NCBI GenBank assembly: GCA_963819655.1
Contig: CAWFXA010000001.1
Coordinates: forward strand, 327,155 to 391,154
Source of the DNA: an uncultured Chloroflexia bacterium
GTDB taxonomy: Bacteria > Chloroflexota > Limnocylindria > Limnocylindrales > CSP1-4
Direction: 5' to 3'
DNA: 64,000 nucleotides
Part shown: positions 1 through 64,000 of the stretch, piece by piece
Position numbering within the stretch: the stretch's first letter is position 1
Layout of the letters: the number at the start of each line of letters is the position of its first letter
Program-made: the position numbers and the translations under genes
Notes under the pieces: generated by a model
The model's input: the letters and a program-made list of their open reading frames with translations, nothing else
The model's database searches: none
Told to the model about the DNA's origin: nothing

Positions 1-1084
1 CGCGGCCGTGACCGAGCGCGGCTTCGGGGCGAATGTCGTGTCGCGCGGGGAGTGGGCGCTGGCGCGCCGAGCCGGTGTCCCGAATGAGCGCATCACGCTC
101 GAGGGGATCGGCAAGACCCCGGCCGACCTGCGCGCCGCCGCGCGCGCCGCACGCGACGGCGAGCCGCTGCGCTGGATCGCCCTCGAGTCGCCGGAGGAGG
201 CCGAGGCGCTCGCGACGGAGGCAACCCGCGTCGATGCGCCGCGCATGGACGTCCTGTACCGGCTCAACCCCGATGTTGCGCCCGAGACGTTGACAGGCCT
301 CGCGGTCGGAGCCGGGGCAACGAAGTTCGGCATGACCGAGACGGAGATCGGGACGGCGATCGAGGCCGGGGGCGGGCCCGACGGCCCGCTCCGCTCGCGC
401 GGCATCCACCTCCATGTCGGGTCGCAACTGGGTGCGGTCGATGCGTGGCGCGACGCGGTGCGCAAGACGCTGGCGCTGGCCGCCCTCTGGCGCGGCTCGA
501 TCGAGTCGTTCGACACGGTCGATCTCGGCGGCGGGTTCCCGATCCGTCCGACCGACGAGCCATCACCGAGCCCGGAACGCTTCGCGCGCGAGCTCGGCCC
601 GTTGCTGGCGGCGGTCCCCGAGGACCGTCGCCCGACACGCCTGGCGATCGAACCCGGACGCGCGCTCGTGGCGAGGGCCGGGTGGCTCGTAGCGCGCGTC
701 CTCCATGTGCGCGACCGCGCCGGACCCCAGGTGATCCTGGACGCGGGTATGACCGAGCTGATCCGTCCCGCGCTGTACGGCGCGCGTCACCCGATCGTCG
801 CGTTGACGTCAGGCGGCCGTCCGGTCGATGCGACACCTGGACCGGACGCGATGTCCCCGGTGCGTGTCGAGGGCCCGATCTGCGAATCGACCGACTCGCT
901 CGGGACGCACGACCTCCCTCTTCTGCGGCGCGGGGACATCGTGGCGATCGCCGACGCCGGCGCGTACGCGGCGTCGCTCGGTTCTGCGTACAACGGGCGC
1001 CCGCGGCCACCGCAGGTCCTCCTCGCCCCGGACGGGGGTCTGGCCCTCGGCCGGCGGCGTGGCACGCTCGCCGCCCTCGGCTGA
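1..1084 (+). CDS. lysA: Diaminopimelate decarboxylase, C-terminal ~360 aa; 5' end lies upstream of the window
   Basis: Fold-type III PLP decarboxylase motifs GIHLHVGSQ, EPGRALVA and GPICESTD are present. The frame is open from base 2 with no plausible start codon inside the window. Confidence 0.7.
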   Translation, partial: AAVTERGFGANVVSRGEWALARRAGVPNERITLEGIGKTPADLRAAARAARDGEPLRWIALESPEEAEALATEATRVDAPRMDVLYRLNPDVAPETLTGLAVGAGATKFGMTETEIGTAIEAGGGPDGPLRSRGIHLHVGSQLGAVDAWRDAVRKTLALAALWRGSIESFDTVDLGGGFPIRPTDEPSPSPERFARELGPLLAAVPEDRRPTRLAIEPGRALVARAGWLVARVLHVRDRAGPQVILDAGMTELIRPALYGARHPIVALTSGGRPVDATPGPDAMSPVRVEGPICESTDSLGTHDLPLLRRGDIVAIADAGAYAASLGSAYNGRPRPPQVLLAPDGGLALGRRRGTLAALG

Positions 1085-1093
1085 CGCGCCGCT

Positions 1094-3340
1094 ATGCTGC
1101 GGGCCATGGAGCGCCCCGTCCGTCGCCGGCCCCACGCGGCCGGCCTCGCTTTTCTGGCCGTGCTCGGCCTGGCGTTGCCCAGCGCCGCCGCGGCCGCCGG
1201 CCCGCCGTTCCCCGATCCCGTCGACGGCCAGGCGGTCTACGACACGGCCGAGCTGTTCACACAGGAAACGCGCGAGCAGGCCGAGCTCATCATCGACGCG
1301 ATCGAGGCTCAGACGAAGGCCGAGGTCGTCGTCTACACGCAGGGTCTCGGCCGCGACGACATCACGACCGATGAGGCCGAATCAGACGCCGAGGCGCTCA
1401 TGGACCAATGGGGCGTCGGCCGGATCGGGCTGAATGACGGGCTGGTCATCCTGTTCGACCTCGACACCACCATGCGCCACGGGCAGGTCCAGCTGTATGC
1501 CGGCCCGGGCTTCTCGTCGTCGTACCTGTCGAACGAGGAGCGCCAGGCGATCTACGAGGGGACGATGCTCCCGCTCCTGGCTGACGGGAACTTCGACGAC
1601 GCGCTGCTCGCGGCTCTCGCGGAGGTCGTCAACGCGACGTTCGACGGGTCGCCGCCGGGGTCGCCTGAGCAGCCGAGCGGCCCGGTCATCGCCCCCGGGC
1701 CGCCGTTCCCGGAACCCGAGGTCGATCGCGCCGTGTACGACTTCGCCGGCATCCTGTCGGCCGACGCGATCGTCCGCGCCGAATCGACGATCGATGCCAT
1801 CGAGGCGCGGACCGCGGCCGAGATCGTCGTGTATACCGAGCTCGTCGACTACGGCGGGTCGCCGGGGGAGACCGAGTCCCGCGCGATCGCGCTGATCGAT
1901 CAATGGGGCGTCGGCCGGCAGGGCTTCGACGACGGCCTGGCGATCTTCTTCGACATCGATCCCTCGCTCGAGCACGGCCAGGTCCAGCTGTATGCCGCGC
2001 CCGGCTTCGAGGCGACCTATCTGTCGAACAGCGAGCGCCAGCGGATCTTCGAGGACGACATGGTCCCGCACCTTCGGGAGGCGGATTTTGACGGTGCGTT
2101 GGATGCCGCGATGGCCAAGATCGATGCCGTGGCCACGCCCGGGAACGCGGCACGCCTGCAGGCGGGTCGGCAGTTCAACGCGGTGCTGGGGCTGATCGGC
2201 GCACCGATCGTGTTGCTCGGGCTGGCGGGCTGGGCGTTCTTCTCCTGGCGGCGCTTCGGCAAGGACCCCGTGTACCTCGACGACCCGTCGATCCTGATGC
2301 CCGCTCCACCGCCCGACCTGACCGCCGCGTCCGGCGCGTTCGTGATGGACGGCGGCACATCCCGGCGCGCGCTCACGACCGCGATGCTCGACCTCGCGTC
2401 GCGTGGCCTCATCTCGTTCCGCGAGGACAAGGGTCTGCTCGGCCTGTCGCACAAGGTCGGCGTCGACACCGATCCCGAGCGAGGCGGCGACGTCGAGGAG
2501 GCGCAGCGGGCCCGTAACGCCCGCCGGCCCATCGGTCCCGCGGAGGACCACGCGCTCCGCCACCTCCGGAGCCTGGCCAAGGACGAGGGGTTCATCGAGC
2601 CCGACGAGCTCCCGTCGTTCGGGGCCTCGGTCAGCGACTTCGACAGGAAGCTCGAGGATCACGTCGTCCATGGCGGCTGGATGGTCGAGCAGCCGCGCAG
2701 GGTCATCGCGCGCTGGGTCGCCAAGGGGATCCTGGCGATCGCGGCCGGTGCGGTCGCGATCTTCCTCGGCGTCAACGTGCCGATCTCGGGGCTCGTGCTC
2801 ATTGGCGTGGCGGCCATCGCCGGCGGAGTGGTGATCATCGTTTTCGCGCGGAGCATGCCGACCGTGACGATGGCAGGGTCGATGATCCGGGCCATGCTGG
2901 CGGCCTACCGGCGGACGCTGCACAAGACGATGGAGCAGGCGCGCTCGATGCAGCAGGTCGTCGACCAGGCCGGTCTGACCTGGCTCGAGACGCCGGACCA
3001 GGCGGTCGTGTGGGGCACGGCGCTGGGGCTGCAGAACGACATCGAGGATGTGCTCAAGCGCTCGCTCGAGGACGTGCGCGAATCGCCGAACCTCGCGTCG
3101 TCGACGTATTTCCCGATCTGGTACAGCTCGTCCGACGGCTCGTCGGTCGCGAGTGGCATGGCGAGCAGCGGCGGGTCGATCTTCTCGGGATCGGCCGTGC
3201 CCGACCTCGGCGGGATGATGTCGGCGCTCGGCACCATCGGGAACTCCCCGTCGTCGTCGGGGGGTAGCGGCAGCGGTGGCGGCGGGTTCGGCGGCGGCTC
3301 CTCGGGCGGTGGCGGCGGAGGCGCCGGCGGCGGGTTCTAG
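1094..3340 (+). CDS. Secreted/membrane protein with two tandem TPM (TLP18.3/Psb32/MOLO-1) domains, a DUF2207-like transmembrane region and a Gly/Ser-rich C-terminal tail
   Basis: N-terminal signal peptide. An internally duplicated ~155-aa module (GPPFPDP...VVVYT...DQWGVGR...HGQVQLYAGPGF...YLSNEERQ versus GPPFPEP...IVVYT...DQWGVGRQ...HGQVQLYAAPGF...YLSNSERQ). Hydrophobic helices in the C-terminal half. The tail ends GGSGSGGGGFGGGSSGGGGGGAGGGF. Confidence 0.7.
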   Translation: MLRAMERPVRRRPHAAGLAFLAVLGLALPSAAAAAGPPFPDPVDGQAVYDTAELFTQETREQAELIIDAIEAQTKAEVVVYTQGLGRDDITTDEAESDAEALMDQWGVGRIGLNDGLVILFDLDTTMRHGQVQLYAGPGFSSSYLSNEERQAIYEGTMLPLLADGNFDDALLAALAEVVNATFDGSPPGSPEQPSGPVIAPGPPFPEPEVDRAVYDFAGILSADAIVRAESTIDAIEARTAAEIVVYTELVDYGGSPGETESRAIALIDQWGVGRQGFDDGLAIFFDIDPSLEHGQVQLYAAPGFEATYLSNSERQRIFEDDMVPHLREADFDGALDAAMAKIDAVATPGNAARLQAGRQFNAVLGLIGAPIVLLGLAGWAFFSWRRFGKDPVYLDDPSILMPAPPPDLTAASGAFVMDGGTSRRALTTAMLDLASRGLISFREDKGLLGLSHKVGVDTDPERGGDVEEAQRARNARRPIGPAEDHALRHLRSLAKDEGFIEPDELPSFGASVSDFDRKLEDHVVHGGWMVEQPRRVIARWVAKGILAIAAGAVAIFLGVNVPISGLVLIGVAAIAGGVVIIVFARSMPTVTMAGSMIRAMLAAYRRTLHKTMEQARSMQQVVDQAGLTWLETPDQAVVWGTALGLQNDIEDVLKRSLEDVRESPNLASSTYFPIWYSSSDGSSVASGMASSGGSIFSGSAVPDLGGMMSALGTIGNSPSSSGGSGSGGGGFGGGSSGGGGGGAGGGF

Positions 3341-4037
3341 GCTCCTGCTCCGGCCGCGCGCTCCGGCCGCGCTCGCAGGTCGCACTCGACCCGCGAATCA
3401 CCGCTGCCCGGTGCTATCGACCACGAAGACCCACTCAGTCCGCACGTTTACACCGCCCAACGACGAGATCGACCGCCGCCGAGGACCTCCGCCGTCGGAA
3501 TCACCGGCCGGCGGTGGATCTGCCGACGTGCTTCGCTGGTATCACCTCACAGCGGTGGTCCGCGTGCGGCAATGTCCCTCGCCGGGACTATGTCTGCTAC
3601 TCCTCGCGAACGGAGGAGTGACCTCCCGCAGGGACGCCTCGCAGTCGGCGACATCCTCTCGTGGGCACGACAGCCGTAGCGCCCACGGTCCCAGTTCCGT
3701 GGCGATGTAGTACTGCAGGTGGACGATGTCGTCGCCACCTGGCTCCGCGTTCATCATCTCCAGGCGGAGCGCTTCGCCGAGCTGAAGGTGGACGCGCCCA
3801 AGGGAGCGGATCCGCATCTCGGTCGCATTCGGATGGATGCCATATCGCCATCGGCTGAGCGGCGACGCAAGCGACTCGGTCTTCTCCGCCTCCCGTCCGA
3901 GGACCATACGCCGGGTCGCCAGCTTGGCAGGATCGATGTCACATCGGGCCGCCACCGACTCCGGCCCGCAGATGGAACGGTTCGAGGATGAGACTGCCCT
4001 AGTCTGTGAGCGCGGCGACAACCGTCGCGCCGCATGG

Positions 4038-4601
4038 ATGACGAGGATGGATCGAACACTCGTCGAACGGGCACGTCAGGGCGATCACGCCGCCTTCGCC
4101 ATCCTGGCGGAGTCGGCGACCGATCGGCTGTACGGCGTCGCGACGCTCATCCTTCGGGATCCTGACCGCGCCCAGGACGCGGTCCAGGAGGCGCTCATCT
4201 CCGCCTGGAGAGATGTGCGGGCCCTGCGGGATCCCGATGCGTGGGACGCGTGGATCCATCGACTCGTGGTCAGAGCGTGTTACCGAGAGGCCGACCGACA
4301 CCGTCGGCGGCGATTGATCGTCGACACGTTCGATCCGACCCCGCCGAGCATCGGCGATGCGTCGGCAGATCTCGCCGACCGCGACGAGATCGAGCGCGGC
4401 TTCCGACGGCTGACCGTCGAGCAGCGCGCGATCCTCGTATTGCACTTCCACGGCGGGCTATCGGCGGCCGAGACCGGCAACGTCCTTGGGATCCCCGAGG
4501 GCACGGCGAAGTCTCGGCTCAATCGGGCACTGCATGCGATGCGTGCGGCGCTCGAGGCCGACGCCCGATCCACTCAGCTCAATCCGGGGCGACTGGCATG
4601 A
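4038..4601 (+). CDS. ECF (sigma-70 family) RNA polymerase sigma factor
   Basis: Region 2 (DAVQEALISAWRDVRALRD) and region 4 (LTVEQRAILVLHFHGGLSAAETGNVLGIPEGTAKSRLNRA) are recognisable. Start taken at the internal ATG MTRMDRTLVERARQGD; the ORF upstream of that in the same frame looks non-coding. The stop overlaps the next gene's start (ATGA). Confidence 0.85.
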   Translation: MTRMDRTLVERARQGDHAAFAILAESATDRLYGVATLILRDPDRAQDAVQEALISAWRDVRALRDPDAWDAWIHRLVVRACYREADRHRRRRLIVDTFDPTPPSIGDASADLADRDEIERGFRRLTVEQRAILVLHFHGGLSAAETGNVLGIPEGTAKSRLNRALHAMRAALEADARSTQLNPGRLA

Positions 4602-5857
4602 ACGCGTCGCACGACATCGAACGAGACCTCGCACGGTGGATGGAGGCCGTCGCGCCGTCGCGGGCGCCCGACAACCTCGCGCCTGGGATCGTCGAACGAA
4701 CACGCTCGTTGCGGCCGCGTCCAGGTTGGCTCGCCCGCCTCATGGAGCCTCCGATGCAGACGCAACTTTCGTTGAGGAACTACTTTGGCTTCGGCCGATC
4801 CGCGCGGTTGATCCTCGTCGGCCTGCTGATCCTCGCCCTCACGGTCGGTGGGATCGTCGTGGGAAGCCAGCTCTTGCAGCAGCGACCCCTACCCCCTCCG
4901 TTCGGCCTCGCCGGCAATGGGTTGCTCGCAGCGAACGTCAACGGCGAGATCGTCCTCATGGAGCCTGACGGGTCGACCGCACAACCTCTCGTGCTGCCCT
5001 TCGAAGGCGTCACCGGGACCTCGTTCTCGCGCGACGGAACCAGGATCGCCGCGTGGGCGACTCCGGACACCGGTCGCGGGAGTCAGAAGTCGCTGATCGT
5101 CGCGAACGCAGATGGATCCGAGGCCTTCGAGGTCGACACTGCCAAGCTCGTCGGCGACCCTGGTTTTCGGATCGCCTGGTCACCGGACGATCGACGTCTG
5201 GCCTTCAGCGGGTCAGGCAATCGGCTGTACGTCGCCGACATCGACGCCCGAACGATCAGTGAACTCGGACCGGACGAGTCGATCAAGTTCCGCAAGGATC
5301 CCGCTTGGGCTCCGGACGGACGGCTCGCCTACCAATGCACGACCAGCGGCGTGCCGCACCTCTGCGTCATGAGTGCGGATTTTCAAGTCGAGCAGATGCT
5401 GCAGACGTCGGCCGGAACCGAGTTTGCGTTCCACGCCCCGTCGTGGTCACACGATGGCAGGTCGATCGCCTACCAGGTCGACGATACGATCGATCCCCAG
5501 CCTGGCGGCGGCTTCGGTTGGGACGTGGCCACGATCGACGTCGTCACCGGGAAAGAGAAGGTCCTCACGCGCGGCTTTGCGGACCACACCATCCTGCCGG
5601 TCTGGAGCCCGGACGACCGGCATCTGCTGTTCCTGACGGAAGGCGGTCCGGGTGTCGTGCGGTCCGACGGAACGGACCTGCGACTATTCGGGCAGACGGC
5701 GTGCCCATGGATCGAGCCGTCGCCCGATGGCGCATTTGCGACCTGCCCATCTGGCAACGAAGTCGTGCTGTACCCGATCGAGAGTGGCGGCCAGCCAACG
5801 GTCATCGAACTCGGAGGTCCGGTCGAATCCGTCAACTGGCAGCGCGTGGCCAACTGA
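4598..5857 (+). CDS. Anti-sigma factor: cytoplasmic N-domain, one TM helix, periplasmic TolB-like PD40 beta-propeller
   Basis: ATGA overlap with the upstream sigma gene. TM segment LILVGLLILALTVGGIVVG. Repeated W(S/A)PDxR(R/L)(L/A)(A/F) motifs (WSPDDRRLAF, WAPDGRLAY, WSHDGRSIAY, WSPDDRHLLF, PSPDGAFA). Confidence 0.75.
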   Translation: MNASHDIERDLARWMEAVAPSRAPDNLAPGIVERTRSLRPRPGWLARLMEPPMQTQLSLRNYFGFGRSARLILVGLLILALTVGGIVVGSQLLQQRPLPPPFGLAGNGLLAANVNGEIVLMEPDGSTAQPLVLPFEGVTGTSFSRDGTRIAAWATPDTGRGSQKSLIVANADGSEAFEVDTAKLVGDPGFRIAWSPDDRRLAFSGSGNRLYVADIDARTISELGPDESIKFRKDPAWAPDGRLAYQCTTSGVPHLCVMSADFQVEQMLQTSAGTEFAFHAPSWSHDGRSIAYQVDDTIDPQPGGGFGWDVATIDVVTGKEKVLTRGFADHTILPVWSPDDRHLLFLTEGGPGVVRSDGTDLRLFGQTACPWIEPSPDGAFATCPSGNEVVLYPIESGGQPTVIELGGPVESVNWQRVAN

Positions 5858-5877
5858 CTCCGCGATCCGGGCTTGGA

Positions 5878-5921
5878 ACGGCTGCGGCTCGGCTGCAGCC
5901 GTTTCTCGCTTTTCGTTTCGG
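5878..5921 (+). terminator. Rho-independent terminator candidate downstream of the anti-sigma gene
   Basis: GC-rich hairpin ACGGCTGCGG-CTCG-GCTGCAGCCGT followed by the T-rich tract TTCTCGCTTTTCGTTTCGG. Confidence 0.5.
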
Positions 5922-5996
5922 CCTGGCCTGATCCCCGACGGACTCGAGCGAGAACGCCCAAGGTACAGCCGGGCGACCTGGCTAGGCGTCCGAATG

Positions 5997-6203
5997 TCAC
6001 CGGCGATAGTCGGCGCCGATCGACCGGGGAACGGCGAACGGCATCTCGTCGTGCGAGTGGATGCCAGCCTTGGCGAGGTCCATCAGCGCCAGCAGGTCGT
6101 CGTCCGTCGGCAGGCGGAGCACCGGGCGCTCCGAGCGGATCCGCAGCCCGTAGATCGGCCAGGCAGCGGCGAGTGACGTGGCCACGGGCTCGACGGCGTG
6201 CAT
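5997..6203 (-). pseudogene. Possible remnant of a GNAT-like N-terminus (68-aa ORF) in a 370-bp gap
   Basis: The sequence ...LRLPTDDDLLALMDLAKAGIHSHDEMPF resembles the N-terminal strand/helix of RimJ/RimL-type acetyltransferases but stops after 68 aa. Weak support. Confidence 0.2.
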
Positions 6204-6228
6204 GGGCGCCCGACGCTACACTCCGGCC

Positions 6229-6558
6229 ATGGGTGCTGTCGAGACGATGGAAGACTTCTTCGAGAAGCTGAATGCCGGCGATCGCCAGGGCGCGGTCGAC
6301 CTGATGGACGAGAAGACCGAGATGCGCGTCCACGTCGGCGACAACGTCCAGACGCTCCGCGGGGTCGAGCGGGTGGGTGGTTGGTTCCTGCGCGGCGACG
6401 CAGGCCTCCGGATGATCCCGGGCGAGATCCGTGACACCGGCAACACCTATGAAGCCGACCTCCTGGTCGTGCGCCCAGGCGCGCCGACCCAGCACATCGA
6501 CGCCACGTTCCGGGTCGAGGCAGGACGGATCACAGCGATCAACATCGCGCCGCGCTAA
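6229..6558 (+). CDS. NTF2/SnoaL-like (ketosteroid-isomerase-like fold) small protein
   Basis: About 110 aa with the composition typical of SnoaL/DUF4440 domains (MEDFFEKLNAGDRQGAVDLMDE...RVEAGRITAINIAP). Start chosen at the internal ATG; the upstream extension is Arg-rich and looks non-coding. Confidence 0.5.
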   Translation: MGAVETMEDFFEKLNAGDRQGAVDLMDEKTEMRVHVGDNVQTLRGVERVGGWFLRGDAGLRMIPGEIRDTGNTYEADLLVVRPGAPTQHIDATFRVEAGRITAINIAPR

Positions 6559-6566
6559 GACGGCCG

Positions 6567-7853
6567 CTACGACGGCGAGGGCGACGCCTCGGCCGGGACC
6601 TCCTCGGTCACCGGCACCGGGATGATGATCTCGTCGCCGACCTTGATCCGGTTCGGGTTCGAGATGCGGTCCTTGTTGGCCTCCAGCAACGCGTCGAGCG
6701 TCACATTGAACTCGCGCGCGATCCGCGACAGCGTGTCACCCGCCTTGATGACATAGGTCTGCGGGGTCGGGTCCGGGATCGGGGTTGGCTCAGTCGACGG
6801 GGTCGCCACCGCGACGGACGGGCTCGCGCTGGACGCGCCGCCGCCACCATTCGGACCGCCGACGCCGAGCAATGCCGGCAGGAAGAACAGGATCAGCGCG
6901 GCAAGAACCACGCCGCCGAAGAGGATCCCCACGGTCGGGATCGCCGGGAGACCCGAGAGCCCGGCCCGCGTCTTGATCGACGGGTACGCCTCATTGCGAC
7001 GCTGGCGCTCCCAGAGCGGCCCATCGTTGTCGGCTCGATCGGCCGCTCGATCGCGAGTGCGACCGCCGTCGCGCGTCGAACTGACGGTCGGGCGCCGCGC
7101 CGGTCGCGTCGGCGGTCGCACGACCGGATGGGCTTCGTCCTCCTCGGCCTGGCGCGCTGTGCGCCCGACGAGCCCGGCCAGGTCCGGGTCGGCGGGGACG
7201 GCCGGGCTGTCCTGCGGGGGCGACGGTGGGCGCGGCGATGAGCGCTGGCCCCACTCATCTGTGACGGCACCGCCTAGCGCCAGCCGGTCCGCGGCGCTGC
7301 CGGCCAGGCCCTGTCCCTCTGCCGGGACGGGCTGTCGATCGGCAGCATCGTCGGGGCGCGGCCCTTCGCGCCGCGGCCCACCGCCGCCCGGGCCAGACGC
7401 CCACGGTGGCGGGGCGGCCCAGTCGCGGGGCGGATTGCGCCGAGGGGGATCCTCGAGCGGCGGTTCCGGCCTGGCCTGGCCCCAGAGATCGGCGTCGGCG
7501 TCGGCATCCCCGTCGTCGGCGGCGCTCAGGATCGCTCCGGCCGCGACCGCATCGGCAGGCCCCACATCAGCGAGCCCCGCCCCGTCGTCATCTGTAACCG
7601 CAGCGACGGCCGCGCCCGGGATGGCACGAGCGGCCTCCCGCCGCGCCCATTCCTGGAAGGTCGGGCAGACGGGGAACGCGGACGAGAGGCAGTACGCCTC
7701 CTGGTGGGCGAGGGCGCGCGGTGCCGGCTCCGTCTCGGCGAAGCACCGGTGGCGGTGATCCGGCCGATCGGCGCGCTCGTCGCGATCGTCCTCGAATGCG
7801 ACGAACGGGCAGGCCGATGAACCGTCCGCGCTGGGCAACCCTCGGTCCGTCAT
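6567..7853 (-). CDS. LysM peptidoglycan-binding domain membrane protein with an N-terminal Cys4 motif and a Pro/Ala-rich linker
   Basis: C-terminal LysM (YVIKAGDTLSRIAREFNVTLDALLEANKDRISNPNRIKVGDEIIIP). One TM helix (ILFGGVVLAALILFFLPALLGV). N-terminal CPF...HRC...C...CP. Start taken at MTDRGLPSADG. Confidence 0.7.
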   Translation of the reverse strand: MTDRGLPSADGSSACPFVAFEDDRDERADRPDHRHRCFAETEPAPRALAHQEAYCLSSAFPVCPTFQEWARREAARAIPGAAVAAVTDDDGAGLADVGPADAVAAGAILSAADDGDADADADLWGQARPEPPLEDPPRRNPPRDWAAPPPWASGPGGGGPRREGPRPDDAADRQPVPAEGQGLAGSAADRLALGGAVTDEWGQRSSPRPPSPPQDSPAVPADPDLAGLVGRTARQAEEDEAHPVVRPPTRPARRPTVSSTRDGGRTRDRAADRADNDGPLWERQRRNEAYPSIKTRAGLSGLPAIPTVGILFGGVVLAALILFFLPALLGVGGPNGGGGASSASPSVAVATPSTEPTPIPDPTPQTYVIKAGDTLSRIAREFNVTLDALLEANKDRISNPNRIKVGDEIIIPVPVTEEVPAEASPSPS

Positions 7854-8000
7854 CCGGTCGATGATACCCGCGGTGCTGCCGATGTTCCGGTGCGTCGACA
7901 CCCCAACCCTTCCGTGCCACCCCGCGAGAGGCGGTTGCCACGCAACACGTGGTAACCGGTCGTTGCCCGGGCAGAAATACGTCGCCAGCACGCTTGGTCA

Positions 8001-8825
8001 ATGGAATCATCGACGCTCACCCTGCACACCGCCGATCGGATCGAGCCCTCCACGGCCGCCGTGCCGGTCGGCCCTGGTCTCGACCCCGGATCGGCCAAAC
8101 CGCGGTCCGCCGAGATGCACCCGGGCCCGGGCTTCAGGCTCCGCTACGACATCGACCGGCCGAGCCCGGCGATCCTCGAGCGCCTCGGCCGTTTCGACAC
8201 CCCATCGATCTCGGACCAGCTGAACCGGCTGTTCACGATGTCGGCGGCGATCCAGCTCCAGACAGATCCGCAGCATCGGATCCTCGGGCCGGCCGTCACG
8301 GTGAAGGTGTTCCCCGGCGACAACCTCATGGTCCACAAGAGCCTGGACATCGCCAGGCCCGGCGACATCCTGGTGGTCGACGCGAGCGGCTCCGCGCTGA
8401 CGGCGGTGCTCGGCGACCTCATCTCGACGAAGGCGCGGCACCGCGGCATCGCCGGCGTGGTGATCGACGGCCTGGTGCGCGACCTCCCGGCCATCCAGGC
8501 CCTCGGCGACTTCCCGGTCTTCGCACGCGGCGTCACCCCGATCGGTCCGCTCCACCGCGGACCCGGCGAGGTCAACTTCCCGATCTCGGCCGGAGGCATT
8601 GTGGTCAATCCCGGTGATGTCATCTCCGGCGATCTCAACGGCGTCGTGGTAATCCCGCGCGACGTGCTGCCCGCGATCCTGCAGCGGCTCGAGATCCGAG
8701 AGGCCATCGAGGCCGAGTACCACGCCGCCGTCCAGCGCGGCGACTTCTCCAACGCGTGGGTCGACCAGACCCTCGAGGAGGCCGGCGTCGCGGTCGCTCC
8801 GGACCCGACGATCGGCCTTCGGTGA
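8001..8825 (+). CDS. RraA-family protein (4-hydroxy-4-methyl-2-oxoglutarate aldolase / oxaloacetate decarboxylase-like; regulator of RNase E activity A fold)
   Basis: Family signature GIAGVVIDGLVRD and overall RraA/MenG-like topology. An alternative start at the internal MHPGPGF (~8115) would give 237 aa. The stop overlaps the GTG start of the next gene (GTGA). Confidence 0.8.
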   Translation: MESSTLTLHTADRIEPSTAAVPVGPGLDPGSAKPRSAEMHPGPGFRLRYDIDRPSPAILERLGRFDTPSISDQLNRLFTMSAAIQLQTDPQHRILGPAVTVKVFPGDNLMVHKSLDIARPGDILVVDASGSALTAVLGDLISTKARHRGIAGVVIDGLVRDLPAIQALGDFPVFARGVTPIGPLHRGPGEVNFPISAGGIVVNPGDVISGDLNGVVVIPRDVLPAILQRLEIREAIEAEYHAAVQRGDFSNAWVDQTLEEAGVAVAPDPTIGLR

Positions 8826-10030
8826 GCCTGCGTCACCTGCCGCCGGCCGTCCTTCTGGGCGGCAACGCGAACACGGTCTCGGTCGCGCGAAGCCTGGGCC
8901 GTCGTGGTGTCGACGTCACGGTCTACGGCAACGGCCACCCGCACGTCCGCTACTCGCGGTTCTGTACACGCTACGTGGACGTCGGGCGTGGACCCGACAT
9001 CGGCGATCGCTGGCTACGCCATCTGCTCGACCGGCCACGGGACGCCGTCATCCTCCCGTGCGATGACGATGCGTTGGCAATGCTGGCTCGCAGCCGGAGC
9101 GCGCTGGCCCAAGCCGGCTACAGCCCGTTCGAGGCGCGTGACGATGTCGTCCTCTCGATGCTCGACAAGGCTCGGACCTACGAGCTGGCGGCTGCCGCCG
9201 GCGTCCCGGCACCGTGGTTCCTCCGACTGACCGACGCGGCCTCGGTCGATCGAGCGATCGAGGAGATCGGGTTCCCGAGCGCACTCAAGCCGGTCAGCTC
9301 GCATGCGTTCGCGCGTGTCTACCGCGGGCGCAAGGCGTTCATCGTCAAATCGGCCGACGAGATGCGCCAGCGCAAAGCCGAGACGGCCGAGTACGGGCTC
9401 GCGATGATGGCCATCGAGATCATCCCGGGCCGGGATGACCGCCTGTGCTCCTACTACGCCTACATCGATGAGCACGGGCGGTCGCTGGTCACGCTGACGA
9501 AGCGCAAGATCCGCCAATACCCGACAGGGTTCGGGCTGGGCTCCTTCGAGATCACCGACGAGGCCCCCGATGTCGCCGCGGCCGGTGCGGCCTTCTTCGC
9601 GTCGGTCGGGATCCGTGGCCTTGCGAACGTCGAGTTCAAGCGCGACGACCGCGACGGGACCCTCCGATTGATCGAGTGCAATCACAGGTTCACGGCGTCC
9701 AATGAGCTCGTGCGCGTGGCGGGCGTCGACCTGGCGTGGCTCGCTTATGCCCGGCTGGCCGGCGTGACCCCACCGCCGCTCGATCGATACCGGCCGGGCG
9801 TGACGCTCTGGAACCCATCGCGCGACCTGCGCGGGATCGCGAGCGCGACGCGTCGGGGGCAGACGCGCGTCGACGAATGGCTGCCGGGTCTGCTGCGCCG
9901 CCACGTGCTGCCCGTGTTCCGCTGGGACGACCCGGCTCCGACCATCGCGTATCACGCATCGACCCTCGCGCGCATCCCGGCCAAGGTGGGTTTTCGGGCA
10001 GAGATCGGTCCCGCCGTCTCGGCCTCCTGA
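8822..10030 (+). CDS. ATP-grasp carboxylate-amine ligase (COG3919 / D-aspartate-ligase-like family)
   Basis: ATP-grasp core motifs (SALKPVSSHAFARVYRGRKAFIV, ANVEFKRDDRDGTLRLIECNHRF). The GTG start overlaps the upstream stop. The next gene follows 10 nt downstream. Confidence 0.8.
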   Translation: MSLRHLPPAVLLGGNANTVSVARSLGRRGVDVTVYGNGHPHVRYSRFCTRYVDVGRGPDIGDRWLRHLLDRPRDAVILPCDDDALAMLARSRSALAQAGYSPFEARDDVVLSMLDKARTYELAAAAGVPAPWFLRLTDAASVDRAIEEIGFPSALKPVSSHAFARVYRGRKAFIVKSADEMRQRKAETAEYGLAMMAIEIIPGRDDRLCSYYAYIDEHGRSLVTLTKRKIRQYPTGFGLGSFEITDEAPDVAAAGAAFFASVGIRGLANVEFKRDDRDGTLRLIECNHRFTASNELVRVAGVDLAWLAYARLAGVTPPPLDRYRPGVTLWNPSRDLRGIASATRRGQTRVDEWLPGLLRRHVLPVFRWDDPAPTIAYHASTLARIPAKVGFRAEIGPAVSAS

Positions 10031-10039
10031 GGCGTCCGG

Positions 10040-11167
10040 ATGTCCATCGCGCGGGACGCCGTGCTCCCCTCGCCGCCACGTGTGACGTTCATCCCGGGCG
10101 ATGGCATCGGGCCCGACGTGATGGGCGCGGCGCTGGCCGTGATCGAGGCGTCCGGGGCCACCATAGAGTGGGACGTGCGCCAGGCGGGTGCCGCAGCGGC
10201 CACTGACGGAGGTGAGAGCCTGCCCGACGACGTGGTCGAGGCGATCCGCGCGACGCGGGTCGCGCTGAAGGGCCCGACCGCGACAGCCACCCGCGGCGAA
10301 CGGGCCGTGAGCGTCCGCCTGCGTGCCGCGCTGGACCTCGAGCTCGGCATCCGGCCGGTGCGGAGCTGGCCAGGGGTCGTCGGGGCGGTCAACTCGGTGA
10401 CGTCGTCGAACCTCGACATCATGCTCATCCGGATGCTCGGGGAGGACCTGTACGCCGGCCTCGAGTTCGAAGCTGACGATCCGGCCGCCGTCGATCTCCG
10501 CCGGCTCTGGGCGTCCCGTGGTCGAGCCCTCCCAAAGGACACGGCCTTCTCATTGAAGGTGTTGTCGGACCGGGCGATCGAGCGGTTCGCCCGAGCCGCC
10601 CTGACGCAGGCGCGGATCCATGGCCGGCGGCGCATCACGATCGTCCACAAGGCGACCGTCATGCGGGCGACCGACGGTCGGTTCCGATCGATCGTGGAGG
10701 AGGTGGCGCGCAAGGTCGGGGGGTTCGAGGTCGACGACCGTCTCGTCGACACGGTCTGCCTCGACCTCATCCGTCACCCGGAGCGCTTCGACGTGCTGCT
10801 CGCGCCGGTGATGTACGGCGACATCCTGTCGGACGTGATCGCCGGGCTCGCCGGCGGGCTCGGCCTGGCGCCGGGCGCCAACATCGGGCGGCACGCCGCC
10901 GTCTTCGAGCCGGTCCACGGGACCGCGCCATCGCTCGCCGGACTCGACCGAGCCGACCCCATCGCGGCGATCCTGACGGGCGCCATGCTGCTACGACACC
11001 TCGACCTGCCGGTCGAGGCACAGCGGATCGAGACCGCGGTCCGCTGCACCCTGACGACCGGCAGCGTGCTGACCTATGACCTGGCAGGCGTCCCGCGCGA
11101 CCACGAACGCGCTGCGAGCACCCATGCCATGACCGACGCCGTGATCGCTGCGCTGCCTCCGGGGTGA
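10040..11167 (+). CDS. Isocitrate/isopropylmalate dehydrogenase family beta-decarboxylating dehydrogenase (tartrate/homoisocitrate DH-like)
   Basis: Family signature around MYGDILSDVIAGLAGGLGLAPGANIG, and N-terminal VTFIPGDGIGPDV. The stop overlaps the next gene's GTG (GTGA). Confidence 0.85.
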   Translation: MSIARDAVLPSPPRVTFIPGDGIGPDVMGAALAVIEASGATIEWDVRQAGAAAATDGGESLPDDVVEAIRATRVALKGPTATATRGERAVSVRLRAALDLELGIRPVRSWPGVVGAVNSVTSSNLDIMLIRMLGEDLYAGLEFEADDPAAVDLRRLWASRGRALPKDTAFSLKVLSDRAIERFARAALTQARIHGRRRITIVHKATVMRATDGRFRSIVEEVARKVGGFEVDDRLVDTVCLDLIRHPERFDVLLAPVMYGDILSDVIAGLAGGLGLAPGANIGRHAAVFEPVHGTAPSLAGLDRADPIAAILTGAMLLRHLDLPVEAQRIETAVRCTLTTGSVLTYDLAGVPRDHERAASTHAMTDAVIAALPPG

Positions 11168-13866
11168 ACGACGGGTCGGTCCCCGAGGTCGATGGCGACG
11201 CCACGCGCGAGAGTGCTGCGCACGTCCGCGGCTCCACATTGCTGGTCGTCGGCCGGTTCGTGTCGCTCGGGATCAACTTCGCGACCCAGGTCCTCATCGC
11301 CCGTCACCTCGGCCAGACCGAGTTCGGAGCGTTCGCGCTGGCATTCGCGATCGCGGGCCTCTGCCAGGTGCTCATCACGCTCGGGCTGCATCGGGGTGTT
11401 ACGCGCTTCCTGACCGCCGACCTCGAGCGTGGCGACCACCCGCGGTTCGTCGGGACGATCGTGCTCAACGTCGCCGTCATCGTCGTCCTGGGGGCGATCC
11501 TCGTCGGCCTTGTAGCTGTCGCCCAGCAGGGCCTGACCGCTGCCGGCATCCTGCAGCCTGCCGCGACGGGCCTGCTCCTGATCCTGGTGCTGCTGGCCCC
11601 GATCGACGCCCTCGACGATCTGCTGATCTCGCTGTACGCGATCTTCGACAGCCCACGCTCGATCTTCGTCAGGCGTTACATCCTCGGGCCGGCGTTGCGG
11701 CTCGGCGTGGCTGTGGCCGTGGTCCTCGCGAGCGGCGGGGCGATCGAGCTCGCGGTCGGCTACGTCGCAGCCAGCCTGTTCGGTCTGGCGCTCTACGGCG
11801 CGCTGTTCATCCAGATGCTGATGCGGTCCGGCATCGTGAAGGCGGTGGGCGGCAGGCCGCTCGTCATCCCGGCCCGAGAGGTCATCGGCGCGTCGGTCCC
11901 GCTGCTGTCGACGGATGCCGTGTGGCTGCTCATCAACACGTTCCCGATCTTCGTCCTGACGGCGGCCAGCGGCCTGGCCGACGTCGCGGCATACCAGGTC
12001 ATCCGCCCAGCCGCCGCGCTCAATCTCCTCGTCGCGGCCAGCTTCCACGTCCTCTACCTGCCGCTGGCGACACGTCTGGCGAACCGGCGCGACATCGCTG
12101 GCTCGAACGAGCTGTACTGGCGAACGACGATCTGGGTCGCCGTCCTGACGTTCCCGATCTTCGCGGCCACGTTCGCCCTCGGGCGACCCCTGACGACCTT
12201 CGCGTTCGGGGAGCGTTACGAGGCGTCGGGAATGTACCTGAGCGTCCTCGCCGTCGGCTACATGGTCCACGCGGCGCTTGGCTTCAACGCCACGACACTG
12301 GCCGCGCACGGCTATCACCGAACGGTCGCCATCGCCAACGGGGTGACGGCGGGCATCAGCGTCGTCGCGGCGCTCGTCCTGATCCCGCCGTTCGGCGCGC
12401 TCGGTGCGGCCGTGGCGTCGACCGCGACGTTGTTCGCCCAGAACGCTCTCCTGCAGGTCGGTCTGAAACGGCGCATCGGTATCGCTCTGGTCCACCGGGA
12501 CGCCGTGCGGGTCTACGCGGTCATCGCCCTTGCCGCGGGCACCCTCTTCGCGATCGAATCGTTCGCGTCGCTCGGTCTCTGGACGCTCGCGCTTGCAGCC
12601 GTCGAGGCGGTGGGAGTCCTCTATCTCGCGCGCCACGCCATGCAGGTCACGACGATCTTCCCGGGCATCAACCCCCAGATCATCCGGCTGCTTGCATCGG
12701 CGGGTCCGGCGGGCCGGCGGTTGGCATCTGGTCTCGATCTGCTTCGCTCGATCCGGCCGGACGATGCCGCCCGACGCTTCCGTCAGGCACATCGATGGGC
12801 CGCGCAGGACGGGGTCGCGCGTGCTGCGATCTACCGGTCGATCTGGATGGAGGCAGGTCGCGCCATCGGGGCGGACGTCACGGAGGTCGCGCGCGGTACG
12901 TTCGAGCTCCGCGCGGGCCCGCGCCGAGCGATCGTCACCGACCACCTCCTGCGCCTCGACTCGGATGCTGCCCTCGGCCGCGCGATCGACAAGCCGGCCG
13001 TCAGCCGGATGCTCCGGGCAGAGGGCCTCCCGGCCCCCGCCCATCTGGCGTTCTCGTTCGCCGATTTCGGCGCGGCCGTCGCGTTCCTCGCGGCGGCTCC
13101 CGGGCCGTGCGTGGTCAAGCCGGCGCACGGCCGCACGGGGTCTGGCGTCACGACCAACGTCCGGACGCCCGAGGACCTGCTTCGTGCCGTCGTTCGGGCC
13201 GGCGCCGACAGTGACGATCTGCTCATCGAGCACCAGCTCGACGGTGCGGTCTACCGGCTGCTCTTCCTCGACGGGCAGCTCCTGGATGTCCTCGAACGGA
13301 GGCCACCCGGCGCCGTCGGTGATGGACGATCGAGGATCGGCTCGCTGATCGCGGCGGAGAACGAGCGTCGGCTGGGGGCCGCTGGTCGCGTCGGCCTGTC
13401 GTTGCTCAAGGTGGATCTGGATTGCCTGCTGACGCTGGCCGGAGCCGGTATGGACCTGCGCTCCGTGCCGCCGGCGGGCACGGTCGTCGTGGTCAAGACC
13501 GCGACGAACCAGAACGGGGCGCTCGAGAATCGCTCCGTCCTCCACGCCGTGGGCGCCGATCTGGTCGAGGAATCACGGCGGGCGGTCGAGCTCGTCGGGC
13601 TCAGGCTCGCAGGGGTGGACGTCGTGACGCTGGATCCCGTAGCTCCGCTGGCTGGCAGCGGCGGTGCGATCCTCGAGGTGAACGGCTCGCCGGGCATCCA
13701 CTACCACTACCTGGTCCACCCCGACAGCCCCCGCCGGCCCGTGGCGATCCCGATCATCGAGGCACTGCTCGACCTTGGGCCGGGTCCGTCGGTCGCACGT
13801 CCGGAGGTCGATCGGGCAGCCACGGGTTCCGCGTCGCGCACGCGCGAGCCGGGCACGGCCTCGTAG
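11164..13866 (+). CDS. Fusion protein: N-terminal Wzx/MOP-superfamily polysaccharide/oligosaccharide flippase-like membrane domain (~500 aa, ~12-14 TM) plus C-terminal cyanophycin-synthetase-N-domain-like ATP-grasp domain (~350 aa)
   Basis: The N-terminal half is multi-TM with PST/MOP-like features (VVGRFVSLGINFATQVLIARHLG...). The C-terminal half carries ATP-grasp motifs (CVVKPAHGRTGSGVT, ILEVNGSPGIHYHY) and a CphA-N-like arrangement. Confidence 0.8.
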   Translation: MNDGSVPEVDGDATRESAAHVRGSTLLVVGRFVSLGINFATQVLIARHLGQTEFGAFALAFAIAGLCQVLITLGLHRGVTRFLTADLERGDHPRFVGTIVLNVAVIVVLGAILVGLVAVAQQGLTAAGILQPAATGLLLILVLLAPIDALDDLLISLYAIFDSPRSIFVRRYILGPALRLGVAVAVVLASGGAIELAVGYVAASLFGLALYGALFIQMLMRSGIVKAVGGRPLVIPAREVIGASVPLLSTDAVWLLINTFPIFVLTAASGLADVAAYQVIRPAAALNLLVAASFHVLYLPLATRLANRRDIAGSNELYWRTTIWVAVLTFPIFAATFALGRPLTTFAFGERYEASGMYLSVLAVGYMVHAALGFNATTLAAHGYHRTVAIANGVTAGISVVAALVLIPPFGALGAAVASTATLFAQNALLQVGLKRRIGIALVHRDAVRVYAVIALAAGTLFAIESFASLGLWTLALAAVEAVGVLYLARHAMQVTTIFPGINPQIIRLLASAGPAGRRLASGLDLLRSIRPDDAARRFRQAHRWAAQDGVARAAIYRSIWMEAGRAIGADVTEVARGTFELRAGPRRAIVTDHLLRLDSDAALGRAIDKPAVSRMLRAEGLPAPAHLAFSFADFGAAVAFLAAAPGPCVVKPAHGRTGSGVTTNVRTPEDLLRAVVRAGADSDDLLIEHQLDGAVYRLLFLDGQLLDVLERRPPGAVGDGRSRIGSLIAAENERRLGAAGRVGLSLLKVDLDCLLTLAGAGMDLRSVPPAGTVVVVKTATNQNGALENRSVLHAVGADLVEESRRAVELVGLRLAGVDVVTLDPVAPLAGSGGAILEVNGSPGIHYHYLVHPDSPRRPVAIPIIEALLDLGPGPSVARPEVDRAATGSASRTREPGTAS

Positions 13867-13977
13867 CCGTGGTCGACCCTGAAGGCGTTTTGACACGCTC
13901 TCTGTGCACCCGGACACGTCACGGTCTTTCTCGAGACGGTAGGGTGGTGTCCCCGACCCAGTGTGAGAAGGAGTCCC

Positions 13978-14409
13978 ATGTCTCGCCTGACCCGTTGGCT
14001 CGCGCCGACAACGACAGCCCGCGCCCATTGCGACCTCCCCTGCGGCGTCTACGACCCCGAGCAGGCGCGCATCGAGGCCGAGTCCTGCCACAGGATCAAC
14101 GAGAAGTACGCCGCCAACCAGGATGCCACCTTCCGGACCCGCGCGGTGGCGATCAAGGAGAACCGGGCCGACCTGGTCAAGCACCACCTCGACGTCCTGT
14201 GGCACGACTATTTCAAGCCGGAGCACCTGGAGGCCGTGCCGAACCTGCACGAGCTGTTCTGGAACGCGACCAAGCAGGTGTCGAAGGTCAAGGCATCGAC
14301 CGACGCCGCCGACTCGAAGGCGCTGCTCGACATGATCGACGAGATCGACGCCGCGTGGAAGAAGACCGGCGGCGAAGAGAAGACCCGCGTCGCGGGCCGG
14401 CCTTCCTGA
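13978..14409 (+). CDS. sodN: Nickel superoxide dismutase precursor
   Basis: The Ni-hook HCDLPCGVYDP sits immediately after a 16-aa propeptide MSRLTRWLAPTTTARA. Strong RBS GAAGGAG 7 nt upstream of the ATG. A possible TTGACA -35 hexamer lies ~85 nt upstream. Confidence 0.9.
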   Translation: MSRLTRWLAPTTTARAHCDLPCGVYDPEQARIEAESCHRINEKYAANQDATFRTRAVAIKENRADLVKHHLDVLWHDYFKPEHLEAVPNLHELFWNATKQVSKVKASTDAADSKALLDMIDEIDAAWKKTGGEEKTRVAGRPS

Positions 14410-14420
14410 TCTCCACCGAG

Positions 14421-14909
14421 ATGCGAATCCCGAGGCCCCGCCGGTCGGCGGGGCCTCGTCGTACCGAGTCGCTCCGGCATCGGCTGCGCGGTCCGTGGCG
14501 GATCGCGGTCATGCAGGCGAGCATGGAGCCCGCGATCCGCGAGGGCGACTGGCTGCTGGTCGACCCCACCACGACGCGCTGGCCCCGGCGTGGCTCGGTC
14601 GTGGCATTTCACGAACCCGACGGCGGCGTGTTGTCGATCAAGCGCGTGGCCGGCACGCCCGGCGATCGGGTGCCGTTCCGCGACGGCTACATCGAGTTGG
14701 CCGACGACGAGGCCTGGCTCGTATCGGACGCGGACGCAGCGGTTGCCGCCGAGGCGGGCCTCGGCGAGCCGGTCGACTCCAACCGCTATGGACCGGTGCC
14801 GGTCGCGCTCCTCGTGGGCAGGGTCTGGTTCCGCTACGGCCCGCTGCGCCGAATCGGGCGGCCCGGACCTTCGAGCCGTGGACGAACCGGACCTCAGACG
14901 GTACGGTGA
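14421..14909 (+). CDS. sodX: NiSOD maturation protease SodX (S26 signal-peptidase-like)
   Basis: Begins 11 nt after the sodN stop. S26 motifs SMEPAIREGD (catalytic Ser), GSVVAF and SIKRVAGTPGDRV. Confidence 0.8.
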   Translation: MRIPRPRRSAGPRRTESLRHRLRGPWRIAVMQASMEPAIREGDWLLVDPTTTRWPRRGSVVAFHEPDGGVLSIKRVAGTPGDRVPFRDGYIELADDEAWLVSDADAAVAAEAGLGEPVDSNRYGPVPVALLVGRVWFRYGPLRRIGRPGPSSRGRTGPQTVR

Positions 14910-14946
14910 CATCTCCCGATCCGACCCTTGGAAGGAACCATTTGCC

Positions 14947-15663
14947 GTGACTTCGACGCGCTCTCGCCGGCTGGCCTTCGCGCTCTGCAGCGCAGTCCTG
15001 ACATTCAGTCTCGCTTCGTGCGGCGGCACGCCAACGGCTGCCACGTCGGCGCCGACCTCGGCAGCTACCGCGAGCCTCGCGCCGTCCGCTGGAACCGCGA
15101 GCCCATCAGCCGCAGCGTCGGCATCGGCCTCGGCCGGAGCGAGCCTCGCCACGACCGGACGCATCGAGGTCCCCGAGCACGGCTTCGCGATCACGCTGCC
15201 GGCAGGCTGGACCAGGATCGATCTCCAGGCGGGTGATCTCGAGCAGATCATGGCCGCCGCGGGGGCCGACAACCCCGAGATGGCCGAGCTTTACTCCGCG
15301 CAGATCCAGACCATGCTCGCGAGTGGTCTCGTGATCTTCGCCTTCGGACCGGATATCACGACCGGGACCAATCTCAACGTCTTGTCGCTTCCGAGCATGG
15401 GCATGAACCTGGACCTGCTCGAGCAAGCCAACCTGGCTCAACTCAAGACGCTAGCCGAGGGTGAGGTCTCGACCGAGCGGGTCACCCTCCCGGCCGGCGA
15501 GGCCCTCCACCTCCGCTACAGCATCAAGTCCGCGAACCAGCCCGCGCCGCCCACGATCGATCAGTACCTCGTACTCATGGGCGACCGGCAGCTGATGGTC
15601 AGCGTGACCAACGCCAGTGCCGCCGATGCGGCCGCGATCGCGGGGTCGCTCGAGACGCTCTAG
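14947..15663 (+). CDS. Lipoprotein of unknown function (Ala/Ser-rich linker, C-terminal globular domain)
   Basis: GTG start. Lipobox FSLASC after a hydrophobic leader. Low-complexity ATSAPTSAATASLAPSAGTASPSAAASASA linker. Confidence 0.55.
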   Translation: MTSTRSRRLAFALCSAVLTFSLASCGGTPTAATSAPTSAATASLAPSAGTASPSAAASASASAGASLATTGRIEVPEHGFAITLPAGWTRIDLQAGDLEQIMAAAGADNPEMAELYSAQIQTMLASGLVIFAFGPDITTGTNLNVLSLPSMGMNLDLLEQANLAQLKTLAEGEVSTERVTLPAGEALHLRYSIKSANQPAPPTIDQYLVLMGDRQLMVSVTNASAADAAAIAGSLETL

Positions 15664-15974
15664 CGCGACCGCCGCCTCCGTCGACTGGCTGATTCCCGCT
15701 GCGCGCTGGTTGGTTCAGGAGAAGCACGGCCGGTGAGTGGGCGGGGCGGCGGTCGGCGGACGGCGGGCGGCGAGGAACCATGAAGTACGCGCATTGGACC
15801 AACCTTAAGTCCGGTCCAGCGGCCGCCACGGGACTCCGACCGTGCACACCCGCATGGCCGAGCGTGCGATCCGTCGTGTCGTCGAGTATCTCGTCCGCGC
15901 AAACCGATTCTCTGCCTCGGAGGACGACATTAGGTTGCGCTGACGCGCATCGTTCATGGCCGCGCTGCGCCGGG

Positions 15975-16078
15975 GTCGCCGAGTCGCGCCGCGATGCGCA
16001 GGCCGCGCGGAGTCGCGGCCGGTCGCGCCGAGTCGCGCCGAGTCCCGCCGAGTCGCATCGCCCGCGCGCGCCGAGCCG
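15975..16078. repeat. Degenerate tandem array of a ~10-bp unit CGCCGAGTCG (three perfect adjacent copies at 16026-16055 plus diverged copies) inside a 450-bp gene-free gap
   Basis: Direct reading: cgccgagtcg cgccgagtcc cgccgagtcg ca, preceded by gtcgccgagtcgcg and cgcggagtcgcgg. Confidence 0.6.
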
Positions 16079-16115
16079 CACCCAGTCGCTGCCACTCTTC
16101 GGTGACTCGGGCCGG

Positions 16116-17027
16116 TCAGGCGCCGGCGATCGCCGCCGCGCCTGTCGACAGGTTGATCCCCGCGGCGCGGCAGTCCTCGGCGAAAGCCGCCTGGGCGTCG
16201 AGCGTCGGTGACCAGCGCGTCGGGAAGGCGATGAGCCGGTCCAGTCCGATCTCGGCAAACCGCGCCAGCCGGTCGACGCGTGCTCGCCCCGCGTCCCGCA
16301 TCTGCTCGTCGCGCTCATATAGCGAGAAACGCATCGTGGCGGGGTCGCGTCCCTCGGCCTCACAGCGCGCGCGGACGTCCCGCATCCGGTCGACGATGTC
16401 GTCGGCCTCGATGAACACGAAGTTCAGCTCGTCCGCGTAGCGGATCGCGTAGCCGGCCGTTCGCTGGCGGCCGTTTCCGCCGACGATGATCGGGATGCGC
16501 GGCTCCTGGAGGCCCTGTGGCACATTGATGGCGCCGCGGACGTGGGCGTAGCGACCCTCGTACGACGAGCGACCCGGCTGGAACATCCTCGTGATGATCT
16601 CGAGGTGGTCACCGAAGGCGCCCATGCGGTCGGCCAGCGGCGGGAACCCGTAGCCGTAGGCGACCCACTCGTCCTCCTTCCAGCCGGCACCTATGCCGAG
16701 CTCGAACCGGCCGCCGCTGATGACGTCGACGGTCGACGACAGCTTGGCGGTGAGCGCCGGGTTCCGGAAGCCCGTGCACACGACCATGTGACCGAGGCGG
16801 ACGCGCTCGGTCACCATCGCGAGGGCGGCAAGTACGGAGAAGGACTCGAACGTGATCTCGTCGGTCGGTACGGGCACGGTGTGGAAGTGGTCGAACACCC
16901 ACAGCGACTCGAAGCCGAGCTCCTCGGCCTGACGCGCGAGCTCGACGGTCCGCGCCCACGCATCGGCCGGCGGCCAGCCGTCGTAGTCGCCTTTCCAACC
17001 TTGTGGTGCCATCAAACCGACCTGCAT
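16116..17027 (-). CDS. LLM-class F420-dependent oxidoreductase (luciferase-like monooxygenase fold)
   Basis: Bacterial-luciferase-like TIM barrel. Motifs FESLWVFDHF and GGRFELGIGAGW. Confidence 0.85.
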   Translation of the reverse strand: MQVGLMAPQGWKGDYDGWPPADAWARTVELARQAEELGFESLWVFDHFHTVPVPTDEITFESFSVLAALAMVTERVRLGHMVVCTGFRNPALTAKLSSTVDVISGGRFELGIGAGWKEDEWVAYGYGFPPLADRMGAFGDHLEIITRMFQPGRSSYEGRYAHVRGAINVPQGLQEPRIPIIVGGNGRQRTAGYAIRYADELNFVFIEADDIVDRMRDVRARCEAEGRDPATMRFSLYERDEQMRDAGRARVDRLARFAEIGLDRLIAFPTRWSPTLDAQAAFAEDCRAAGINLSTGAAAIAGA

Positions 17028-17127
17028 CGTCGCCTCCGATCATCTGTGTGTCGTCGCAACCATTGTCACCGGTCAAGGCGATCGTCGCGTCCGCCGGGAT
17101 GCCGGCCGGCGGTCCTGCCCGGCCCCT

Positions 17128-18357
17128 ATGCTCATCGACATGGATATGACCGCGTTCGACCCGACCGCTCCGCTACCCGGTCCGCCCGACCCGTGGGCGT
17201 CGACCTCACGTCCGAGCACGCGCTCCGGACCGCCGTATCACATGACGGAGATGATCGAGGCCGAACCGGCACTCGCGGACCGGATCCTGACCCGCCACGA
17301 GCCCGTCGGCAGCGGAGCGGCCGAGCTCGCGCGGGTCATCCGCCGGACGATCCGCGCTGGGGACCCGGTCGTCGTGACCGGCTGCGGGACGTCCGAGCAC
17401 GCCGCCTACGGGGTCGCCGAGATCCTGCGCGAGGCCGTGCGCTCAGCTGAGATCAGGGCGCCCGGGCACGCGACGCGCCACGAGCCCGTTGCCGCCCAGG
17501 CGTTCGAGCTATCACTCGACCCACCGTCGACGGGCCTGGTCATCGGCATCTCGCACGAGGGCGGCACGACCGCCACGAACGCGGCTCTCGACGCCGCGCG
17601 CGCGGCCGGTGCCCGCACGGCGATCGTCACGGTGTCGGACCGCTCCCCCGGCGCGGCACTCGCCGATATCGTCGTGGAGACCGACGAGCTCGATCAGAGC
17701 TGGTGTCACACGGTCGGCTATCTGAGCCCCCTGGTCGCGGCGACCGCGGTCGGGGCGCACATCGCGGGCCGCCCCGTGGATGCGGCCTTGCGCGCAGCCG
17801 CACGCGACCTGATCCAGGCCGGCGTCGACCGGGCCGGGATCGCGGAGCCCGTCGCGACCAGGTTGTCGGAGGCGCGCTCCATCATCGCCATCGCGTCCGG
17901 CGCCGATCGCACGGCCGGTCGCGAGCTCGTCCTCAAGATCGAGGAAGGGACGTGGATCCCGGCGGCCTACCGGGACCTCGAGAGCTTCCTGCACGGGCAT
18001 CTCGCCGCCACCGACGAGGCGATGGGGCTCGTTCTCATCCTCGCCGATCGGGACCGACGCGCCGAGCGGCTGGCGCGCGCGACGGGTGCGCTACGGGCTG
18101 CTCGCGGCGTCGGGATGGTCGCCGCGGCGATCGTCGCCGCCGATGCGGCCGTCGACCTGCCGACCGACCTCACCCCCGCGGGGCGGATCGTGATCCCCGA
18201 GGCGCCGGCGCTCCCCGCGTCGGTCGCCGCGCTGCTCGGCACCGCGACGCCGCTCCAGATGCTGACCGAACGGCTGGCGCGGGCACGTGGTGTCAACCCA
18301 GACCCGATCCACCGCGACGTCGACCGATACCGCGAGGCGGCCGAGTCGGCCGAGTGA
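17128..18357 (+). CDS. SIS-domain sugar-phosphate isomerase/deaminase family protein (AgaS / GlmS-C-terminal-like)
   Basis: SIS motif VVVTGCGTSEHAA and a second SIS-like half. The true start may be the internal MTEMIEAEP (~17242). Confidence 0.65.
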   Translation: MLIDMDMTAFDPTAPLPGPPDPWASTSRPSTRSGPPYHMTEMIEAEPALADRILTRHEPVGSGAAELARVIRRTIRAGDPVVVTGCGTSEHAAYGVAEILREAVRSAEIRAPGHATRHEPVAAQAFELSLDPPSTGLVIGISHEGGTTATNAALDAARAAGARTAIVTVSDRSPGAALADIVVETDELDQSWCHTVGYLSPLVAATAVGAHIAGRPVDAALRAAARDLIQAGVDRAGIAEPVATRLSEARSIIAIASGADRTAGRELVLKIEEGTWIPAAYRDLESFLHGHLAATDEAMGLVLILADRDRRAERLARATGALRAARGVGMVAAAIVAADAAVDLPTDLTPAGRIVIPEAPALPASVAALLGTATPLQMLTERLARARGVNPDPIHRDVDRYREAAESAE

Positions 18358-18361
18358 GAGG

Positions 18362-19348
18362 TCAGATCCGGCCGACGAGCTCCTGGCCCATGACATCGAC
18401 CATGTCGAGGTCCCACGGGATGAAGTCCTGGAACATGATCCGCTCGATGCCGGCTTCCGCGAAACGCTCGACCTGAGCGCGGGCGTCATCGGGCGTGCCG
18501 TAGATCCACCGGAGCCGACGCTCCTCGAGCCACGCCTCGCCGGTCTCGGCGTCGGCGCCGAAGGTATCGAGGAGTGTCCGCTCGCGGTCCTCGACCTCGG
18601 CCTGCGTGCGTCCGACGAGGATCCCCGCCATCGTCGAACGGGCCAGCGTCGACGGGTCGCGGCCGATCGCCCGGCACGCCTCGTCGAGTTTTACGCGGAC
18701 CTCCGCCGCACGCGCTGGCGACGCTGAGCTGAGGTTGTACTCGTCCGCATAGCGGGCCGCCAACCTGAATGACCGCGGCGAGCCGCCACTGCCGACGATG
18801 ATCCGCGGACGCCGCCCTCCGGCAGGCGTGGTGGGACGACCCTCCGTCTCGACCGGCCTCGGCCGGAAGAGCGCATCCCGGACGCGGATCCCGGTGATGC
18901 CCTCGAACGACCAACCGTCGGGCTCGCCCCACAGCCCGTGGAGGATCGCGAGCTGGTCCTCGAGCATGTCCGCCCGTCGTTCGATGGGCGGGAAGTCGAG
19001 ACCGAGCTGGCGGTGCTCCTCGTCGTTCCAGCCGGCGCCAACGCCGACCTCGACGCGCCCGCCGCTCATCTCGTCGACGGTCGCGACGACCTTGGCGAAC
19101 ACGCCCGGATGGCGGAACGTCACCGGTGAGACCAGGGCGCCGAGGGTGATCCGCTCCGTCTCGCGCGCAAGCCCGGCGAGCACGGTCCACGCGTCCGTCG
19201 TCGGCTGACCCGACTCGCCCGGGAAGCTCGCAAAATGGTCCGAGCGGAAGAATGCATCGAAGCCGTTCGCTTCGGCGCGCCTCGCCGATGCGAGCTGGTC
19301 GGCGTAGCTCATCCCCTGCTGTGGCTCGAGCATCAGCGCGTATCGCAT
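18362..19348 (-). CDS. LLM-class F420-dependent oxidoreductase
   Basis: Luciferase-like fold (FDAFFRSDHF, GGRVEVGVGAGW). Start taken at MRYALMLEPQQG. Confidence 0.85.
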   Translation of the reverse strand: MRYALMLEPQQGMSYADQLASARRAEANGFDAFFRSDHFASFPGESGQPTTDAWTVLAGLARETERITLGALVSPVTFRHPGVFAKVVATVDEMSGGRVEVGVGAGWNDEEHRQLGLDFPPIERRADMLEDQLAILHGLWGEPDGWSFEGITGIRVRDALFRPRPVETEGRPTTPAGGRRPRIIVGSGGSPRSFRLAARYADEYNLSSASPARAAEVRVKLDEACRAIGRDPSTLARSTMAGILVGRTQAEVEDRERTLLDTFGADAETGEAWLEERRLRWIYGTPDDARAQVERFAEAGIERIMFQDFIPWDLDMVDVMGQELVGRI

Positions 19349-19366
19349 CGGGCACTCCTGCACTCG

Positions 19367-19411
19367 GCGTCAATCATTCCGCTTGACGCGATATTCCATT
19401 CGATTATAGTA
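19367..19411 (+). promoter_or_regulatory. Divergent promoter/operator between the LLM and MarR genes: inverted repeat GCGTCAA-N9-TTGACGC overlapping a sigma-70-like -35 TTGACG and -10 TATAGT (16-nt spacer)
   Basis: Direct reading of an AT-richer island in a 70% GC background. The -10 ends 8 nt before the MarR GTG, so the transcript may be leaderless. Confidence 0.4.
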
Positions 19412-19417
19412 ATTCAC

Positions 19418-20008
19418 GTGACACGAACTATCGCACCCCAGCGACCCACGCCGTCCGTGGCTCCCACGTCGTCGCGCGACCCGTACGCCCCCATCATCGC
19501 CGACTTCCAGGCAGCGATGACGATGATGAGGTGCGCGTCGAGCGAGCGGGTGCTCCGGCTCGGCATCAGCGTCGCCCAACTCCATATCCTGTACACGCTG
19601 AGGCGGAACGGCCAGATGCCGATGAGCCGCCTCGCCGAGGTGCTGAACGTCTCCCTTTCGAATGCGACCGGTCTCATCGACCGGATCGAGGAGCGAGGAT
19701 TCGTCGACCGCACGCGCGTCCCGGAGGACCGCCGGATCGTCCTGATCCGGGTCACCGAGGCCGGCGAGCGGATGCTCACTGAGATCGACGCCCTGAGCGA
19801 TGAGCTGCTGCGCTCGGTCCTCGGGCACCTCGATCGATCGAAGCTTGCGGGTGTCGGCCAGGCGGTCGCCGCGCTGCGCGACGCACTCGGTGTCGCGACC
19901 GGGAGCGAGGCGGCGGATCGCCACAGCGGCTCCATCCCCTCTCCACGATCCTCGTCGACCCTCCGGGGTGTCGAGCGCCCGACCCAGACACACCCACAGA
20001 AGGACTGA
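19418..20008 (+). CDS. MarR-family transcriptional regulator
   Basis: Winged-HTH MarR core (LGISVAQLHILYTLRRNGQMPMSRLAEVLNVSLSNATGLIDRIEERGFVDR..DRRIVLIRVTEAG). GTG start chosen; an alternative ATG lies at 19517. Confidence 0.75.
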   Translation: MTRTIAPQRPTPSVAPTSSRDPYAPIIADFQAAMTMMRCASSERVLRLGISVAQLHILYTLRRNGQMPMSRLAEVLNVSLSNATGLIDRIEERGFVDRTRVPEDRRIVLIRVTEAGERMLTEIDALSDELLRSVLGHLDRSKLAGVGQAVAALRDALGVATGSEAADRHSGSIPSPRSSSTLRGVERPTQTHPQKD

Positions 20009-20012
20009 CCTC

Positions 20013-21698
20013 ATGGAATCTTTCCCCGACGCGAACGGGCGAGGGCCCACGCTCGCCGAGGACCCGGCACTCGGGCTGAGCCACCGCGCGAAGATGGAGA
20101 TCCTCTTCGCAGTCTTGCTCGGTCTGTTCCTGGGTGCACTCGATCAGACGATCGTCGGCCCCGCGCTCCCGACGGTCGTGACCGAACTCTCCGGCAACGA
20201 CCTCTATGTCTGGGCCGTGACGATCTACCTGCTCACGAGCACGATCAGCGTCCCGTTCTGGGGCAAGCTGTCCGATCTGTATGGGCGCAAGCCGATCTTC
20301 ATGATCGGCATCAGCATCTTCCTCGTCGGCTCTGCCCTGTCCGGCCTGAGCCAGAACATGGAGATGCTCATCGTGTTCCGCGGGCTGCAGGGCATCGGCG
20401 CCGGCTCGCTGTTCCCGGTCGCATTGGCAGTCATCGGTGACCTGTTCACTCCGGCCGAACGTGGCAAGTACCAGGGCCTGTTCGGAGCCGTCTTCGGCAT
20501 CGCCTTCATCGTCGGCCCGCTGGTCGGCGGCTTCCTCACCGAACAGATCAGCTGGCATTGGATCTTCTACGTCAACATCCCGATCGGCCTGGTCTCATTG
20601 TTCTTCATCAATCGGCTGCTGCCGACCGTGAAGAACCCACGGGCGACGCGGAACTTCGATGTCCTCGGTGGCGTGATCTTCACCGTCGCGATCTCGTTCC
20701 TGCTCGTCGGGTTGACGAACAAGCAGTTCGGCGAGTGGACTGACACGACGGTCGGTGGATTCATCCTCGTGGGTCTGATCGGCACGGTCCTGTTCGTCCT
20801 CGCAGAAGCGCGGGCCAAGGAGCCGATCATCCCACTCAGCCTGTTCAGGATCCGGACCTACACGACGTCGATGATCGCGACGTTCTTCGCCAGCTTCGCG
20901 TTCTTCGGGGCGATCATCTTCCTGCCGCGCTGGTTCCAGATCGTCGAGGGTTTCAGCCCGACGAACTCCGGTCTCGCGGCACTGCCGCTGATGGTCGGAC
21001 TGATCGCCAGCTCGATCGGCTCGGGCCTGATCGTGGCGCGGACCGGTCGCTACAAGTGGCTCCTCGTCGGAGCGATCGTCCTGATGGGCGTGTCGAGTGC
21101 GCTGATGACGCAATTGACGGCGACGACTCCGCTCGCGCTGGTCTGGTTCTGGATGTTCCTGTCCGGCCTCGGCGTCGGCCCGACGTTCTCGGTCTTCACG
21201 ATCGTCGTGCAGAACGCCGTGCCCTTCCACGAGCTCGGCGTCGCGACCAGCAACCTGACGTTCTTCCGCCAGATCGGCGGCACGGTCGCGCTCGCCATCG
21301 TGGGCACCATCTTCGGGACCACGTTCACGGAGCAGATGGCGCCGCAACTCGCCGCCGCTGGCGTGCCTGCCCAGGTGGTCCAGGGCTTCACCCAGGCCAG
21401 CAATAGTGGTCAGCTGGACTTCAACCAGCTGACGGGCGTCGGTGATCTCGGCGCGACGATCCTGGCCAGCATCCCGGCCGAGGCCAGGCCGTTCATCGAG
21501 CCGTACATCGCCAACATCGTGGCCGGCATCCATCAGGCGTTCAGCCTGGGCGTCGCACAGACGTTCTGGATCGGCGTCGCGGCGGCGATCGTCGCGGCCC
21601 TGGCGGCCGCCGGGATGCAGGAGCTGAGGCTCCGTACGTCAGCGGCGCCCGCTCCTGAGGCACGGCCTCGACTCACGAGTGCACCGGCGGCCGACTGA
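20013..21698 (+). CDS. MFS transporter, DHA2 (EmrB/QacA, 14-TMS) drug-efflux family
   Basis: Motifs LDQTIVGPALP and GKLSDLYGRKPIF. 14 predicted TM helices. RBS AAGGA upstream. Immediately downstream of the MarR gene. Confidence 0.85.
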   Translation: MESFPDANGRGPTLAEDPALGLSHRAKMEILFAVLLGLFLGALDQTIVGPALPTVVTELSGNDLYVWAVTIYLLTSTISVPFWGKLSDLYGRKPIFMIGISIFLVGSALSGLSQNMEMLIVFRGLQGIGAGSLFPVALAVIGDLFTPAERGKYQGLFGAVFGIAFIVGPLVGGFLTEQISWHWIFYVNIPIGLVSLFFINRLLPTVKNPRATRNFDVLGGVIFTVAISFLLVGLTNKQFGEWTDTTVGGFILVGLIGTVLFVLAEARAKEPIIPLSLFRIRTYTTSMIATFFASFAFFGAIIFLPRWFQIVEGFSPTNSGLAALPLMVGLIASSIGSGLIVARTGRYKWLLVGAIVLMGVSSALMTQLTATTPLALVWFWMFLSGLGVGPTFSVFTIVVQNAVPFHELGVATSNLTFFRQIGGTVALAIVGTIFGTTFTEQMAPQLAAAGVPAQVVQGFTQASNSGQLDFNQLTGVGDLGATILASIPAEARPFIEPYIANIVAGIHQAFSLGVAQTFWIGVAAAIVAALAAAGMQELRLRTSAAPAPEARPRLTSAPAAD

Positions 21699-21719
21699 CC
21701 TCGCACCGCTCCTCCTCCA

Positions 21720-21759
21720 CGCCCCCGGTGGTTTCGCCGCCGGGGGCGTTCCTCGTTCC
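21720..21759 (+). terminator. Rho-independent terminator candidate after the MFS gene
   Basis: A 12-bp GC stem CGCCCCCGGTGG / CCGCCGGGGGCG with a 5-nt loop, followed by TTCCTCGTTCC. Confidence 0.5.
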
Positions 21760-21860
21760 CGGCTAGGATTCGCTCGATGCCTCCGGTCCCCGCTCCGTTC
21801 CCCGCTCCGTTCCCGCCCCGGCTCCAGGCGGTCGGGACCGTCGACGCGCCCTATCGGCCG

Positions 21861-22268
21861 ATGCTCGATGTCGCCGACCTGCCCGAGGGCTCGATGCGCC
21901 GAGTGACGGTCGGCGAGCTCGACGTGCTGCTGGCCCACACCGAACGCGGGGTCTTCGCGACCGACGATCGCTGCCCTCACATGTCCGCGCCGCTATCGAT
22001 CGGCGAGCTCGACGGTTGCATCGTCGCCTGCCCACTCCACGACGGTCGGTTCGACCTCGTGAGCGGCGACACCGCGCAGATGCCGACCACGGGTGGACTC
22101 GATGCGGACGGGGTCTACCACCCGACCTGGTCACCGGCCGGAAGGGACCCCAAGGTCGACCCGCCCGGCAAGAAGGCTGAGGCTCGCCGGCTCACGCGCG
22201 TCCGTCGGTTTCGCTACTACCCGGTGCGGGTGGTGGATGGGGTCATCGAGGTGGCGCTGCCGGTCTAG
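21861..22268 (+). CDS. Rieske [2Fe-2S] ferredoxin-like protein
   Basis: Rieske ligand boxes CPHMSAPLS...CIVACPLHDGRF. Start taken at MLDVADLPEGSM; the upstream Pro-rich stretch is probably not translated. Confidence 0.65.
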   Translation: MLDVADLPEGSMRRVTVGELDVLLAHTERGVFATDDRCPHMSAPLSIGELDGCIVACPLHDGRFDLVSGDTAQMPTTGGLDADGVYHPTWSPAGRDPKVDPPGKKAEARRLTRVRRFRYYPVRVVDGVIEVALPV

Positions 22269-22495
22269 GCGCCCCGCCCCGGACGAAGGCCGCGGCCGGT
22301 GTCAGTCTCAGTTGCAGATCCCGAATGAATGAGCACGGGCCAGATACCGAGACTGCAGGTCGCTGCGATCTGGGCGATCGATCGTGCACGGCTGTGCGAA
22401 ATGTGCATCTGGGGCTGACACCCCGGATCGAAAAGACCGGGACAGGCCCTCCGACTGGGGAGGCGGACAGGACCCGCCGTCCCGGCCCGCGGAGC

Positions 22496-23329
22496 CTAAC
22501 TCTCCCCCTGCTCCACGTTCGTCGGCGGCTCGACCGCAGCGGCCGCCGCCCGGTGCCTCTCCTTGTACGTCCCGATGATCGTCACAGCCTCCTCGGGGTC
22601 ATCGGTAAGCCGGAGCAGGTCGACGTCCTCGGGGTCGATCGCCGCCTCCTCGAGGAGCGAGCCGCGGATCCAGTCGATCATGCCGGTCCAGTAGTCGGTG
22701 CCCATGAGGATCACCGGGAAGTCCTGGACCTTCTTGGTCTGGATCAGCGTCAGCGCCTCGAACAGCTCATCGAGCGTCCCGTAGCCGCCCGGGAAGATCA
22801 CGAACGCATCGGCGTACTTCACGAACATGACCTTGCGCGCGAAGAAGTAGCGGAATTCGACGCCGAGATCGACGTATGCGTTGAGCCCCTGCTCCATCGG
22901 CAGCTCGATGTTGCACCCGACCGACAGACCTCCGCCGTCCTGGCAGCCGCGATTGGCGGCCTCCATGATCCCGGGCCCGCCGCCGGTGATGACCGCGTAA
23001 CCGGCCTTGGCGAGCCGCCGACCGAGCTCGCGCGCCTGGCTGTAGTAGCGATGGTCCGGCTTGGTCCGCGCGGATCCGAAGACGCTGACCGCCGGACCGA
23101 CCCCGGCCAGCGCATCGAACCCGTCGACGAACTCGGACAGGATCCGCAGGGAGCGCCACGGGTCCGAGTCGAGAAACTCGGGGCGAGTCGGCCGCTCGAG
23201 AAGGGCTTCGTCCTCGGTGCGCGCCATCCTGCCGGCGAGGTGCGACGCTTCAGGGCGGATCGTCAGGCGGCCGCTCCGGCGGCGATCGGGCTTGTCGGTC
23301 ACGATAGGAAGGATGCCACTCGACGACAT
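22496..23329 (-). CDS. LOG-family protein (cytokinin riboside 5'-monophosphate phosphoribohydrolase / TIGR00730)
   Basis: Motifs VSVFGSAR, ITGGGPGIMEAANRG and IFPGGYGTLDELFE. An alternative start is MARTEDEALL (23227). Confidence 0.85.
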   Translation of the reverse strand: MSSSGILPIVTDKPDRRRSGRLTIRPEASHLAGRMARTEDEALLERPTRPEFLDSDPWRSLRILSEFVDGFDALAGVGPAVSVFGSARTKPDHRYYSQARELGRRLAKAGYAVITGGGPGIMEAANRGCQDGGGLSVGCNIELPMEQGLNAYVDLGVEFRYFFARKVMFVKYADAFVIFPGGYGTLDELFEALTLIQTKKVQDFPVILMGTDYWTGMIDWIRGSLLEEAAIDPEDVDLLRLTDDPEEAVTIIGTYKERHRAAAAAVEPPTNVEQGES

Positions 23330-23344
23330 GCATGAGAGGCCACG

Positions 23345-23530
23345 ATGCGCAGCCGACTGATCGCAGGGATCTTGCTCGCGCTGGTCGGGGCGGTATGGAT
23401 CGGCCAGGGCCTCGGCCTGCTGCGCGGCTCCAGCTTCATGGTCGATGACATTCGCTGGGCCGTGTTGGGAGCCGTGGTGCTGGTCGCCGGCGTCGTGCTC
23501 ATCGTTGCCGCACGACGCCGACGGACCTGA
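23345..23530 (+). CDS. Small two-TM membrane protein (61 aa)
   Basis: Two hydrophobic helices (LIAGILLALVGAVWIG and AVLGAVVLVAGVVLIVAA) ending in RRRRT. Divergent from the LOG gene. Confidence 0.35.
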   Translation: MRSRLIAGILLALVGAVWIGQGLGLLRGSSFMVDDIRWAVLGAVVLVAGVVLIVAARRRRT

Positions 23531-23543
23531 CCAGCGTCTGCGG

Positions 23544-24905
23544 CTAGGACAGGGTCATCGCCACGATGTCGGACCCTGGCTCGTCGTCCACCCACGTGCT
23601 GCCCACCAGCAGGAAGTGGCCATTGGTGGAGTCCTGGCGAAGAGTGACCTCATCCAGGCGAGCGGTCCGTGGGACGCGCTCATTCGTCCAGAGGCCGCCG
23701 GCGTCCCTGACAAAGTGGCGGATCGAGCTGCGATCCTTGAAGACCACGTGCACGGTCCCGTTGTCGAGATCCACTACCAGGGAGGCTGGGGCGATGTGGC
23801 TTGCCAGCCGCTTGACCTGCCAGGATCCGCCGGAATCCGTCGCGAAATAGGTCCCGGGCCTGGGCATCGGTCGTTCTGTGTCGGCACAACCCCCGCCCGA
23901 TGGCTGATGGGCCGCCCATGAGACATAGGCCTTGTTGTCCGGACCGAGAACCAGGTTCGGCCACGAGACCTGCATGCTGCGGCCGTCGAACACGGTTCGG
24001 GTCGAGAGTCGGCCATCCGCCCGCACGACGGCAAAGCGGAGCTTGTTGCCCGTCGAGAACGCGATCCGAGCGAGGCCATCGTCCCCGATCCGCAGCGATG
24101 TTTCGACCGCGCCCGGGATCGGCACCGAGCGGAAACGCGCGCCGGTCAGCCGGCCGTATGAGACGGGTCCCTGGCCATCCTCGGACACGAACGTCTCGTG
24201 GATCACGCCGTCCACGACGCGGAATGATTGCAAGCGGTCGCCGATGGCACCGATCCGCACGGGTGCCGACCAGGCGCCGTCGGGGAGCCGACGCGTTCGG
24301 TAGTACACGCCGACATCGGCGAGCCCATCGTCACCGCAGCCCCCGTCGGTCGGCCGGAGCCGGGTGAACGCCACATAGAGCGTCGATCCGTCCACCGCGA
24401 CCTGGGGATCGACCTCGAAGCGGCGGGCCGGATGCCTGAGCGTCGTGGCGACCCAGGTTCGACCATCCTTCGACGTCGCGTAACGGATACCCATGCCACA
24501 TCGGGCGACGACGTGGAAGCTGCCGGCACCATCGATGGTCGCGACGGGCGCCCAGCACGAACCATCGATGACCGTGCGGGCCTTGGACCACACGGCCGGC
24601 TTGACCACGGCTGGCGGCTTGGGAGTCGGTTTCGGCACAGGGTCCGCGACGACCGGCGCGGACGGCCCCGCGCTGCCGGGTGGTTCCGGCGACGGCTCCG
24701 GATCGACCGCTGCCGTCGAGGGCGACGGGACGCCGGGCGATGGGAGGGGAGGCGTTGCGTCGGGCGCCGACCCGCGGCCTGCGACGGCCGTCTGGCCGCC
24801 GCAGGCCGCAGTCATGACGACCGCCAGAAGGAGCAAGGTCGCCCGCGATGGAGCGAGTGCGTGAGACACGATGACCACCAGTCGTTGTCGGGTGGTCGAC
24901 GCCAT
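23544..24905 (-). CDS. Lipoprotein with BNR/Asp-box (sialidase-like beta-propeller) repeats
   Basis: Lipobox VMTAAC. Pro-rich linker. Asp-box motifs SKDGRTW and TDSGGSW. Confidence 0.65.
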   Translation of the reverse strand: MASTTRQRLVVIVSHALAPSRATLLLLAVVMTAACGGQTAVAGRGSAPDATPPLPSPGVPSPSTAAVDPEPSPEPPGSAGPSAPVVADPVPKPTPKPPAVVKPAVWSKARTVIDGSCWAPVATIDGAGSFHVVARCGMGIRYATSKDGRTWVATTLRHPARRFEVDPQVAVDGSTLYVAFTRLRPTDGGCGDDGLADVGVYYRTRRLPDGAWSAPVRIGAIGDRLQSFRVVDGVIHETFVSEDGQGPVSYGRLTGARFRSVPIPGAVETSLRIGDDGLARIAFSTGNKLRFAVVRADGRLSTRTVFDGRSMQVSWPNLVLGPDNKAYVSWAAHQPSGGGCADTERPMPRPGTYFATDSGGSWQVKRLASHIAPASLVVDLDNGTVHVVFKDRSSIRHFVRDAGGLWTNERVPRTARLDEVTLRQDSTNGHFLLVGSTWVDDEPGSDIVAMTLS

Positions 24906-24959
24906 CGCCGACCTGGTGGAGAAACGCGCATGCCCGGCGTCCTGTTGCGCCGGTGTCGG

Positions 24960-25322
24960 TCAGTTGACAGCCGACTCGGACAGCCACGCCTTCCACACCG
25001 ATTCCGCCCTGCCCGAGGTCACCTCGTTGCCGTGCCGGACCAGCGGCAGGCGGAGCAGGCGGACGTCCACGAGAAGACGCTCGACGATCGCGGCATCGTC
25101 CATCGACAGGTAGGCCAGACCACCATCCCGATAGGCCCTGGATCCCTCGTCGATCAGGGCACGAGCGCCCAACCGGTCGACGAAGCGGCGCAGCTCGGCA
25201 GGTGCGATCCGTCGCTTGCGCAGGTCGACGAAGGACACGACGATGCGCCGCTCGCGGAAGAACCGTTGTGCGGCACGCGTCCCCGGATCGTTGTCGAGCC
25301 CGAAGACCTGGATGTCCGGCAT
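24960..25322 (-). CDS. ArsC/Spx/YffB-family thioredoxin-fold protein, Cys-less variant
   Basis: Family topology IQVFGLDNDPGTRAAQRFFRERRI...LGARALIDEGSRAYRDGGL...LLRLPLVRHG. The N-terminal catalytic Cys is replaced (LDNDPGT). Confidence 0.55.
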   Translation of the reverse strand: MPDIQVFGLDNDPGTRAAQRFFRERRIVVSFVDLRKRRIAPAELRRFVDRLGARALIDEGSRAYRDGGLAYLSMDDAAIVERLLVDVRLLRLPLVRHGNEVTSGRAESVWKAWLSESAVN

Positions 25323-25420
25323 CTTCCGTGTCGGCGTCCGCCCGAGGGGTGCAGGCATGGCCGCGAGCGTATCGCACCGTCGCGACCGGGTACCATCGAC
25401 CGACCACAGGAGGTGTCCGC

Positions 25421-25708
25421 GTGACGGTCTGGTTCACGGTCCAGCTCGCCGATCAGCCCGGCTCGCTCGCGCGTGTCGCGGTCGCGCTCGCGGAACGCAA
25501 CGTGAACATCACCGGGATCGTGGGCGTGGCCGAGGACACCGACGGGGCGTTGATGCTGACGACATCAGATGCCGCCGCCACCCGGTCGGCCTTCGAGAGC
25601 CTGGGTCTGGCCTTCGAGGAGCACGATCCGGGCGGCGACGTCCAGCCGGAGTCGATGACCGTGGGCGACCTGCGACCCGGGGCCGCCGGACGCGGCTCGC
25701 TCGGCTGA
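25421..25708 (+). CDS. Stand-alone ACT-domain protein
   Basis: AGGAGG RBS 8 nt upstream of the GTG. The ACT beta-alpha-beta-beta-alpha-beta signature is VWFTVQLADQPGSLARVAVALAERNVNITGI. Confidence 0.6.
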   Translation: MTVWFTVQLADQPGSLARVAVALAERNVNITGIVGVAEDTDGALMLTTSDAAATRSAFESLGLAFEEHDPGGDVQPESMTVGDLRPGAAGRGSLG

Positions 25709-25725
25709 CCCGCGACGACCGCGCG

Positions 25726-26403
25726 ATGCCCCGACGCCAGGTCGCGCCGACCGCCGCGATCCGGTTCGACATCGTCGATGGGCCGGACTCGACGGTGACG
25801 GTCGGAGGCGCCGTGTCGGCGATCGGCGGCCGAATCCGGACCCTGGCGACGGTCCGCCCGATCGAGAGTGACCCGCCGCAGGTCGAGATCGAGCTCGAGG
25901 TCGAAGGCGTCACCGAGGATGCGTTGGTCGAGGCCTTCGACGACTTGCCTCAGATCCGCGCCATCCACCGGACGCGCGCGCTCGGCACGGTCTTCGGCAA
26001 GCGCATCATCGTCGTCGGCGGAGGCGCACAGGTCGCCCAGGTCGCGCTCGGTGCTGTTAGCGAGGCGGACCGCCACAACCTGCGCGGGGAGCGGATCTCG
26101 GTCGACACGATCCCGTTGGTCGGCGAGGCGGACATCGCGGCCGCGGTCCGGGCCGTAGCCGACCTGCCGCGGGCCCGGCTTCTTGTCCTTGCCGGCTCGA
26201 TCATGGGCGGCGACATCAGCGCGGCGGCCGACGAGCTGCGCGCGGTCGGCATCCCGATCATCGCGCTGAACATGGTCGGCTCGATCACGGATCACGTGGA
26301 TCTCGTGGTGTCCGACCCGGTCCAGGCCGGGACGATGGCGGTCATGGCTGTGGCCGATACCGCGACGTTCGACCTCGAACGCCAGCGCGGCCGGCGCTAC
26401 TGA
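25726..26403 (+). CDS. Hypothetical protein: ACT-like N-terminal region plus a Gly-rich Rossmann-like C-terminal domain
   Basis: GKRIIVVGGGAQVAQVALG followed by LLVLAGSIMGGD. Co-directional with, and 17 nt downstream of, the ACT gene. Confidence 0.5.
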   Translation: MPRRQVAPTAAIRFDIVDGPDSTVTVGGAVSAIGGRIRTLATVRPIESDPPQVEIELEVEGVTEDALVEAFDDLPQIRAIHRTRALGTVFGKRIIVVGGGAQVAQVALGAVSEADRHNLRGERISVDTIPLVGEADIAAAVRAVADLPRARLLVLAGSIMGGDISAAADELRAVGIPIIALNMVGSITDHVDLVVSDPVQAGTMAVMAVADTATFDLERQRGRRY

Positions 26404-26411
26404 GGACTGGG

Positions 26412-27362
26412 ATGCGGATCGCGACCTGGAACGTCAACTCGCTGAAGGCCCGCCAGGAGGCCGTCGACAAGTGGCTGGAGCGCGCCGAACCGGACATCCT
26501 CCTCATGCAGGAGACCAAGCTGTCCGATGAGGACGCCCCGCTGATGCAGTTCCAGATGGCCGGCTACGACCTGCTGCATCACGGCGAGGGTCGCTGGAAC
26601 GGCGTCGCGATCGCCGCGCGCGAGGGTCTGACCTTCGATGACGTGGTGACCAACTTCGGCGACGGGCCCGTTCGCGACAGCGGTGCCGGCGCGGGCGGTC
26701 TCCAGGAAGACGACTTCGACCCGTTCGACGAGGCCCGGATGCTGACCGCGGTCTCGAATGGGGTCCGCTTCGTCTGCCTGTATGCCCCGAACGGTCGGGT
26801 CGTCGGCAGCCCGTTCTATGAGGGCAAGCTGCGCTGGTTCGAGCGAGTTCGCCGATGGCTGGACGAGACGCGGTCGCCCGATGAGGCGCTCGTGCTTGCC
26901 GGTGACTACAACGTGACGCCGGCCGACGAGGACGTGTGGGATCCGGTCAAGGCACACGGTGGGACACATGTGTCGGAGCCGGAGCGAGAGGCGCTCGCCA
27001 CGCTGCGCGAGTGGGGCCTCACGGATGCGTACCGGCTCCAGGAGCAACGCGGCGGCCGCTTCAGTTGGTGGGATTACCGGGCGGGGATGTTCCATCGCAA
27101 CGAGGGGATGCGCATCGACCTGCTGTACGTGACCGAGTCGGTCGCGAGCCGGGTCGAGTGGGCGGAGATCGATCGCGAGGCGCGCAAGGGGCCGCCCGTC
27201 CCGTCCGATCACGCTCCGGTGGTGGTCGATCTCGACGCTCCCGGGAAGGCGTTCGACGCGGGCTGGGATGAGGCCCTTGCCCGGATCCAGGCCCGGACCA
27301 GACCCGGTGGCCGGAAGAGTCCAGCCCAGGTGCGCTACGAGGAAGAGCGACGACCACGCTGA
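26412..27362 (+). CDS. xthA: Exodeoxyribonuclease III (AP endonuclease, EEP family)
   Basis: MRIATWNVNSLKAR...DILLMQETK...GDYNVTP...PSDHAPVVVDL. Confidence 0.9.
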   Translation: MRIATWNVNSLKARQEAVDKWLERAEPDILLMQETKLSDEDAPLMQFQMAGYDLLHHGEGRWNGVAIAAREGLTFDDVVTNFGDGPVRDSGAGAGGLQEDDFDPFDEARMLTAVSNGVRFVCLYAPNGRVVGSPFYEGKLRWFERVRRWLDETRSPDEALVLAGDYNVTPADEDVWDPVKAHGGTHVSEPEREALATLREWGLTDAYRLQEQRGGRFSWWDYRAGMFHRNEGMRIDLLYVTESVASRVEWAEIDREARKGPPVPSDHAPVVVDLDAPGKAFDAGWDEALARIQARTRPGGRKSPAQVRYEEERRPR

Positions 27363-27441
27363 GGCGGCAGGCACCGCCCCGTTGCGGTGGCCGAAACGGC
27401 GTGCGCCGAGTCCCACGGGCCGAACGTAGGCTCGCCCCCGG

Positions 27442-28563
27442 ATGATGGCCCCCAGCGACGCCTCGGCAGAGATTCGCCTGATCGGCCTGGAGAAGCGCTT
27501 CGGCGAGATCCGGGCGGTCGACGGCGTGACGCTCGACATCCGGACCGCGGAGTTCTTCTCGCTCCTCGGCCCGTCGGGCTGTGGCAAGACCACGACCCTC
27601 AGGATGATCGGCGGCTTCGAGCGACCGACGGCGGGCCGGATCCTTCTCCGTGACCGCGACGTCACCGACGACCCGCCCGACAAGCGCCCGGTCAACATGG
27701 TCTTCCAGCAGTACGCCCTGTTCCCGCACCTCGACGTCGCGGCCAACATCGGCTTCGGGCTGCGACGCCGCAACGTCGCTCGGACCGAGATCGCGCGGCG
27801 TGTCGGGGAGGTGCTCGAGCTCGTGCGGCTGGAGGGCTACGACCGCCGCAAGCCGTCCGCGTTGTCGGGCGGTCAGCAGCAGCGCGTGGCGCTCGCCAGG
27901 GCGCTCGTGAACAGGCCGAACGTCCTCCTGCTCGACGAACCGCTCGGAGCGCTCGACCTGAAGCTCCGGCGCCAGCTCCAGGTCGAGCTCAAGCGGATCC
28001 AGGCTGAGGTCGGCATCACGTTCGTCTACGTGACGCACGACCAGGAAGAGGCACTCACGATGAGCGACCGGATCGCGGTCATGCACGCCGGCCGTGTCGA
28101 GCAGCTGGGGACGCCGGAGGAGCTGTACGAGCGGCCAGCGACTCGCTTCGTCGCCGATTTCATCGGGACGACGAACCTCCTGTCCGGGTCCGTCGAGTCG
28201 ACAGCCGGCGGAACCGCGATCGTCCGCCTCGAAGGCGGCGATACCTGCGCCGTGGCCGGCACTGACCTGCGCGCCGGCCGGACGGTCGAACTCTCGATCC
28301 GACCGGAATCGATCGTCCTGAAGCGGTCCAATGGCACCGCGCACGACGGCCACGCACCGCTGCGCGCCCAGGTCGAGCAGGTCGCCTATCTCGGGGGAAC
28401 CGTCCAGTACCAGGTCCGCACGCGCGGCGGCCTGGCAATCACCGTGCTCGCGCCGAAGTCCGGGGAGCGGCACCAGATCGGAAGCGACGTCGACATCGTC
28501 TGGCCGCCTGCCGAGGCACTGGTCCTCGACGCGGCCCCCGCCGAGGAGGAGGTCACGACATGA
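27442..28563 (+). CDS. ABC transporter ATP-binding protein, PotA/spermidine-putrescine-type
   Basis: Walker A GPSGCGKTT. Signature LSGGQQQRVALARAL. Walker B LLLDEPLGALD. C-terminal TOBE-like domain. Confidence 0.85.
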   Translation: MMAPSDASAEIRLIGLEKRFGEIRAVDGVTLDIRTAEFFSLLGPSGCGKTTTLRMIGGFERPTAGRILLRDRDVTDDPPDKRPVNMVFQQYALFPHLDVAANIGFGLRRRNVARTEIARRVGEVLELVRLEGYDRRKPSALSGGQQQRVALARALVNRPNVLLLDEPLGALDLKLRRQLQVELKRIQAEVGITFVYVTHDQEEALTMSDRIAVMHAGRVEQLGTPEELYERPATRFVADFIGTTNLLSGSVESTAGGTAIVRLEGGDTCAVAGTDLRAGRTVELSIRPESIVLKRSNGTAHDGHAPLRAQVEQVAYLGGTVQYQVRTRGGLAITVLAPKSGERHQIGSDVDIVWPPAEALVLDAAPAEEEVTT

Positions 28564-29768
28564 ACGAAAGGCACGATGGATCGAGCATCGATCTCGAGAA
28601 GGCTCTGGTCCGCTACATGGTGGAGCGCCGCGTCACACGCCGGGAGCTCCTCGAGCGCATCGCGCTGGTGGGCGGTGCGGCGGCGCTCGCGCCGGTCATC
28701 GCCGCCTGTACGTCGAGCGGCACGGCGAGCCCGTCGGTCTCGGCCGCCGCCGCGCCCTCGTCGGCCGCTCCGTCGGCGTCCGCGGCACCGACGCCTGTGC
28801 CATCGCCCGAGGCGGAGCTGAACATCCTCAACTGGGTCGACTACCTCGCCGACGATGTCATCAAGTCTTTCGAGGACCAGCACAACGTCAAGGTCACCCA
28901 GAGCTTCTTCTCGAATACCGACGAGATGTACGCCAAGCTCGGGACGGACGGTGGCGACTACGACATCAGCTTCCCGATCTCGGTCGACGTCCCGAAGATG
29001 ATCGAGGGTGGGGTCATCGCGAAGCTCGACCCGTCCTTCCTGACGAACATCGGCAACCTTGGCGCGGAATGGGCCAACCCGGGATACGACCCCGGCAACC
29101 AGTACACGGTCCCGTACATGTGGTGGACGACGGGTGTCGGCTACGACCCGGCGCGCATCAAGGAAGAGCCGACCAGCTCGAAGGCGCTCTGGGATGACCG
29201 CTGGAGCCAGCACATCGCGATGCTCGACGACTGGCAGGAGGTGTTCGGGCTGGCGCTGATCCAGCTCGGACATTCCGCGAACACCGAGGATGAAGCCCAA
29301 CTCGATGCGGCGCTGGCCCTCCTCAAGCAGCAGAAGCCGCTTGTCCGGACCTACTCGACCGACACGATCGCGACGATGACCTCGGGCGACGTGTGGATCG
29401 GTCACATCTGGGGTGCGGACCGCTTCGCCATCCAGGAAGCGATCCCGGACTTCGCCTACTACATCCCCGCGGAAGGCGGCGTGAAGGGCTCTGACACCGT
29501 CGCCACTTTCACGGGGTCGCCACATCCGATCGCATCGCAGATGTTCATCAACCACCTGCTCGACGCTCAGAACAGCGCCCTCAACACCAACCTCATCTAC
29601 TACATGGGCCCGAACGCGGCCGCGAAGGAGTTCATCGATCCGGCGATCCTGAGCGACCCGACGATCAACCCCGACCAGGAGATCGTCGACAAGCTCGAGG
29701 AGCTGCTCAGCCTCAGCGGTTCCGTCCGCGACGCGTACCTGTCGCGCTGGCAAGAGCTGCGAGGCTGA
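28560..29768 (+). CDS. ABC transporter substrate-binding lipoprotein, PotD/PotF (polyamine/opine) family
   Basis: ATGA overlap with the ATPase gene. Lipobox IAACTSSG. Family-typical WVDYLADDVIKSFE...GHIWGAD. Confidence 0.8.
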   Translation: MNERHDGSSIDLEKALVRYMVERRVTRRELLERIALVGGAAALAPVIAACTSSGTASPSVSAAAAPSSAAPSASAAPTPVPSPEAELNILNWVDYLADDVIKSFEDQHNVKVTQSFFSNTDEMYAKLGTDGGDYDISFPISVDVPKMIEGGVIAKLDPSFLTNIGNLGAEWANPGYDPGNQYTVPYMWWTTGVGYDPARIKEEPTSSKALWDDRWSQHIAMLDDWQEVFGLALIQLGHSANTEDEAQLDAALALLKQQKPLVRTYSTDTIATMTSGDVWIGHIWGADRFAIQEAIPDFAYYIPAEGGVKGSDTVATFTGSPHPIASQMFINHLLDAQNSALNTNLIYYMGPNAAAKEFIDPAILSDPTINPDQEIVDKLEELLSLSGSVRDAYLSRWQELRG

Positions 29769-29776
29769 CCGGGCAC

Positions 29777-30679
29777 ATGGGCGCGGCGGTCGGCACAGTC
29801 GAGGCGACCGCCGCTGCCACACCCGGTCGATTGGCGCGACTGCGCGCCGCGTGGCTGGTCCTGCCCGGGGTGGGCTGGCTGATCGCGTTCTTCATCGTCC
29901 CGCTGGCGATCATCTTCGTGGTCAGCCTGGGCTCGCGCGACGCGCTCGACCGCATCACGCTCGAGCGGCTCTCGCTCGACAACTACGTCCGGGCGTTCGA
30001 TCCGGTCTTCCTGCCGACGTTCCTCAACTCGCTTCGCTACGCGGCGATCACGACGATCCTGTCACTCGCCATCGGCTACCCCGTCGCGTACTGGATCAGT
30101 CGATACGGCGGGCGGCACAAGGTCCTGCTGCTCATCCTCGTGATGCTCCCGTTCTGGACGAGCTATCTGATCCGGACGTACTCCTGGATCATCCTGTTGC
30201 GCGACAACGGTGTCGTGAACTCGGTCCTCCAGACGATCGGGCTGACCCAGGAGCCGATCATCCTCATGAACACGGACATCTCCGTGATCCTCGGGATGTC
30301 GTACGGGTTCCTGCCGTTCGCGATCCTGCCACTGTTCGTCTCGATCGACCGGCTCGATCCCGACCTCGTCGCGGCCGGACGCGACCTGTACGCCTCAGGT
30401 CGAGGCGCGTTCCTCCACGTGACTCTGCCGCTCACGATGCCCGGGATCATCGCCGCGGCATTGCTGACGTTCATCCCGGCGCTCGGCGACTTCGTGACGC
30501 CCGACCTGCTCGGCGGACCGCAGACGACAACGATCGCCAAGAACATCCAGGTCCTGTTCCTGGCGGGACGTGACTGGCCATACGGTGCGGCGCTCGGTTT
30601 CGTGCTGATGATCGTGACGCTCACCGGGACGCTCATCGCGTTGCGGACTCTCCGGCGAGAGGTTGTCGGTGGCGACTGA
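29777..30679 (+). CDS. ABC transporter permease (PotB-like)
   Basis: Six TM helices. EAA-like loop DLYASGRGAFLHVTLPLTMPGIIAAAL. Confidence 0.85.
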   Translation: MGAAVGTVEATAAATPGRLARLRAAWLVLPGVGWLIAFFIVPLAIIFVVSLGSRDALDRITLERLSLDNYVRAFDPVFLPTFLNSLRYAAITTILSLAIGYPVAYWISRYGGRHKVLLLILVMLPFWTSYLIRTYSWIILLRDNGVVNSVLQTIGLTQEPIILMNTDISVILGMSYGFLPFAILPLFVSIDRLDPDLVAAGRDLYASGRGAFLHVTLPLTMPGIIAAALLTFIPALGDFVTPDLLGGPQTTTIAKNIQVLFLAGRDWPYGAALGFVLMIVTLTGTLIALRTLRREVVGGD

Positions 30680-30703
30680 GACTGTCGGCGAGGCCGGCCC
30701 GCC

Positions 30704-31513
30704 ATGATCCGCGAGGGCAACCGCTGGCTGTCGGCCTACGCGGTCCTCGTGTACGCGTTCCTGTTCGCGCCGATCCTGGTCCTGATCATCTACTCGTTCA
30801 ATCGGGCCCGACGGGGACTCGTGTGGCAGGGGTTCACGCTCGACTGGTACCCGAAGCTGCTCGCGAACGACGAGCTGCTCGATGCGCTCATCGTCACGCT
30901 CCAGGTGGCGGCCGTCGCGGTCCTCGTGTCGACCGTTCTTGGCGCACTGCTCGGTCTCGGGCTGGCGCGGCTGCGGTTCCGCGGCCGTGGCGCGACCGAG
31001 ACGCTACTCCTCGTCCCGATGATCACGCCCGAGATCGTGATGGGTCTGTCGCTGCTGCTGTTCTTCGTCCAGCTGTTCGACGTCCATGGCTCGATCGCCC
31101 AGCTGTGGGTGGCGCACATCACGTTCTGCGTGTCATACGTTGCGATCGTCGTGCGCGCGCGAGCGGCGAACATGGACCCGCATCTGGAAGAGGCCGCGCG
31201 CGACCTCGGGGCGTCGGCCTGGGGCGCATTCCGTTTCGTGACGCTGCCGCTCATCGCACCGGCGGTGCTGGCCGGGGCGCTGCTGGCCTTCTCGCTGAGC
31301 TTCGACGATTACGTCGTCTCGACCTTCAACTCCGGGGTCGGCAGCTCGACCCTGCCGCTGTACATCTACGGCAAGATCAAGTTCGGCGTGACGCCCGAGA
31401 TCAACGCGATCTCGACGATCGTTGTCGCCGTCACCGCCGTCGCGATCCTCATCGCCTGGCGAGCCGGCGCGTTCAGCCCCGCGACCGAGCGGCGGGTCGC
31501 GGACGACCGCTGA
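30704..31513 (+). CDS. ABC transporter permease (PotC-like)
   Basis: Six TM helices. EAA loop EEAARDLGASAWGAFRFVTLPLIAPAVL. Confidence 0.85.
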   Translation: MIREGNRWLSAYAVLVYAFLFAPILVLIIYSFNRARRGLVWQGFTLDWYPKLLANDELLDALIVTLQVAAVAVLVSTVLGALLGLGLARLRFRGRGATETLLLVPMITPEIVMGLSLLLFFVQLFDVHGSIAQLWVAHITFCVSYVAIVVRARAANMDPHLEEAARDLGASAWGAFRFVTLPLIAPAVLAGALLAFSLSFDDYVVSTFNSGVGSSTLPLYIYGKIKFGVTPEINAISTIVVAVTAVAILIAWRAGAFSPATERRVADDR

Positions 31514-31547
31514 CCGACTCTGCCTCGAGCGGCGTCGACCGGCTTCG

Positions 31548-32852
31548 TCAGGTCCTGGTGGCCGCCTTGGCCCTGGCCGCGGACCGTGACGAGGCGTCCG
31601 GCGTGGCGCGCGGGAGGCGGACGCCGGCGATGTCCCCCTCGAAGACGTCGCCGTCCTTCGGCGTCGGAACGTCGTACCGCAGACGGATCGTTCGCTGCGA
31701 GTTCATGCCGTCGTTCGCATAGCGGTCGACAGCCATCAGGTCGAAGGCGTGGACGCTCGGCTCCTGGTTCGAGAAGCGACCCGCCGTCCAGCTCTGCGAC
31801 TTGGTCCCGCGCTGCTGGAGCTCGCAGACGTGCCAGTCCTGGCGGTTCGTCAGGTCCCAGAACGCGATCGCATCGGATGGGTCGAAGCCGGGGGCCGCAA
31901 TCGTCTCGGGTTCGAACATCCACTCGCAGGTGATCCGCGTGTGGGCCGGGCCGGCCGGCTGCAACCGATGAACGAGCAGGTAGTCGGGGTGGATCGACAG
32001 GAAGGTCATCGGCCAGATGAGGTAGTAGTAGATCCGCCGTTCATCGATCGGCGTGATCCCGGGGATCGCCGGGCGGCCGCCACGATGGCCGCCGTCGATC
32101 GCCATCGTCTCGGCGCTGTCGACGAGCTCCATCCAGCCACCCTGCCACGGTCCGGTTGGTGCGAAGTCGCCGCCGATGTCGTACGGCGTCAGCCTGTTCA
32201 GCTGCGGGTGGATGCCAGGGCAGTGGTAGCACTCGCTGTAGTTCTCGCCGACGAACTTCCAGTTCGTGTCGACCTCGTACGTGACCGTGTGCGCGACACG
32301 GAGACGGGCGAAGTCGAACCGCGCGAGGTGCGGCGGCAGGTCGCCCAGCCACTCGATGAGTGGCGGTGTCTCCGGGGAGAGACAGACGAAGACGAAGCCC
32401 TGCCAGGTCTCCATCCGGACCGCGACCAGCCCGAAGTCCTTGCGGTCGAAGTCGTCGAGGTCGTCGGTGTGCTTGGCCCGGATGAGTGACCCATCGAGGT
32501 CGTAGATCCAGGCGTGATACGGGCACTGGAACCGGACGGCGGGCCCGCACGGATCCTCGACGACCGCCGTCCCGCGGTGGCGGCAGACGTTGTAGAACGC
32601 CCGGAGCTGGCCGTCGCGACCGCGGGCGATCAACAGCTGCTCGTCGTCGAGGGTCGCCAGGAAGTAGGTGCCCGGCGTTGGCGCGTCCTCCTCCCGCCCG
32701 ACGACCATCCACTCGCGCCGGAACCATTCCTGTCGCTCGAAATCGTGGATCGCCGGGTCGTGATAGGCCCGCCCGGGCAGCAGGGACGCGGCCCGGTACG
32801 GCTTGCGGACGGCGGCGATCTCCTCCGCGGTGAGCGGTCCGGTCGTAGTCAT
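31548..32852 (-). CDS. Rieske non-haem-iron oxygenase alpha subunit (aromatic-ring-hydroxylating / GbcA-CntA-like family)
   Basis: Rieske box CRHRG...CPYHAW. Mononuclear iron site ENYSECYHCPGIHP. Start MTTTGPLTAEE with an AAGGAC RBS. The start overlaps the stop of the upstream GcvT-like gene (ATGA). Confidence 0.8.
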   Translation of the reverse strand: MTTTGPLTAEEIAAVRKPYRAASLLPGRAYHDPAIHDFERQEWFRREWMVVGREEDAPTPGTYFLATLDDEQLLIARGRDGQLRAFYNVCRHRGTAVVEDPCGPAVRFQCPYHAWIYDLDGSLIRAKHTDDLDDFDRKDFGLVAVRMETWQGFVFVCLSPETPPLIEWLGDLPPHLARFDFARLRVAHTVTYEVDTNWKFVGENYSECYHCPGIHPQLNRLTPYDIGGDFAPTGPWQGGWMELVDSAETMAIDGGHRGGRPAIPGITPIDERRIYYYLIWPMTFLSIHPDYLLVHRLQPAGPAHTRITCEWMFEPETIAAPGFDPSDAIAFWDLTNRQDWHVCELQQRGTKSQSWTAGRFSNQEPSVHAFDLMAVDRYANDGMNSQRTIRLRYDVPTPKDGDVFEGDIAGVRLPRATPDASSRSAARAKAATRT

Positions 32853-34021
32853 GTCTTGGGAACGTCCTTCTTCGGGTCGAGGAACGGGATGGCCGCGGTT
32901 CGTGCCGGCCAGCGGCCACCGTCGGGCGCCTCGATCTCGAGTGGTGTCCTGGCCCCGGCGAGGCCGATCGGCATCCACACGTAGCCGATGTTCCGCTCGA
33001 GGCGCGGCGACCAGATGAGGTCCGTGACGGTGCCGACCGGTTCCCCGTCGTGGAACGCGCGGCACTTGCGCGACAGCTCGAACGGAAGCGCCTCCCCGTC
33101 CATCTCGATGCCGACGAGCTTGCGGTCGACGCCGGTCCGCCGGATCTCCTCCAGCGCCGCCTTGCCGATGTAGTCGGCGTCCTGCTCCTCCACGAGCCGC
33201 TCCAGACCCATGACGTGGAACGGGCTGTCCGCGATCGTGATGTCGGAGCCGTAGTTGAAGATGCCGGCTTCGATCCGACGCGCCTCGCACGGTGCGATCG
33301 GCCGGATGCCGTGCGGGCGGCCGGCTTCCATGATCCGGTCCCACAGCTCGCCACCCCGGGACGGGTCGCGCAGATAGATCTCGTAGCCGACCTCGCCGGT
33401 CCAGCCGGTCCGCGAGATGACGACGGGGATCCCGTCCAGCTCGGTCGTCAGCGTCCAGTAGTACTTGATATCGAGCACCTGCGGCCCGAACAGAGAGGCG
33501 AGGGTGTCTTTCGACTTGGGACCCTGGACCTGGACCGGGTAAACCTCCGGTTCGCGCACCGTGACGTCCATGCCGCTATGGATCGCGACGCCGCGCGCCC
33601 ACAGGCCCGCGTCCGAGTCGGCCAGGGCCAGCCACCAGCGATCTGCCTCGACCCGCAGCAGCACCGGGTCGTTGACGATGCCGCCGTCCTCGGCGGTGAT
33701 CAGCACGTATTTACCCTGGCCGACCGCGCACTTCGTCAGGTCGCGACAGGTCAGCGTGTTGACGAACGCCGACGCGTCGGGCCCGGTGATCTCGACGATG
33801 CGCTCGACCGACACGTCCCACAGCGTCACGTCGTTGAGCAGCGCCCAATACTCCTCGACGGGGTCGGCGTAATAGCCCGGCAGATACATGTGGTTGTAGA
33901 TGTCGTACGCGCTGCAGCCTGCCTCGAGGGTCTTCTCGAAGAACGGCGAGCGCCGGTACCACGGCCCGAAATAGAGGGTCGACGACTCGGTCGTCGCAGG
34001 TGTCGCGAGCGGCATGGCCAT
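32849..34021 (-). CDS. Aminomethyltransferase (glycine-cleavage T-protein / DmdA-LigM-like) family folate-binding protein
   Basis: GcvT-family fold (ISRTGWTGEVGYEIY, and YYAD...YWALLNDVTLWDVS). 390 aa. Translationally coupled to the Rieske alpha subunit. Confidence 0.8.
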   Translation of the reverse strand: MAMPLATPATTESSTLYFGPWYRRSPFFEKTLEAGCSAYDIYNHMYLPGYYADPVEEYWALLNDVTLWDVSVERIVEITGPDASAFVNTLTCRDLTKCAVGQGKYVLITAEDGGIVNDPVLLRVEADRWWLALADSDAGLWARGVAIHSGMDVTVREPEVYPVQVQGPKSKDTLASLFGPQVLDIKYYWTLTTELDGIPVVISRTGWTGEVGYEIYLRDPSRGGELWDRIMEAGRPHGIRPIAPCEARRIEAGIFNYGSDITIADSPFHVMGLERLVEEQDADYIGKAALEEIRRTGVDRKLVGIEMDGEALPFELSRKCRAFHDGEPVGTVTDLIWSPRLERNIGYVWMPIGLAGARTPLEIEAPDGGRWPARTAAIPFLDPKKDVPKT

Positions 34022-34336
34022 GGACGGCGGACCTCCTGGCAGGGTGGCGAACCGGTCCGATCGTGCAGCCTTGGGATCCTATTGCCTGTCGTGTTCCACC
34101 AGACGGCCCGGGTGGTGCAGCAGGTGCGACCGGGTCGTCCGATGGTCCCTCGGGCGTTCCCACCAGACGTGGCGATGCCCGGCTGCGATAACGCAACCGG
34201 GCATCTGTTCGGCCGATCTCCCCCCAGGATGAGGCCAAGTCGAACAGTACCCGGTACGTGGGTCCTATTCAAGGGGTAGGACCTTACAACTGGTGCAAAT
34301 TCGCACCGAATCGGGACGTTCGACAGGCCGCGCGCG

Positions 34337-35968
34337 CTACGACAGCGTCACGCGCTCGTGCCAGTGCGGGACGTGGGTCTCGAAGCCGAGCGCCCGGACC
34401 TTGGGCTCCAGCGCGAGCTGGGCATCCGGGTCACCGTGGACCAGGAAGATGCGCCGCGGATAGCCGGCCTGGCCCGCTACCTTGCCGTCGCGAAACCGGC
34501 CGATCCAGTCGAGCAGCTCGCTCTCGTCGGCGTGCGCCGAGAAGCCGGCGATCGAGCGGACCGTGCAGCGGACCTCCCGAGGCTGGCCGTCGATGCGGAC
34601 GGTGCGCACCCCGGCCTGCAGATGCGCCCCGAGCGTCCCCTCGCCCTGGTAGCCGACGAACAGGATCGTCGCGTTCGGATCGTCGATCAGGTTCCGCAGG
34701 TGGCCCACCACCCGGCCGCCCGTCAGCATCCCGTTGGACGCCACGATCATGTACGGCCGAGTCGCGAACTTGATCGCCTGGGACTCCTTCGGGCTGTTCG
34801 TGACGATCTGCGCCGGGTAGTCGAGCGGAGTGTCGCCCTCGCGGAGGAGCCGTGCGGTCTCCTCGTCGTAGTACTCGGCGTAGCGGCGATAGACGTCCGA
34901 CGCCTTGCGGGCCATCGGCGAGTCGAGGTAGAGGGGCAGTAACGGGATCTCGCCGCGGTCGATGAGCCGGTCGAGCTCCCACACCACCTCTTGCGTCCGG
35001 CCGATCGCGAAGGACGGCACGAGCAACACGCCTTCCGACTCGGCGACGAGGCGGACCGTCTCGGCGAGGATCCTGATGGCCTCTTCGTGCGGTTCGTGTT
35101 CGCGGCCACCGTACGTGGACTCGACGAGAACGTAGTCCGCGGCCGTGAGGTAGGTCGGGTCGCGGATGATCGGCGTCCCGGGCCGGCCGAGGTCACCCGA
35201 GCACACGATGATGCGCTCCTCACCGCCCTCCTGGACGCGCAGCCGGATGATCGCGGAACCGAGGATGTGACCAGCGTCGAGGAAGGTCGCCCAGACGCCC
35301 GGCGCGACCTCGCGCTCCTGGTCGTAGTCGATCGGCCGGAAATGCTCGAGCGTCCGCTCCGCATCCTTGACCGTGTACAGAGGCAGGTCGAGGTCGATGT
35401 CGATCGCCGGCGGCTGCGTCCGGAGCTCGACCTCCGGATCGGGCGGCCAGGCGTGAGGCGGCTCTGGTTCGATCGTCGTCTCGACGTGCTCACCGGCGTC
35501 CTGCGCGAGCAGCGCCTCCGCGAGCAGCGCCTCCGCCGAACCGCCCGCAGCCGCAAGATCGACCGCCGCCTGGTAGGCCTCCGCCTCGGCTCGGTCATCT
35601 GCCGCGACGAGATGCGGATGGCGCTTCTCCCAACGCGCCTCGCGTTTGGCGAACTCCTCGTGCAGATGTCCCGAGTCGAGCATGACAAGCGTCGCCAGCT
35701 CGATGGTCCCGGCGGTCGCGTGGATGGTGCCCTGGTAGCCGGCCTTGACCAGCAGCGGTAAGCGACCGCAATGGTCGAGGTGCGCATGGGTCAGCACGAC
35801 CGCGTCCAGCTCCGCCGGATCGAACCCGAACGGGATCCGGTTCCGGACCGACTCGTTGGGGCTGCCCTGGAACATCCCGCAATCGACCAGGACCTTCGCT
35901 CGATCGGTGGAGATGAGGAACTGGGAGCCGGTGACAGTGGTCGCGCCACCCAGGAACTGGATCTGCAT
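34337..35968 (-). CDS. MBL-fold metallo-hydrolase with a beta-CASP/RNA-metabolising domain (RNase J / CPSF-like)
   Basis: Metallo-beta-lactamase motif LTHAHLDHCG. Beta-CASP region with SAHAD. Start taken at MQIQFLGGATTVTGS. Confidence 0.8.
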   Translation of the reverse strand: MQIQFLGGATTVTGSQFLISTDRAKVLVDCGMFQGSPNESVRNRIPFGFDPAELDAVVLTHAHLDHCGRLPLLVKAGYQGTIHATAGTIELATLVMLDSGHLHEEFAKREARWEKRHPHLVAADDRAEAEAYQAAVDLAAAGGSAEALLAEALLAQDAGEHVETTIEPEPPHAWPPDPEVELRTQPPAIDIDLDLPLYTVKDAERTLEHFRPIDYDQEREVAPGVWATFLDAGHILGSAIIRLRVQEGGEERIIVCSGDLGRPGTPIIRDPTYLTAADYVLVESTYGGREHEPHEEAIRILAETVRLVAESEGVLLVPSFAIGRTQEVVWELDRLIDRGEIPLLPLYLDSPMARKASDVYRRYAEYYDEETARLLREGDTPLDYPAQIVTNSPKESQAIKFATRPYMIVASNGMLTGGRVVGHLRNLIDDPNATILFVGYQGEGTLGAHLQAGVRTVRIDGQPREVRCTVRSIAGFSAHADESELLDWIGRFRDGKVAGQAGYPRRIFLVHGDPDAQLALEPKVRALGFETHVPHWHERVTLS

Positions 35969-36037
35969 GCCCCGCATGGTGACAGGCCACACAGGGTGGC
36001 GGACCTCGCCGCCCGAGGGCACGCCCTCGCGCGGTCG

Positions 36038-37876
36038 TTACGTTACGAGGACGAGGGCGTCGACTGCGATCGCGACGAACAGCAGCGACAGGTAGCTGAT
36101 CGAGTAGCGGTAGAGACTGATCGCCCCCTGGGTCGATGCCTCCTCGGACGATCCACGCCGCCACAGGGCGTACGCCTGCCAGATGAACACCGCTCCCAGG
36201 CCCACGGCGGCTCCGAGATAGATGAGACCCATCCGCGCGACGGGCCACAGGACGAGCGAGATCGCGACCATGAGCAGGGTGTACAGCCCGATCTGACGGG
36301 TCGTCTCGGGGATGCCCCGGACGACGGGCAGCATCGGCACACCCGCAGCGGCGTAGTCCTTGCGAATGCGCAGCGACAGCGCCCAGAAGTGGGGCGGCGT
36401 CCAGTAGAACACCAGCGCGAAGAGGATCAACGCCGGGATCCCGACGTCGCCGGTGACGGCCGCCCAGCCGATGACGGGTGGAAGCGCCCCGGCGGCGCCG
36501 CCGATGACGATGTTCTGGGGTGTCGATCGCTTGAGCAGCATGGTGTAGACGACGACGTAGAAGGCGATGGCCAGAAGCGTGAGGAACGCCGCGAGGAGGT
36601 TGATCGTCCAGGCCATCAGCACGAACGAGATGACGCCAAGGACGACTCCGAAGATCACGGCGTTCTCGGGCTCGACCTGGTGGGCCGGCAATGGTCGTCG
36701 CCTGGTGCGGGTCATGAGCGAGTCGATGTCGCGGTCGAGATAGCAGTTGATGGCGTTGGCGCTCCCCGCCGCGAGCGTGCCGCCGATGAGCGTCCAGGCG
36801 ACAGTCCAACCCCAGTCGCCCCAGTCGATGCCGGGCACCCAGCGGGTGGCGAGCACCATCGCGGGCACGGTCGTGACGAGCAGCAGCTCGATGATCCGCG
36901 GCTTGGTCAATGCGATGTAGGCGCGGATGCGGTCGCCGGTCGTCGGTGGGACGGCTGTCCCCGCTTCGGGCTCGCGCAGGCCGCCGGTGCGGACGGTGCG
37001 GGCCAAGTAGTAGCTCGTGACGGTGAGCCCCACCAGCGTCGCGAGGATCAGGGCACCGAGCGCAAGGTGCAACGTCTGAGTCCAGGCCGACAGTCGAGTC
37101 AGCACCTGCAGCCCGCCGATCGCGACCTGGATCGCGAACAGCAGCGCCGCGCCGACAGCCAGCCTGACGATCGCTGGCTCGTCTCGCTGGGTTCGCCAGG
37201 CGACGATCGCGAGGGCGACGACGATGGCACCGACGACTGCCGCCACCCATCGATGCAGGACATGGGCCGAGGTGACCTCGGTCAGCGGCGGGACGAGCGA
37301 CCCGTTCATCAGGGGCCAATCCGGGAAGACCAACGCGGTGTCGGTCGCGGTGACGTGGGACCCGAAGAGCAGCAGGGCGAACGTCGCCAGCGTCGCGAAT
37401 GCCGCGAGCAGAGTGAACCGCTGGCTACCGCCCCAGCCGCCGACACGGGCCGGGAAACTGGCACGGACCGTGACGTACACCAGCAGTGCCACCAGCAGCA
37501 TCGCCGCGGCCAGGTGCGCGGTGACCGACTCCCCGCTGTTCCCGAGGCGGACCGTCTCGCGTCCGAGCCAGGCCTGGAACCCGACGAGGACCACGGCACC
37601 GAGCGTCGGCCAGAGCAGCGACCGACGGTCGCGATGGTCGACCCAGGCGAGCACCGCCAGGGCCAGGATCTCGAAGCCGATGATCGCCGCGACGGTTCGA
37701 TGGATCCATTCGATCCAGGCCTTCGGATCGTCGAGCGGCGGGAACAGCTGCCCGTGGCACAACGGCCAGTCCGGACAGCCGAGTCCAGAATCGGTGGCGC
37801 GGACGATGACCCCGATCGTCACGAGCAGGATGGCCGTCCCGAGCGTGGTCGCGGCGAGCTTCTGGAAGCGGGTCAC
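36038..37876 (-). CDS. ctaAB: Fused haem A synthase (CtaA/COX15, N-terminal ~300 aa) and haem O synthase / protohaem IX farnesyltransferase (CtaB, C-terminal ~300 aa)
   Basis: CtaA motifs CPDWPLCHG and DWPLMNG with His-containing helices. CtaB motifs YIALTKPRI, NCYLDRDID and YWTPPHFWAL. A single 612-aa ORF with no internal stop. Confidence 0.8.
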   Translation of the reverse strand: MTRFQKLAATTLGTAILLVTIGVIVRATDSGLGCPDWPLCHGQLFPPLDDPKAWIEWIHRTVAAIIGFEILALAVLAWVDHRDRRSLLWPTLGAVVLVGFQAWLGRETVRLGNSGESVTAHLAAAMLLVALLVYVTVRASFPARVGGWGGSQRFTLLAAFATLATFALLLFGSHVTATDTALVFPDWPLMNGSLVPPLTEVTSAHVLHRWVAAVVGAIVVALAIVAWRTQRDEPAIVRLAVGAALLFAIQVAIGGLQVLTRLSAWTQTLHLALGALILATLVGLTVTSYYLARTVRTGGLREPEAGTAVPPTTGDRIRAYIALTKPRIIELLLVTTVPAMVLATRWVPGIDWGDWGWTVAWTLIGGTLAAGSANAINCYLDRDIDSLMTRTRRRPLPAHQVEPENAVIFGVVLGVISFVLMAWTINLLAAFLTLLAIAFYVVVYTMLLKRSTPQNIVIGGAAGALPPVIGWAAVTGDVGIPALILFALVFYWTPPHFWALSLRIRKDYAAAGVPMLPVVRGIPETTRQIGLYTLLMVAISLVLWPVARMGLIYLGAAVGLGAVFIWQAYALWRRGSSEEASTQGAISLYRYSISYLSLLFVAIAVDALVLVT

Positions 37877-37972
37877 CTGATCTCCTGGGGCGCTGGGACG
37901 AGGAGCACGGGCATTCTAGCGCGAGGCAGGCCGCCGACTGCCCCGAACGGGCGCCTCGGCTACGCTTCCGGC

Positions 37973-38929
37973 ATGACCCGATCGACCGCCGTGGTGTTCC
38001 TGTGCGTCGCTCTGTTCGCTGTCCTGGCGTGCGGGCCATCGACGGGCCAGGCGGGCGACGCGTGCCGGACGACGCCGCCGCCGCAGGGGACGCCCGCGGG
38101 GTGGGATGTCGGCTCGCAACGCCCATCGATCTTCCCGTCCGTCATCAACCCTGCCGGCACCGTCGCGTGCGGCCCGAATCGCCTGATGTTCGCGTTCCTC
38201 GACGCGCAGAACGTGCCGGTCGCAGCCCCGGACCGGACCGTCGAGGTCAAGCTCTTCGATCTCGGGGCGGACCCGGCCAGATCGGTCGCGCAGGGTACGG
38301 CGAAATTCATCTGGGCGATCGAGCCGCGGGTCGGTGTCTACGTCGTCGATGTCGACCTGCCGACCGCCGGGAGCTACGGCATCGAGTTCACGACGGCGAT
38401 CGGCGGTGGCTCGCCCGAGGTCATCCGCACCACCCAGGACGTCCAGCCCACCTCGAGCGTCGTCCGGGTCGGCGACAAAGCCCCAGCTTCGGACACGCCG
38501 ACCCTCGCCGACGTGGGCGGTGACGTGTCCAGGATCGCGACCGATCCGGCGCCGGTCGCGGCGTTCTACGAAACATCGATCGCGCAGGCCATCGCCGACA
38601 AGAAGCCGTTCGTGGTGGCATTCGCCACGCCGAAGTTCTGTGCGAGCCAGCAATGCGGCCCAACGCTCGATCGCCTGAAGCCCATTGCCGCCCGGCACCC
38701 CGGCGTGACGGTCATCAATGTCGAGCCGTATGAGCTCGAGCTCCAGGACGGTCAGCTCCAGCCGGTTCTCACCGACAACAACCTGACGCCGGCGGCGTCG
38801 ACGAACGAGTGGCGTCTCCCGACCGAGCCATGGGTGTTCGTGGTGAACCGCGACGGACTCATCACCGCGTCATTGATGATGATCTTCAGCGACGAAGAGC
38901 TCGAGGCTGCTATCACGGCGGTCGAGTGA
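37973..38929 (+). CDS. Thioredoxin-fold lipoprotein (TlpA/SCO-like) with a CxxxC motif
   Basis: Lipobox AVLACG. KPFVVAFATPKFCASQQCGPTLDRLKPIA resembles a thiol-disulfide oxidoreductase or copper-chaperone Trx fold. Confidence 0.5.
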   Translation: MTRSTAVVFLCVALFAVLACGPSTGQAGDACRTTPPPQGTPAGWDVGSQRPSIFPSVINPAGTVACGPNRLMFAFLDAQNVPVAAPDRTVEVKLFDLGADPARSVAQGTAKFIWAIEPRVGVYVVDVDLPTAGSYGIEFTTAIGGGSPEVIRTTQDVQPTSSVVRVGDKAPASDTPTLADVGGDVSRIATDPAPVAAFYETSIAQAIADKKPFVVAFATPKFCASQQCGPTLDRLKPIAARHPGVTVINVEPYELELQDGQLQPVLTDNNLTPAASTNEWRLPTEPWVFVVNRDGLITASLMMIFSDEELEAAITAVE

Positions 38930-38967
38930 CGGCGTCGCGCATCGCGGCTGGGGGCGCCCGCCAACGA

Positions 38968-39185
38968 CGTTGATGCACATTTTCGACGTCCGGACGGCGC
39001 CTTGCCTGGTGATGCGCATGGGCCGCATCAGGTCCGTCCGTGAACGGTCCGATCACGTCTGGTCGCTAGAAGGGATCGCGCCCAGGTCATGCGCTCGAGC
39101 TGCGGGCGCGATCGGGCCCGTTGATGCGGCCTGTGCGCATCAAGGACCAAAGGTCGGCCGCGTAGCGGCCGGCCGCGCCGCTACG
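38968..39185. repeat. Cluster of related inverted repeats in a convergent intergenic region: TTGATGCA half-site, TGATGCG-N7-CGCATCA and TTGATGCG-N7-CGCATCAA, plus a GC hairpin CGTAGCGGC-N7-GCCGCTACG at the 3' end of the minus-strand gene
   Basis: Direct reading at 38970-38977, 39010-39030, 39121-39143 and 39161-39185. Confidence 0.5.
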
Positions 39186-39546
39186 TCGGGGCGTCCTCGA
39201 GGCGGATCGCGAGTCGGTCCGCGCCGTCCAGCCGCCACCAGACGCGGACCGGTTCGGCCGTTGCCTGGTGCTCGGCGAGGTGGCCTGGGGCGAACTCGGT
39301 CCCGTTCGCGAGCGCACGAAGGCTGAACTCGACCAGTTCACCGCCGGCGAGGCGGAGCGTGAAACCACGCACGTCGGCGAGCCCGCTGCTGTCGACGCCG
39401 ACGACGACCCCGGTCATGTCGGTCGTGCCGCCCGGTCGGTCCGGATCGACGACGCCGGTCTCACTCAGCAAGATCGCAGCCACGACGGTCAAGACCACGA
39501 TCGCGGCAAAGAGCGTCGCGAACAGGACGCGAGTCCGGCGATCCAC
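39181..39546 (-). CDS. Small membrane-anchored hypothetical protein (121 aa)
   Basis: N-terminal TM helix VLFATLFAAIVVLTVVAAILL followed by a soluble domain. Confidence 0.4.
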   Translation of the reverse strand: MDRRTRVLFATLFAAIVVLTVVAAILLSETGVVDPDRPGGTTDMTGVVVGVDSSGLADVRGFTLRLAGGELVEFSLRALANGTEFAPGHLAEHQATAEPVRVWWRLDGADRLAIRLEDAPT

Positions 39547-39549
39547 GGC

Positions 39550-40265
39550 TCAGGCTCCGGCCGGGATCCCGCTGGCGACGGTGCTGCCGACGGCTCCTGT
39601 GCTCCCGGGCGCATAAACAGGCTCACCCGCCGCACAACGCGGACAGGTCGCCTCGCCGGGTTCGAATGTCGGGAGGTCGAGCTGCCAGAGCGATCGCACT
39701 GGGTATGTTCGCCCGCTGGTCGGTGAGGTCAGGGTCGCTCGGCCGCCGCTCCGGTCGACGAGGACCGCGCACTCGACGATCTCGCCACCGAGCGCTTCGA
39801 CGGCGGGGATCATGGCGAGCAGCGAGCCGCCGGTCGTGAGGATGTCGTCGACGAGATAGACGCGCTCGGCGGGCCGGATCGTGAACCCGCGCCGGAATTC
39901 GCGGTGCGTGGCGCCGTCGTCGTCGCGCACCTCCTCCGCGAAGATGCCGCGTGTCCCGAGCTGCCGTGCCGTTTCGAACGCGAGGACGATGCCGCCGGTC
40001 GTCGGGCCGGCCACGAGGTCGACGAGCGGCGGGGCTCCATCTCCGGCCAGGCCGCGGATCCGGGCGACCCAGAACCCACACAGCTCGCTGGTCGCGGCCG
40101 GGTCGGACAGCACCGCGAACTTCTCGACGTAGGCGTCGCCGTGCCGGCCACTCTTCAACAGGAAGTGGCCTTCGCGGAACGCGCCAGAGGCCCGGAACAG
40201 TTCCTCGGTCCGTGCCGCGACGGCGGCTCGAACGGCAAGGTCGACAGCGGGCTTGATCGTGGTCA
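39550..40265 (-). CDS. pyrE: Orotate phosphoribosyltransferase
   Basis: PRPP-binding loop VYLVDDILTTGGS. GTG start VTTIKPAVDL. C-terminal extension with CPRC. Confidence 0.8.
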
Positions 40266-40309
40266 CGGGACCAGTGTAGGCGGGGTGACCTCTGAGCCGG
40301 AGCAACGGG

Positions 40310-41302
40310 TCAGGGTCGATACTCGACGCCCTTGGCCGACGGAGCGGCCGCCCGCTTCGGCAGGGCCGTCCCGACGAGATCGCGATGCGAACCGACCGCG
40401 ACGCGGCGACACTCCGCCGCCAGCTCGTCGATGAGGCGGACCGGGAGGGTCGGGTCGGCGAAGATCGCGGTCCCGACCTGGACCGCGACCGCCCCGACGG
40501 CCAGGAAATCCAGGACGTCGGCGAGCTCGGTGACGCCGCCGATCGCCACGATCGGGATGCGGACCGTCTGTGCCGCCTCGTACACGACCCGCAGCGCGAT
40601 CGGCTTGACTGCCGGGCCACTCAGCCCGCCGTAGATGTTGCCAAGGAGCGGCCTGTGCCGGTCGGGCGCAACGGCGATCCCGGACAACGTGTTGATCGCG
40701 GTCAGTGCGTCAGCGCCCGCATCCTCGATGGCGCGGGCGATCGGGCGGATGTCGGCGACGTTCGGGGAGAGCTTGACGAGGAGCGGCAGGTCGGTGGCAC
40801 GCCGGACCGCGGCGGTCACCTCGGCCGCAGCGTCTGGATCGATCGCGAACTGCAGCCCATCGCGACCGACGTTCGGACACGAGATATTGAGCTCGATGCC
40901 GGCGATGCCGGGCACGCCCTCGAGTCGACGCGTCACGGCGACGTAATCGCCGACCGACTCACCGGCGACATTGACGATGACCGGCACCTTCCAGCCGGCC
41001 CAGGTCGCGGCGTACTTCTCGACGACCGCGTCGACGCCCGGGTTTTGGAGGCCGATCGAGTTCAGCATCCCGCCCGGTGTCTCCGTGACGCGCGGCGTCG
41101 GGTTGCCGATGCGCGGCTTGAGCGTCGTTCCTTTGCAGCAGATCGCCCCGAGCCGATCGATCTCGACGACCTCGCCATATTCGACGCCATAGCCGAACGT
41201 CCCCGACGCCACGAGGATCGGGTTGCGCAGCACTAGCCCGCGGCCGAGGTCGACTGTCAGGTCGATGTCGGTGGCTTCCGGCGCCGACGACCCGGCGACC
41301 AT
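40310..41302 (-). CDS. pyrD: Dihydroorotate dehydrogenase, class 1B catalytic subunit
   Basis: LRNPILVASGTFGYG, NSIGLQNPG, IELNISCPN and IVAIGGV. Start taken at MVAGSSAPE; the in-frame upstream extension is Arg-rich. Confidence 0.8.
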   Translation of the reverse strand: MVAGSSAPEATDIDLTVDLGRGLVLRNPILVASGTFGYGVEYGEVVEIDRLGAICCKGTTLKPRIGNPTPRVTETPGGMLNSIGLQNPGVDAVVEKYAATWAGWKVPVIVNVAGESVGDYVAVTRRLEGVPGIAGIELNISCPNVGRDGLQFAIDPDAAAEVTAAVRRATDLPLLVKLSPNVADIRPIARAIEDAGADALTAINTLSGIAVAPDRHRPLLGNIYGGLSGPAVKPIALRVVYEAAQTVRIPIVAIGGVTELADVLDFLAVGAVAVQVGTAIFADPTLPVRLIDELAAECRRVAVGSHRDLVGTALPKRAAAPSAKGVEYRP

Positions 41303-41436
41303 CGCCGACGGCGCGACCGACGCGACTCGGGGGCGCGGCGTGGCCTGCACGATCGCCGGGCGCACCCGACGCACCGTCGGTGTCCGCTTGGCACCCGCCG
41401 GCCGGCCGTTGCCCGTGACGACGCGGCGTTTTGCTC

Positions 41437-42306
41437 TCACGACCAGGCGCCCTCCCAGGCCAGCTCCTCGCTCGCGAAGACCGGGCCTTCGCGGCACACG
41501 CGTTGCGGCGTGCCGGTCACGCTCATCACGACGCAGCCGAGGCACGCCCCCACCGCACATCCCATGTTCTGCTCCATCGACACCTGGAGGTACGCCTTCC
41601 GGCGCGCGGCGGGTGACCCGAGAGCTGCAGTCCGGCCCGCGCCGCGCTTGCGGCCGAGCTTCGCCACCCCGAGTCGCTGCCGGCGACCCTCGGCCTGCTT
41701 CGCGAGCGCCTTGAGCATCCCGGTCGGACCGCAGGCGAACGCCTGGTCGGCCCAGCCCTCGTAGTCCGGCACGAGATCGGTGACGAAACCGTGATGGCCC
41801 AGCGAGCCGTCGTCGGTCGCGACCACGTACTCGACCTCGTCGGGCAGGAGATTCGATGGATACACCTCGCGGGCGCTCGACGCTCCGAACAGCAGCGTCA
41901 CCTGGCGGCCGTCGCGGATCGCCTCATCGGCCAGCATCCGGACCCCGGCCATCCCGAGGCCACCGGCGATGAGCAACAGATGGCGGCTCCGCGGATCGAC
42001 TTCGAACGGGCGCCCGAGAGGACCCAGCAGGTCGATGGCGTCGCCCGGCCGCAGCCGGGTGAACCACTCCGTGCCGCGGCCGATGACGCGGAAATGGATC
42101 GTGACGATGCCGGTGGCAGGGTCGGCTGTGTTCAACGAGAAGGGGCGCCGAAGGACGAGGCCCGAGAAGTCGCCCGTGCGAACGTGGACGAACTGGCCGG
42201 CGCGCGACCCGTTCGCGAGATCGGGTGCGTGATACGCCTGGAGCCACTGACCCGGCAGGATCTCGCGACTCTCGACAAGCTCGGCCGCGGCGAGCCGCAT
42301 CGTCAC
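41437..42306 (-). CDS. pyrK: Dihydroorotate dehydrogenase electron-transfer subunit (FAD/NAD-binding, 2Fe-2S)
   Basis: Ferredoxin-reductase-like fold (RPFSL, LIAGGLGMAGV) and a C-terminal Cys cluster MGCAVGACLGCVV...C. Contains an Arg/Lys-rich insertion (KQAEGRRQRLGVAKLGRKRGAGR) before the Cys cluster. Confidence 0.75.
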   Translation of the reverse strand: MTMRLAAAELVESREILPGQWLQAYHAPDLANGSRAGQFVHVRTGDFSGLVLRRPFSLNTADPATGIVTIHFRVIGRGTEWFTRLRPGDAIDLLGPLGRPFEVDPRSRHLLLIAGGLGMAGVRMLADEAIRDGRQVTLLFGASSAREVYPSNLLPDEVEYVVATDDGSLGHHGFVTDLVPDYEGWADQAFACGPTGMLKALAKQAEGRRQRLGVAKLGRKRGAGRTAALGSPAARRKAYLQVSMEQNMGCAVGACLGCVVMSVTGTPQRVCREGPVFASEELAWEGAWS

Positions 42307-43328
42307 GCGGTCGGGCGGCCCTCCGTGCCCTCGTCGGCGGCGGACTCGTCCTCGGCCTCGTCCTCAGCGCTTTCGCCGTCGTCCTCGGCGGTTTCGCCGT
42401 CGCCCTCGGCGACCTCGGTCTCGGCGGCGGCGGTGTCGGCCTCAGCGCCGGGCGTGGCCTCCTCGTCGTCGATGTCACTCCCGGCGGCGGCGGCCGCGAA
42501 CTCAGGGGCGACCGACGGGTAGGCATCGGCCAGCGCGTCGGCGAGGTCCCCGAAGACATCGGTCGGGTCGTAGAACTCGACCAGCTCGTCGGGCCCCGTG
42601 AGGGTCCGCCACGAGCCGTCGGCCTCCTCGGGCACGACCTCCGCGCGGAACTCCCCGGTCGAGGTCAGGATGAGTCGCTCGTCGTCGTCGTCGACGATCA
42701 CGAGATCACCGATGAGGTTCGAGGCGGTCGCCGCGGCCGTCTCGAAATCGTCGAGCAGTCGCGCCTCGGTCCGCTGGCTGCGCTCCTGGTACTCGAGAGC
42801 CAGGTCGTACAGCCGCCGGGACGCTGCCTCGTCGTCGGCCAGATCGACATCGGCTGGCTGCCCCGCTGCCCACGAGTCGGCGGCGGCGGCGTAGGGGTCC
42901 TCACCACCCAGGCTGACGGTCTCTTCGGGGGCGATGCCCGCGGCCTCGAGCATCTCGTCGGTGGCGGTCGGTTCCTCGGTGAGACCGGCGGCCTCCTTGG
43001 CGGCCTCGGTGAAGGCTGCGTAGACGTCGGCCGGGTTGTACAGCTCGACCAGCTCCGAGGCCGTTTCGATGACTTCGGTCTCGCTCACCCAGTCGCCGGT
43101 CAGGTCGTCGAGGAAGCGCGTGCGGCTGCGGAACGTGCTGTCGGGTGCGATCGACAGGTAATCGGGCTCCTCATCGATCAGCGTCAGCCCGCCATAGGCG
43201 GCGATGCGCTCCTTGTGGCGGTCCAGGAACCGGCGCAGCTGGTCGGTCGACTGGACGAGGAAATCGGACCGCTCGAGGGCAGCGTCAGCCGCGATCTCGC
43301 CGAGCAGGTCGTTGCGGCCCGTATCCAT
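42303..43328 (-). CDS. Acidic hypothetical protein with two internal ~110-aa repeats and a poly-acidic C-terminal tail, translationally coupled (ATGA) to pyrK
   Basis: GGAGG RBS 6 nt upstream of ATG MDTGRNDLL. Repeats end ELVELYNPADVYAAF and ELVEFYDPTDVFGDL. The tail is AEGDGETAEDDGESAEDEAEDESAADEG. Confidence 0.55.
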   Translation of the reverse strand: MDTGRNDLLGEIAADAALERSDFLVQSTDQLRRFLDRHKERIAAYGGLTLIDEEPDYLSIAPDSTFRSRTRFLDDLTGDWVSETEVIETASELVELYNPADVYAAFTEAAKEAAGLTEEPTATDEMLEAAGIAPEETVSLGGEDPYAAAADSWAAGQPADVDLADDEAASRRLYDLALEYQERSQRTEARLLDDFETAAATASNLIGDLVIVDDDDERLILTSTGEFRAEVVPEEADGSWRTLTGPDELVEFYDPTDVFGDLADALADAYPSVAPEFAAAAAGSDIDDEEATPGAEADTAAAETEVAEGDGETAEDDGESAEDEAEDESAADEGTEGRPTA

Positions 43329-43408
43329 GGTTCGCCTCCTGTTCGGTTCGTCGCCCGGTGGCAGGACTTCGCGTCGAATTCCCAATGGTGCTCCTCGCTT
43401 GGCCTGGG

Positions 43409-43744
43409 TCAGGGATGGTATTCGAGGTCGGGGCCCATGCGCTCGCGCAGGAACATCGAATGATGGCGCTCGAAGATCCATTCGCCGGCCCGATGGCCGA
43501 GGGCGCGGGTCCCTTCGTCGGCCTCGAGCTTGTCGAGGGTCGCGTAATCGGGCAGATCGAGGAGGATGACGTTGTCGAAATCCCAGCCGTGCGCGACGTT
43601 GTACCAGCCGATGAACCGGATACCGAACCGCTCCTCGTACTCCTTCAACTGGCGCGGGAACAGAGTCTTCATGAAGAACTTGAAGAACGGGTCGCGGCCG
43701 CGGCGGACGGAGAAGTAGGTCGCGAGCACGGGCATGTGACCCAT
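43409..43744 (-). CDS. Small conserved hypothetical protein (~110 aa)
   Basis: Well-formed sequence MGHMPVLATYFSVRRGRDPFFKFFMKTLFPRQLKEYEERFGIRFIGWYNVAHGWDFDNVILLDLPDYATLDKLE... The longer in-frame upstream extension runs through a tandem repeat and is Arg/Pro-rich. Confidence 0.45.
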   Translation of the reverse strand: MGHMPVLATYFSVRRGRDPFFKFFMKTLFPRQLKEYEERFGIRFIGWYNVAHGWDFDNVILLDLPDYATLDKLEADEGTRALGHRAGEWIFERHHSMFLRERMGPDLEYHP

Positions 43745-43753
43745 TGTGTCATG

Positions 43754-43998
43754 GGGTCGCCGGCCCTCGCGGGGCCGCCCGGGTCGCGCCCCGGGTCGCG
43801 CCGGCCCTCGCGGGGCCGCCCGGGTTGCGCCCCCTGGTCGGTCACCGGGTGACCGAACGAGCGGATGAACCGCCACGATCGGTTCGTCCGAGGCCGATCG
43901 TTCGTCGATCCGGTCACGGGGTGACTGAACGGGCCTCTACCGCCCGGTCAGAGAGTCGCTGGAGCCGGGGCGTTCGTCGGTTCGGTCACCGGGTGACC
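43754..43998. repeat. Repeat cluster: two tandem copies of a ~40-bp unit (GGGTCGCGCCGGCCCTCGCGGGGCCGCCCGGGTYGCGCCCC) followed by three copies of the 15-bp palindrome GGTCACCGGGTGACC
   Basis: Direct reading. Palindromes at 43840-43854 (perfect), 43912-43926 (GGTCACGGGGTGACT) and 43984-43998 (perfect). Copies 1 and 2 share the extended unit GGTCACSGGGTGACYGAACGRGC. Confidence 0.6.
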
Positions 43999-44387
43999 CG
44001 TCGACCACCGAAGTCGCCTCGTCCTCGAGCTCGCCGACTGTCCGCGTGGCACTGCCCATCGGTCGTCGCCGGCTGCGGCGATCAGCCGCGACCAGGCGGA
44101 GCAGGAAGATGATCGTCTGCCCGGTCGTAAGGAGCAGGCCGATGACCGCGAACAGCAGCGCGGCGCTCACGGCCTCCGGCCAGCGCCACGCGACGCTCAG
44201 CGGCGTGAGGACGACGAACACAGCCAGCACCGCGAGCTGGAATCGGAAGCAACCCAATCCGGGACCACGCTGGGCCTCCAGGTCCGCCCCCTTGTACTGA
44301 ACCGGGCCCGACGGCCGCGGTGGCCGTGGCGGAGTCGGGTCGGTGTCGGTCGCGGCGGTCGCGTCGATCTGCGGGTCGGTCTCGGTC
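43937..44387 (-). CDS. Hypothetical membrane protein (~150 aa)
   Basis: Hydrophobic segments FRFQLAVLAVFVVLTPL and AALLFAVIGLLLTTGQTIIFLL. GTG start assumed. The C-terminal tail runs through palindrome copy 3, so the 3' extent is uncertain. Confidence 0.35.
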
Positions 44388-44409
44388 ACGAGCGGGAACG
44401 ATACGGGAG

Positions 44410-44958
44410 TCAGGCGGCAGGCGGATCCGTGGCAAGGCCGTCGACGACCTCGACGCCCGGGAGGGCGAGCAGGATCGACGGTGCGGCAAGCACCTTCCAC
44501 GACCTTGACCCGCCACCGAGCACGATCCGCTCGCGCTGCATGACGCGGCGGTCGACCCAGATCGGCAGCGAGGCCGGCAGCCCGAACACCGTGACGCCAC
44601 CGATCTCCATCCCGGTGATGTCGCGGGTCGACTCCGACGGAGCGAATGACGCCTTCCGCGTACCCAGCCGGTCACGCACCGCGCGGTTGACGTCGAGCCG
44701 GTTGGGGGCGAGCACGACACAGGCCGCATAGCGCGGTGGGTCGCTCTTGCCGATGACGAGGATCGTGTTGGCCGAGTCCTCGGGATCGAACCCGTAAGCG
44801 GCACAGAAGGCGGCGGTATCGGCCAGGGCGGGGTCACACGGGAACAGTTCGTAGTCGACACCGATCGGATCCAGAGCCGCGACGAGCCGGTGGCGACCCT
44901 CGGGATCGTGGCTGGCGAGATCGACATCGGACATCGGCCCAAGCGTAGTCGGTACCAT
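44410..44958 (-). CDS. YbaK/ProX-family aminoacyl-tRNA deacylase domain protein
   Basis: YbaK/EbsC-type domain (ANTILVIGKS...VVLAPNRLDVNRA...ITGMEIGGVTVFGLP). Confidence 0.6.
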   Translation of the reverse strand: MVPTTLGPMSDVDLASHDPEGRHRLVAALDPIGVDYELFPCDPALADTAAFCAAYGFDPEDSANTILVIGKSDPPRYAACVVLAPNRLDVNRAVRDRLGTRKASFAPSESTRDITGMEIGGVTVFGLPASLPIWVDRRVMQRERIVLGGGSRSWKVLAAPSILLALPGVEVVDGLATDPPAA

Positions 44959-44966
44959 CGCGGTCG

Positions 44967-46589
44967 ATGACCGACCGAACCACCCTCCAGCCACCGACCG
45001 ATGTGCCGGACATCGACGCCTACCTGAGGCGCTTCGACTGGCACCCGGAACCCGAGCTCATCGGCTATCGCGACGAGGCGACATCCCGGGCGGCCCTGGC
45101 CTCGTTGGGCGCCAAGACCTGGCACGAGGCACTGGCGTTCCTGTACGGCATCGCATCCCGGCGAGCCATGGGTGACGCGTCGCCTTATCCCGAGGCGAGG
45201 CGACGGTATTACGGGTCCGATCCCGCCGGTCCGCGCGACGGCCCGGGCGCCGCTCCGGATGGCCCCCTGCGAGCCGCCGAGGTGCTCGCCGAGTTCTCCG
45301 ACCGCCTCGCGGGCGGGCTCATGAACGCGCAGCATCCCCGCCAGTTCGGCTATTTCACACCGCCGCCGCTGCCGATGTCGATCATGGGAGAGCTGCTCGC
45401 CCAGATCGCCAACCAGGGCGTGGACGTCTGGCACGCCGGCCCGTTCGCGGCCTTCGCCGAGGAGGAGGTCGTCCGCTGGCTGTGCGACCTCGTCGGGTAC
45501 GGCCCGGGATCGTTCGGGCTGCTGACGAGCGGCGGGGTCATGGCCAACTTCATGGGCATGGCCCTGGCTCGCGACCTGCACCTTGGCCGCGCCCGCGGAC
45601 TCGCGGCGCCGCCGCGCGGCAAGGATCTCGAGGCTGCCCGTGTCTACACCAGCGACCAGACCCATTTCTCGATCGCGCGAGCGCTCGACGAACTGGGGTT
45701 CCCGCCCGAGACCCTGGTCGTGCTGCCATCCGACGACGACTTCCGCCTCCGCGGAGCCCCCCTCGCTGAGGCCGTGGCACGTGATCGGGGCGCCGGGCTG
45801 ACGCCATTCGCCATCGCCGCGGTCGCCGGTTCGACGAACACCGGCTCGGTCGATGCCATCGGGGAGCTGGCCGACGTCGCCGATGCCGAGGGTCTGTGGC
45901 TCCACGTGGACGCTGCATACGGCGGCGGGGCCCGCCTGTCCGAGCGGGACCGTGATCGCGTCCCCGACCTGGAGCGCGCGCATTCCGTCACGGTCGATCC
46001 CCACAAGTGGTTCTTCCAGGCATATGACATCGGGGGCCTGCTGGTCCGCGACGGCCGGGCGCTGGCTGCGGTATTCGGCGGCCGGGCTCCCGAGTACTAC
46101 CGCGGCGGGGAGACTCCAGGGAGCGGCGTCCTGGACTCCTTGCCTGACGATGAGCACGACCAACACGCCGACCAGCTCAACTTCTACAAGCTGTCATTCG
46201 AGGGAACTCGCCGGTGGCGGGCGCTCAAGCTGTGGATGACCTGGAAGCACCTCGGGACGCGCGGCTTGGGACGGCTCGTCGAGGCCAATGACGACCTCGC
46301 CGCCTACCTCGCCGCGCGCTGTGCGGCGGACGACGATCTGGAGGCGCTGCCGGCCGTGCCGGAACTGTCGGTGGTGTGTTTCCGGCATGTCCCTGCGGGC
46401 CTCGCTGGGGAGGCGCTCGACGCCCACCAAGACCGACTCCAGGCTGCGCTGGAGGTGTCCGGTGACGGCTGGCTGACGACGACCCGCCTGCGTGGCGCCA
46501 CCTGGCTCCGTGCCGGGATCGTCAACTACCTCTCTACTGAGGCCGACATCGACCGATTGCTCGACACGCTGCGACGACTCGCGGGATGA
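44967..46589 (+). CDS. Pyridoxal-phosphate-dependent group II amino-acid decarboxylase (DABA/tyrosine/glutamate decarboxylase family)
   Basis: PLP-lysine motif SVTVDPHKW. Gly-rich loop SGGVMANFMGMALAR. HVDAAYGG. Confidence 0.85.
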   Translation: MTDRTTLQPPTDVPDIDAYLRRFDWHPEPELIGYRDEATSRAALASLGAKTWHEALAFLYGIASRRAMGDASPYPEARRRYYGSDPAGPRDGPGAAPDGPLRAAEVLAEFSDRLAGGLMNAQHPRQFGYFTPPPLPMSIMGELLAQIANQGVDVWHAGPFAAFAEEEVVRWLCDLVGYGPGSFGLLTSGGVMANFMGMALARDLHLGRARGLAAPPRGKDLEAARVYTSDQTHFSIARALDELGFPPETLVVLPSDDDFRLRGAPLAEAVARDRGAGLTPFAIAAVAGSTNTGSVDAIGELADVADAEGLWLHVDAAYGGGARLSERDRDRVPDLERAHSVTVDPHKWFFQAYDIGGLLVRDGRALAAVFGGRAPEYYRGGETPGSGVLDSLPDDEHDQHADQLNFYKLSFEGTRRWRALKLWMTWKHLGTRGLGRLVEANDDLAAYLAARCAADDDLEALPAVPELSVVCFRHVPAGLAGEALDAHQDRLQAALEVSGDGWLTTTRLRGATWLRAGIVNYLSTEADIDRLLDTLRRLAG

Positions 46590-47026
46590 GGTCGGTATTC
46601 GCCCTGGTCCTGATCATCGCGCTGGCGACGATGGCGATCGTGGCGTGCTCGGCCGTCCCGGTCTTCGGGCGGTGCGATGTGATGCTCACGGCCCTGCCCC
46701 CGGGAACGCTCATCGACGAGACTGCCCCGTTGCCGGCCGACGCCGTCGTGCTCGCTGGCCCGGCGGATTTCGATCCGGACGCCACGAGCCTCGAGCGTTT
46801 CGAGGACAGCTTTCGGCTTTCGCTCCAACTCCGGGGCGACGCGGTGGGTCGGGTGGCCGCGCATACGGCGGGCCACCCTGGAGACCAGGTGGCGATCGCG
46901 ATCAATGGCCAAGTCGTGCTCGTGCCGATCATCCAGGAGCCCATCCTCGACGGCGTCATCGAGGTATTCCCCGGGGGGCTCGACCCGGATGGGTTCGAGC
47001 AACAGTTCGCGGGCTGCATTCGCTAG
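46586..47026 (+). CDS. Small lipoprotein (146 aa)
   Basis: ATGA overlap with the decarboxylase stop. Lipobox AIVACS. Confidence 0.5.
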   Translation: MRSVFALVLIIALATMAIVACSAVPVFGRCDVMLTALPPGTLIDETAPLPADAVVLAGPADFDPDATSLERFEDSFRLSLQLRGDAVGRVAAHTAGHPGDQVAIAINGQVVLVPIIQEPILDGVIEVFPGGLDPDGFEQQFAGCIR

Positions 47027-48117
47027 GCGGTCGGACCTTCACCCAGCGGCGCCGGTCGATAGCACCGGGACGTGACGGCCTCGACGCGACCTGACGAGGT
47101 CGCCGACTCGATCGCCAGCAGCACGTCGAGCACATGGAAGGCGAGCTCGCCGCTCGCCCGATGCGGCTCCTTCGATCGGATCCCGGCGATGAGGTCCGCG
47201 AGCCCGATCCCCCGGCCGACCGAAGCGTCGAAGCGGAGCGGTATCAGCTCCCAATCGCGGGCGCCGAGTGGCCGATAGCGCACCTCCCCGTCGAACTGAT
47301 CCGGATCGCCGAGGATCAGCGAGCCCGCGGTCCCGTGGATCTCGAAATGCGGCGCCTCACTACCCACGACATCGAACGACGCCGTCAGCCCGCCGACAGC
47401 GCCCGACTCGAAGGCGAGCGCCGCGATCGCCGTGGTCGGGACCTCGGCCGTGACGGTTCCTCCAGCACGCGGCCCAGACCCGATCGGCCGCTCGGTACCC
47501 ACACCGCGCCCGACCGCGGACGCGGCGACGATCGGGCCGAGGAGCGATACCAGCGCCGTCGCGTAGTACGGCCCGACATCGAGCAACGGCCCACCGCCGG
47601 TCGCATAGAAGATGCCCGGGTTGGAGTGCCAGGACTCCGGCCCGAGGTGGGCCACGGATGCGGTCGCCGCGATCGGAGTCCCGATGGCCCCTTCGTCGAT
47701 GAGTGCCCGCGCCGTCTGCAAGCCGCCGCCGAGAAACGTGTCCGGAGCGGCACCGACGCGGACGCCCGCGTCACGCGCCTCGGCAAGGACCGTCCGCGCG
47801 TCGTCGAGCGTCGTTGCGAGCGGCTTCTCCGAGTAGACGTGCTTGCCGGCCCGGATGGCCGCCAGCGACACGGCGGCGTGGGCTGCCGGGGGCGTCAGGT
47901 TGAGGACGATGTCGATGGTCGGGTCGGCCAGGAGGGTGTCGATGTCGACGGCCGGGAAGCCACCGGCGGTCGCGACCGCCTCGGCGCGGGTCGAGTCGAG
48001 GTCCGCGCACGACGCCAGCTGGATGATCGGCAGGCGCGCCATGGAGGGCAGGTACAAGCCTGTGACATCGCCGCAACCGACCATCCCGACCCGGGCCGGG
48101 CGTTCCTCCACGATCAC
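47023..48117 (-). CDS. Gfo/Idh/MocA-family NAD(P)-dependent oxidoreductase
   Basis: Rossmann N-terminus ARVGMVGCGDV...IRAGKHVYSEKP. GTG start overlaps the upstream gene's stop (GTGA). Confidence 0.75.
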   Translation of the reverse strand: MIVEERPARVGMVGCGDVTGLYLPSMARLPIIQLASCADLDSTRAEAVATAGGFPAVDIDTLLADPTIDIVLNLTPPAAHAAVSLAAIRAGKHVYSEKPLATTLDDARTVLAEARDAGVRVGAAPDTFLGGGLQTARALIDEGAIGTPIAATASVAHLGPESWHSNPGIFYATGGGPLLDVGPYYATALVSLLGPIVAASAVGRGVGTERPIGSGPRAGGTVTAEVPTTAIAALAFESGAVGGLTASFDVVGSEAPHFEIHGTAGSLILGDPDQFDGEVRYRPLGARDWELIPLRFDASVGRGIGLADLIAGIRSKEPHRASGELAFHVLDVLLAIESATSSGRVEAVTSRCYRPAPLGEGPTA

Positions 48118-48935
48118 GTGCCGCGGCTGCGGGCGAGCCCTCGAGCCGTCAGGTTTGCGAGGCTCTGCCGGGTCGCCGTGATGGCGGACCCCTCGACGTG
48201 GTCGAACTCGACGATGAGCCACTCGACCGATCCCTGGGCCTCCGCCGCGGCGATGGCGGGACCCGGATCGACCACTCCCGTCCCGACGGGCACGTTGACG
48301 AACGGTTCGTCGGCATAAGCCGACCGTGGCAGCTCGATCCCGTCCTTGACGTGCAGCGACACAACGCGCTCGCCGAGTCGGCTGATCACTGTCGCCGGGT
48401 CGGCCCCGCCGACGACCACCCAGAAGATGTCGACCTGGAAGTCGACGGCGTCGCCGAGGCCAGCAGCGAGGCGATCGATGACCGACGTCCCATCGACGTC
48501 GGTCATCTCCGTGTCGTGGTTGTGGTACGTCAGGCGGAGGCCGTGCGTCGCAGCCACCCCGGCGACAGTCCCGACCTGGTCGATGAGCGCACTGACCCCG
48601 CCCAGCGTCGCAACAGCACGCGGCGTGACCACCACGCGCGGCGACCCGAGCTCCGCGATGGCCGCCGCGGCCCGCGCGAATGCCATGGGATCCGCGAGAT
48701 CGGCCCATGTGTGTGAGCTCGTGACGGCGAGCCCCAGGTCCGCCAGGAGGCGCCGCGCCCCGACCGCATCACCACCCGGGACGTCGACCGTCTCGACCCC
48801 GAGATAGCCGCTGGCCGCGATCGCATCGAGCGTCACGATGTCCAGGCCCATACCCGCGCCCCCGAACCGGACCGGATCGCGGAACGTGTAGAGCTGGACG
48901 GCCAGCGGCGGCGGTTCGCGGTGCGGCTCAACCAT
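48114..48935 (-). CDS. Sugar phosphate isomerase/epimerase (xylose-isomerase-like TIM barrel)
   Basis: Family-typical LAVQLYTF...LGVETVD...LTYHNHDTEM...VSLHVKD. Confidence 0.7.
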   Translation of the reverse strand: MVEPHREPPPLAVQLYTFRDPVRFGGAGMGLDIVTLDAIAASGYLGVETVDVPGGDAVGARRLLADLGLAVTSSHTWADLADPMAFARAAAAIAELGSPRVVVTPRAVATLGGVSALIDQVGTVAGVAATHGLRLTYHNHDTEMTDVDGTSVIDRLAAGLGDAVDFQVDIFWVVVGGADPATVISRLGERVVSLHVKDGIELPRSAYADEPFVNVPVGTGVVDPGPAIAAAEAQGSVEWLIVEFDHVEGSAITATRQSLANLTARGLARSRGT

Positions 48936-49332
48936 GTCCGTGGAGCAACCCGCCGACGTGTTCGAGCAGCTTCCAGGCGACCTCGGCATCACCCTTCACG
49001 AACGCTCGGAAGTCCCAGAACGTCATGACCAGCGTCCGCAGGTCGGTCGTCGCGGTGATGGTCGCGGTCCGGACGCGGTCGCTGATGAGGGCGACCTCGC
49101 CGAAATAGCTGCCAGGCCCCACCGTGTCGACCTCTTTGCCCCCGACGCTGACGACCCCCTCGCCCTCAACGACGACGAAGAAGCCCATCCCATGGGTGTC
49201 GCCTTCGCGCACGACGACACTACCGGCAGGGAACGTGCGTTCGGTGAAGTCGCGTGCCAGGCGCTCGAGTTCTTTCCTGTCGAGGCTCGAGAGCAACGGC
49301 ACCTTGGCCAGGAGTTCGACGGACTCGGACAT
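48928..49332 (-). CDS. Stand-alone cyclic-nucleotide-binding (cNMP/CAP-effector) domain protein (134 aa)
   Basis: cNMP-binding signature GDTHGMGFFVVVEGEGVV...GSYFGEVALISDRVRTATITA. GGAGAC RBS upstream of the ATG. Confidence 0.7.
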   Translation of the reverse strand: MSESVELLAKVPLLSSLDRKELERLARDFTERTFPAGSVVVREGDTHGMGFFVVVEGEGVVSVGGKEVDTVGPGSYFGEVALISDRVRTATITATTDLRTLVMTFWDFRAFVKGDAEVAWKLLEHVGGLLHGHG

Positions 49333-49370
49333 GACGGTCTCCACCTGCGGATGATCGACGTTCAGTTGGA

Positions 49371-50690
49371 CTATCCACCGTTGCGCGAGCGCGCGGCCAG
49401 CCGGTCCTGCAGGCGGAACCACTCCCCGGCGAACGGCATGAACCAGGGCCGGCCTTCGTAGGGTGCCGGCACGAGCGGGAACCGCAGGCGCGTGAGGGCC
49501 GGCGCCTCGCCACCGGCCAGCCAGGCACCGACCTTCGTGCCGAGGTTGGTCATCAGGGCGACACCCGTTCCGCAACAGCCCATCGCGTAGGTGACGCCGT
49601 CCTTCGTCCGCCCGACGTGCGGCATCCGGTCGAACGTGAAGCCGACGTTGCCGCCCCACGCGTACTCGATGCGGTAGTCGGCCATCTGCGGGTGGACCTC
49701 GACGAGACCCTTCCACAGGATCGCCGCCGTCTTGTCGATGGTCGTGGGCATGAACGACGCTCGACCGCCGAAGACCATCCGACGGTCCGCCGACACGTGC
49801 CAGTAGTACAGGAAGTTCTTCGTGTCGAAGAAGGCGCGCCCCTTGGGCGACAGCTCGTGGGCGATGTCCTCCGGGAGCTGCTCCGAGGCGATGATGAACG
49901 AGCCGATCGGGATGATCCGTCGGCGGAGCGATGGCACGACGCCGTCGGTGTAGCCGTTGGTCGCGACGAAGACATCGCGAGCGCGGATCGCGCCGCGCGT
50001 GGTCTCGACCCTGAACGTGCCATCCCCCTGGCGCCGGATCGAGCGGGCACGCACGCCCTCGTGCAGGTCTGCGCCGGCTCGGTCTGCGGCGGCGGCCAGG
50101 CCAGCGAAATACCGACCCGGATGCAGCAGCCCGGTGGCCTCGACCACGAGCGCGCCGTAATACGCATCGCTGCCGATCTCCTCGCGGATGCGCTCGCGGG
50201 GCACGACCGTCGAACTGACACCGACCGACGCCAGGCTCTCACGCGCATGCTCGAGCTCGGGCGCGTGAGCGGGCGCGTATGCAAGCTCGAGGTGCCCGAT
50301 CTCCCTGAAGTCGCAATCGATGGACTCCTCATCGATCAACCGCTTCACGAGCCGGTAGGAATCGAGCGTCTCCTGGTAGAGCGCCTTGCCGGTCTGGATC
50401 CCGTAACGCTTGATCAGCTGGCTGGCGCTCCACTTGTAGCCGGCGTGGACGATGCCGCCATTCCGCGTCGACGCGCCCCATCCCAGGGTATGGGCCTCGA
50501 GCAGCGTGACGGCGACGCCCCGGCGTGCCAGCTCGCGGGCGGCCATGACGCCCGCGTAACCACCACCGATCACGACGACGTCCGCCTCGGCGGGCAGATC
50601 GCGGCCGGACCGGTCTGGGAGTGGTGCCATCGACGCCTGCCAGAAGGCGCGGCGTTCGAAGTCGGTGTTCAGAGGCGGGGTCGCGGCCAT
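49371..50690 (-). CDS. FAD-dependent oxidoreductase (DadA/PuuB/glycine-oxidase-like amine oxidase family)
   Basis: Dinucleotide-binding motif DVVVIGGGYAGVMAARELARRG. DAO-family C-terminal region. Confidence 0.8.
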   Translation of the reverse strand: MAATPPLNTDFERRAFWQASMAPLPDRSGRDLPAEADVVVIGGGYAGVMAARELARRGVAVTLLEAHTLGWGASTRNGGIVHAGYKWSASQLIKRYGIQTGKALYQETLDSYRLVKRLIDEESIDCDFREIGHLELAYAPAHAPELEHARESLASVGVSSTVVPRERIREEIGSDAYYGALVVEATGLLHPGRYFAGLAAAADRAGADLHEGVRARSIRRQGDGTFRVETTRGAIRARDVFVATNGYTDGVVPSLRRRIIPIGSFIIASEQLPEDIAHELSPKGRAFFDTKNFLYYWHVSADRRMVFGGRASFMPTTIDKTAAILWKGLVEVHPQMADYRIEYAWGGNVGFTFDRMPHVGRTKDGVTYAMGCCGTGVALMTNLGTKVGAWLAGGEAPALTRLRFPLVPAPYEGRPWFMPFAGEWFRLQDRLAARSRNGG

Positions 50691-50750
50691 GGTCGCGAGC
50701 GTAGCCGAGGCGAGCGCGACCCCGCACGACGTCGCGCCGGATGGCCCGGT

Positions 50751-50957
50751 CTAGGCGGTGTGAGGAAGCTCCCAGCCCGGCTCAGGGACGATCACCCGGT
50801 TCGCGGTTTCGCCGTGCGTTTCGGCGAGGTGTGCGAAGAACCGCGCGCGACGATGGGAGACGATCCGGGCGTCCCGGCACGGACAACCCTCGGCCAGGCA
50901 ACCCGATCGAGGCTCGCGTCCTGCCCTCTGCTCGGTCCTGGTCTCGTTGGTGTCCAT
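50751..50957 (-). CDS. Small Cys-containing ORF (68 aa), possible
   Basis: GGAGACGAGGA RBS upstream of ATG MDTNETRTEQ. CLAEGCPC motif. Sits in a 550-bp divergent intergenic region. Weak support. Confidence 0.25.
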   Translation of the reverse strand: MDTNETRTEQRAGREPRSGCLAEGCPCRDARIVSHRRARFFAHLAETHGETANRVIVPEPGWELPHTA

Positions 50958-51239
50958 GGTCCTCGTCTCCGCACCTTCTATGGCGCTGCGGCTCAGGATT
51001 TCGTTCGATGTTCCTGACGACTCTGGTACGAAGATGACGTCGGGTCGGACGATTCCGTTGCAGCGCTAGAGCCCGTTGTCCGAAATCGGACATGCGACGG
51101 CACGCACGACCGAACCTGGACGTCCTGACCGGCATCAGATGATCGAACGCGCCGCAGGAGGGAGCCGATCTCACCCGCGACAGACCGATCGCTCGTCGAA
51201 CGGGCTCGCAACGGCGACCTCGACGCGTTCGAGGAGATC

Positions 51240-51719
51240 GTGCGTGTCCGGATGGATGGCGTATACCGACTGAGCGTCGCGATCCTCGGCGACGAGGCCG
51301 ATGCGCGCGATGCCGCCCAGGACACGTTCATCACGGCGTGGCGGCAGATCCGAGCCGTGCGCGATCCGGGCAAGTTCGACGCGTGGCTCCAGCGCGTGGC
51401 GGTCAACGCGGCGCGGATGACGCATCGCTCGCGGCGACGTCGTGGCGTCCGCGAGATCCCGCTAAGCCGGCTCGGAGAGGCGCCGACCTCCGGGCCGTCT
51501 GTCGAGCTGGCGGACACCGATGGCCGCGTGCTCGATACCGCGATGCGGGCCCTCGAGATCGACCAGCGATCGATCCTCGTCCTGCACCACCTCGAGGGCC
51601 GATCGATCGTTGAGCTGGCGGCGATCCTCGATGTCCCGACGGGGACCGTGAAGTCTCGTCTGCACGCCGCTCGGCGGGCGCTCCAAGCGGCGATCGACGC
51701 CGAAGCGATCGATCGATGA
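51240..51719 (+). CDS. ECF sigma factor, paralogue of the 4038-4601 gene; N-terminus unresolved
   Basis: Regions 2-4 are clear (DAAQDTFITAWRQIRAVRD; LHHLEGRSIVELAAILDVPTGTVKSRLHAAR). The conserved N-terminal LVERARNGDLDAFEEIV is encoded upstream of the first in-frame start codon. The only upstream ATG (51139) is in another frame. Confidence 0.75.
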   Translation: MRVRMDGVYRLSVAILGDEADARDAAQDTFITAWRQIRAVRDPGKFDAWLQRVAVNAARMTHRSRRRRGVREIPLSRLGEAPTSGPSVELADTDGRVLDTAMRALEIDQRSILVLHHLEGRSIVELAAILDVPTGTVKSRLHAARRALQAAIDAEAIDR

Positions 51720-54700
51720 CGTCTCCGATCGCTCCGCGCGAGCCTTGGGACGACCGACGGCTGGCGGCGGCGTTCACGGCCCGTGCCGCGAAGACCCGGA
51801 CGCCCAACGAGCTGGTCGGGGATGTCGTGGCGCGCGTGCGGACCGAGGATCCGCCGATGCCCGTGTGGCGCCGGTGGCTGCCAGCCGCCGCGGTCGTGGT
51901 CCTCGCGCTCGGCGTGGTCGCGGGTGGGGTCGCGTTGTCGGGCGACGTTCGCGGCCAAGGTCTGTTCCGAGAAGGCCCGAGGGCCGACCTGAAGACGCTC
52001 GCAACGGGCGAGTTCGCCTTCGATTATCCAGCCGCATGGCACGGATACGACGCGTCGGCTGCGGGCAGCGGAATCTCGTCGGTCGCCGTGCTTGGCACGC
52101 AATCGGTGGAGCGGCGCTGCGGCAACGAGCGGCATGTCGACCTCAACTGCGTCTACGAGCAACGCCTCGAGGCAGGGCAGATCCGTCTGTTCGTCGGGAC
52201 CGGCGCCTATCGAGGCCAGACGATCGAAGACCGGGCGCCCATCGAGAACGGGACTAGCTCTCGGGTCCGGGTGGGAGGCATGCCGGCCATCTTCGACGAG
52301 TTCGACGCTCGACCGGACTCCTTCTACGGTGAAGACACGCTGATCCATTGGGAGATCGCACAGCCCGGGTCGGCCGGCACGAACGTCGTCCGCCTCGAGG
52401 CGATGCTCAGAGAGCCTGGCGTCACTGAGGGCCGAAGGCAGCTCGAGGCGTTGGTCGCGAGCTTCCGCTTCACGAACGGCCCCGACCCGTCCCCGCCGCC
52501 GACACCCGAGCCGACGCCGACCGCGACTCCGCCACGCCTCGCCGACCTGCGAGTGATGACTGTGGAGGAGCTGATCACCGCCACGGAGTCGCCGACGCCG
52601 GAGGAGGTCATCGTCCGCGGCTGGCTGGGACGCTCGAATGCCATCTTCGACTGCAACATCGAACCCGACCCGCATCCGCTGATCCCGCGTTGCGAGGAAT
52701 TCGGCCTGTCCCTGTTTCAGGATCCGCCGTTCGTCGAGCGCGGAACCCTCGAGCCTAGCTTGCCTCATGTCGTGCCCATGCTGCGGATCGACGCCCACGC
52801 GGACGTACCAGCCATGCCGGGAATCGCTGTGGAGGTCTTGGCAGTGGGCCACCTCCTCGACCACCGCTGGACGACGTGTCCGGAGGCCCAGCAGGCCGAC
52901 TGCAAGGCGCGCTTCGTGATCGATCGGGTGGTCGCCGCCGACCAGCCATTGTGGGACGACCTTCCGACTCCGTGGGCGAGCCCGGATGGCTTGCCCGTGA
53001 GTGGGCCGTCCGAGGCGGTCGGGGTCCTGTCCTCCATCGTCGGTGGTGTGACTGTCGTGTCGATCGGCGTCGCCGACGCCGATGCTCTCCGATCGATCGA
53101 GTGGCAGACGCGCGCCAAGCCGGATCTGCAGACGTCGTGGGTGATCCGCGCCCTCATCGGAAGGGACGCCGAGCCGATCGCGCGAACGTTCCTGGTCGGC
53201 GACGAGGGCCACTCGACGGTGCTCGAGGTGACCGAGACGGGCCTCGTCGACTTGATCGGCCAGCCCGCGTCCGCCCCGCCGACCGAGGTGCTCGGCCTCC
53301 CGGTCATCTCCGTCGAGGAGGCGATCGCGATCCGCGATGCCGGCCGCGACGACCGCGAGATCGCGGTCCGTGGCTGGTTCCCGCCGTCGAGGTCACTCCG
53401 CTGCGCCTACCCAAGCCCCCCGATCACGTTCTTCCTAGAGCCGTATTGCCAGGACGGATTCTCGGTGCTCATGGCAGGTCCGGAGACCTTGGCCACCGGC
53501 CTGCCTGGAGGACCCCATATATCGGTGGACCTCCATGACCTTGAAATGGCCTGGTATCCCACGGCCGACTCAGTCGAAATGGTGGCGATCGGCCACTTCG
53601 ACGACCGGCGCTCGAACTGGTGTGATGCGTCTCGGGTCGACGCGTGTCGTGACCGCTTGGTCGTCGATCAGGTCGCGTGGGCGGCGGGCGCGGCGCAGCC
53701 GCTGAGCGTCGTCATGAGGACAGGGACGGGCGATCCGGCGTTTGGTCCCGTCGACGCCGCGATCACCGCCACGACTGAGGCCGCGATCCTGTCATCGGCT
53801 GCGTATCGAGCGTGGGAACTCATGGAGATCGAGCCGTCCTTGCGCGATGGGCGGCCCGGCATCACCGACGAGCCGATCCTGTGGAGCGTTCAGGTCCTGG
53901 AGGACGAGCGCGCCGCTACCTACGTCGTGGTCGATGGAACCGATCGGGTCTATCGCGTGGAGACGGACGGACAGACGGTCCAAGTCGGTGGCACGCCGCT
54001 CGAAGATCCGGCGCGCTCGTGGCCGCCAGAGGGTGTCCTGGACGTGCCGATGCCGGAAGGTGGTACGGGCCTCACACCCAAGGCTGGCGTCATCGACCGG
54101 AGCGGGTTGCTCGTGGAGGCACGAGCCGCAGGCGAGGCAGATCCGGGTCGGCCCATCACCGAGCTGGACCCCGGGGAGATGGCGATCGTGCAGGCGGCGC
54201 CGGATACGGTCGTCGCCTACTGGAACGGCTCGCTGTGCGACGATCGGTTCGTCCTGACCCTTTACGGTCGCGGTCCATCCGAGGCGCCCGATCGACTCGA
54301 GTTGCGCGGCGAGCGCGCCGATCTGTGCCGCCTGGCCCTCGTCCGCTACGGGATCCGGCTCCGCTTCAGCCAGCCAGTCGACGCGGCCTCCATCCGCGGC
54401 TGGGACCGTGTCGGCACACCGTTCGAGGCATTCCCGCCCGTCGACTCCACGGTCGTCTTCCTCCCGAAGGACGGCGGGTTCGAGCTTCCCAAGGTACGTG
54501 CGGCGCTGATCGACCTGAGCGGCCGGGTCACTGCCGTGCGTGCGATCGGGCCAGATGACCCGAGAGTGCTGGACCTCGAAGCCCAAGGGAAGGTCGTCTG
54601 GATTCGTGACCGGCAGCTCGTCGGGCGCTACCACCTCTACTGGACCGGCGGCATCTGCGACGGCGACTCGGTGGTGACGATCGACGCGACGTTGTCGACG

Positions 54701-54838
54701 GTCAGCGTCCACGCGACGCGGCAGGAGCCGTGTGATCTCACGGGCGTTGAGCGCCGCTTGGTGATCGACGTCGACGGCGCCCTGGACCCCAACGCCATCG
54801 AGACGATCTATACCGAGACCGTCACCGGCGCCTCATAA
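51716..54838 (+). CDS. Anti-sigma factor (1040 aa): N-terminal anti-sigma domain, one TM helix, large Cys-containing repeat ectodomain
   Basis: ATGA overlap with the sigma gene. The N-terminal 55 aa are paralogous to the anti-sigma at 4598. TM helix LPAAAVVVLALGVVAGGVAL. Internal ~130-aa repeat (aa ~276-410 versus ~524-655). Confidence 0.7.
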   Translation: MTSPIAPREPWDDRRLAAAFTARAAKTRTPNELVGDVVARVRTEDPPMPVWRRWLPAAAVVVLALGVVAGGVALSGDVRGQGLFREGPRADLKTLATGEFAFDYPAAWHGYDASAAGSGISSVAVLGTQSVERRCGNERHVDLNCVYEQRLEAGQIRLFVGTGAYRGQTIEDRAPIENGTSSRVRVGGMPAIFDEFDARPDSFYGEDTLIHWEIAQPGSAGTNVVRLEAMLREPGVTEGRRQLEALVASFRFTNGPDPSPPPTPEPTPTATPPRLADLRVMTVEELITATESPTPEEVIVRGWLGRSNAIFDCNIEPDPHPLIPRCEEFGLSLFQDPPFVERGTLEPSLPHVVPMLRIDAHADVPAMPGIAVEVLAVGHLLDHRWTTCPEAQQADCKARFVIDRVVAADQPLWDDLPTPWASPDGLPVSGPSEAVGVLSSIVGGVTVVSIGVADADALRSIEWQTRAKPDLQTSWVIRALIGRDAEPIARTFLVGDEGHSTVLEVTETGLVDLIGQPASAPPTEVLGLPVISVEEAIAIRDAGRDDREIAVRGWFPPSRSLRCAYPSPPITFFLEPYCQDGFSVLMAGPETLATGLPGGPHISVDLHDLEMAWYPTADSVEMVAIGHFDDRRSNWCDASRVDACRDRLVVDQVAWAAGAAQPLSVVMRTGTGDPAFGPVDAAITATTEAAILSSAAYRAWELMEIEPSLRDGRPGITDEPILWSVQVLEDERAATYVVVDGTDRVYRVETDGQTVQVGGTPLEDPARSWPPEGVLDVPMPEGGTGLTPKAGVIDRSGLLVEARAAGEADPGRPITELDPGEMAIVQAAPDTVVAYWNGSLCDDRFVLTLYGRGPSEAPDRLELRGERADLCRLALVRYGIRLRFSQPVDAASIRGWDRVGTPFEAFPPVDSTVVFLPKDGGFELPKVRAALIDLSGRVTAVRAIGPDDPRVLDLEAQGKVVWIRDRQLVGRYHLYWTGGICDGDSVVTIDATLSTVSVHATRQEPCDLTGVERRLVIDVDGALDPNAIETIYTETVTGAS

Positions 54839-56180
54839 GCGACCCGCCCCGCGGCCATCGTTAGCAGCACCCGGCCTGCGAGGTCCATCCCGAGCAACGG
54901 CGTGTTCTTGCCCTTCGAGAGCAGCGCGTCGGCGGACGGCGACCAGCGCTCCGAGCGATCGAAGACGACAAGGTCCGCCTGCACCCCTTCGACCAGCCCG
55001 CGCGACCGGCCGATCACAGCCGCCGGCCCCACCGTAAGTGCCGCCACCGCCCGGCTGAGCGTGAGCTCGCCCGCGTCGACGGCCGCAAGCACGAGTCCGA
55101 GGGCCGTCTCGATGCCACCGATCCCATTCGCGGCGAGCCCGAACTCGACGGCCTTGTCGACCTCGGTGTGCGGTGCATGGTCGGTGGCGATCGCATCGGC
55201 GGTCCCATCGGCGAGGGCCGCGAGGCACGCCAGGGCATCGGATGGGCTACGCAATGGCGGATTGACCCGGAGCGAGGACGCGTACGGCGACGCGACGATC
55301 GCTTCGTCGCGCCACGGATCGCCGTCCGCACCTGGCTCCCATGCGAACCGCCGCGCCCCAGCGACCCACTCGTCGGTGAGGGCGAGATGGTGGGGCGTCA
55401 CGTCGCATGTCACGGGGAGTCCGGCAGCCTTCGCGCGACGGATCAGCTCCAGGGCGCCGGATGTCGAGACATGGGTGAGGTGGAGCCTTGTCCCGGGCAC
55501 GTCACGGCGCACGTCAGCGAGGATCGCGAGATCGCGGGCCACCGCGGCCTCCTCGGCCGACGCGGGCCAGCCGCGCAGCCCGAGCACGGTCGCGACGATC
55601 CCGTCGTTCGCCTCGGCGCCGTCGGTCTGGGTCGCGTCCTCCGGGTGATCGACCACAGGCAGTCCGAGCGCTCCCGCGTACGCGAGCGCGTTCCGCAGGA
55701 TCTGCGCGGAGCGGACTGGCGAGCCGTCGTCGGAGAAGCCGACGACCCCGGCATCCGCCAGCTCGCCGAGCGCCGCGAGCGTCTCCCCTGCCCGACCGAC
55801 GGTCACCGCGCCATGCGCCAGCAACTCGACCGGCGATCCGGACGACGCGGCGGCCCCGCGGATCGCCGCGAGCACGCCCGGCTCGTCGAGCGCCGGGGTC
55901 GTATTCGGCATTGCGCAGACCGTCGTGAAGCCGCCGTGCGCGGCGGCGGCGAGACCAGTGGCGACCGTCTCGGCATCCTCGTTGCCCGGCTCCCGGAGGT
56001 GCGCGTGCAGGTCGATGAAGCCCGGGGCGACCACGACGCCGGTGGCGTCGACGCCGTCGGCGTCCGAGCCCTCGAGCCAGGTGACCGCCTCGAGAATCCC
56101 GTCGCGCACGACGATCTCGCCCGGCCCCTCACGGCCGCTCGCCGGATCGACGACCCAGACCCGGCTCAGATCGAGGTCGG

Positions 56181-56184
<4 letters not shown>
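54808..56184 (-). CDS. pyrC: Dihydroorotase
   Basis: Metal-binding motifs FIDLHAHLREPG and DHAPH. GTG start overlaps the pyrB stop (GTGA). Confidence 0.85.
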
Positions 56185-57845
<1,661 letters not shown>

Positions 57846-57896
57846 AGGGTCAGGGAGAAGAATACCGCGCGACGCGACGGAGTTGGGCGGGACCCC

Positions 57897-58454
57897 TCAG
57901 TAGACGTGGACGGTGACGTTGGTGATGCCGCTCCACGACGGGCAGCCGCAGATCCTGAAGAAGTCCGGCCGGTAGAGGTCGACGATGCGCCGTTCGAGCT
58001 GCGGGCCGTAGTCGTTGACGACACGCTCGATGCAGCCGGCAGCGCCGCATATGACCACGGTCGTGCCGCGTGGGAGCCGCATCGCCGTGAAGCCCGCGTC
58101 GTAGAACGTGGCCTCGCCGGTCAGCGAGTACCTGGCGGGCTTGCGGTTCGAGCCGGCAACGCCATCCGGCTGGTCGACCGTGGTCCTGCGCGTCGGGCCG
58201 GCATCTCCGGGTATACCGGGTTCGAAGATCGTCGTCCCGGCACCGAAGACGCCCTCCGAGCGATGGGCATCGTCAAGGCCCGCGATCTCGATAGGCGATC
58301 GCGAGTCGAGCGCGGGGACCGAGTACGGCTGGAACGCTCCAACGGGGACCGGCTCCACGGCGCTGGGGACGCGGGAGCCTGCCAGACCCGGCAGCGAGAC
58401 CAGGGCGAGGGCGGTGCTGATCACCGACCCTACGACCAACCATCTTGGTCGCAC
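57897..58454 (-). CDS. RlpA-like double-psi beta-barrel (DPBB) domain protein (septal ring lytic transglycosylase RlpA family)
   Basis: Signal peptide, then LTGEATFYDAGF...GTTVVICGAAGCIERVVNDYGP...IVDLYRPDFFRICG. Confidence 0.7.
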   Translation of the reverse strand: MRPRWLVVGSVISTALALVSLPGLAGSRVPSAVEPVPVGAFQPYSVPALDSRSPIEIAGLDDAHRSEGVFGAGTTIFEPGIPGDAGPTRRTTVDQPDGVAGSNRKPARYSLTGEATFYDAGFTAMRLPRGTTVVICGAAGCIERVVNDYGPQLERRIVDLYRPDFFRICGCPSWSGITNVTVHVY

Positions 58455-58526
58455 GATAAGGCGGGAACGATACGCTGCCGGACCCCGATGTGCATAGCCC
58501 CGCCCACCACGCGGTGGCCGGCATGA

Positions 58527-60263
58527 TCAGCGGATGACCACCAACTGGGAGCCCGGACCGCTCTCGGCGACGCCGACGCCGTCGTCCGACCATGCGGCGA
58601 TCTGGATGCGGCTGCCCTCTCCACTTTCGCCCGGTGGCGTGGCCCACGCGAGCCGGCCCGCGCCCATCGAGAAGCCAGGCAGCGCCGATTCCCGGGTCGG
58701 CGCGCCGTCGGCGCGTTCGAGGCGGACGTTGGCCTGATCCACGCGATACAGCGTCAGCTGGCCGACCTGCGAGTCCGGCGTCTCGGCGACCCAGACCGCG
58801 ACCCATTCGCCGGCTTCGTCCCAGCGAACGTCGAAATCGCCGGCGGCCTCATCGGCCGCGAGCCGGGATGCCTTCGATCCGATCGCGTCGAGCGGACCGT
58901 CGTCTCTCCAGCGTCGGAGCTCAAGACTCCCGCGTGCCGGCATCCATGTCCCATCGGCATCGGAACGGGCAAGCGAGCCATCCCATGCGATCGCGAAGCG
59001 GCCGGTCGGGTCGACCACGGGCCGCCACAGGTCGCCCGCATCGGCCTCGGCGTGCGTCGCCGGATCGATCATGACGGAGACCGGGCGTGCATCATCGGAC
59101 CCGGGCTGGCTCGGCCGGCTGGCGATGATCTCGTTGCCGGACCACGACGCGAAGTACGACGCGCCGTCGTTCGTGACCTTCGCCGCCTGCTCGTCGCCGA
59201 CGCGCCAGACATGGACGTCCGGACCACCGGAGCCGTCGGCCGGGCGCGCCGTGAACGCGAACCAGGTCCCATCCGGCGAATACGCGGCCGACTCGCCCAC
59301 GACGTCGATGCCGCTCGCGATCGCCACCTTCGCGGCGACGGTCGGTTCGGGTGACACCGTCGGGCTGGCGGATGGCTCGACCGATGGTTCGGTCGCGGCG
59401 CTCCGCGTGGGCGCGAGCGAAGCGGTCGCGCTCGACGGACTGGGCGTCTCCGGCGCGGGCGTCTTGCTCGGTGGGGAAGCAGCCGCTGACGGCTCATCGG
59501 TGCCTTCCGGCATCGTGACGACGACGACCTCGTCGCCCGTGGTCTCGGACTTTGCGATCGCGATGGCCTGACGACGCGTCGGCGACCCGACGATCGTCTT
59601 CGTCGCCCGGTTGAAGGCCACGGCATGGTCCTGGCTCGCGAGCAGCGGCGGACAATCGGCGGCGCCCTTGACCGGGCACACCTCGTCCACCGTCGCGGTG
59701 TGGTGGCCGCCCTCGGGCCCCTGATCGATCCACCCCACGGGACCAACGCTCCCGACCGCGAACGGTGTGGGTTCCACAGCTGCCGATCCGGGCGTCGCGC
59801 TGGCCAACGACGGGCCGTCGCCCGCCGGATCCTCACCCTTCACGCCACTGCCGGTATCCGGATAGATCGAGATGCTCCCCGACAGCAGGCTGACGCCCAC
59901 GACGAGTGCGACGACCGTCAGCCCCGACAAGGCCCCGATCGGCAGCGCACCCAGGCGCCCACGCCGAAAGCGGGCCCGAGAGGCGACAGGTGACTCGGCC
60001 TCGATCGCCGCCGCGGTCCGCGCCCACAGGTCGCGCGGCGGGTCCGGTCGTTCGTCGCGCAGAGAGCGCAGCGCGAGCCGGTCGTCCTCGTATCCCGTGG
60101 CGATCGCCGCACACGCCGGACAACCTGCGACGTGCTCGTCGAGCCAGCTCGACTCCGCGAGCCCGAGGGGGCCGTCAAGCCGTTCGGCGAGCCGCATCCT
60201 GGCGTGGGCATGGGGGTCGGACCACTGATCCTGGCGGCGACGGAGACGCGGGAAGCGGCTCAT
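58527..60263 (-). CDS. Zinc-binding (ZAS-type HxxxCxxC) anti-sigma factor with a TM helix and a large extracytoplasmic PD40-like domain
   Basis: EHVAGCPACAAI motif. TM helix LSGLTVVALVVGVSLL. Pro/Ser/Thr-rich linker. C-terminal YSPDGTWFAF-type repeats. The start overlaps the sigma stop (ATGA). Confidence 0.7.
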   Translation of the reverse strand: MSRFPRLRRRQDQWSDPHAHARMRLAERLDGPLGLAESSWLDEHVAGCPACAAIATGYEDDRLALRSLRDERPDPPRDLWARTAAAIEAESPVASRARFRRGRLGALPIGALSGLTVVALVVGVSLLSGSISIYPDTGSGVKGEDPAGDGPSLASATPGSAAVEPTPFAVGSVGPVGWIDQGPEGGHHTATVDEVCPVKGAADCPPLLASQDHAVAFNRATKTIVGSPTRRQAIAIAKSETTGDEVVVVTMPEGTDEPSAAASPPSKTPAPETPSPSSATASLAPTRSAATEPSVEPSASPTVSPEPTVAAKVAIASGIDVVGESAAYSPDGTWFAFTARPADGSGGPDVHVWRVGDEQAAKVTNDGASYFASWSGNEIIASRPSQPGSDDARPVSVMIDPATHAEADAGDLWRPVVDPTGRFAIAWDGSLARSDADGTWMPARGSLELRRWRDDGPLDAIGSKASRLAADEAAGDFDVRWDEAGEWVAVWVAETPDSQVGQLTLYRVDQANVRLERADGAPTRESALPGFSMGAGRLAWATPPGESGEGSRIQIAAWSDDGVGVAESGPGSQLVVIR

Positions 60264-60850
60264 CGATCGACCTCGGCCGGACGTCCGGCCTCGCGCGCCG
60301 CATCACGCGCCACCTCGGCTGCGGTCTCGGCTTCCCGTTCCGCCGCGAGCGCCTGGCGCAGCGATTCGCGTGCCCGTGTCAGCAGTGCGCGTGCGGCAAC
60401 GTGGCTGACCCCGAGCGCGGCAGCGAGCTCGAGCCCGGTCAGATCGTGGAGCTCGGCGAGTAGCAGCGCGGCGCGCTGGCGTTCCGGGATCCGGGCGAGA
60501 GCGCGCTGGAGGTCACCGGACAGCCGCGCATCCATGACGAGGTGCTCGGCGGATGGCGCCGACCCCTTCGACTCGCCGGTCCACGGCAGGAAGCGGATGA
60601 TCTTGCGCCGTCGGATCTCATCGAGCGCGACGCGGTGGGCGATCTGGTACAGCCACGCGCGGGCGTTCTCGGGCTTCTCGAGCGTGTCGTAGTTCTTGTA
60701 CGCCTTGATGAACGCGTCCTGCGTCATGTCCGCCGCGACCTCCGGGTCGCGCATCATGCGGAACAGGTAGGCGTAGATCTCGCCGTGGTGCTTCGAGAAG
60801 ATCTCCTCGACGAAGATCGCGGCCTCGTCGCGATCCCAGACGCCGCTCAT
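60260..60850 (-). CDS. ECF sigma factor (SigE-like)
   Basis: Region 2 (EIYAYLFRMMRDPEVAADMTQDAFIKAY) and region 4 (LLLAELHDLTGLELAAALGVSHVAARALLTRAR). Confidence 0.85.
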   Translation of the reverse strand: MSGVWDRDEAAIFVEEIFSKHHGEIYAYLFRMMRDPEVAADMTQDAFIKAYKNYDTLEKPENARAWLYQIAHRVALDEIRRRKIIRFLPWTGESKGSAPSAEHLVMDARLSGDLQRALARIPERQRAALLLAELHDLTGLELAAALGVSHVAARALLTRARESLRQALAAEREAETAAEVARDAAREAGRPAEVDR

Positions 60851-61049
60851 AGGGTTGCCTCGATCGGCCCCGATGACGGTCGGACGGCCGAATGGGTCGC
60901 GTAGGTCGGCGGTTGAAGGGTCGAGGACCACGGCGGCTCCGAGCGGATGGGATCGACGTGCGCACGGAATGGGCCATGCACGCTCGATGCGCCAGAGACG
61001 AGGCATCTCCCCCACATGTGACGCCCGACGTGCCCGGGCACCGCCCGAA

Positions 61050-62051
61050 TCAACCCGATCCACCTCCCTCCGGATCGGCGCGGCCAAGGAGTTCCTCCAC
61101 CGCGTCCTCCGGTGAGACGGGGTTCACAGGCAGGCCGGTTCCCAACTCGAGGCCGGCGATCTCGCGCAATCGAGGATGGATCTCCCAGTGCCAGTGGTAC
61201 GTGCCATCGACCTGCTCGCGCAATGGCGCGGTGTGGAGGACGAGGTTGTAGGGCGGCCCATCGAGCGCCCCCGCGAGCATACCGAGCACCTGGCGCAGCG
61301 CCTCCGAGGTGGCCTTGATGGCGCTCGTATCTGCCCGGCCGAAGTCGGCATCGTGGCGGCGCGGCACGATCCAGATCTCGAACGGGGAACGCGAGGCGTA
61401 TGGCGCGAAAGCCACGCTGTCGTGATCCTCCCAGACGAGTCGGTCGGGTCGCTGCGACTCCTCGCGAACGAGGCGGCAGAACGGGCACTCCCCCTCGCGG
61501 ATCACGAACCGCGCCGCGCCGCCGAGCTCCTCGGCGATCCGATGTGGGATCTGGGGCAGGTCGTACAGGTCGAGACACAGGTGGTTGGTCCGTGCCCCCG
61601 CCTGCGCGCCCCAGTTCTGCACGACGGTCAGGTACTCGGTCTGCGGGTCGTCGCGGGCGGCACCCAGCGCGTCGCGCGCGCCAGCGACCAGTCCTTCGAT
61701 GAGATCCGTGCCGACCGCGTGGAGGGGCCGATGCTCGCCCTCGGGCGCGATCACGGTCCGCCACGAGCCGGTCGCCCGGGCCTGCGCCAGCGAGACCTGC
61801 GCGAGACCGTGGTCACGATCGAGCTCACGGGCCTCGGTGTCCGTGCCGACGACATGGAATGCGAACTCCTTCAGCACACGCGTCCGCACGCCGTCGCCCG
61901 TTGCCGAGCAATTCCCGCAGCCGAACAGACGGTCGTCGACGATTTCCGCCGCACGCGCGAATCGATCGCGGTGGAAGGCGCGGTCGACGACCGTCGCGAC
62001 CCACCAGCTCGTGATCGGGTCCTTTCGAAGCTCGAACAGGCCGCTGGCCAT
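61050..62051 (-). CDS. galT: Galactose-1-phosphate uridylyltransferase-family (HIT-superfamily nucleotidyltransferase)
   Basis: Zinc/active-site region CPFC. Histidine motif HWHWEIHP. Two half-barrel repeats. Confidence 0.7.
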   Translation of the reverse strand: MASGLFELRKDPITSWWVATVVDRAFHRDRFARAAEIVDDRLFGCGNCSATGDGVRTRVLKEFAFHVVGTDTEARELDRDHGLAQVSLAQARATGSWRTVIAPEGEHRPLHAVGTDLIEGLVAGARDALGAARDDPQTEYLTVVQNWGAQAGARTNHLCLDLYDLPQIPHRIAEELGGAARFVIREGECPFCRLVREESQRPDRLVWEDHDSVAFAPYASRSPFEIWIVPRRHDADFGRADTSAIKATSEALRQVLGMLAGALDGPPYNLVLHTAPLREQVDGTYHWHWEIHPRLREIAGLELGTGLPVNPVSPEDAVEELLGRADPEGGGSG

Positions 62052-62059
62052 CGGTCGGG

Positions 62060-62791
62060 TCAGGCCTCGACCGTCAGCGGCGCGGCGATCGCCGCAGCGA
62101 ACGACCGCGCGAAGAACCAGGCGGCCTCCTCGACGGAGTCCGTGGTCGGCCGGGCGCCGGGTCGTCCGAGCTCGCGCGCGATCGACGTCGAGACACTGCC
62201 CGGGATCCCGCACGCGTCGATGAGCGTGAAGTCGTCGAGGTCCACCGTGATGTTGAGCGCGATGCCGTGGTAGCTCACGCCCCGTTCGACCCGCAGGCCG
62301 AGCGCCCCGATCTTGCGCGGCTCGGGGCCGTCGACATCGCACCAGCAGCCCGGATGGCCATCGCGCCGGGCCGCGGTCACGCCGAGGGATCCGCAGGTCG
62401 CGACGAGGGCCGCCTCGAGCGCGCGGACGAAGGGTCGGACCAGCAGGCCTCGCTCGTGGAGTCGGACGATGGGGTACGCCACGAGCTGACCGGGCCCGTG
62501 GTAGGTGACCTCGCCGCCGCGCTCGATCCGTTCGACCGGGATGCCCTTCGCTTGGAGTTCGTCGGCCGTCGCGAGGATGTGGGCCGGATCCGAATTCTTG
62601 CCGAGAGTCAGGACCGCAGGATGCTCCAGCAGGAGGAGCTGGTCCTCGATGCGGCCTGCCGCTCGCTCGTCGACGAGCCGCTTCTGGAGGTCGTGCGCCT
62701 CGCGATAGGCGACCCGACCGAGCCACCGGGCGTGCAACGGCGCGGGCTCGCCGAGCGTGCCCGAGAACGGTTCTGTGAGGGTCGCCTCCAC
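62060..62791 (-). CDS. lipB: Octanoyltransferase (lipoyl(octanoyl) transferase)
   Basis: BPL/LipB domain (LLLLEHPAVLTLG, RGGEVTYHGPGQLVAYPIV, KIGALGLRVERGVSYHGIALN). GTG start assumed; the long upstream in-frame extension is Arg-rich. Confidence 0.8.
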   Translation of the reverse strand: MEATLTEPFSGTLGEPAPLHARWLGRVAYREAHDLQKRLVDERAAGRIEDQLLLLEHPAVLTLGKNSDPAHILATADELQAKGIPVERIERGGEVTYHGPGQLVAYPIVRLHERGLLVRPFVRALEAALVATCGSLGVTAARRDGHPGCWCDVDGPEPRKIGALGLRVERGVSYHGIALNITVDLDDFTLIDACGIPGSVSTSIARELGRPGARPTTDSVEEAAWFFARSFAAAIAAPLTVEA

Positions 62792-63196
62792 GTTCGCACG
62801 ATAGCAGGGGCGCCAGTTCGGCCCGTTGCAGGGGTCCAGCGGATGGCCCAACGGTACGGGGTGGCGCGCAGCCGACCGGGTCGCTGCAGATTCGGCCCAG
62901 ACCGGGTAGCGTTCGCCACGCTCACCGTCACGACACGAAGATCGGGTCCCTACTGCATGTCTGCGTACTTCGTTCGCCCGCGCTCGTCCATCGCCGATCC
63001 CGAGCTCGCCCGAGCTCGCGGTCGTCGATCTGCCAGTCGCCCGGGTGTACCGGACTCCGCGTCCGCCGCAGGCACTCATCGACGCTATCGCATCGATGCG
63101 CCGCCCGGTCGAACCCGAGCTCCCTATCGTCCTCACCCTGGCGCCCGTTCCCGCTCGCTCGAGGCGCTGACCGCGACTAGGCGGGCGACCGTCCGT

Positions 63197-63961
63197 TCAG
63201 GCGACTGGCGGCGCCCCGCTCGTCGATGACGCGCTGACCTGACCTGTGACCACAAGAAACGCCACGACGGCGACAAGCGCGACGAGCCCGATCACGACCA
63301 CAAGTCGAATGAAGAGATCGACTCTGCTCCGGGCACCAAGGGTGCCGCTCTGTTGTTCCTGGTCGATCGGTTCGTCCGATGCGGTGACGTCGGCGGCCTG
63401 GTCGGGAACGCTCTCCTCGACATTCGGGACTGCTGGCTGGCTGACGACGCCAGGGTCCATCACGCCGACGAGATCGGTGCCCGCGGAGGCTTTGTCGTCG
63501 GCCGCCTCCGAACGCGACAACTCTGCGATCGCCTGAGCACGTGCTGCCGACGCGATCTCTTCGACGCGGGGCGGTTCCGGCAGCTGGCTGGCCAATTGGG
63601 CGATCTCGGTCGGCTCCCGTTCGCCGGCCAGACGGCCGACAAAACGGTCCAATTCGGCCTGGTACTCCTCGACCGCCTGGCTGGCCCCGGAGATCTCGCG
63701 CTCAACGAGGGCGTCGTGCTGGGCCAGGTGCCGTTCGAGGTCCTCCCGGCGTGCGCCGATGCGACTTTCGGTCTCTCGACGGAGTCGCTCGCTTTCGGCA
63801 GCTGACCATTCATGGATGTGGCCCACGTCCTCTTCCGCGAGCCGCCTGAGCTCCTCCGCCTCGGTCGAAGCGCGGATGCGGACCTTTTGGACATGCGCGT
63901 CGAGGCTGTCTACTGTCTCTGCGGAGATGCGCCCGCGCTCGCGGTCGACGGCTTCCTGCAT
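63197..63961 (-). CDS. Coiled-coil, tail-anchored membrane protein (C-terminal TM helix); the N-terminus may extend beyond 63961
   Basis: Charged heptad-like repeats (EELRRLAEED...ERLRRETESR...LERHLAQHDALVERE). C-terminal hydrophobic LFIRLVVVIGLVALVAVVAFLVV. Confidence 0.45.
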   Translation of the reverse strand: MQEAVDRERGRISAETVDSLDAHVQKVRIRASTEAEELRRLAEEDVGHIHEWSAAESERLRRETESRIGARREDLERHLAQHDALVEREISGASQAVEEYQAELDRFVGRLAGEREPTEIAQLASQLPEPPRVEEIASAARAQAIAELSRSEAADDKASAGTDLVGVMDPGVVSQPAVPNVEESVPDQAADVTASDEPIDQEQQSGTLGARSRVDLFIRLVVVIGLVALVAVVAFLVVTGQVSASSTSGAPPVA

Positions 63962-64000
63962 CTGTCGCGCGATCTCGTGGAGGAAGATCGGGACCGTGCC

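Follow-up and report, generated by a model that had tools for sequence, protein, structure and literature searches.

Two probably long-separated ECF sigma/anti-sigma modules with different sensor domains in a 64-kb stretch of a Limnocylindria-type Chloroflexota genome

Two pairs of genes, each for an ECF sigma factor and a putative membrane-bound anti-sigma factor, are located within one 64-kb stretch of DNA from an uncultured Chloroflexota (the window, meaning the whole stretch that was analysed), and their similarity raises the question of how they are related. According to the original prediction, one module was duplicated from the other and its sensor was then swapped, giving two inputs into similar regulons. 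Module 1 consists of sigma1 (4038..4601) and anti-sigma1 (as1; 4598..5857, 419 aa), module 2 of sigma2 (51168..51719, in a frame open from 51129 to 51719) and anti-sigma2 (as2; 51716..54838, 1040 aa), and all features of both modules are on the forward strand. As described below, they are likely two ordinary stress-signalling switches, separate and anciently diverged modules of one ECF sigma/anti-sigma design, which is common in Limnocylindria-type Chloroflexota.

Both sigma factors (184 and ~183 aa) are ECF sigma factors, carrying Pfam Sigma70_r2 and r4_2/r4 and neither r3 nor r1. Sigma1 matched r2, r4, and r4_2 and scored 61.6 bits with the sigma70-ECF model TIGR02937, while sigma2 matched r2 and r4_2 and scored 77.8 bits, both above the cutoff of 42.9 bits. 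Both stayed below the cutoffs of every named ECF equivalog or subfamily model (SigE-fam_strep, SigM, SigW, RpoE, and others); the best of these, TIGR02983, gave 111 and 108 bits compared to a cutoff of 141.55, and all others were far under theirs. Each sigma gene overlaps the gene downstream of it in an ATGA, read from the sequence at 4598-4601 and 51716-51719, as had been predicted. This 4-nt overlap is the rule throughout the family.

The predicted alignment of the two sigma factors along their length was confirmed, with 41% identity (72/177 residues, E 2e-34) by BLASTP and 39% in the MAFFT alignment of the family. The two also have a similar loop, RDPxx(W/F)DAW, and a similar helix, GT(A/V)KSRL. 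As comparator within the window, an unrelated third ECF module on the reverse strand (58527..60859) was used, comprising sigma3 (60260..~60859; Pfam r2/r4_2) and a zinc-type anti-sigma factor with an HxxxCxxC motif (58527..60263; Pfam zf-HC2). Sigma3 is only 26% identical to sigma1 and sigma2 (phmmer E ~1e-13), so sigma1 and sigma2 resemble each other more closely than two arbitrary ECFs would, although the margin above some outside ECFs is slight, as one ECF outside the sigma1/sigma2 group (L108) reaches 37%.

This end-to-end similarity speaks for a duplication of one module from the other, as do the similar loop and helix, the homologous anti-sigma N-termini and the GAAC in both candidate promoters treated below. 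However, more than 120 database clusters with 57-98% identity to sigma1 are nearer to it than sigma2. Among 183 neighbours, the mutual ranks are 43rd and 51st, sigma1 being the 43rd for sigma2, and some members of the sigma1 clade (45%) are nearer to sigma2 than sigma1 itself. In the phylogeny, joining the two sigma clades received a bootstrap of just 16-26%; sigma1 and sigma2 are thus neither mutually closest nor supported sisters, as a direct (recent) paralogue pair would be. Each belongs to its own orthogroup. That of sigma1 (65-98% identity) has a fixed PD40 partner, the partners of sigma1 orthologues being likewise PD40/Tricorn-like. That of sigma2 (57-86%; orthologues 60-86%, one member, L027, 57%) has a fixed Cys-repeat partner and kept its synteny with the pyr operon, adjoining pyrC/pyrB. 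Both orthogroups and their partners are older than the species divergence, and short anti-sigma domains of this type were likewise recognised in ECF partners from other Chloroflexota, Actinomycetota, and Dormibacterota. Because of the separate orthogroups, the many closer clusters, the low bootstrap, and the widespread domain type, the relationship is, as judged from sequence comparison, an ancient family-level paralogy with sensor shuffling, and direct duplication of one locus from the other is improbable. The exchange of sensors itself was borne out at a larger scale: in 25 family members, the same N-terminal domain and transmembrane (TM) helix are joined to very unlike ectodomains (PD40 in seven, BNR/Ycf48 in three, and beta-helix/NosD, SecDF-P1, DUF4232, and F5/8-C in one each), and sensor shuffling is therefore real at the family level.

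The duplication model also has both sigma factors still driving similar regulons, with two inputs into one output. Upstream of sigma1, a candidate autoregulated ECF promoter was found at 3974..4003 (-35 GGAAC at 3974-3978, -10-like CTAGT at 3999-4003). The arrangement of GGAAC/GCAAC, ~20 nt, and CTAG/CTAT is kept upstream of sigma1 orthologues and relatives, and the window contains this pattern a single time, with 0.06 occurrences expected. The candidate promoter of module 2 is located at 51112..51136 (-35 GAACC at 51112-51116, -10-like GGCATC at 51131-51136); its blocks are nearly invariant across 25 orthologous leaders, and its pattern likewise has a single occurrence in the window. Both elements may act as promoters of their modules. 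They agree only in the GAAC of the -35 region, as the -10-like elements differ (CTAGT or CGTA/CATA in module 1 versus GGCATC in module 2), as do the spacings (~20-21 versus ~15-17 nt), and within the 64 kb each motif is present at its own operon only. A GAAC -35 element is generic for ECF sigma factors, and as it is the sole shared element, the proposed similar regulons are unsupported. Textbook ECF promoters have a shorter spacing than the ~20 nt between GAAC and CTAG in sigma1-type leaders. The sigma1-type 5' leader also contains a small conserved hairpin (4010..4030; RNAalifold, 18 leaders) of seven pairs, five with compensatory changes, and a weak energy of -6.7 kcal/mol. No Rfam family matched the sigma1 or the sigma2 leader.

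In as1, a short N-terminal domain (aa 8-45, 4619-4732) precedes a TM helix read from the sequence (aa ~71-93, 4808-4876) and a PD40 beta-propeller ectodomain (aa ~100-419; repeats over ~325 aa, Pfam E 2.6e-14). No protein record identical to as1 exists. In the AF2 model of as2 (pLDDT 82), two N-terminal helices (aa 13-26 and 31-43; 51752-51844) are followed by a TM helix (aa 55-73, 51878-51934), with a pLDDT of only 62-67 in this part. BLASTP of as1 against as2 found nothing, N-termini included, and the homology is visible to profiles alone: using family profiles, hhalign matched as1 residues 8-45 to residues 13-52 of as2 (probability 91%, E 1e-6). The score of 32.6 was the highest of all pairs tested, compared to 7.9 +/- 1.7 for 60 column shuffles (maximum 12.8) and 8.5 for a reversed alignment. 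The predicted architecture of a shared N-terminal domain, one TM helix each, and differing ectodomains thus held, the latter being a PD40 propeller in as1 and a ~960-aa region of PsbP-like and Cys-repeat domains in as2.

Class I anti-sigma domains consist of four helices in ~80-100 aa, often contain HxxxCxxC, and are covered by Pfam zf-HC2, RskA, or RseA_N. With a cytoplasmic segment of 45-65 aa and no Cys or His motif, as1 and as2 fall outside this class, and neither matched zf-HC2, RskA, or RseA in Pfam at E <= 0.1. Class II domains are defined by two helices in under 50 aa (PMC7406223), and the as2 model has two helices in fewer than 50 aa just before the TM helix. Profile searches of the N-terminal domain against Pfam and all PDB sequences gave no match, and a search of a set of 5.8 billion proteins added no information, as it recovered just 13 proteins, which were short and for the most part truncated.

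That neither N-terminus matches an anti-sigma factor in Pfam, NCBIfam, or PDB, and that the domain is short and Ala/Arg-rich, would also suit co-transcribed envelope proteins that are targets of the sigma factor and whose N-terminal likeness reflects only a generic signal-anchor. Against this, most putative anti-sigma factors at the +1 position lack a match to a Pfam anti-sigma domain (PMC7826278), the +1 place with the 4-nt overlap is near-universal in the family, the cytoplasmic segment is kept among partners with unrelated ectodomains, and the column shuffles exclude a pure composition effect. We therefore regard envelope proteins with a signal-anchor as quite improbable and as1 and as2 as putative anti-sigma factors, the N-termini of which would bind the sigma factor.

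The as2 ectodomain spans ~960 aa and contains 14 Cys. As2 had no match in Pfam and NCBIfam, and BLASTP self-comparison found no repeats. Its membrane-proximal domain D1 (aa 84-250, followed by a Pro-rich linker) has a PsbP/Mog1-like fold according to Foldseek matches to the PsbP-family structures 2lnj (E 3.6e-5) and 2xb3 (E 2.5e-4), the model having a pLDDT of ~90 there. It is followed by two A-B units (A1 279-410, B1 420-512, A2 528-660, B2 664-760) and two C repeats (C1 775-900, C2 910-1037). Targeted Smith-Waterman comparisons with shuffles supported A1/A2 (z = 15.7) and C1/C2 (z = 9.1) and did not detect a B1/B2 repeat. The A-B unit was modelled with a pLDDT of 91 and matched no PDB fold; the A, B, and C domains are all without PDB match. 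The unit is present in only 81 representative clusters. Ten of the 11 A-B clusters read have the WDDxRLxAAF N-terminus and a TM helix, the remaining one being truncated N-terminally.

The start codons of the two sigma genes required closer inspection. For sigma1, ATG 4047 is the likely start, giving 184 aa, because homologues mostly have this length and begin with MDRTLVERAR; ATG 4038 is also possible. For sigma2, the original prediction gave position 51240, which is only the first in-frame GTG. The peptide quoted for it, DRSLVERARNGDLDAF, lies upstream of 51240, from 51183, where no ATG, GTG, or TTG is present, and at 22/25 loci there is no such in-frame codon upstream of the sigma2 coding signal. 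Translation of sigma2 appears to begin at a conserved AUC behind a strong Shine-Dalgarno (SD) sequence (51156..51170; AGGAGGG at 51156-51162, a spacer of 5-6 nt, and ATC at 51168-51170), giving 183 aa. This ATC is unchanged in 23/23 distinct leaders, and GGAG is found 6-7 nt 5' of it in 25/25.

Without a canonical start upstream of 51240, sigma2 could alternatively be decaying, or be a truncated sigma factor made from GTG 51240 or ATG 51252 and missing region 2.1. Gene callers do report sigma2 as a protein of 155-161 aa, ATG 51252 is found in 21/23 leaders, and ECF groups without sigma2.1 were reported (ECF219; PMC7826278). However, variability in the orthologous leaders at 51183-51251 is 0.032/0.023/0.161 for the three codon positions, and due to this third-position bias the frame upstream of GTG 51240 is coding and under purifying selection. 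As a Val codon would, the triplet at 51240 varies across orthologues (GTG/GTT/GTC/GCG), the SD sequence and ATC are unchanged over 25 independent assemblies, and conservation extends to the full-length frame and to the partner, which makes a decaying or truncated sigma2 very unlikely. Two further explanations for the missing start codon were rejected. A programmed frameshift leading from ATG 51139, which lies in the +1 frame, to the frame of sigma2 was ruled out, as this triplet varies (ATG/GTG/TTG/ATA) and indels between 51139 and the SD sequence are not multiples of three. An assembly error was ruled out by 25 independent contigs carrying the same leader. Returning to the AUC start, we tentatively propose, at somewhat under even confidence for the two together, that the sigma2 lineage uses this conserved codon and that the A-B unit of as2 is an undescribed disulfide-capable sensor domain, near-exclusive to this anti-sigma family.

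From these data, the following mode of action can be envisaged. The two genes of a module would probably share one autoregulated GAAC-type promoter, be transcribed together, and be coupled in translation via ATGA. The downstream protein would be the cognate single-pass anti-sigma factor, its ~40-aa two-helix cytoplasmic N-terminus holding sigma inactive in a class II (CnrY-like) manner and its TM helix joining this part to the extracytoplasmic sensor, i.e., the PD40 propeller in module 1 and, in module 2, the PsbP-like domain and, after it, two A-B units and two C domains, which contain Cys. Upon a signal, sigma may be freed by proteolysis or conformational change and would then transcribe its own operon and targets. 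The modules would act as independent channels with own promoters and not as recent duplicates, and the AUC start would keep basal sigma2 synthesis low. If this start is true, output of sigma2 and its ATGA-coupled anti-sigma factor depends on initiation fidelity and not on transcription alone.

The finding fits the familiar rule that ECF sigma/anti-sigma families grow, keep the cytoplasmic interface, and exchange sensors, seen here in Limnocylindria, a poorly studied soil lineage. Its main use is in annotation: the two-helix N-terminus marks many "hypothetical" membrane proteins as probable anti-sigma factors, and gene calling errs systematically on sigma2 orthologues, reporting them as truncated proteins. 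From the comparison of sigma2 leaders, a case can be made for AUC as a natural start codon in a regulatory gene, and the A-B unit provides a confidently modelled sensor domain with no PDB relative.

Several known systems can be compared. With the AUU starts of Escherichia coli infC and pcnB, sigma2 shares a near-cognate AUH codon that is preceded by a good SD sequence and conserved across species in a regulatory gene, but its codon is AUC and its host an uncultured Chloroflexota, the case being known from sequence comparison; in E. coli, AUC initiation reaches only ~0.02-3% of the AUG level. Actinobacterial SigE/SigM-type group 4 ECFs (best NCBIfam models TIGR02983 and NF007225) likewise have a two-domain sigma factor of ~184 aa, a +1 single-TM anti-sigma factor with overlapping stop and start codons, and a GAAC-type -35 element upstream of the operon, whereas sigma1 and sigma2 score below the cutoffs and their clade is essentially of Chloroflexota/Limnocylindria. 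The class I or zinc anti-sigma factors (RsrA, RslA, ChrR; zf-HC2) have the same job, which is putative in as1 and as2, and the same gene position, but as1 and as2 are without HxxxCxxC and have about half the length of the four-helix domain. With class II, exemplified by the CnrY protein of Cupriavidus metallidurans (Maillard 2014; summary in PMC7406223), as2 shares a cytoplasmic domain below 50 aa with two predicted helices directly before the TM helix. CnrY is a protein of 95 aa that works with CnrX, while as1 and as2 bear their own ectodomains of 325-960 aa, and a profile search of all PDB chains detected no sequence likeness between CnrY and the as1/as2 domain. The D1 domain of as2 resembles PsbP/Mog1p-fold proteins (CyanoP 2lnj/2xb3, MTC28 and LpqN of Mycobacterium tuberculosis, and Tsi3), with target-normalised TM scores of 0.58-0.60 over ~185 columns, but is only 10-14% identical and forms the membrane-proximal domain of a putative anti-sigma factor. 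Finally, as1 has the PD40 repeats of TolB/PD40 propellers and aligns in part with the model of the TolB propeller (TIGR02800, 59.3 bits at residues 159-301 only, below the equivalog cutoff of 343), but it is without the N-terminal, TolA-binding domain of TolB, and its propeller is fused to the TM anchor of a putative anti-sigma factor.

Three ECF modules were found in the window, which has a G+C content of 69% and nearest named relatives in Candidatus Limnocylindrales, phylum Chloroflexota (database protein P0013, 89% identity). Module 1 lies on the plus strand and consists of sigma1 (4038/4047-4601) and its partner anti-sigma1 (as1; 4598-5857). Module 2, on the same strand, comprises sigma2 (frame from 51129, end 51719) and anti-sigma2 (as2; 51716-54838). 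The third module (58527-60859, minus strand), with sigma3 and a 578-aa, ATGA-coupled zinc-finger (HxxxCxxC) anti-sigma, was used as in-window comparator; its arrangement is also present downstream of pyr genes at L081, a syntenic locus. Module 1 is flanked by genes for a 748-aa envelope protein with two TPM domains, a C-terminal DUF2207 membrane domain and a Gly/Ser-rich tail (1094-3340, plus strand), and a 474-aa Pro/Ala-rich envelope protein that combines a single TM helix with a C-terminal LysM domain (6567-7991, minus strand). Both are possible envelope-related targets.

Sigma1 and sigma2 contain Pfam Sigma70_r2 and r4_2 and pass TIGR02937, the sigma70-ECF model; the cutoff of named ECF equivalog models was reached by neither. 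In BLASTP they shared 41% identity over 177 aa (E 2e-34), compared to 26% for sigma3 versus either of them, in agreement with the original observation that the two align. ATGA overlaps couple each anti-sigma to its sigma at both loci. No similarity between as1 and as2 was found by BLASTP. For a profile comparison, family profiles of anti-sigma N-termini were built from partners at related loci and as2 homologues. Here, hhalign paired residues 8-45 of as1 with 13-52 of as2 (probability 91%, score 32.6; 60 column shuffles, 7.9 ± 1.7, maximum 12.8; reversed alignment, 8.5), thereby recovering the proposed common N-terminal domain. Its consensus is (W/F)-(D/E)-x-x-L-x3-(F/L)-x3-A-x4-P-x2-L-x3-(T/V)-x2-R, after which come basic residues, a W and finally the TM helix, of which each partner has one. 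The ectodomains differ, with PD40 repeats (Pfam) in as1 and 14 Cys plus internal repeats in as2. The earlier description of both modules was confirmed, apart from coordinate 51240 for sigma2: this is the first GTG in the frame, but the N-terminal peptide quoted for the protein sits upstream of it. Some of the partners share a conserved juxtamembrane motif, W-L-x-x-L-(K/M)-E-P-P-M-(R/Q)-T, located after the N-terminal helices and before the TM helix; these are as1 (aa 44-56; 4727-4765), its orthologues in L164 and L165, and L004, L006 and L022.

The likeness had been read as pointing to duplication between 4.0 kb and 51.2 kb followed by sensor swapping. Against duplication, relatives of sigma1 at 57-98% identity fill more than 120 database clusters, and among 183 related sigmas sigma1 ranks only 43rd among the neighbours of sigma2; some members of the sigma1 clade, at 45%, are closer to sigma2 than sigma1 itself. 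The sigma2 orthogroup comprises about 25 loci (22 from a metagenome scan, three from contig look-ups) at 60-86% identity, beyond which identity falls to 40% or less. In a neighbour-joining tree both sigmas fell within a largely Chloroflexota assemblage, in separate deep clades, with bootstrap values of 98% for the sigma2 core and only 16-26% for any grouping uniting the two clades. Contexts are also kept: three sigma1 orthologues (84%, 74% and 65% identity) each had a PD40/Tricorn-type partner with as1-type N-terminus, and in long contigs sigma2 was accompanied every time by an as2 homologue and flanked by a gene for a DAO-family oxidoreductase and, at the opposite end, by pyrC/pyrB/pyrR. The short N-terminal domain profiles also scored 29.5 against partners belonging to other Chloroflexota ECFs and 24.5-25.5 against ones from Actinomycetota and Dormibacterota, in every case far beyond the maximum of the shuffles; judged by these profiles, this domain type is not private to as1 and as2. 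Among 25 family partners, ectodomains were PD40 in seven, BNR/Ycf48-like in three, and beta-helix/NosD, SecDF-P1, DUF4232, F5/8-C and others in single cases. Sensor exchange thus occurred repeatedly across the family, but is not tied to a duplication between these two loci. The two modules are best described as ancient paralogues at the level of the family, whose sensors were exchanged repeatedly, rather than as a duplicate pair. The original interpretation as a whole is partly supported. At the Chloroflexota loci L001, L006, L017, L019 and L022, two same-family modules lie within a few kb, which suggests local tandem expansion.

Similar regulons had also been proposed. Upstream of sigma1 and its relatives we found GGAAC (3974-3978, plus strand), followed after about 20-21 nt by a -10-like CTAG, CGTA or CATA (3999-4003). 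In sigma2 leaders, orthologue alignment revealed two nearly invariant blocks, TGAACC (GAACC, 51112-51116) and CGGCATCA (-10-like element GGCATC, 51131-51136), both on the plus strand. Within the 64-kb window each motif is present at its own operon only. The motifs share GAAC, a generic ECF -35, and are unlike in -10-like element and spacing; nothing in this window supports a common regulon. Sigma1-type leaders (4010-4030 and 17 related ones) carry a small GC-rich hairpin after the promoter-like motif, with compensatory changes in five of seven pairs and weak energy. In some databases, sigma1 orthologues are given 209 aa, starting at an ATG further upstream (window 3972-4046). This call is probably wrong because ATG 3972 abuts the conserved GGAAC on its upstream side; ATG 4047 is favoured since most homologues have 184 aa beginning with MDRTLVERAR.

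The sigma2 frame opens after a TGA stop (51126-51128), and no ATG, GTG or TTG was found in it upstream of GTG 51240. Across 23 distinct orthologous leaders, variability in 51183-51251, which codes for the first helix, was 0.032/0.023/0.161 at codon positions 1/2/3, and coding constraint on this stretch is clear. GTG 51240 varies like an ordinary Val codon (GTG/GTT/GTC/GCG), and the codon matching the ATG of sigma1 is ACA/ACC/ACT in 16 leaders, ATC, CTC, CCC or ATT in six and ATG in only one. ATC 51168, 12 nt upstream of this codon, is invariant in 23/23 leaders. GGAG(G) precedes it by 6-7 nt in all 25 sigma2 loci (window: AGGAGGG, 5-6 nt before), 22 of which lack an in-frame canonical alternative. 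At 57% identity, L027 is more distant and shows this arrangement too; L021, an outlier, starts with an ordinary ATG. Gene callers shortened the orthologues to 155-161 aa. Translation of sigma2 from an AUC codon is the best reading and, on balance, somewhat probable. In E. coli, AUC initiation reaches roughly 0.02-3% of AUG, and confirmed starts of such kind are AUU only, in infC and pcnB (bioRxiv 10.1101/063800). Between the -10-like block and the Shine-Dalgarno sequence (51137-51151), sigma2 leaders also contain an invariant CGAACG block and a triplet varying between ATG, GTG, TTG and ATA (window: ATG 51139, +1 frame), which could be a transcription start mark or a tiny upstream ORF.

In the AF2 model obtained for as2 (mean pLDDT 82), helices 13-26 and 31-43 (pLDDT 62-67) precede the TM helix (55-73), and the extracytoplasmic part is made up of seven domains. 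D1 (aa 84-250) has a PsbP/Mog1 fold (Foldseek match 2lnj, E 3.6e-5, TM 0.58). Internal repeats were detected for A1/A2 (z = 15.7) and C1/C2 (z = 9.1), and four Cys are conserved in every A domain, along with the motif GHFDDRR...C...CR..FV(V/I)D. Modelled alone, the A-B unit reached pLDDT 91 and pTM 0.89; no significant PDB match was found (best E 0.32, weak, OB-fold-like). For full-length as2, homologues numbered only 37 among 5.8 billion proteins; among 1.84 billion representative clusters, 81 contained the A-B unit, with between one and three copies. Eleven representatives were read, and all ten whose N-terminus is intact had a WDDxRLxAAF N-terminus and TM helix; as a sensor module, the unit seems to be specific to this anti-sigma family. 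In some long-read MAG contigs (L083, L164, L165) anti-sigma or neighbour gene calls are broken up or fused, which look like indel errors; at L083, P0151 has a different sigma-like N-terminus running into an as2-like body.

Modules 1 and 2 belong to an already known kind of system and are most likely standard ECF switches, in which, from general ECF knowledge, sensor-triggered proteolysis or conformational change would set the sigma free. The probable AUC start of sigma2 and the as2 sensor domain without solved-structure match raise the interest a little. According to an ECF re-classification, Pfam anti-sigma families fail to match most putative +1 anti-sigmas (PMC7826278). Anti-sigma domains of class II have two helices in less than 50 aa before the TM helix; in CnrY, one of them, helix 1 contacts the sigma4 domain and helix 2 the sigma2 domain (PMC7406223). 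The as2 model resembles them in its two-helix stretch of less than 50 aa preceding the TM helix. Because no sequence match to CnrY, other PDB chains or Pfam families was found, we do not assert membership in class II and limit our claim to N-terminal domains that, as modelled, would work like those of this class.

Follow-up and report, generated by a model that had tools for sequence, protein, structure and literature searches.

A four-gene, 6-kb cassette in an uncultured Chloroflexia bacterium encodes an RraA-like protein, a dehydrogenase of the isocitrate dehydrogenase (IDH) family, and two ATP-grasp ligases, one standing alone (AG2) and the other fused to a flippase (AG4). The four genes are one accessory unit, gained or lost together. 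The cassette is uncharacterised, and no characterised pathway matches it. We favor, with modest confidence, the interpretation that it adds a non-sugar carboxylic acid to a lipid-linked unit of a cell-surface glycan before exporting that unit. The DNA analysed, a stretch of 64,000 nucleotides, is referred to below as the window.

An accessory unit of four coupled genes

Positions 8001-13866 of the window hold four co-directional open reading frames on the + strand (Table 1), with coordinates read from the sequence and its translations. A first-pass annotation had described a four-gene cluster here, and the cluster is real: the reading frames and both of the GTGA overlaps it listed are present. 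In the first overlap, at 8822-8825, GTG is the start of gene 2 and TGA the stop of gene 1; the second, at 11164-11167, joins genes 3 and 4. The gap reported between genes 2 and 3 also exists, but its size had been given as 10 nt, which is the difference between the coordinates 10030 and 10040; only 9 nt intervene between the stop codon at 10028-10030 and the ATG at 10040. The four genes are translationally coupled. A GTG further upstream, at 8756, was considered as the start of AG2 and disfavored relative to 8822, because 402-aa homologues span 100% of the query.

Table 1. Features of the cassette, in window coordinates.
Feature	Position	Strand	Basis or content
Whole accessory cassette	7883..13871	+	Four genes and ~118 nt upstream
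RraA-fold protein, HMG/CHA (class II pyruvate) aldolase / oxaloacetate decarboxylase type, 274 aa	8001..8825	+	PF03737
AG2, stand-alone COG3919-type ATP-grasp ligase ("D-aspartate ligase"-like), 402 aa	8822..10030	+	AF2 fold
IDH-family beta-decarboxylating dehydrogenase paralogue, 375 aa	10040..11167	+	PF00180
Gene 4, Wzx/MOP-type flippase domain, aa 1-493, ~14 predicted TM helices	11164..12642	+	PF01943, PF13440
Gene 4, linker of two long helices, aa 502-568, Arg/Lys-rich, predicted cytoplasmic	12667..12867	+	AF2 secondary structure
Gene 4, AG4, cyanophycin-synthetase G-domain-like ATP-grasp ligase domain, aa 571-870	12874..13773	+	NCBIfam, PDB, Foldseek

The cassette lies between a gene for a LysM (peptidoglycan-binding) protein, its divergent upstream neighbor, and sodN, at a site that is occupied or empty in near-identical genomes of Limnocylindrales (Chloroflexota). 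When the window was compared by blastn with two relatives (L089 and L090), homology of 90-95% in the flanks stopped at 7882 and restarted at 13872, and the empty sites held only ~40 bp. The nickel superoxide dismutase is identical in relatives without the cassette, and exactly 7883-13871 is missing from them. In a second lineage (L003), RraA-AG2-UGDH-IDH has been deleted, leaving an 87-bp remnant of the IDH gene; the AG4 part there has a frameshift and has Asp in place of the Asn of the E/D-x-N motif, and the flippase part is intact. The same gene set was found again in loci L001, L002, and L087, and the operon of L002 includes a UDP-glucose/GDP-mannose dehydrogenase. Joint gain and loss in near-identical genomes, co-localisation across phyla, and domain fusions found elsewhere together bear out the earlier proposal that the four genes are a single unit.

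Families and conserved residues of the four proteins

The families that had been assigned from the letters alone proved right for all four proteins, and the fused ligase can now be described specifically as cyanophycin-synthetase G-domain-like. The RraA-like protein matches Pfam family PF03737 at 1.5e-45 (155.6 bits, cut-off 24.5). Its closest NCBIfam model is the unnamed subfamily PRK06201 (227.1, cut-off 231), and it misses the LigK/PcmE equivalog level (TIGR02798, 128.8 vs. 304.5; PRK09262, 138.3 vs. 179). The top PDB match, 3NOJ (1.3e-30), is an HMG/CHA aldolase / oxaloacetate decarboxylase of the LigK/ProA type, with which the window protein shares the RraA fold and all four residues of what we take to be the metal-binding and catalytic set: D102, R123, D124, and E199 of 3NOJ align with D139, R160, D161, and E237. 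Among 56 homologues encoded in comparable clusters, R123 and D124 are retained in every one, D102 in 54, and E199 in 46. HMG/CHA aldolases are best known from catabolism. Unlike the LigK/ProA type, the window gene lies outside any aromatic-degradation cluster, and its product bears a 45-aa N-terminal extension. The enzyme could simply decarboxylate oxaloacetate, a point that counts against glycan decoration.

The gene 3 product matches PF00180 (Iso_dh) over its full length (1.7e-84, 284.5 bits, profile positions 2-348 of 348), and its top PDB match is the NAD-dependent isocitrate dehydrogenase 6LKY (9.3e-73). It falls below every NCBIfam equivalog cut-off, the best IDH model giving 262.7 against 509. 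The substrate loop in the window lineage reads RAVSV, where the aligned loops of solved isocitrate dehydrogenases read RSVNV (6LKY) and KSANV (2D1C). In the RSxN form of this loop, Ser113 and Asn115 (E. coli numbering) bind the gamma-carboxylate of isocitrate. On both the equivalog score and the loop, identification of the window protein as a bona fide isocitrate dehydrogenase was rejected. Most cluster-associated homologues in other phyla keep RSxN and, judged by this loop, may be just isocitrate dehydrogenases supplying 2-oxoglutarate, which again counts against the glycan-decoration reading.

AG2 is weakly recognized by sequence models. Pfam ATPgrasp_Ter reaches 24.6 bits, below its cut-off of 29.1, and the NCBIfam ATP-grasp matches are weak as well. 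The AlphaFold model (pLDDT 88.5) has a clear ATP-grasp fold, matched in Foldseek by biotin carboxylase, RizA, and PurK at probability 1.0. A close solved relative was not found in the PDB: the best sequence E-value was 0.014, and a profile search reached 2.3e-10, and then only to CPSase. The motif LIECNHRF, invariant in alignment A1, includes E285 and N287, which we read as the E-x-N motif by which ATP-grasp enzymes bind Mg. AG2 homologues carry the JGI name "D-aspartate ligase" (COG3919), a group that we take to include the D-aspartate ligase of Enterococcus faecium and the peptide ligase PGM1. The reaction of D-aspartate ligase itself is the attachment of D-Asp to the peptidoglycan precursor, at the epsilon-amine of its Lys. 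AG2 is, like these ligases, a stand-alone protein of ~400 aa with a pre-ATP-grasp domain; unlike its COG3919 relatives in peptidoglycan or RiPP-like clusters, it is found in the context of polysaccharide loci.

In gene 4, the flippase domain exceeds the gathering scores of both PF01943 (38.8 bits vs. 28.2) and PF13440 (25.7 vs. 23). The AF2 model has ~14 helices across aa 11-493. Foldseek matched this domain to the lipid III flippase WzxE with TM 0.78-0.80 and to MurJ with TM 0.64-0.73. Wzx O-unit flippases (WzxE, 9G9N/9G9P) and MurJ thus have in common with it the MOP-superfamily fold and ~14 TM helices; unlike them, the gene 4 product extends at the C-terminus into a cytoplasmic ligase of 400 aa. 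The segment after the last strongly hydrophobic TM stretch, aa 489-627, contains 22 Lys and Arg residues. Because of the 14 helices and this basic linker, the model would place AG4 in the cytoplasm, with ATP available. Fold and genomic association suggest that the flippase domain would carry a polyprenyl-diphosphate-linked oligosaccharide.

AG4 itself is undetected by Pfam. It was recognized by the NCBIfam model cya_phycin_syn (4.8e-43, aa 580-869 on profile positions 184-471 of 862), by PDB sequence 7LG5 (4.8e-28), and in Foldseek by CphA1 (1.9e-15, 27-28% identity over ~320 columns). Its motif ILEVNGSPG is read as a putative Mg-binding E-x-N motif. AG4 was rejected as a cyanophycin synthetase CphA1, since it scores 147.3 bits against 850 and, in place of the three-domain N-G-M architecture, the remainder of the protein is a flippase. 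Full-length flippase::AG4 fusions are rare, about 16 among 5.8 billion protein clusters.

Recurrence and glycan-assembly genes across phyla

Eighty loci were recovered through AG2 alone, and a core was defined as RraA, AG2, and a stand-alone AG4 within 6 kb. This core is present in 49 of the 80, from Thermoleophilia, Geodermatophilaceae, Acidimicrobiales, Bacteroidota, Ignavibacteriae, and Thermoguttaceae, and partial sets (AG2 and AG4) occur in loci of Myxococcales and Kiloniellaceae. The dehydrogenase of core loci is IDH-like in 21 and Ldh_2-like in 16, with both kinds in one locus only. AG4 was found fused in six arrangements: flippase::AG4, GT2::AG4, Iso_dh::AG4, AG4::Ldh_2, AG2::AG4, and AG4::AG2. 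With the full set recurring in three further loci, the core in 49 of 80, and the genes fused elsewhere, the linkage of the four is far beyond chance; the first-pass annotation had proposed a search for co-occurrence as a check, and every part of its interpretation that could be checked computationally was supported. This includes its view that the combination is not a known pathway: no NCBIfam equivalog cut-off was reached, and in the literature searched "ATP-grasp" and "RraA" are nowhere mentioned jointly.

Glycan-assembly genes (Wzy_C, a MOP flippase, GT4/GT2, or a priming sugar-transferase) are found in 38 of the 49 core loci. In a Chitinophagales locus (L048), the module and three GT4 genes make a single unbroken same-strand run. 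AG4 directly follows a flippase gene in Geodermatophilus sabuli, with a 4-bp overlap, and directly follows Wzy_C in six Solirubrobacterales loci. This association of the core with polysaccharide genes is one of neighborhood only, and such genes, common in these phyla, occur also in 21 of the 31 non-core AG2 loci; this counts against the glycan-decoration reading, as does the lack of any consistent linkage to an aminotransferase or sugar-amination gene. A further point against it is that near the cassette itself, in the window and in close relatives, there is no glycosyltransferase, priming transferase, or Wzy gene; the glycan would need to be encoded elsewhere.

Proposed function and comparison with known systems

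In the pathway that we propose, a 2-oxo- or 2-hydroxy-di- or tricarboxylic acid would be made or tailored by two enzymes: the RraA-like protein, working as a pyruvate aldolase / oxaloacetate decarboxylase that depends on a metal, and the IDH-like dehydrogenase, which would use NAD(P). The acid might be an aldol product of the 4-hydroxy-2-oxoglutarate type after reduction at C2, or else 2-oxoglutarate, 2-hydroxyglutarate, or malate. On the cytoplasmic side of the membrane, AG2 and AG4 would convert carboxylates to acyl phosphates and make two bonds in succession, amides or possibly esters, through which the acid, and perhaps an amino acid too, would become linked to an oligosaccharide carried on undecaprenyl. 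From its place at the cytoplasmic C-terminal end of the Wzx-like flippase with its 14 helices, AG4 would pass the decorated unit straight to its own flippase for movement outward. We infer from the domains and their genomic context the identities of acid and acceptor, the bond formed, the order of steps, and the coupling by which the unit is modified and then flipped. The first-pass annotation had left the acceptor as either a lipid-linked envelope precursor or an exported peptide-like metabolite. Neighborhoods and fusions favor the former, a lipid-linked envelope glycan, over the latter, because AG4 adjoins or is fused with flippase, Wzy, or GT2 and because so many core loci hold glycan-assembly genes.

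Alternatively, the aldolase-derived acid and amino acids might be the building blocks of a small soluble product (for example a natural product resembling a peptide, a compatible solute, or a chelator), with the MOP domain acting as an efflux pump. The window locus lacks glycan-assembly genes, the cassette is accessory and strain-variable in the manner of biosynthetic gene clusters, peptide natural products provide known examples of COG3919/PGM1-type ligases, and several flippase homologues give weak MatE (PF01554) matches. We nevertheless consider a soluble product unlikely: the membrane domain scores above cut-off for Polysacc_synt families only, its fold is nearest to WzxE and then MurJ with no MATE structure among the 50 matches listed, and in other lineages AG4 is fused to GT2 or directly follows Wzy_C or flippase genes, and the module lies within operons of glycosyltransferase genes on the same strand.

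Slightly less probable still is a role for AG4, with AG2, as polymerase of a cyanophycin-like polyamide, in which AG4 would extend the backbone, AG2 add side groups, and the flippase-like domain export the polymer or a lipid-anchored primer. The G domains of CphA1 and CphA2 are the closest characterized relatives of AG4, the AG2::AG4 fusions, found repeatedly, are like CphA1 in combining two ligases in one chain, and JGI labels many AG4 homologues "cyanophycin synthetase". The match, however, is confined to the G-domain region, without the polymer-holding N domain or the Mur-ligase M domain; an Asp/Arg polymer has no role for an aldolase or a 2-hydroxyacid dehydrogenase; and AG4 is tied to hydroxy- and oxo-acid chemistry by the Iso_dh::AG4 and AG4::Ldh_2 fusions and to glycans by its GT2 and Wzy links. 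Least probable, and in our view improbable outright, is an action on the peptidoglycan precursor lipid II, which would receive a side branch (a dicarboxylic or amino acid), much as D-aspartate ligase adds one, and then be exported by a MurJ/SpoVB-like flippase: the COG name of AG2, weak sequence matches of the flippase to SpoVB (9.2e-06) and MurJ, its fold similarity to MurJ, the LysM neighbor, and unfused flippase orthologues (55-61% identity) at a conserved housekeeping locus would suit it, but the cassette is dispensable, as a core wall-building step is not, the module elsewhere lies beside Wzy, GT4, and priming-transferase genes rather than mur or fts, the flippase resembles WzxE in structure more closely than MurJ, and no racemase or aminotransferase is linked.

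For the glycan-decoration reading, several systems offer partial parallels. The G domain of CphA1 and CphA2 (7LG5, 7TXV, 7WAE, 7TA5, 8FXI) shares with AG4 the ATP-grasp fold and, probably, the chemistry, in which an amine attacks a carboxylate that has been activated as acyl phosphate; unlike those enzymes, AG4 lacks the N and M domains, is joined to a flippase, and has an aldolase and a dehydrogenase as partners. The C-terminal ATP-grasp amidoligase of Cj1438, from the Campylobacter jejuni capsule, is reported to amidate a capsule sugar, joining a glucuronate carboxyl to an amine. It illustrates that ATP-grasp tailoring of surface glycans exists; the domain to which this ligase is fused is of glycosyltransferase type rather than a flippase, and neither an aldolase nor a dehydrogenase accompanies it. 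The nearest precedent is Pyl, of the UDP-yelosamine pathway of Bacillus cereus (Hwang et al. 2014, J Biol Chem 289:35620, as cited in PMC11257628 and as reference 100 of PMC8987622). Pyl is reported to be an ATP-grasp enzyme in a B. cereus polysaccharide operon that ligates 2-oxoglutarate to a UDP-4-amino sugar (PMC11257628; PMC8987622). The cassette differs in that Pyl reportedly acts alone on a soluble UDP-sugar, beside a dehydratase and an aminotransferase, and without the RraA-like aldolase, second ligase, and flippase fusion that are all present here. O-antigens contain amide-linked malic and 2-hydroxyglutaric acids (PMC3210612). In Pyl, as reported, an ATP-grasp ligase of a surface-polysaccharide operon links a 2-oxo-dicarboxylic acid to an amino sugar through an amide, the kind of chemistry proposed here, and its acid, 2-oxoglutarate, is what an IDH-type enzyme would supply in the cassette.

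Gene layout and gain or loss at the LysM/sodN site

The four genes of the cassette are gained or lost together, behaving as a single unit at a site of variable content. Proteins encoded near the cassette in the window belong to 90%-identity clusters in which the members that bear a name are 'Candidatus Limnocylindrales bacterium', of the Chloroflexota. An identical nickel superoxide dismutase (NiSOD) is encoded by four comparison contigs (L088, which is the same contig as L087, and L089, L090, and L091), all of which share the order TPM/DUF2207, sigma factor, PD40, LysM, site, sodN, sodX. All four genes occupy the site in L088 and are absent from it in L089, L090, and L091. In blastn comparisons homology breaks at window positions 7882 and 13872, the flanks are 90-95% identical, and the empty sites span about 40 bp; it is this occurrence of occupied and empty sites within near-identical flanks that identifies the unit. 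The hexamer GTCGAC, found at both cassette ends, may be there by chance; the cassette has neither an integrase nor a transposase. In L091 the place is taken by other cargo (7632-9746; an S8, or subtilisin-like, peptidase and a DUF6299 protein), so the interval between LysM and sodN appears to be an accessory-gene hot spot of this lineage. The sodN product begins MSRLTRW...AHCDLPCGVY, recognizable as a NiSOD pro-peptide with its Ni-binding N-terminus; the sodN/S26 peptidase pair is kept in every relative, whether or not it carries the cassette.

The first-pass annotation had described the genes as tightly coupled, and a reading of the sequence bears out both GTGA overlaps, of gene 1 with gene 2 (8822-8825) and of gene 3 with gene 4 (11164-11167). 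Between genes 2 and 3 the stop codon (10028-10030) and the ATG (10040) are as described, but the spacing is 9 nt rather than 10. The start of gene 2 is placed at 8822 because homologues of 402 aa align across 100% of the query. Scans for Rfam families and tRNAs across the window, whose GC content is about 70%, returned no matches. A scan of 7800-14100 for sigma-70 promoters and intrinsic terminators found none, an uninformative result in Chloroflexota sequence of 70% GC.

Features of the window, with coordinates and strand
Feature	Coordinates	Strand	Remarks
Gene 1, RraA-like	8001-8825	+	ORF call; co-directional with the other three
Gene 2, ATP-grasp (AG2)	8822-10030	+	ORF call; co-directional with the other three
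Gene 3, IDH-like dehydrogenase	10040-11167	+	ORF call; co-directional with the other three
Gene 4, flippase::AG4 fusion	11164-13866	+	ORF call; co-directional with the other three
sodN	13978-14409	+	Nickel superoxide dismutase; directly downstream of the cassette; own GAAGGAG ribosome-binding site
S26-family peptidase ORF	ends 14909	+	After sodN; presumably the maturation peptidase
ABC importer operon	27442-31513	+	TOBE_2-domain ATPase, SBP_bac_8 binding protein, two permeases; unrelated to the cassette
CtaA-CtaB fusion	36038-37876	-	612-aa ORF; COX15-CtaA (heme A synthase) plus UbiA (CtaB-type heme O synthase)
1040-aa ORF	51716-54838	+	Coding-like GC3; no Pfam match at 1e-5

Domain identities and catalytic residues

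None of the four proteins reaches an equivalog cut-off in NCBIfam. Gene 1 matches the RraA-like family PF03737 (1.5e-45) and, in PDB sequence searches, the HMG/CHA aldolase 3NOJ (1.3e-30). Residues D102, R123, D124, and E199 of 3NOJ, which we take to be the metal-binding and catalytic set, align to D139, R160, D161, and E237 of the window protein; of 56 cluster-associated RraA-like homologues, 54, 56, 56, and 46, respectively, retain them. Gene 3 matches PF00180 (Iso_dh, 1.7e-84) and the NAD-dependent isocitrate dehydrogenase 6LKY (9.3e-73). Alignment to solved IDHs shows that its substrate loop reads RAVSV in the window lineage, whereas it is RSVNV in 6LKY and KSANV in 2D1C, at positions we take to be Ser113 and Asn115 (E. 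coli numbering), which bind the isocitrate gamma-carboxylate. The RSxN form is retained in most cluster-associated IDH-like proteins from other phyla. For the window lineage we rejected a housekeeping IDH, given the altered loop, membership in a cassette present or absent as an indel, and the existence of an Iso_dh::AG4 fusion.

AG2, the product of gene 2, has only below-threshold ATP-grasp matches in Pfam, and PDB searches with the single sequence or a profile found no close solved relative. Its AlphaFold model (pLDDT 88.5) is a generic ATP-grasp fold with a pre-ATP-grasp domain, with best structural matches to biotin carboxylases, RizA, and PurK. Gene 4 scores over the cut-offs of two flippase families, PF01943 and PF13440. 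Its C-terminal 300 residues (the AG4 domain) match the G-domain region of cyanophycin synthetase (NCBIfam, 4.8e-43, profile positions 184-471 of 862) and, in the PDB, CphA1 (4.8e-28). Both ligases carry an E-x-N motif (LIECNHRF in AG2, ILEVNGSPG in AG4) that we take to be the Mg-binding motif of ATP-grasp enzymes. In its AlphaFold model (pLDDT 76.7) the fusion protein divides into about 14 helices (aa 11-493), a pair of long helices (aa 502-568), and the ATP-grasp (aa 571-870). In Foldseek comparisons the N-terminal part resembles the lipid III flippase WzxE (TM 0.78-0.80), with MurJ a less good match, and the C-terminal part resembles CphA1 and CphA2 at 27-28% identity. The even number of helices, together with an Arg/Lys-rich segment just past the final strongly hydrophobic part of the TM region, would put AG4 on the cytoplasmic side, in agreement with its need for ATP.

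Distribution, neighbors, and natural fusions

A genome scan seeded with the AG2 alignment gave 80 loci, for which counts were taken from tblastn; an initial ORF clustering was noisy, with antisense ORFs in high-GC loci. In 49 of the 80, AG2 has both an RraA-like gene and a stand-alone AG4 no more than 6 kb away, so the co-occurrence of cassette genes elsewhere holds for this three-gene core in several phyla. The core loci belong to Thermoleophilia, Geodermatophilaceae, Acidimicrobiales, Bacteroidota, Ignavibacteriae, and Thermoguttaceae; other loci, from Myxococcales and Kiloniellaceae, have AG2 and AG4 with no RraA match. An IDH-like dehydrogenase is found in 21 loci and one of the Ldh_2 family (PF02615) in 16, both occurring in one only. 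Substrates are (2R)-hydroxy acids for the IDH family and mostly (2S)-hydroxy acids for Ldh_2 enzymes; by this preference the mutual exclusion could correspond to stereochemical variants of the acid.

The families neighboring the module are Wzy_C, GT4, GT2, MOP flippases, a priming sugar transferase, NDP-sugar epimerase/dehydratase, AsnB-like proteins, and beta-helix proteins. At least one glycan-assembly family is found in 38 of the 49 core loci and two or more in 21, several of the loci with none being short contigs of <10 kb. In L048, from Chitinophagales, RraA, AG4, AG2, Ldh_2, a conserved protein we call unk329, three GT4 genes, and AsnB follow one another on a single strand with hardly any space between them. 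In Geodermatophilus sabuli there is a 4-bp overlap between a Polysacc_synt_3 flippase and the start of AG4, the order being that of the window fusion, and Wzy_C is followed by AG4 in six Solirubrobacterales loci. Several Solirubrobacterales loci (L013, L046, L053, L059, L063, and others) also have MaoC/mesaconyl-CoA hydratase-like, HpcH/HpaI (malyl-CoA lyase-like), acyl-CoA dehydrogenase, and succinyl-CoA-ligase-like genes near the module, a proximity that may reflect synteny alone or a route supplying C4/C5 dicarboxylic acids.

The unk329 protein, of about 330 aa (e.g., L048 4609-5571), accompanies the module in 28 of the 80 loci, among L008-L086, and is absent from the window. It has no sequence match in Pfam, NCBIfam, or the PDB, but an invariant H-x-D...H pattern, together with weak matches of four of ten members to the Fe/2OG family protein WelO5, leads us to read it as probably a hydroxylase. 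A PqqD/RRE-like C-terminus, suspected from a PDB match with E = 1.1, had no Pfam support and was discarded.

On plasmids, a search with AG2 found only relatives 24-32% identical. One, 27% identical and annotated as 'carbamoyl-phosphate synthase', is on Bacillus paramobilis plasmid NZ_CP155624.1 (L092, 7031-11243) with the gene order PIG-L deacetylase, GT4, ATP-grasp, phosphotransferase, a layout suggestive of N-acylation of a deacetylated amino sugar by a remote relative. Others occur on Bacillus, Priestia, and Cytobacillus plasmids.

An exhaustive HMMER search found 393 protein clusters matching AG4 at E <= 1e-30. The full-length flippase::AG4 fusion is rare (about 16 clusters among the 5.8 billion protein clusters searched), and unfused flippases of 55-61% identity sit in related genomes at a conserved housekeeping locus that lacks the other cassette genes. 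Pfam confirmed five further fusion types: GT2::AG4 (P0430), Iso_dh::AG4 (P0494), AG4::Ldh_2 (P0512, P0515), AG2::AG4 (P0432, P0561), and AG4::AG2 (P0526). Four more (P0433, P0456, P0472, and P0329) are probable AG2::AG4 fusions, as a LIECN motif precedes their AG4 match; P0329 also has a precomputed ATPgrasp_Ter match. AG4 is thus physically tied to both kinds of dehydrogenase, the second ligase, a glycosyltransferase, and a flippase.

In a second lineage, two comparison loci with the same flanks appear to capture the module in decay. L002 has the order RraA, AG2, UDP-glucose/GDP-mannose dehydrogenase, IDH, fusion; L003 has the fusion gene only, and because 87 bp of the IDH gene survive there (9898-9984), its state is due to a deletion. 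The flippase part of the L003 fusion is intact. In its AG4 part Asp has replaced the Asn of the E/D-x-N motif, and there is a frameshift near 12402, possibly a sequencing or assembly error, with identity to L002 of 82% before the frameshift and 64% after. This pattern fits decay of AG4 after loss of its partners, with a flippase that would still be useful alone.

Proposed function and relation to known systems

The most economical reading, in that every part is used, is that an acid is made, ligated to a lipid-linked sugar unit, and exported, and in general outline we consider it somewhat probable. An oxo- or hydroxy-polycarboxylic acid would come from the aldolase-type enzyme together with the 2-hydroxyacid dehydrogenase, AG2 and AG4 would form two ATP-dependent bonds to the lipid-linked sugar unit, and the cognate flippase would export the decorated unit. 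Among precedents, Pyl ligates 2-oxoglutarate to UDP-4-amino-FucNAc (PMC11257628; reference 100 in PMC8987622). Known O-antigens contain D- or L-malic acid or 2-hydroxyglutaric acid in amide linkage, the latter as an in-chain linker (PMC3210612).

Several other products can be drawn from the same parts. That the cassette makes a soluble metabolite, with efflux by the transporter, we judge unlikely. A cyanophycin-like polymer is quite improbable. Also doubtful, and slightly more so, is a membrane-coupled synthase-exporter in which the flippase::ATP-grasp protein and AG2 would make a new extracellular, sugar-free polyamide or polyester from an aldolase-derived hydroxy-polycarboxylic acid supplied by the RraA-like and IDH/Ldh_2 enzymes, with cyanophycin-like polymerization at, and export through, the Wzx-type transporter. 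Modification of lipid II is the least probable.

The first-pass annotation had proposed the four genes as an undescribed unit, and neither homology nor literature searches turned up a characterized pathway that fits them. The AAA/LysW lysine pathway, with homoisocitrate dehydrogenase and LysX, was rejected: the LysX match is only 1.4e-4, far under cut-off, the homoisocitrate dehydrogenase equivalog cut-off is not reached, and the cassette and loci inspected contain no gene for a small LysW-type carrier or homocitrate synthase. Literature searches found no paper coupling an RraA-type protein with ATP-grasp ligases, and no relevant paper for ATP-grasp with amidoligase, glucuronate, and capsular polysaccharide, or with amide-linked and O-antigen; the search on ATP-grasp and Wzx found only a PGT survey, the source of the Pyl precedent.

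Many bacterial surface polysaccharides bear amide-linked amino acids or non-sugar acids (malyl, 2-hydroxyglutaryl, oxoglutaryl), the genes for which are mostly unknown (PMC3210612). For such decoration by amide-linked acids the module offers a candidate that is widespread and defined by sequence, carried in abundant, poorly studied soil phyla (Chloroflexota, Thermoleophilia, Chitinophagales). Its natural fusions, linking ligase, dehydrogenase, glycosyltransferase, and flippase, are an informative set; that of flippase and ligase suggests a physical 'decorate, then flip' hand-off, which, if true, would be a new way to match a Wzx flippase with its cognate substrate. Two cultured carriers, Geodermatophilus sabuli DSM 46844 (L029) and Trujillonella endophytica (L043), make the hypothesis directly testable. 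ATP-grasp tailoring of surface glycans and Wzx flippases are of already known kinds; the four-part module, the interchangeable dehydrogenase, and the flippase::ligase fusion are new.

Follow-up and report, generated by a model that had tools for sequence, protein, structure and literature searches.

A predicted Wzx-like flippase and a CphA-related ATP-grasp ligase are encoded by a single gene in Limnocylindria-like Chloroflexota

The described membrane proteins closest to the one reported here are the flippases WzxE/Wzx and MurJ, with which its transport domain shares the Polysacc_synt profile, the fold, 14 transmembrane (TM) helices and a predicted N-in/C-in topology. Unlike them, it bears a cytoplasmic enzyme domain of ~400 aa, and the window (the whole 64,000-nucleotide stretch of DNA that we analysed) has no adjoining Wzy or glycosyltransferase genes. 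Mycobacterial MviN/MurJ reportedly bears a C-terminal cytoplasmic pseudokinase domain, and four representatives of the fusion's own flippase family have a C-terminal APH/kinase-like domain. These too are MOP flippases with an extra C-terminal cytoplasmic domain; theirs, however, is regulatory or kinase-like, whereas that of the fusion is a predicted biosynthetic ligase. The best counterpart of this ligase is the G domain of CphA1 and CphA2, which extends the polymer by joining Asp to its C-terminal carboxylate and shares with our ligase the ATP, Mg and acyl-phosphate residues and the equivalents of R309, R323 and N394 (PMC9427784). In contrast to CphA, the fusion has neither an N domain nor a Mur-ligase M domain, its G-omega loop is three residues shorter, and its ATP-grasp module, joined to a membrane transporter, is paired with a second ATP-grasp. 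ATP-grasp amide ligases are also found in glycan loci. Pyl couples 2-oxoglutarate to a UDP-4-amino sugar (PMC8987622 ref. 100; PMC11257628), and Pyl and Cj1438 are described as adding a non-sugar acid or amine to a surface-glycan precursor (PMC8987622 ref. 100; PMC11257628; PMC11800379), as is predicted for our ligase; glucuronamides occur in the C. jejuni capsule (PMC11800379). Pyl and Cj1438 are soluble and each acts alone, whereas here there are two ligases, one of them fused to a flippase. Asl of Enterococcus and Lactococcus, likewise an ATP-grasp, attaches an acidic C4 amino acid to a cell-envelope precursor amine via beta-aspartyl-phosphate (PMC4155827). Its name, 'D-aspartate ligase', is the automatic JGI label of homologues of the second ligase (grasp1), not of the fused domain, and the context here is not peptidoglycan synthesis.

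Within the window, the fusion gene and its accessory set form a four-gene operon (8001-13866), with the following features (AF2, AlphaFold2).

8001..8825, + strand: RraA-like protein of the HMG/CHA aldolase/oxaloacetate decarboxylase type, operon gene 1 (Pfam RraA-like, E 1.5e-45).
8822..10030, + strand: grasp1, a putative 402-aa ATP-grasp carboxylate-amine ligase (weak Pfam/NCBIfam ATP-grasp matches, AF2 fold).
10040..11167, + strand: Iso_dh, isocitrate/homoisocitrate-dehydrogenase-like (Pfam Iso_dh, E 1.7e-84).
11164..13866, stop codon included, + strand: fusion gene, flippase plus ATP-grasp (ORF, GC3, Pfam, NCBIfam, homologues, AF2).
11164..12630, + strand: flippase domain, aa 1-489, 14 TM helices, MOP superfamily, Polysacc_synt/Wzx-like (Pfam PF01943 and PF13440, AF2, Foldseek).
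12676..13788, + strand: grasp2 module, aa ~505-875 (alignment of standalone homologues, sequence and fold matches to the CphA1/CphA2 G domain).
13111..13149, + strand: VVKPAHGRTGSGV, aa 650-662, with the ATP alpha-phosphate lysine K652 and a glycine-rich lid loop (TeCphA1 alignment, conservation).
13669..13710, + strand: ILEVNGSPGIHYHY, aa 836-849, with Mg2+ ligands E838 and N840, oxyanion G844 and H846-x-H848-Y849 (TeCphA1 alignment, conservation).
13789..13863, + strand: disordered C-terminal tail, aa 876-900 (pLDDT <50).

The four genes of the operon are translationally coupled. Grasp1 most likely begins with the GTG at 8822, which overlaps the RraA stop (GTGA) and is placed by 402-aa homologues; Iso_dh and the fusion gene overlap in the same way, stop on start (also GTGA). 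The best solved relative of the RraA-like protein is 3NOJ, a 4-carboxy-4-hydroxy-2-oxoadipate aldolase/oxaloacetate decarboxylase (E 1.3e-30), and that of Iso_dh is the NAD-IDH 6LKY (E 9e-73). The AF2 model of grasp1 (pLDDT 90.5) has a three-domain ATP-grasp fold resembling biotin carboxylase, PurK, RizA and 2PN1, and BLASTP found no sequence relationship between grasp1 and grasp2 (E 0.48). A LysM protein is encoded upstream in the window.

We find that the fusion is a genuine single gene, in which a flippase is joined to a ligase that is usually a separate enzyme. An earlier, sequence-only reading had proposed one reading frame without an internal stop, and this held: the ORF encodes 900 aa from a GTG start with zero internal stops. 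GC3 in its frame stays at 0.72-0.94 in all 150-nt blocks from start to stop and shifts abruptly outside the ORF; a hidden frameshift is therefore excluded. The long antisense ORF at 11074-13545 (- strand) was rejected as a high-GC artefact. A search for the same fusion elsewhere, as that reading had suggested, recovered 17 independent protein clusters from different metagenomes (drawn from ENA, JGI, NCBI and Logan; 874-917 aa, 51-92% identity) with a conserved junction, and this recurrence excludes an assembly error. AlphaFold2 also gave a confident model of the whole chain (mean pLDDT 91.9, pTM 0.83), continuous through the junction between flippase and ATP-grasp. Our literature search found no paper describing the fusion, although homologues already have a two-part name in the automatic JGI annotation. 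The ligase is no isolated novelty but belongs to a large standalone family with fixed partner enzymes.

As had been proposed, the first ~500 aa form a flippase-type membrane domain. Pfam places aa 21-297 in Polysacc_synt (PF01943, 38.8 bits against a cut-off of 28.2), and PF13440 also matches the domain (25.7, cut-off 23). In Foldseek searches with the AF2 model, target-normalised TM-scores were 0.78-0.80 for WzxE (9g9n/9g9p) and 0.75 for MurJ (6nc6). We therefore assign the domain, from profile and model, to the Polysacc_synt/Wzx type of the MOP superfamily, with translocation of an undecaprenyl-PP-linked oligosaccharide as its predicted role. The model has 14 TM helices, and the loops hold 19 Lys and Arg residues inside compared with 4 outside. 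Because these features and the WzxE/MurJ fold (termini cytoplasmic) agree, an N-in/C-in topology is supported, with both ends of the fusion protein, and hence the ligase, predicted to be cytoplasmic. An ATP-dependent domain has to be in the cytoplasm. The proposal of ligation at the cytoplasmic face is thus supported as to the location of the ligase; ligation onto a lipid-linked substrate is plausible from genomic context. Elsewhere, members of this flippase family have polysaccharide deacetylase, Wzy_C and APH-like domains as fusion partners.

The ligase half consists of two long N-terminal helices (aa 502-568) and an ATP-grasp core (aa 569-875). Standalone homologues of ~380 aa align from fusion residues 503-517 to ~870, that is, over the whole module, and are 43-51% identical to aa 521-900 over ~92%. 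The NCBIfam cyanophycin-synthetase model TIGR02068 matches aa 580-869 with its positions 184-471 (E 4.8e-43) at 147 bits against a cut-off of 850, covering the G domain only. The CphA1/CphA2 G domain is also the best sequence and fold match (phmmer E 5e-28; Foldseek E ~1e-15); the fold matches GshF and Ddl as well. The earlier call of a complete, CphA-related ATP-grasp was right, but the part present is the central, Asp-adding G domain; the primer-binding domain at the N terminus of CphA is missing. Two names were rejected: cyanophycin synthetase (CphA1), on the low TIGR02068 score and the missing N and M domains and residues, and D-Ala-D-Ala ligase, the second half of the JGI name (NF002378, 26 bits against a cut-off of 243, aa 607-715 only).

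Both quoted motifs, VVKPAHGRTGSGV and ILEVNGSPGIHYHY, were found. Aligned with TeCphA1, K610, K652, R698, D819, E838 and N840 correspond to K220, K261, R309, D431, E450 and N452; together with G844 they are kept in 16-17 of the 17 fused and 32-34 of the 34 standalone proteins (position 838 in the fused proteins is 13 E and 3 D). R712 and N782, whose CphA1 equivalents R323 and N394 hold the incoming Asp by its beta-carboxylate (PMC9427784), are largely kept (fused, 16/17 each; standalone, 22/34 and 27/34). Three cyanophycin contacts are replaced, E215 by G605, H267 by T658 (within VVKPAHGRTGSGV) and R458 by H846; in CphA1 they contact the primer Arg side chain, stabilise the acyl-phosphate and bind the Asp alpha-carboxylate, respectively (PMC9427784). 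Standalone members are, respectively, variable, mostly Gly and mostly His at these positions. Fused and standalone proteins alike keep the family-specific residues H846, H848 and Y849. From its residues, the fused ATP-grasp is predicted to be catalytically competent. Neither weakness foreseen by the sequence-only reading, an assembly error or missing ATP-binding residues, materialised. Whole-module homology, the H-x-H-Y after the EVN Mg site and the presence of grasp1 and RraA-like genes in the operon identify the domain, at the level of sequence, as a member of an uncharacterised family of CphA-G-like ligases, grasp2.

The large grasp2 family consists of standalone ligases of ~380 aa, encoded in polysaccharide loci of the Wzx/Wzy type in Actinomycetota, Bacteroidota/Ignavibacteria, Planctomycetota and others. 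Among the 54 loci that span 15 kb or more, tblastn placed grasp2 together with grasp1 in 53, with an RraA-like gene in 43 and with a dehydrogenase, either Iso_dh or NAD_binding_2, in 28. The dehydrogenase is interchangeable: clustering of ORFs from 88 sources (87 loci and the window) gave Iso_dh in 23, NAD_binding_2 in 21 and Ldh_2 in 16, the latter two standing in for Iso_dh. At one locus (L071), ComA and ComB replace aldolase and dehydrogenase; the ComA/ComB product is sulfolactate, a malate analogue. At another (L002), a UDP-glucose dehydrogenase is inserted in the operon. Neighbours of standalone grasp2 include Bac_transf, Wzy_C, Wzz/BY-kinase, glycosyltransferases, polysaccharide deacetylases and FemAB-like GNATs, and in one protein (P0376) grasp2 is fused to a GT2 glycosyltransferase. 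Grasp2 belongs to a conserved module, made up of an HMG/CHA-type aldolase, a hydroxy- or oxo-acid dehydrogenase and the two ligases, that is tied to glycan-assembly genes.

The fusion has a single origin, in a Limnocylindria-like lineage of Chloroflexota, with later loss in some relatives. Among 1.84 billion protein representatives it makes up one cluster, and its grasp2 domains group as one clade inside the family. One relative (L003) has the fusion with no RraA, grasp1 or Iso_dh within 10 kb; another (L004) has all three partners and a flippase without grasp2. Two flippase-only orthologues (L005, L006) lie in housekeeping-like surroundings, with parA, rpoD and dnaG nearby, and not in polysaccharide loci. 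The search for split versions as adjacent genes, also suggested by the sequence-only reading, found them in Gaiellaceae and in the cultured Blastococcus goldschmidtiae. In L071/L072, 63 bp separate the end of a flippase gene from the grasp2 gene that follows it on the same strand; in Blastococcus (L030) a flippase orthologue, Iso_dh, grasp1, RraA and grasp2 lie within 7 kb, adjoining Wzy_C and GT4. A context of Wzy, priming transferase and glycosyltransferase genes is seen for the L030 orthologue and the grasp2-adjacent flippase of L071, but not among the window ORFs scanned or for L005/L006.

On balance, and by a modest margin of confidence, we favour a bifunctional membrane protein in which a Wzx-like flippase and a cytoplasmic C-terminal ligase serve a module for decorating surface glycans. 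The aldolase and dehydrogenase would supply an acidic non-sugar block, a C4 or C5 di-acid resembling malate, oxaloacetate, 2-oxoglutarate or aspartate. Grasp1 would attach this block to a sugar amine on a lipid-linked (or nucleotide-linked) precursor, and grasp2, acting like the CphA G domain, would phosphorylate a free side-chain carboxylate and then add a further amino-acid-like unit. Tethered to the flippase in the Chloroflexota lineage, this last step would take place at the membrane face, on or beside the lipid-linked unit awaiting export. Chemistry like that of Pyl fits, because the operon has an isocitrate-dehydrogenase-like gene, a type of enzyme whose product is 2-oxoglutarate, and an HMG/CHA aldolase, a type that handles substituted 2-oxoglutarates. 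We infer the substrates, the order of steps and the coupling of ligation to flipping; most likely an amino-acid or acidic unit is ligated onto a lipid-linked glycan at the flippase on the cytoplasmic face. Glycan decoration is weakened as an explanation by the absence of assembly genes among the window ORFs scanned, the housekeeping-like surroundings of L005 and L006 and partners that are not strictly co-inherited (L003, L004).

The same translational coupling, and the lack of any glycosyltransferase, priming transferase or polymerase among the ORFs scanned across the 64-kb window, would also suit a soluble pathway making an acidic pseudopeptide (a chelator, osmolyte or signal), which the MOP domain would export in MATE-like fashion with no lipid-linked glycan involved. 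MATE exporters of drugs and metabolites are in the MOP superfamily too, some relatives of the fusion have weak MatE matches, and the nearest characterised ligases, which in the NCBIfam search include NAGGN synthetase and GshF ATP-grasps, yield soluble peptides. We nevertheless regard this as unlikely: the Polysacc_synt profile recognises the domain, the solved fold most like it is that of the lipid III flippase WzxE, grasp2 and its partners lie among Bac_transf, Wzy_C, glycosyltransferases and deacetylases in all other phyla, and the GT2-grasp2 fusion of P0376 points the same way.

Less probable still is a lipid II flippase serving peptidoglycan, whose ligase would modify the stem peptide or build a cross-bridge as Asl does (D-Asp to L-Lys). 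The 'D-aspartate ligase' label of grasp1 homologues, the established chemistry of Asl (PMC4155827), the MurJ-like fold with 14 TM helices (TM-score 0.75), weak precomputed MurJ Pfam matches in a few fusion relatives, the upstream LysM protein and flippase-only orthologues near parA, rpoD and dnaG speak for it. Against this, the window protein has no match to PF03023 (MurJ/MviN) at E<=0.01 and is structurally closer to WzxE; no mur or fts genes adjoin the fusion gene among the window ORFs scanned; standalone grasp2 lies beside Wzy_C, Bac_transf and BY-kinase and not dcw or mur genes; and close relatives have lost the ATP-grasp (L004), which would be unlikely for an essential cell-wall step.

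We give little credence to a synthase-exporter, in which the ATP-grasp would iteratively polymerise an Asp- or malate-like monomer to a cyanophycin-like polyamide extruded by the membrane domain. The nearest characterised relative of the ATP-grasp, the CphA1/CphA2 G domain, does belong to a polymerase, and the chain-end carboxylate residue R309 (R698) and the Asp beta-carboxylate residues R712 and N782 are kept; but the primer-anchoring N domain and the M domain are absent, E215, H267 and R458 are lost, the score for the CphA model is 147 bits against a cut-off of 850, a second ligase is nearly always present and the loci are of glycan type. We also know of no polypeptide export by MOP proteins. 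That two neighbouring genes were merged by assembly or sequencing error, a general caution for high-GC sequence that is probably metagenome-derived, has a negligible chance given continuous GC3, 17 independent clusters with a conserved junction and a model confident across it.

Under the favoured reading of glycan decoration, a flippase is joined to a polysaccharide-cluster ligase, and therefore the surface polymer probably gains an acidic side group during export. More tentatively, the five components (aldolase, interchangeable dehydrogenase, two unrelated ligases and dedicated Wzx-like flippase) may constitute an undescribed, phylum-spanning pathway that would build acidic non-sugar side chains, of di-acid or amino-acid type, on a lipid-linked glycan. 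In Limnocylindria-like Chloroflexota, where the flippase itself carries the final ligase, ligation might then gate export. If true, such gating would be a 'finish-then-flip' quality control, which no MOP flippase is known to have.

Four closely spaced genes, with the fusion in last place, form the operon in the window:

8001-8825, RraA-like protein, first gene of the operon
8822 (most likely start, a GTG overlapping the RraA stop as GTGA), grasp1, a 402-aa ATP-grasp protein
10040-11167, Iso_dh-family dehydrogenase
11164-13866 (+), fusion of a Wzx-type flippase with the ATP-grasp domain grasp2; its GTG start overlaps the Iso_dh stop as GTGA

The fusion ORF lies exactly where the sequence-only reading had placed it and comprises 900 codons with zero internal stops. 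At the window's G+C content of ~70%, chance alone produces long ORFs on all strands, and we therefore examined codon-position composition. Over the whole ORF, every 150-nt block has a GC3 of 0.72-0.94 in the fusion frame, and beyond the ORF the pattern is different; these blocks give no sign of a frameshift or of an erroneous joining of two genes. The same architecture occurs in 17 independent protein clusters of 874-917 aa with 51-92% identity (ENA, JGI, NCBI and Logan). An assembly error that hides a stop between the two halves, which the first reading had named as a refutation, is thus excluded as the origin of the fusion. An 823-aa antisense ORF over the gene, 11074-13545 (-), was dismissed as a high-GC artefact by its Arg/Asp/Glu-rich composition and GC3 pattern.

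Scans for promoters and terminators around the operon returned nothing above shuffled expectation. Directly 3' of the fusion lies a Ni-superoxide dismutase gene (SodN, 13963-14409; N-terminal motif HCDLPCGVY after a leader), followed by an apparent S26-type maturation peptidase, SodX (~14480-14909, in the frame of ORF 13422-14909), an order that is syntenic in locus L001, and then by unrelated genes. Elsewhere, the window encodes a single 625-aa protein with COX15/CtaA (heme A synthase) and UbiA/CtaB (heme O synthase) domains (36038-37915, -) and a 1074-aa ORF with coding-type GC3 and zero Pfam matches (51614-54838, +).

An AlphaFold2 model of the fusion, built from an 80-sequence alignment, is confident over the whole chain (mean pLDDT 91.9, pTM 0.83), with disorder only at aa 1-10 and 876-900. 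The first ~500 aa had been read as a flippase-type membrane domain of 12-14 helices, and this stands: aa 1-489 form 14 transmembrane helices in the model, and PF01943 (Polysacc_synt) matches aa 21-297 above the Pfam gathering score. The best membrane-protein fold match is the lipid III flippase WzxE (Foldseek TM-score 0.78-0.80 on target), followed by MurJ (0.75). For a 14-helix, N-in/C-in topology, the loops carry 19 Lys and Arg residues inside versus 4 outside, which places the C-terminal ATP-grasp domain on the cytoplasmic side in the predicted topology. An ATP-using enzyme must be cytoplasmic.

In other organisms, representatives of the flippase family carry varied extra domains: a C-terminal APH/kinase-like domain on four relatives and, in others, a C-terminal Wzy_C polymerase, an N-terminal polysaccharide deacetylase, N-terminal pentapeptide repeats or an AAA domain (P0269, P0288, P0353, P0344, P0331, P0317, P0256, P0320, P0334). 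The family is, in this sense, a general fusion hub. As candidates for further enzyme fusions, the long flippase ORFs close to grasp2 in L079 and L034 were rejected, their extensions being only low-complexity Pro/Ala-rich tails. At L080:5843-8359, a GT4 glycosyltransferase (aa 19-372) and a flippase-like membrane domain share a single 839-aa ORF, which may be a true fusion or an in-frame read-through of two genes.

In the model, aa ~505-875 form two long helices and then an ATP-grasp core. The best match to this half is the CphA1/CphA2 G domain (Foldseek E ~1e-15, phmmer E 5e-28). Positions 184-471 of the NCBIfam cyanophycin-synthetase model align to fusion aa 580-869 (E 4.8e-43), with NAGGN-synthetase and GshF ATP-grasp modules as the next matches. 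The original description of the last ~350 aa as a CphA-like ATP-grasp therefore holds for the Asp-adding G domain and fails for the N domain. We transferred the functional residues of Trichodesmium CphA1 to the fusion by alignment.

Functional residues of CphA1 (roles as defined in PMC9427784) and their counterparts in the fusion
ATP phosphates: CphA1 K220, K261; fusion K610, K652
Acceptor carboxylate/acyl-phosphate held: CphA1 R309; fusion R698
Mg2+ ligands: CphA1 D431, E450, N452; fusion D819, E838, N840
Oxyanion: CphA1 G456; fusion G844
Beta-carboxylate of incoming Asp bound: CphA1 R323, N394; fusion R712, N782
Primer Arg side chain: CphA1 E215; fusion G605 (changed)
Acyl-phosphate stabilisation: CphA1 H267; fusion T658 (changed)
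Asp alpha-carboxylate: CphA1 R458; fusion H846 (changed)

The ATP-binding and catalytic residues are thus in place, and almost all of the 17 fused and 34 standalone homologues examined keep the catalytic positions, so that the fused ATP-grasp looks active, with a CphA-G-like route from carboxylate through acyl-phosphate to amide. Outlier residues at conserved positions may come from one fusion homologue, P0019, whose tblastn match breaks into two frames near the C-terminus (L003:12397-12399); it may be a decaying copy or reflect a sequencing error. The G-omega loop is three residues shorter than in CphA1, the N and M domains of CphA are absent, and the fusion scores 147 bits against a family cut-off of 850 bits for cyanophycin synthetase. 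Judged by these features, the enzyme is not a cyanophycin synthetase.

The fusion itself is rare. Among 1.84 billion 50%-identity representatives, searched exhaustively with phmmer, only one has both domains (P0008). The nearest named flippase homologues come from Chloroflexota and Candidatus Limnocylindrales, and only these homologues place the fusion lineage, putatively, in Chloroflexota/Limnocylindria. In a neighbor-joining tree of grasp2 domains, the 18 fused sequences all fall into a single clade within the standalone proteins, and fused and flippase-only forms are interleaved in the flippase tree. A flippase-only relative in L004 is 74% identical and occupies the same syntenic slot between Iso_dh and SodN, with no ATP-grasp remnant. 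Together, these patterns fit a single fusion event with later losses. No grasp2 was found by tblastn within 10 kb in L004, L005 or L006; two genes tried as split ATP-grasps, one of 312 aa that overlaps the stop of the L005 flippase and one of 318 aa in L006, have no similarity to it. Strict co-inheritance of the partners does not hold in this lineage: L003 has the fusion with RraA, grasp1 and Iso_dh all missing within 10 kb, and L004 has these three with grasp2 missing. L002, a relative with 54% identity, has the complete operon with a UDP-glucose/GDP-mannose dehydrogenase gene inserted between grasp1 and Iso_dh (L002:7359-8825), which hints at a uronic-acid sugar in the pathway.

Searching with fusion aa 521-900 alone recovered a large family of standalone 360-400-aa grasp2 proteins, 43-51% identical over ~92% of the query, the two N-terminal helices included. 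We took 80 grasp2 loci from species-representative genomes. Most are from Solirubrobacterales, Thermoleophilia, Gaiellales and Acidimicrobiia; others are from the cultured Blastococcus goldschmidtiae DSM 46792, Ignavibacteria, Chlorobiaceae, Chitinophagales, Planctomycetota, a deltaproteobacterium, KSB1 and Calditrichia. For the 54 loci that reach 15 kb or more, partners were counted by tblastn, with proteins of the window as queries. Grasp1 is present in 53/54 and an RraA-like protein in 43/54, followed by a ~330-aa protein without an assigned family (27/54), Bac_transf (16/54), Iso_dh (15/54) and NAD_binding_2 (13/54). Clustering of all ORFs without preset queries added recurrent GT4 and GT2 glycosyltransferases, cytoplasmic polysaccharide deacetylases (27 and 9 loci), Wzy_C proteins (20), BY-kinase/Wzz (19), FemAB-like GNATs (16), Ldh_2 dehydrogenases (16) and Polysacc_synt flippases (11). 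Individual loci look like classic Wzx/Wzy polysaccharide clusters. The core forms one operon, RraA-grasp2-grasp1-Ldh_2-~330-aa protein, in Ignavibacteria, Chlorobi and Chitinophagales, where a deacetylase, FemAB-like GNATs and GT4s flank it. By these counts and contexts, grasp2 belongs to a conserved accessory module that surface-glycan loci carry in at least six phyla.

The ~330-aa protein, here called unkHxD, adjoins grasp1/grasp2 in 37 loci (L048:5512-6498 and 36 homologues, for example L008:11179-12210) and is absent from the window. It has no Pfam match and no significant PDB sequence match; its invariant H-K-D...H residues recall the Fe(II)/2-oxoglutarate oxygenase triad, and a PqqD-like match at its C-terminus is non-significant (E 0.6). 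Separately, the 721-aa P0376 joins an N-terminal GT2 glycosyltransferase to a grasp2 homologue (aa 339-708).

Flippase and grasp2 are also linked outside the fusion. A MOP flippase recognized by the family HMM lies at most 10 kb from grasp2 in 15/55 long loci. The split, adjacent-gene version sought since the first reading exists in two Gaiellaceae loci (L071 and L072), where 63 bp separate the end of a Polysacc_synt flippase gene from grasp2, which follows on the same strand. A stretch of 7 kb in Blastococcus (L030) holds a close flippase orthologue (540 bits to the family HMM) together with Iso_dh, grasp1, RraA and grasp2, adjoining Wzy_C, GT4 and two further ATP-grasp genes. These arrangements argue that flippase and grasp2 belong together. 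The whole unfused Blastococcus set (L030 627-14802) includes a PHP phosphatase and four ATP-grasp genes in total.

Three other readings are disfavoured. A self-contained small-molecule pathway with a MATE-like exporter would suit the window, where no glycosyltransferase, priming transferase or polymerase was found among the ORFs scanned across its 64 kb, but the glycan-type contexts in other phyla and the WzxE-like fold speak against it. A peptidoglycan flippase with a stem-peptide ligase could account for the JGI automatic label of grasp1 homologues ('D-aspartate ligase') and the housekeeping context of L005 and L006; against this, there is no MurJ profile match, contexts contain Wzy, Bac_transf and BY-kinase, and the ligase has been lost repeatedly. 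Against a cyanophycin-like polymer synthase-exporter stand the absence of the N and M domains and the loss of the primer contacts.

The partner enzymes point to the supply of a small acidic building block. The window's RraA-like protein has its closest relative in the Pseudomonas HMG/CHA aldolase/oxaloacetate decarboxylase (3NOJ, E 1e-30) and is nearer to it than to short RNase-E regulators. Such aldolases form or split 4-substituted 2-oxoglutarates and also decarboxylate oxaloacetate. The window's dehydrogenase is closest to NAD-isocitrate and homoisocitrate dehydrogenases. Iso_dh, Ldh_2 and NAD_binding_2, interchangeable as the module dehydrogenase, act on 2-hydroxy/2-oxo acids such as malate, isocitrate and sulfolactate. 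ComA and ComB make (R)-sulfolactate, the sulfonate analogue of malate. In L071, ComB (2-phosphosulfolactate phosphatase) and ComA (phosphosulfolactate synthase), at L071:3543-4247 and L071:5469-6272 respectively, replace the RraA-like protein and dehydrogenase of other loci inside a Wzx/Wzy locus and adjoin ATP-grasp ligases, which suggests a sulfolactate-decorated glycan. Grasp1 has no detectable similarity to the fused ATP-grasp (BLASTP E 0.48) and zero sequence matches to solved structures. Its model is a generic three-domain ATP-grasp like biotin carboxylase, PurK, RizA and 2PN1, and the fold search returned only such generic neighbours, without a substrate clue. The fused grasp2, in turn, retains both CphA1 contacts to the Asp beta-carboxylate (R712, N782). 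D-aspartate ligase, the automatic JGI label of grasp1 homologues, is an ATP-grasp that acylates the amine of a wall precursor through beta-aspartyl-phosphate (PMC4155827). Glycan precursors decorated in this way have direct precedents: a 2014 study, according to the passages citing it in PMC8987622 and PMC11257628, describes an ATP-grasp decorating a glycan precursor with such an acid, and glucuronamides of the C. jejuni capsule are made by ATP-grasp (PMC11800379).

Our best reading is a decoration by grasp1 and then grasp2, with the last step at the flippase. Cytoplasmic deacetylases, frequent in the loci, would expose sugar amines, grasp1 would link a putative C4/C5 di-acid to such an amine, and grasp2 would activate the remaining carboxylate and add a further, putative amino-acid-like unit. 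In the window's lineage, the grasp2 step would be held at the flippase, on its cytoplasmic face, and this flippase would export the lipid-linked unit once finished. In soil Actinomycetota, Chloroflexota, Bacteroidota and Planctomycetota, the module probably attaches an acidic peptide-like substituent to surface polysaccharides.

Glycans decorated by ATP-grasp enzymes are known in principle, and so are MOP flippases with additional cytoplasmic domains. Neither the fusion nor the module is described in the literature searched; the 2009 amidoligase survey of Iyer et al., the likeliest prior account, lies outside it and may mention them. The fusion has a narrow distribution and is a moderate surprise, and the conserved, uncharacterised module is the more valuable lead. 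Since the cultured B. goldschmidtiae has an unfused version, the question is experimentally tractable. Our findings draw attention to a widespread enzyme set of two ATP-grasp ligases, an RraA-type aldolase and a dehydrogenase. They bear on how Wzx-type flippases pick completed repeat units and on where late non-sugar decorations join: a ligase fused to a flippase would mean that, at least here, the last cytoplasmic modification takes place at the transporter itself.
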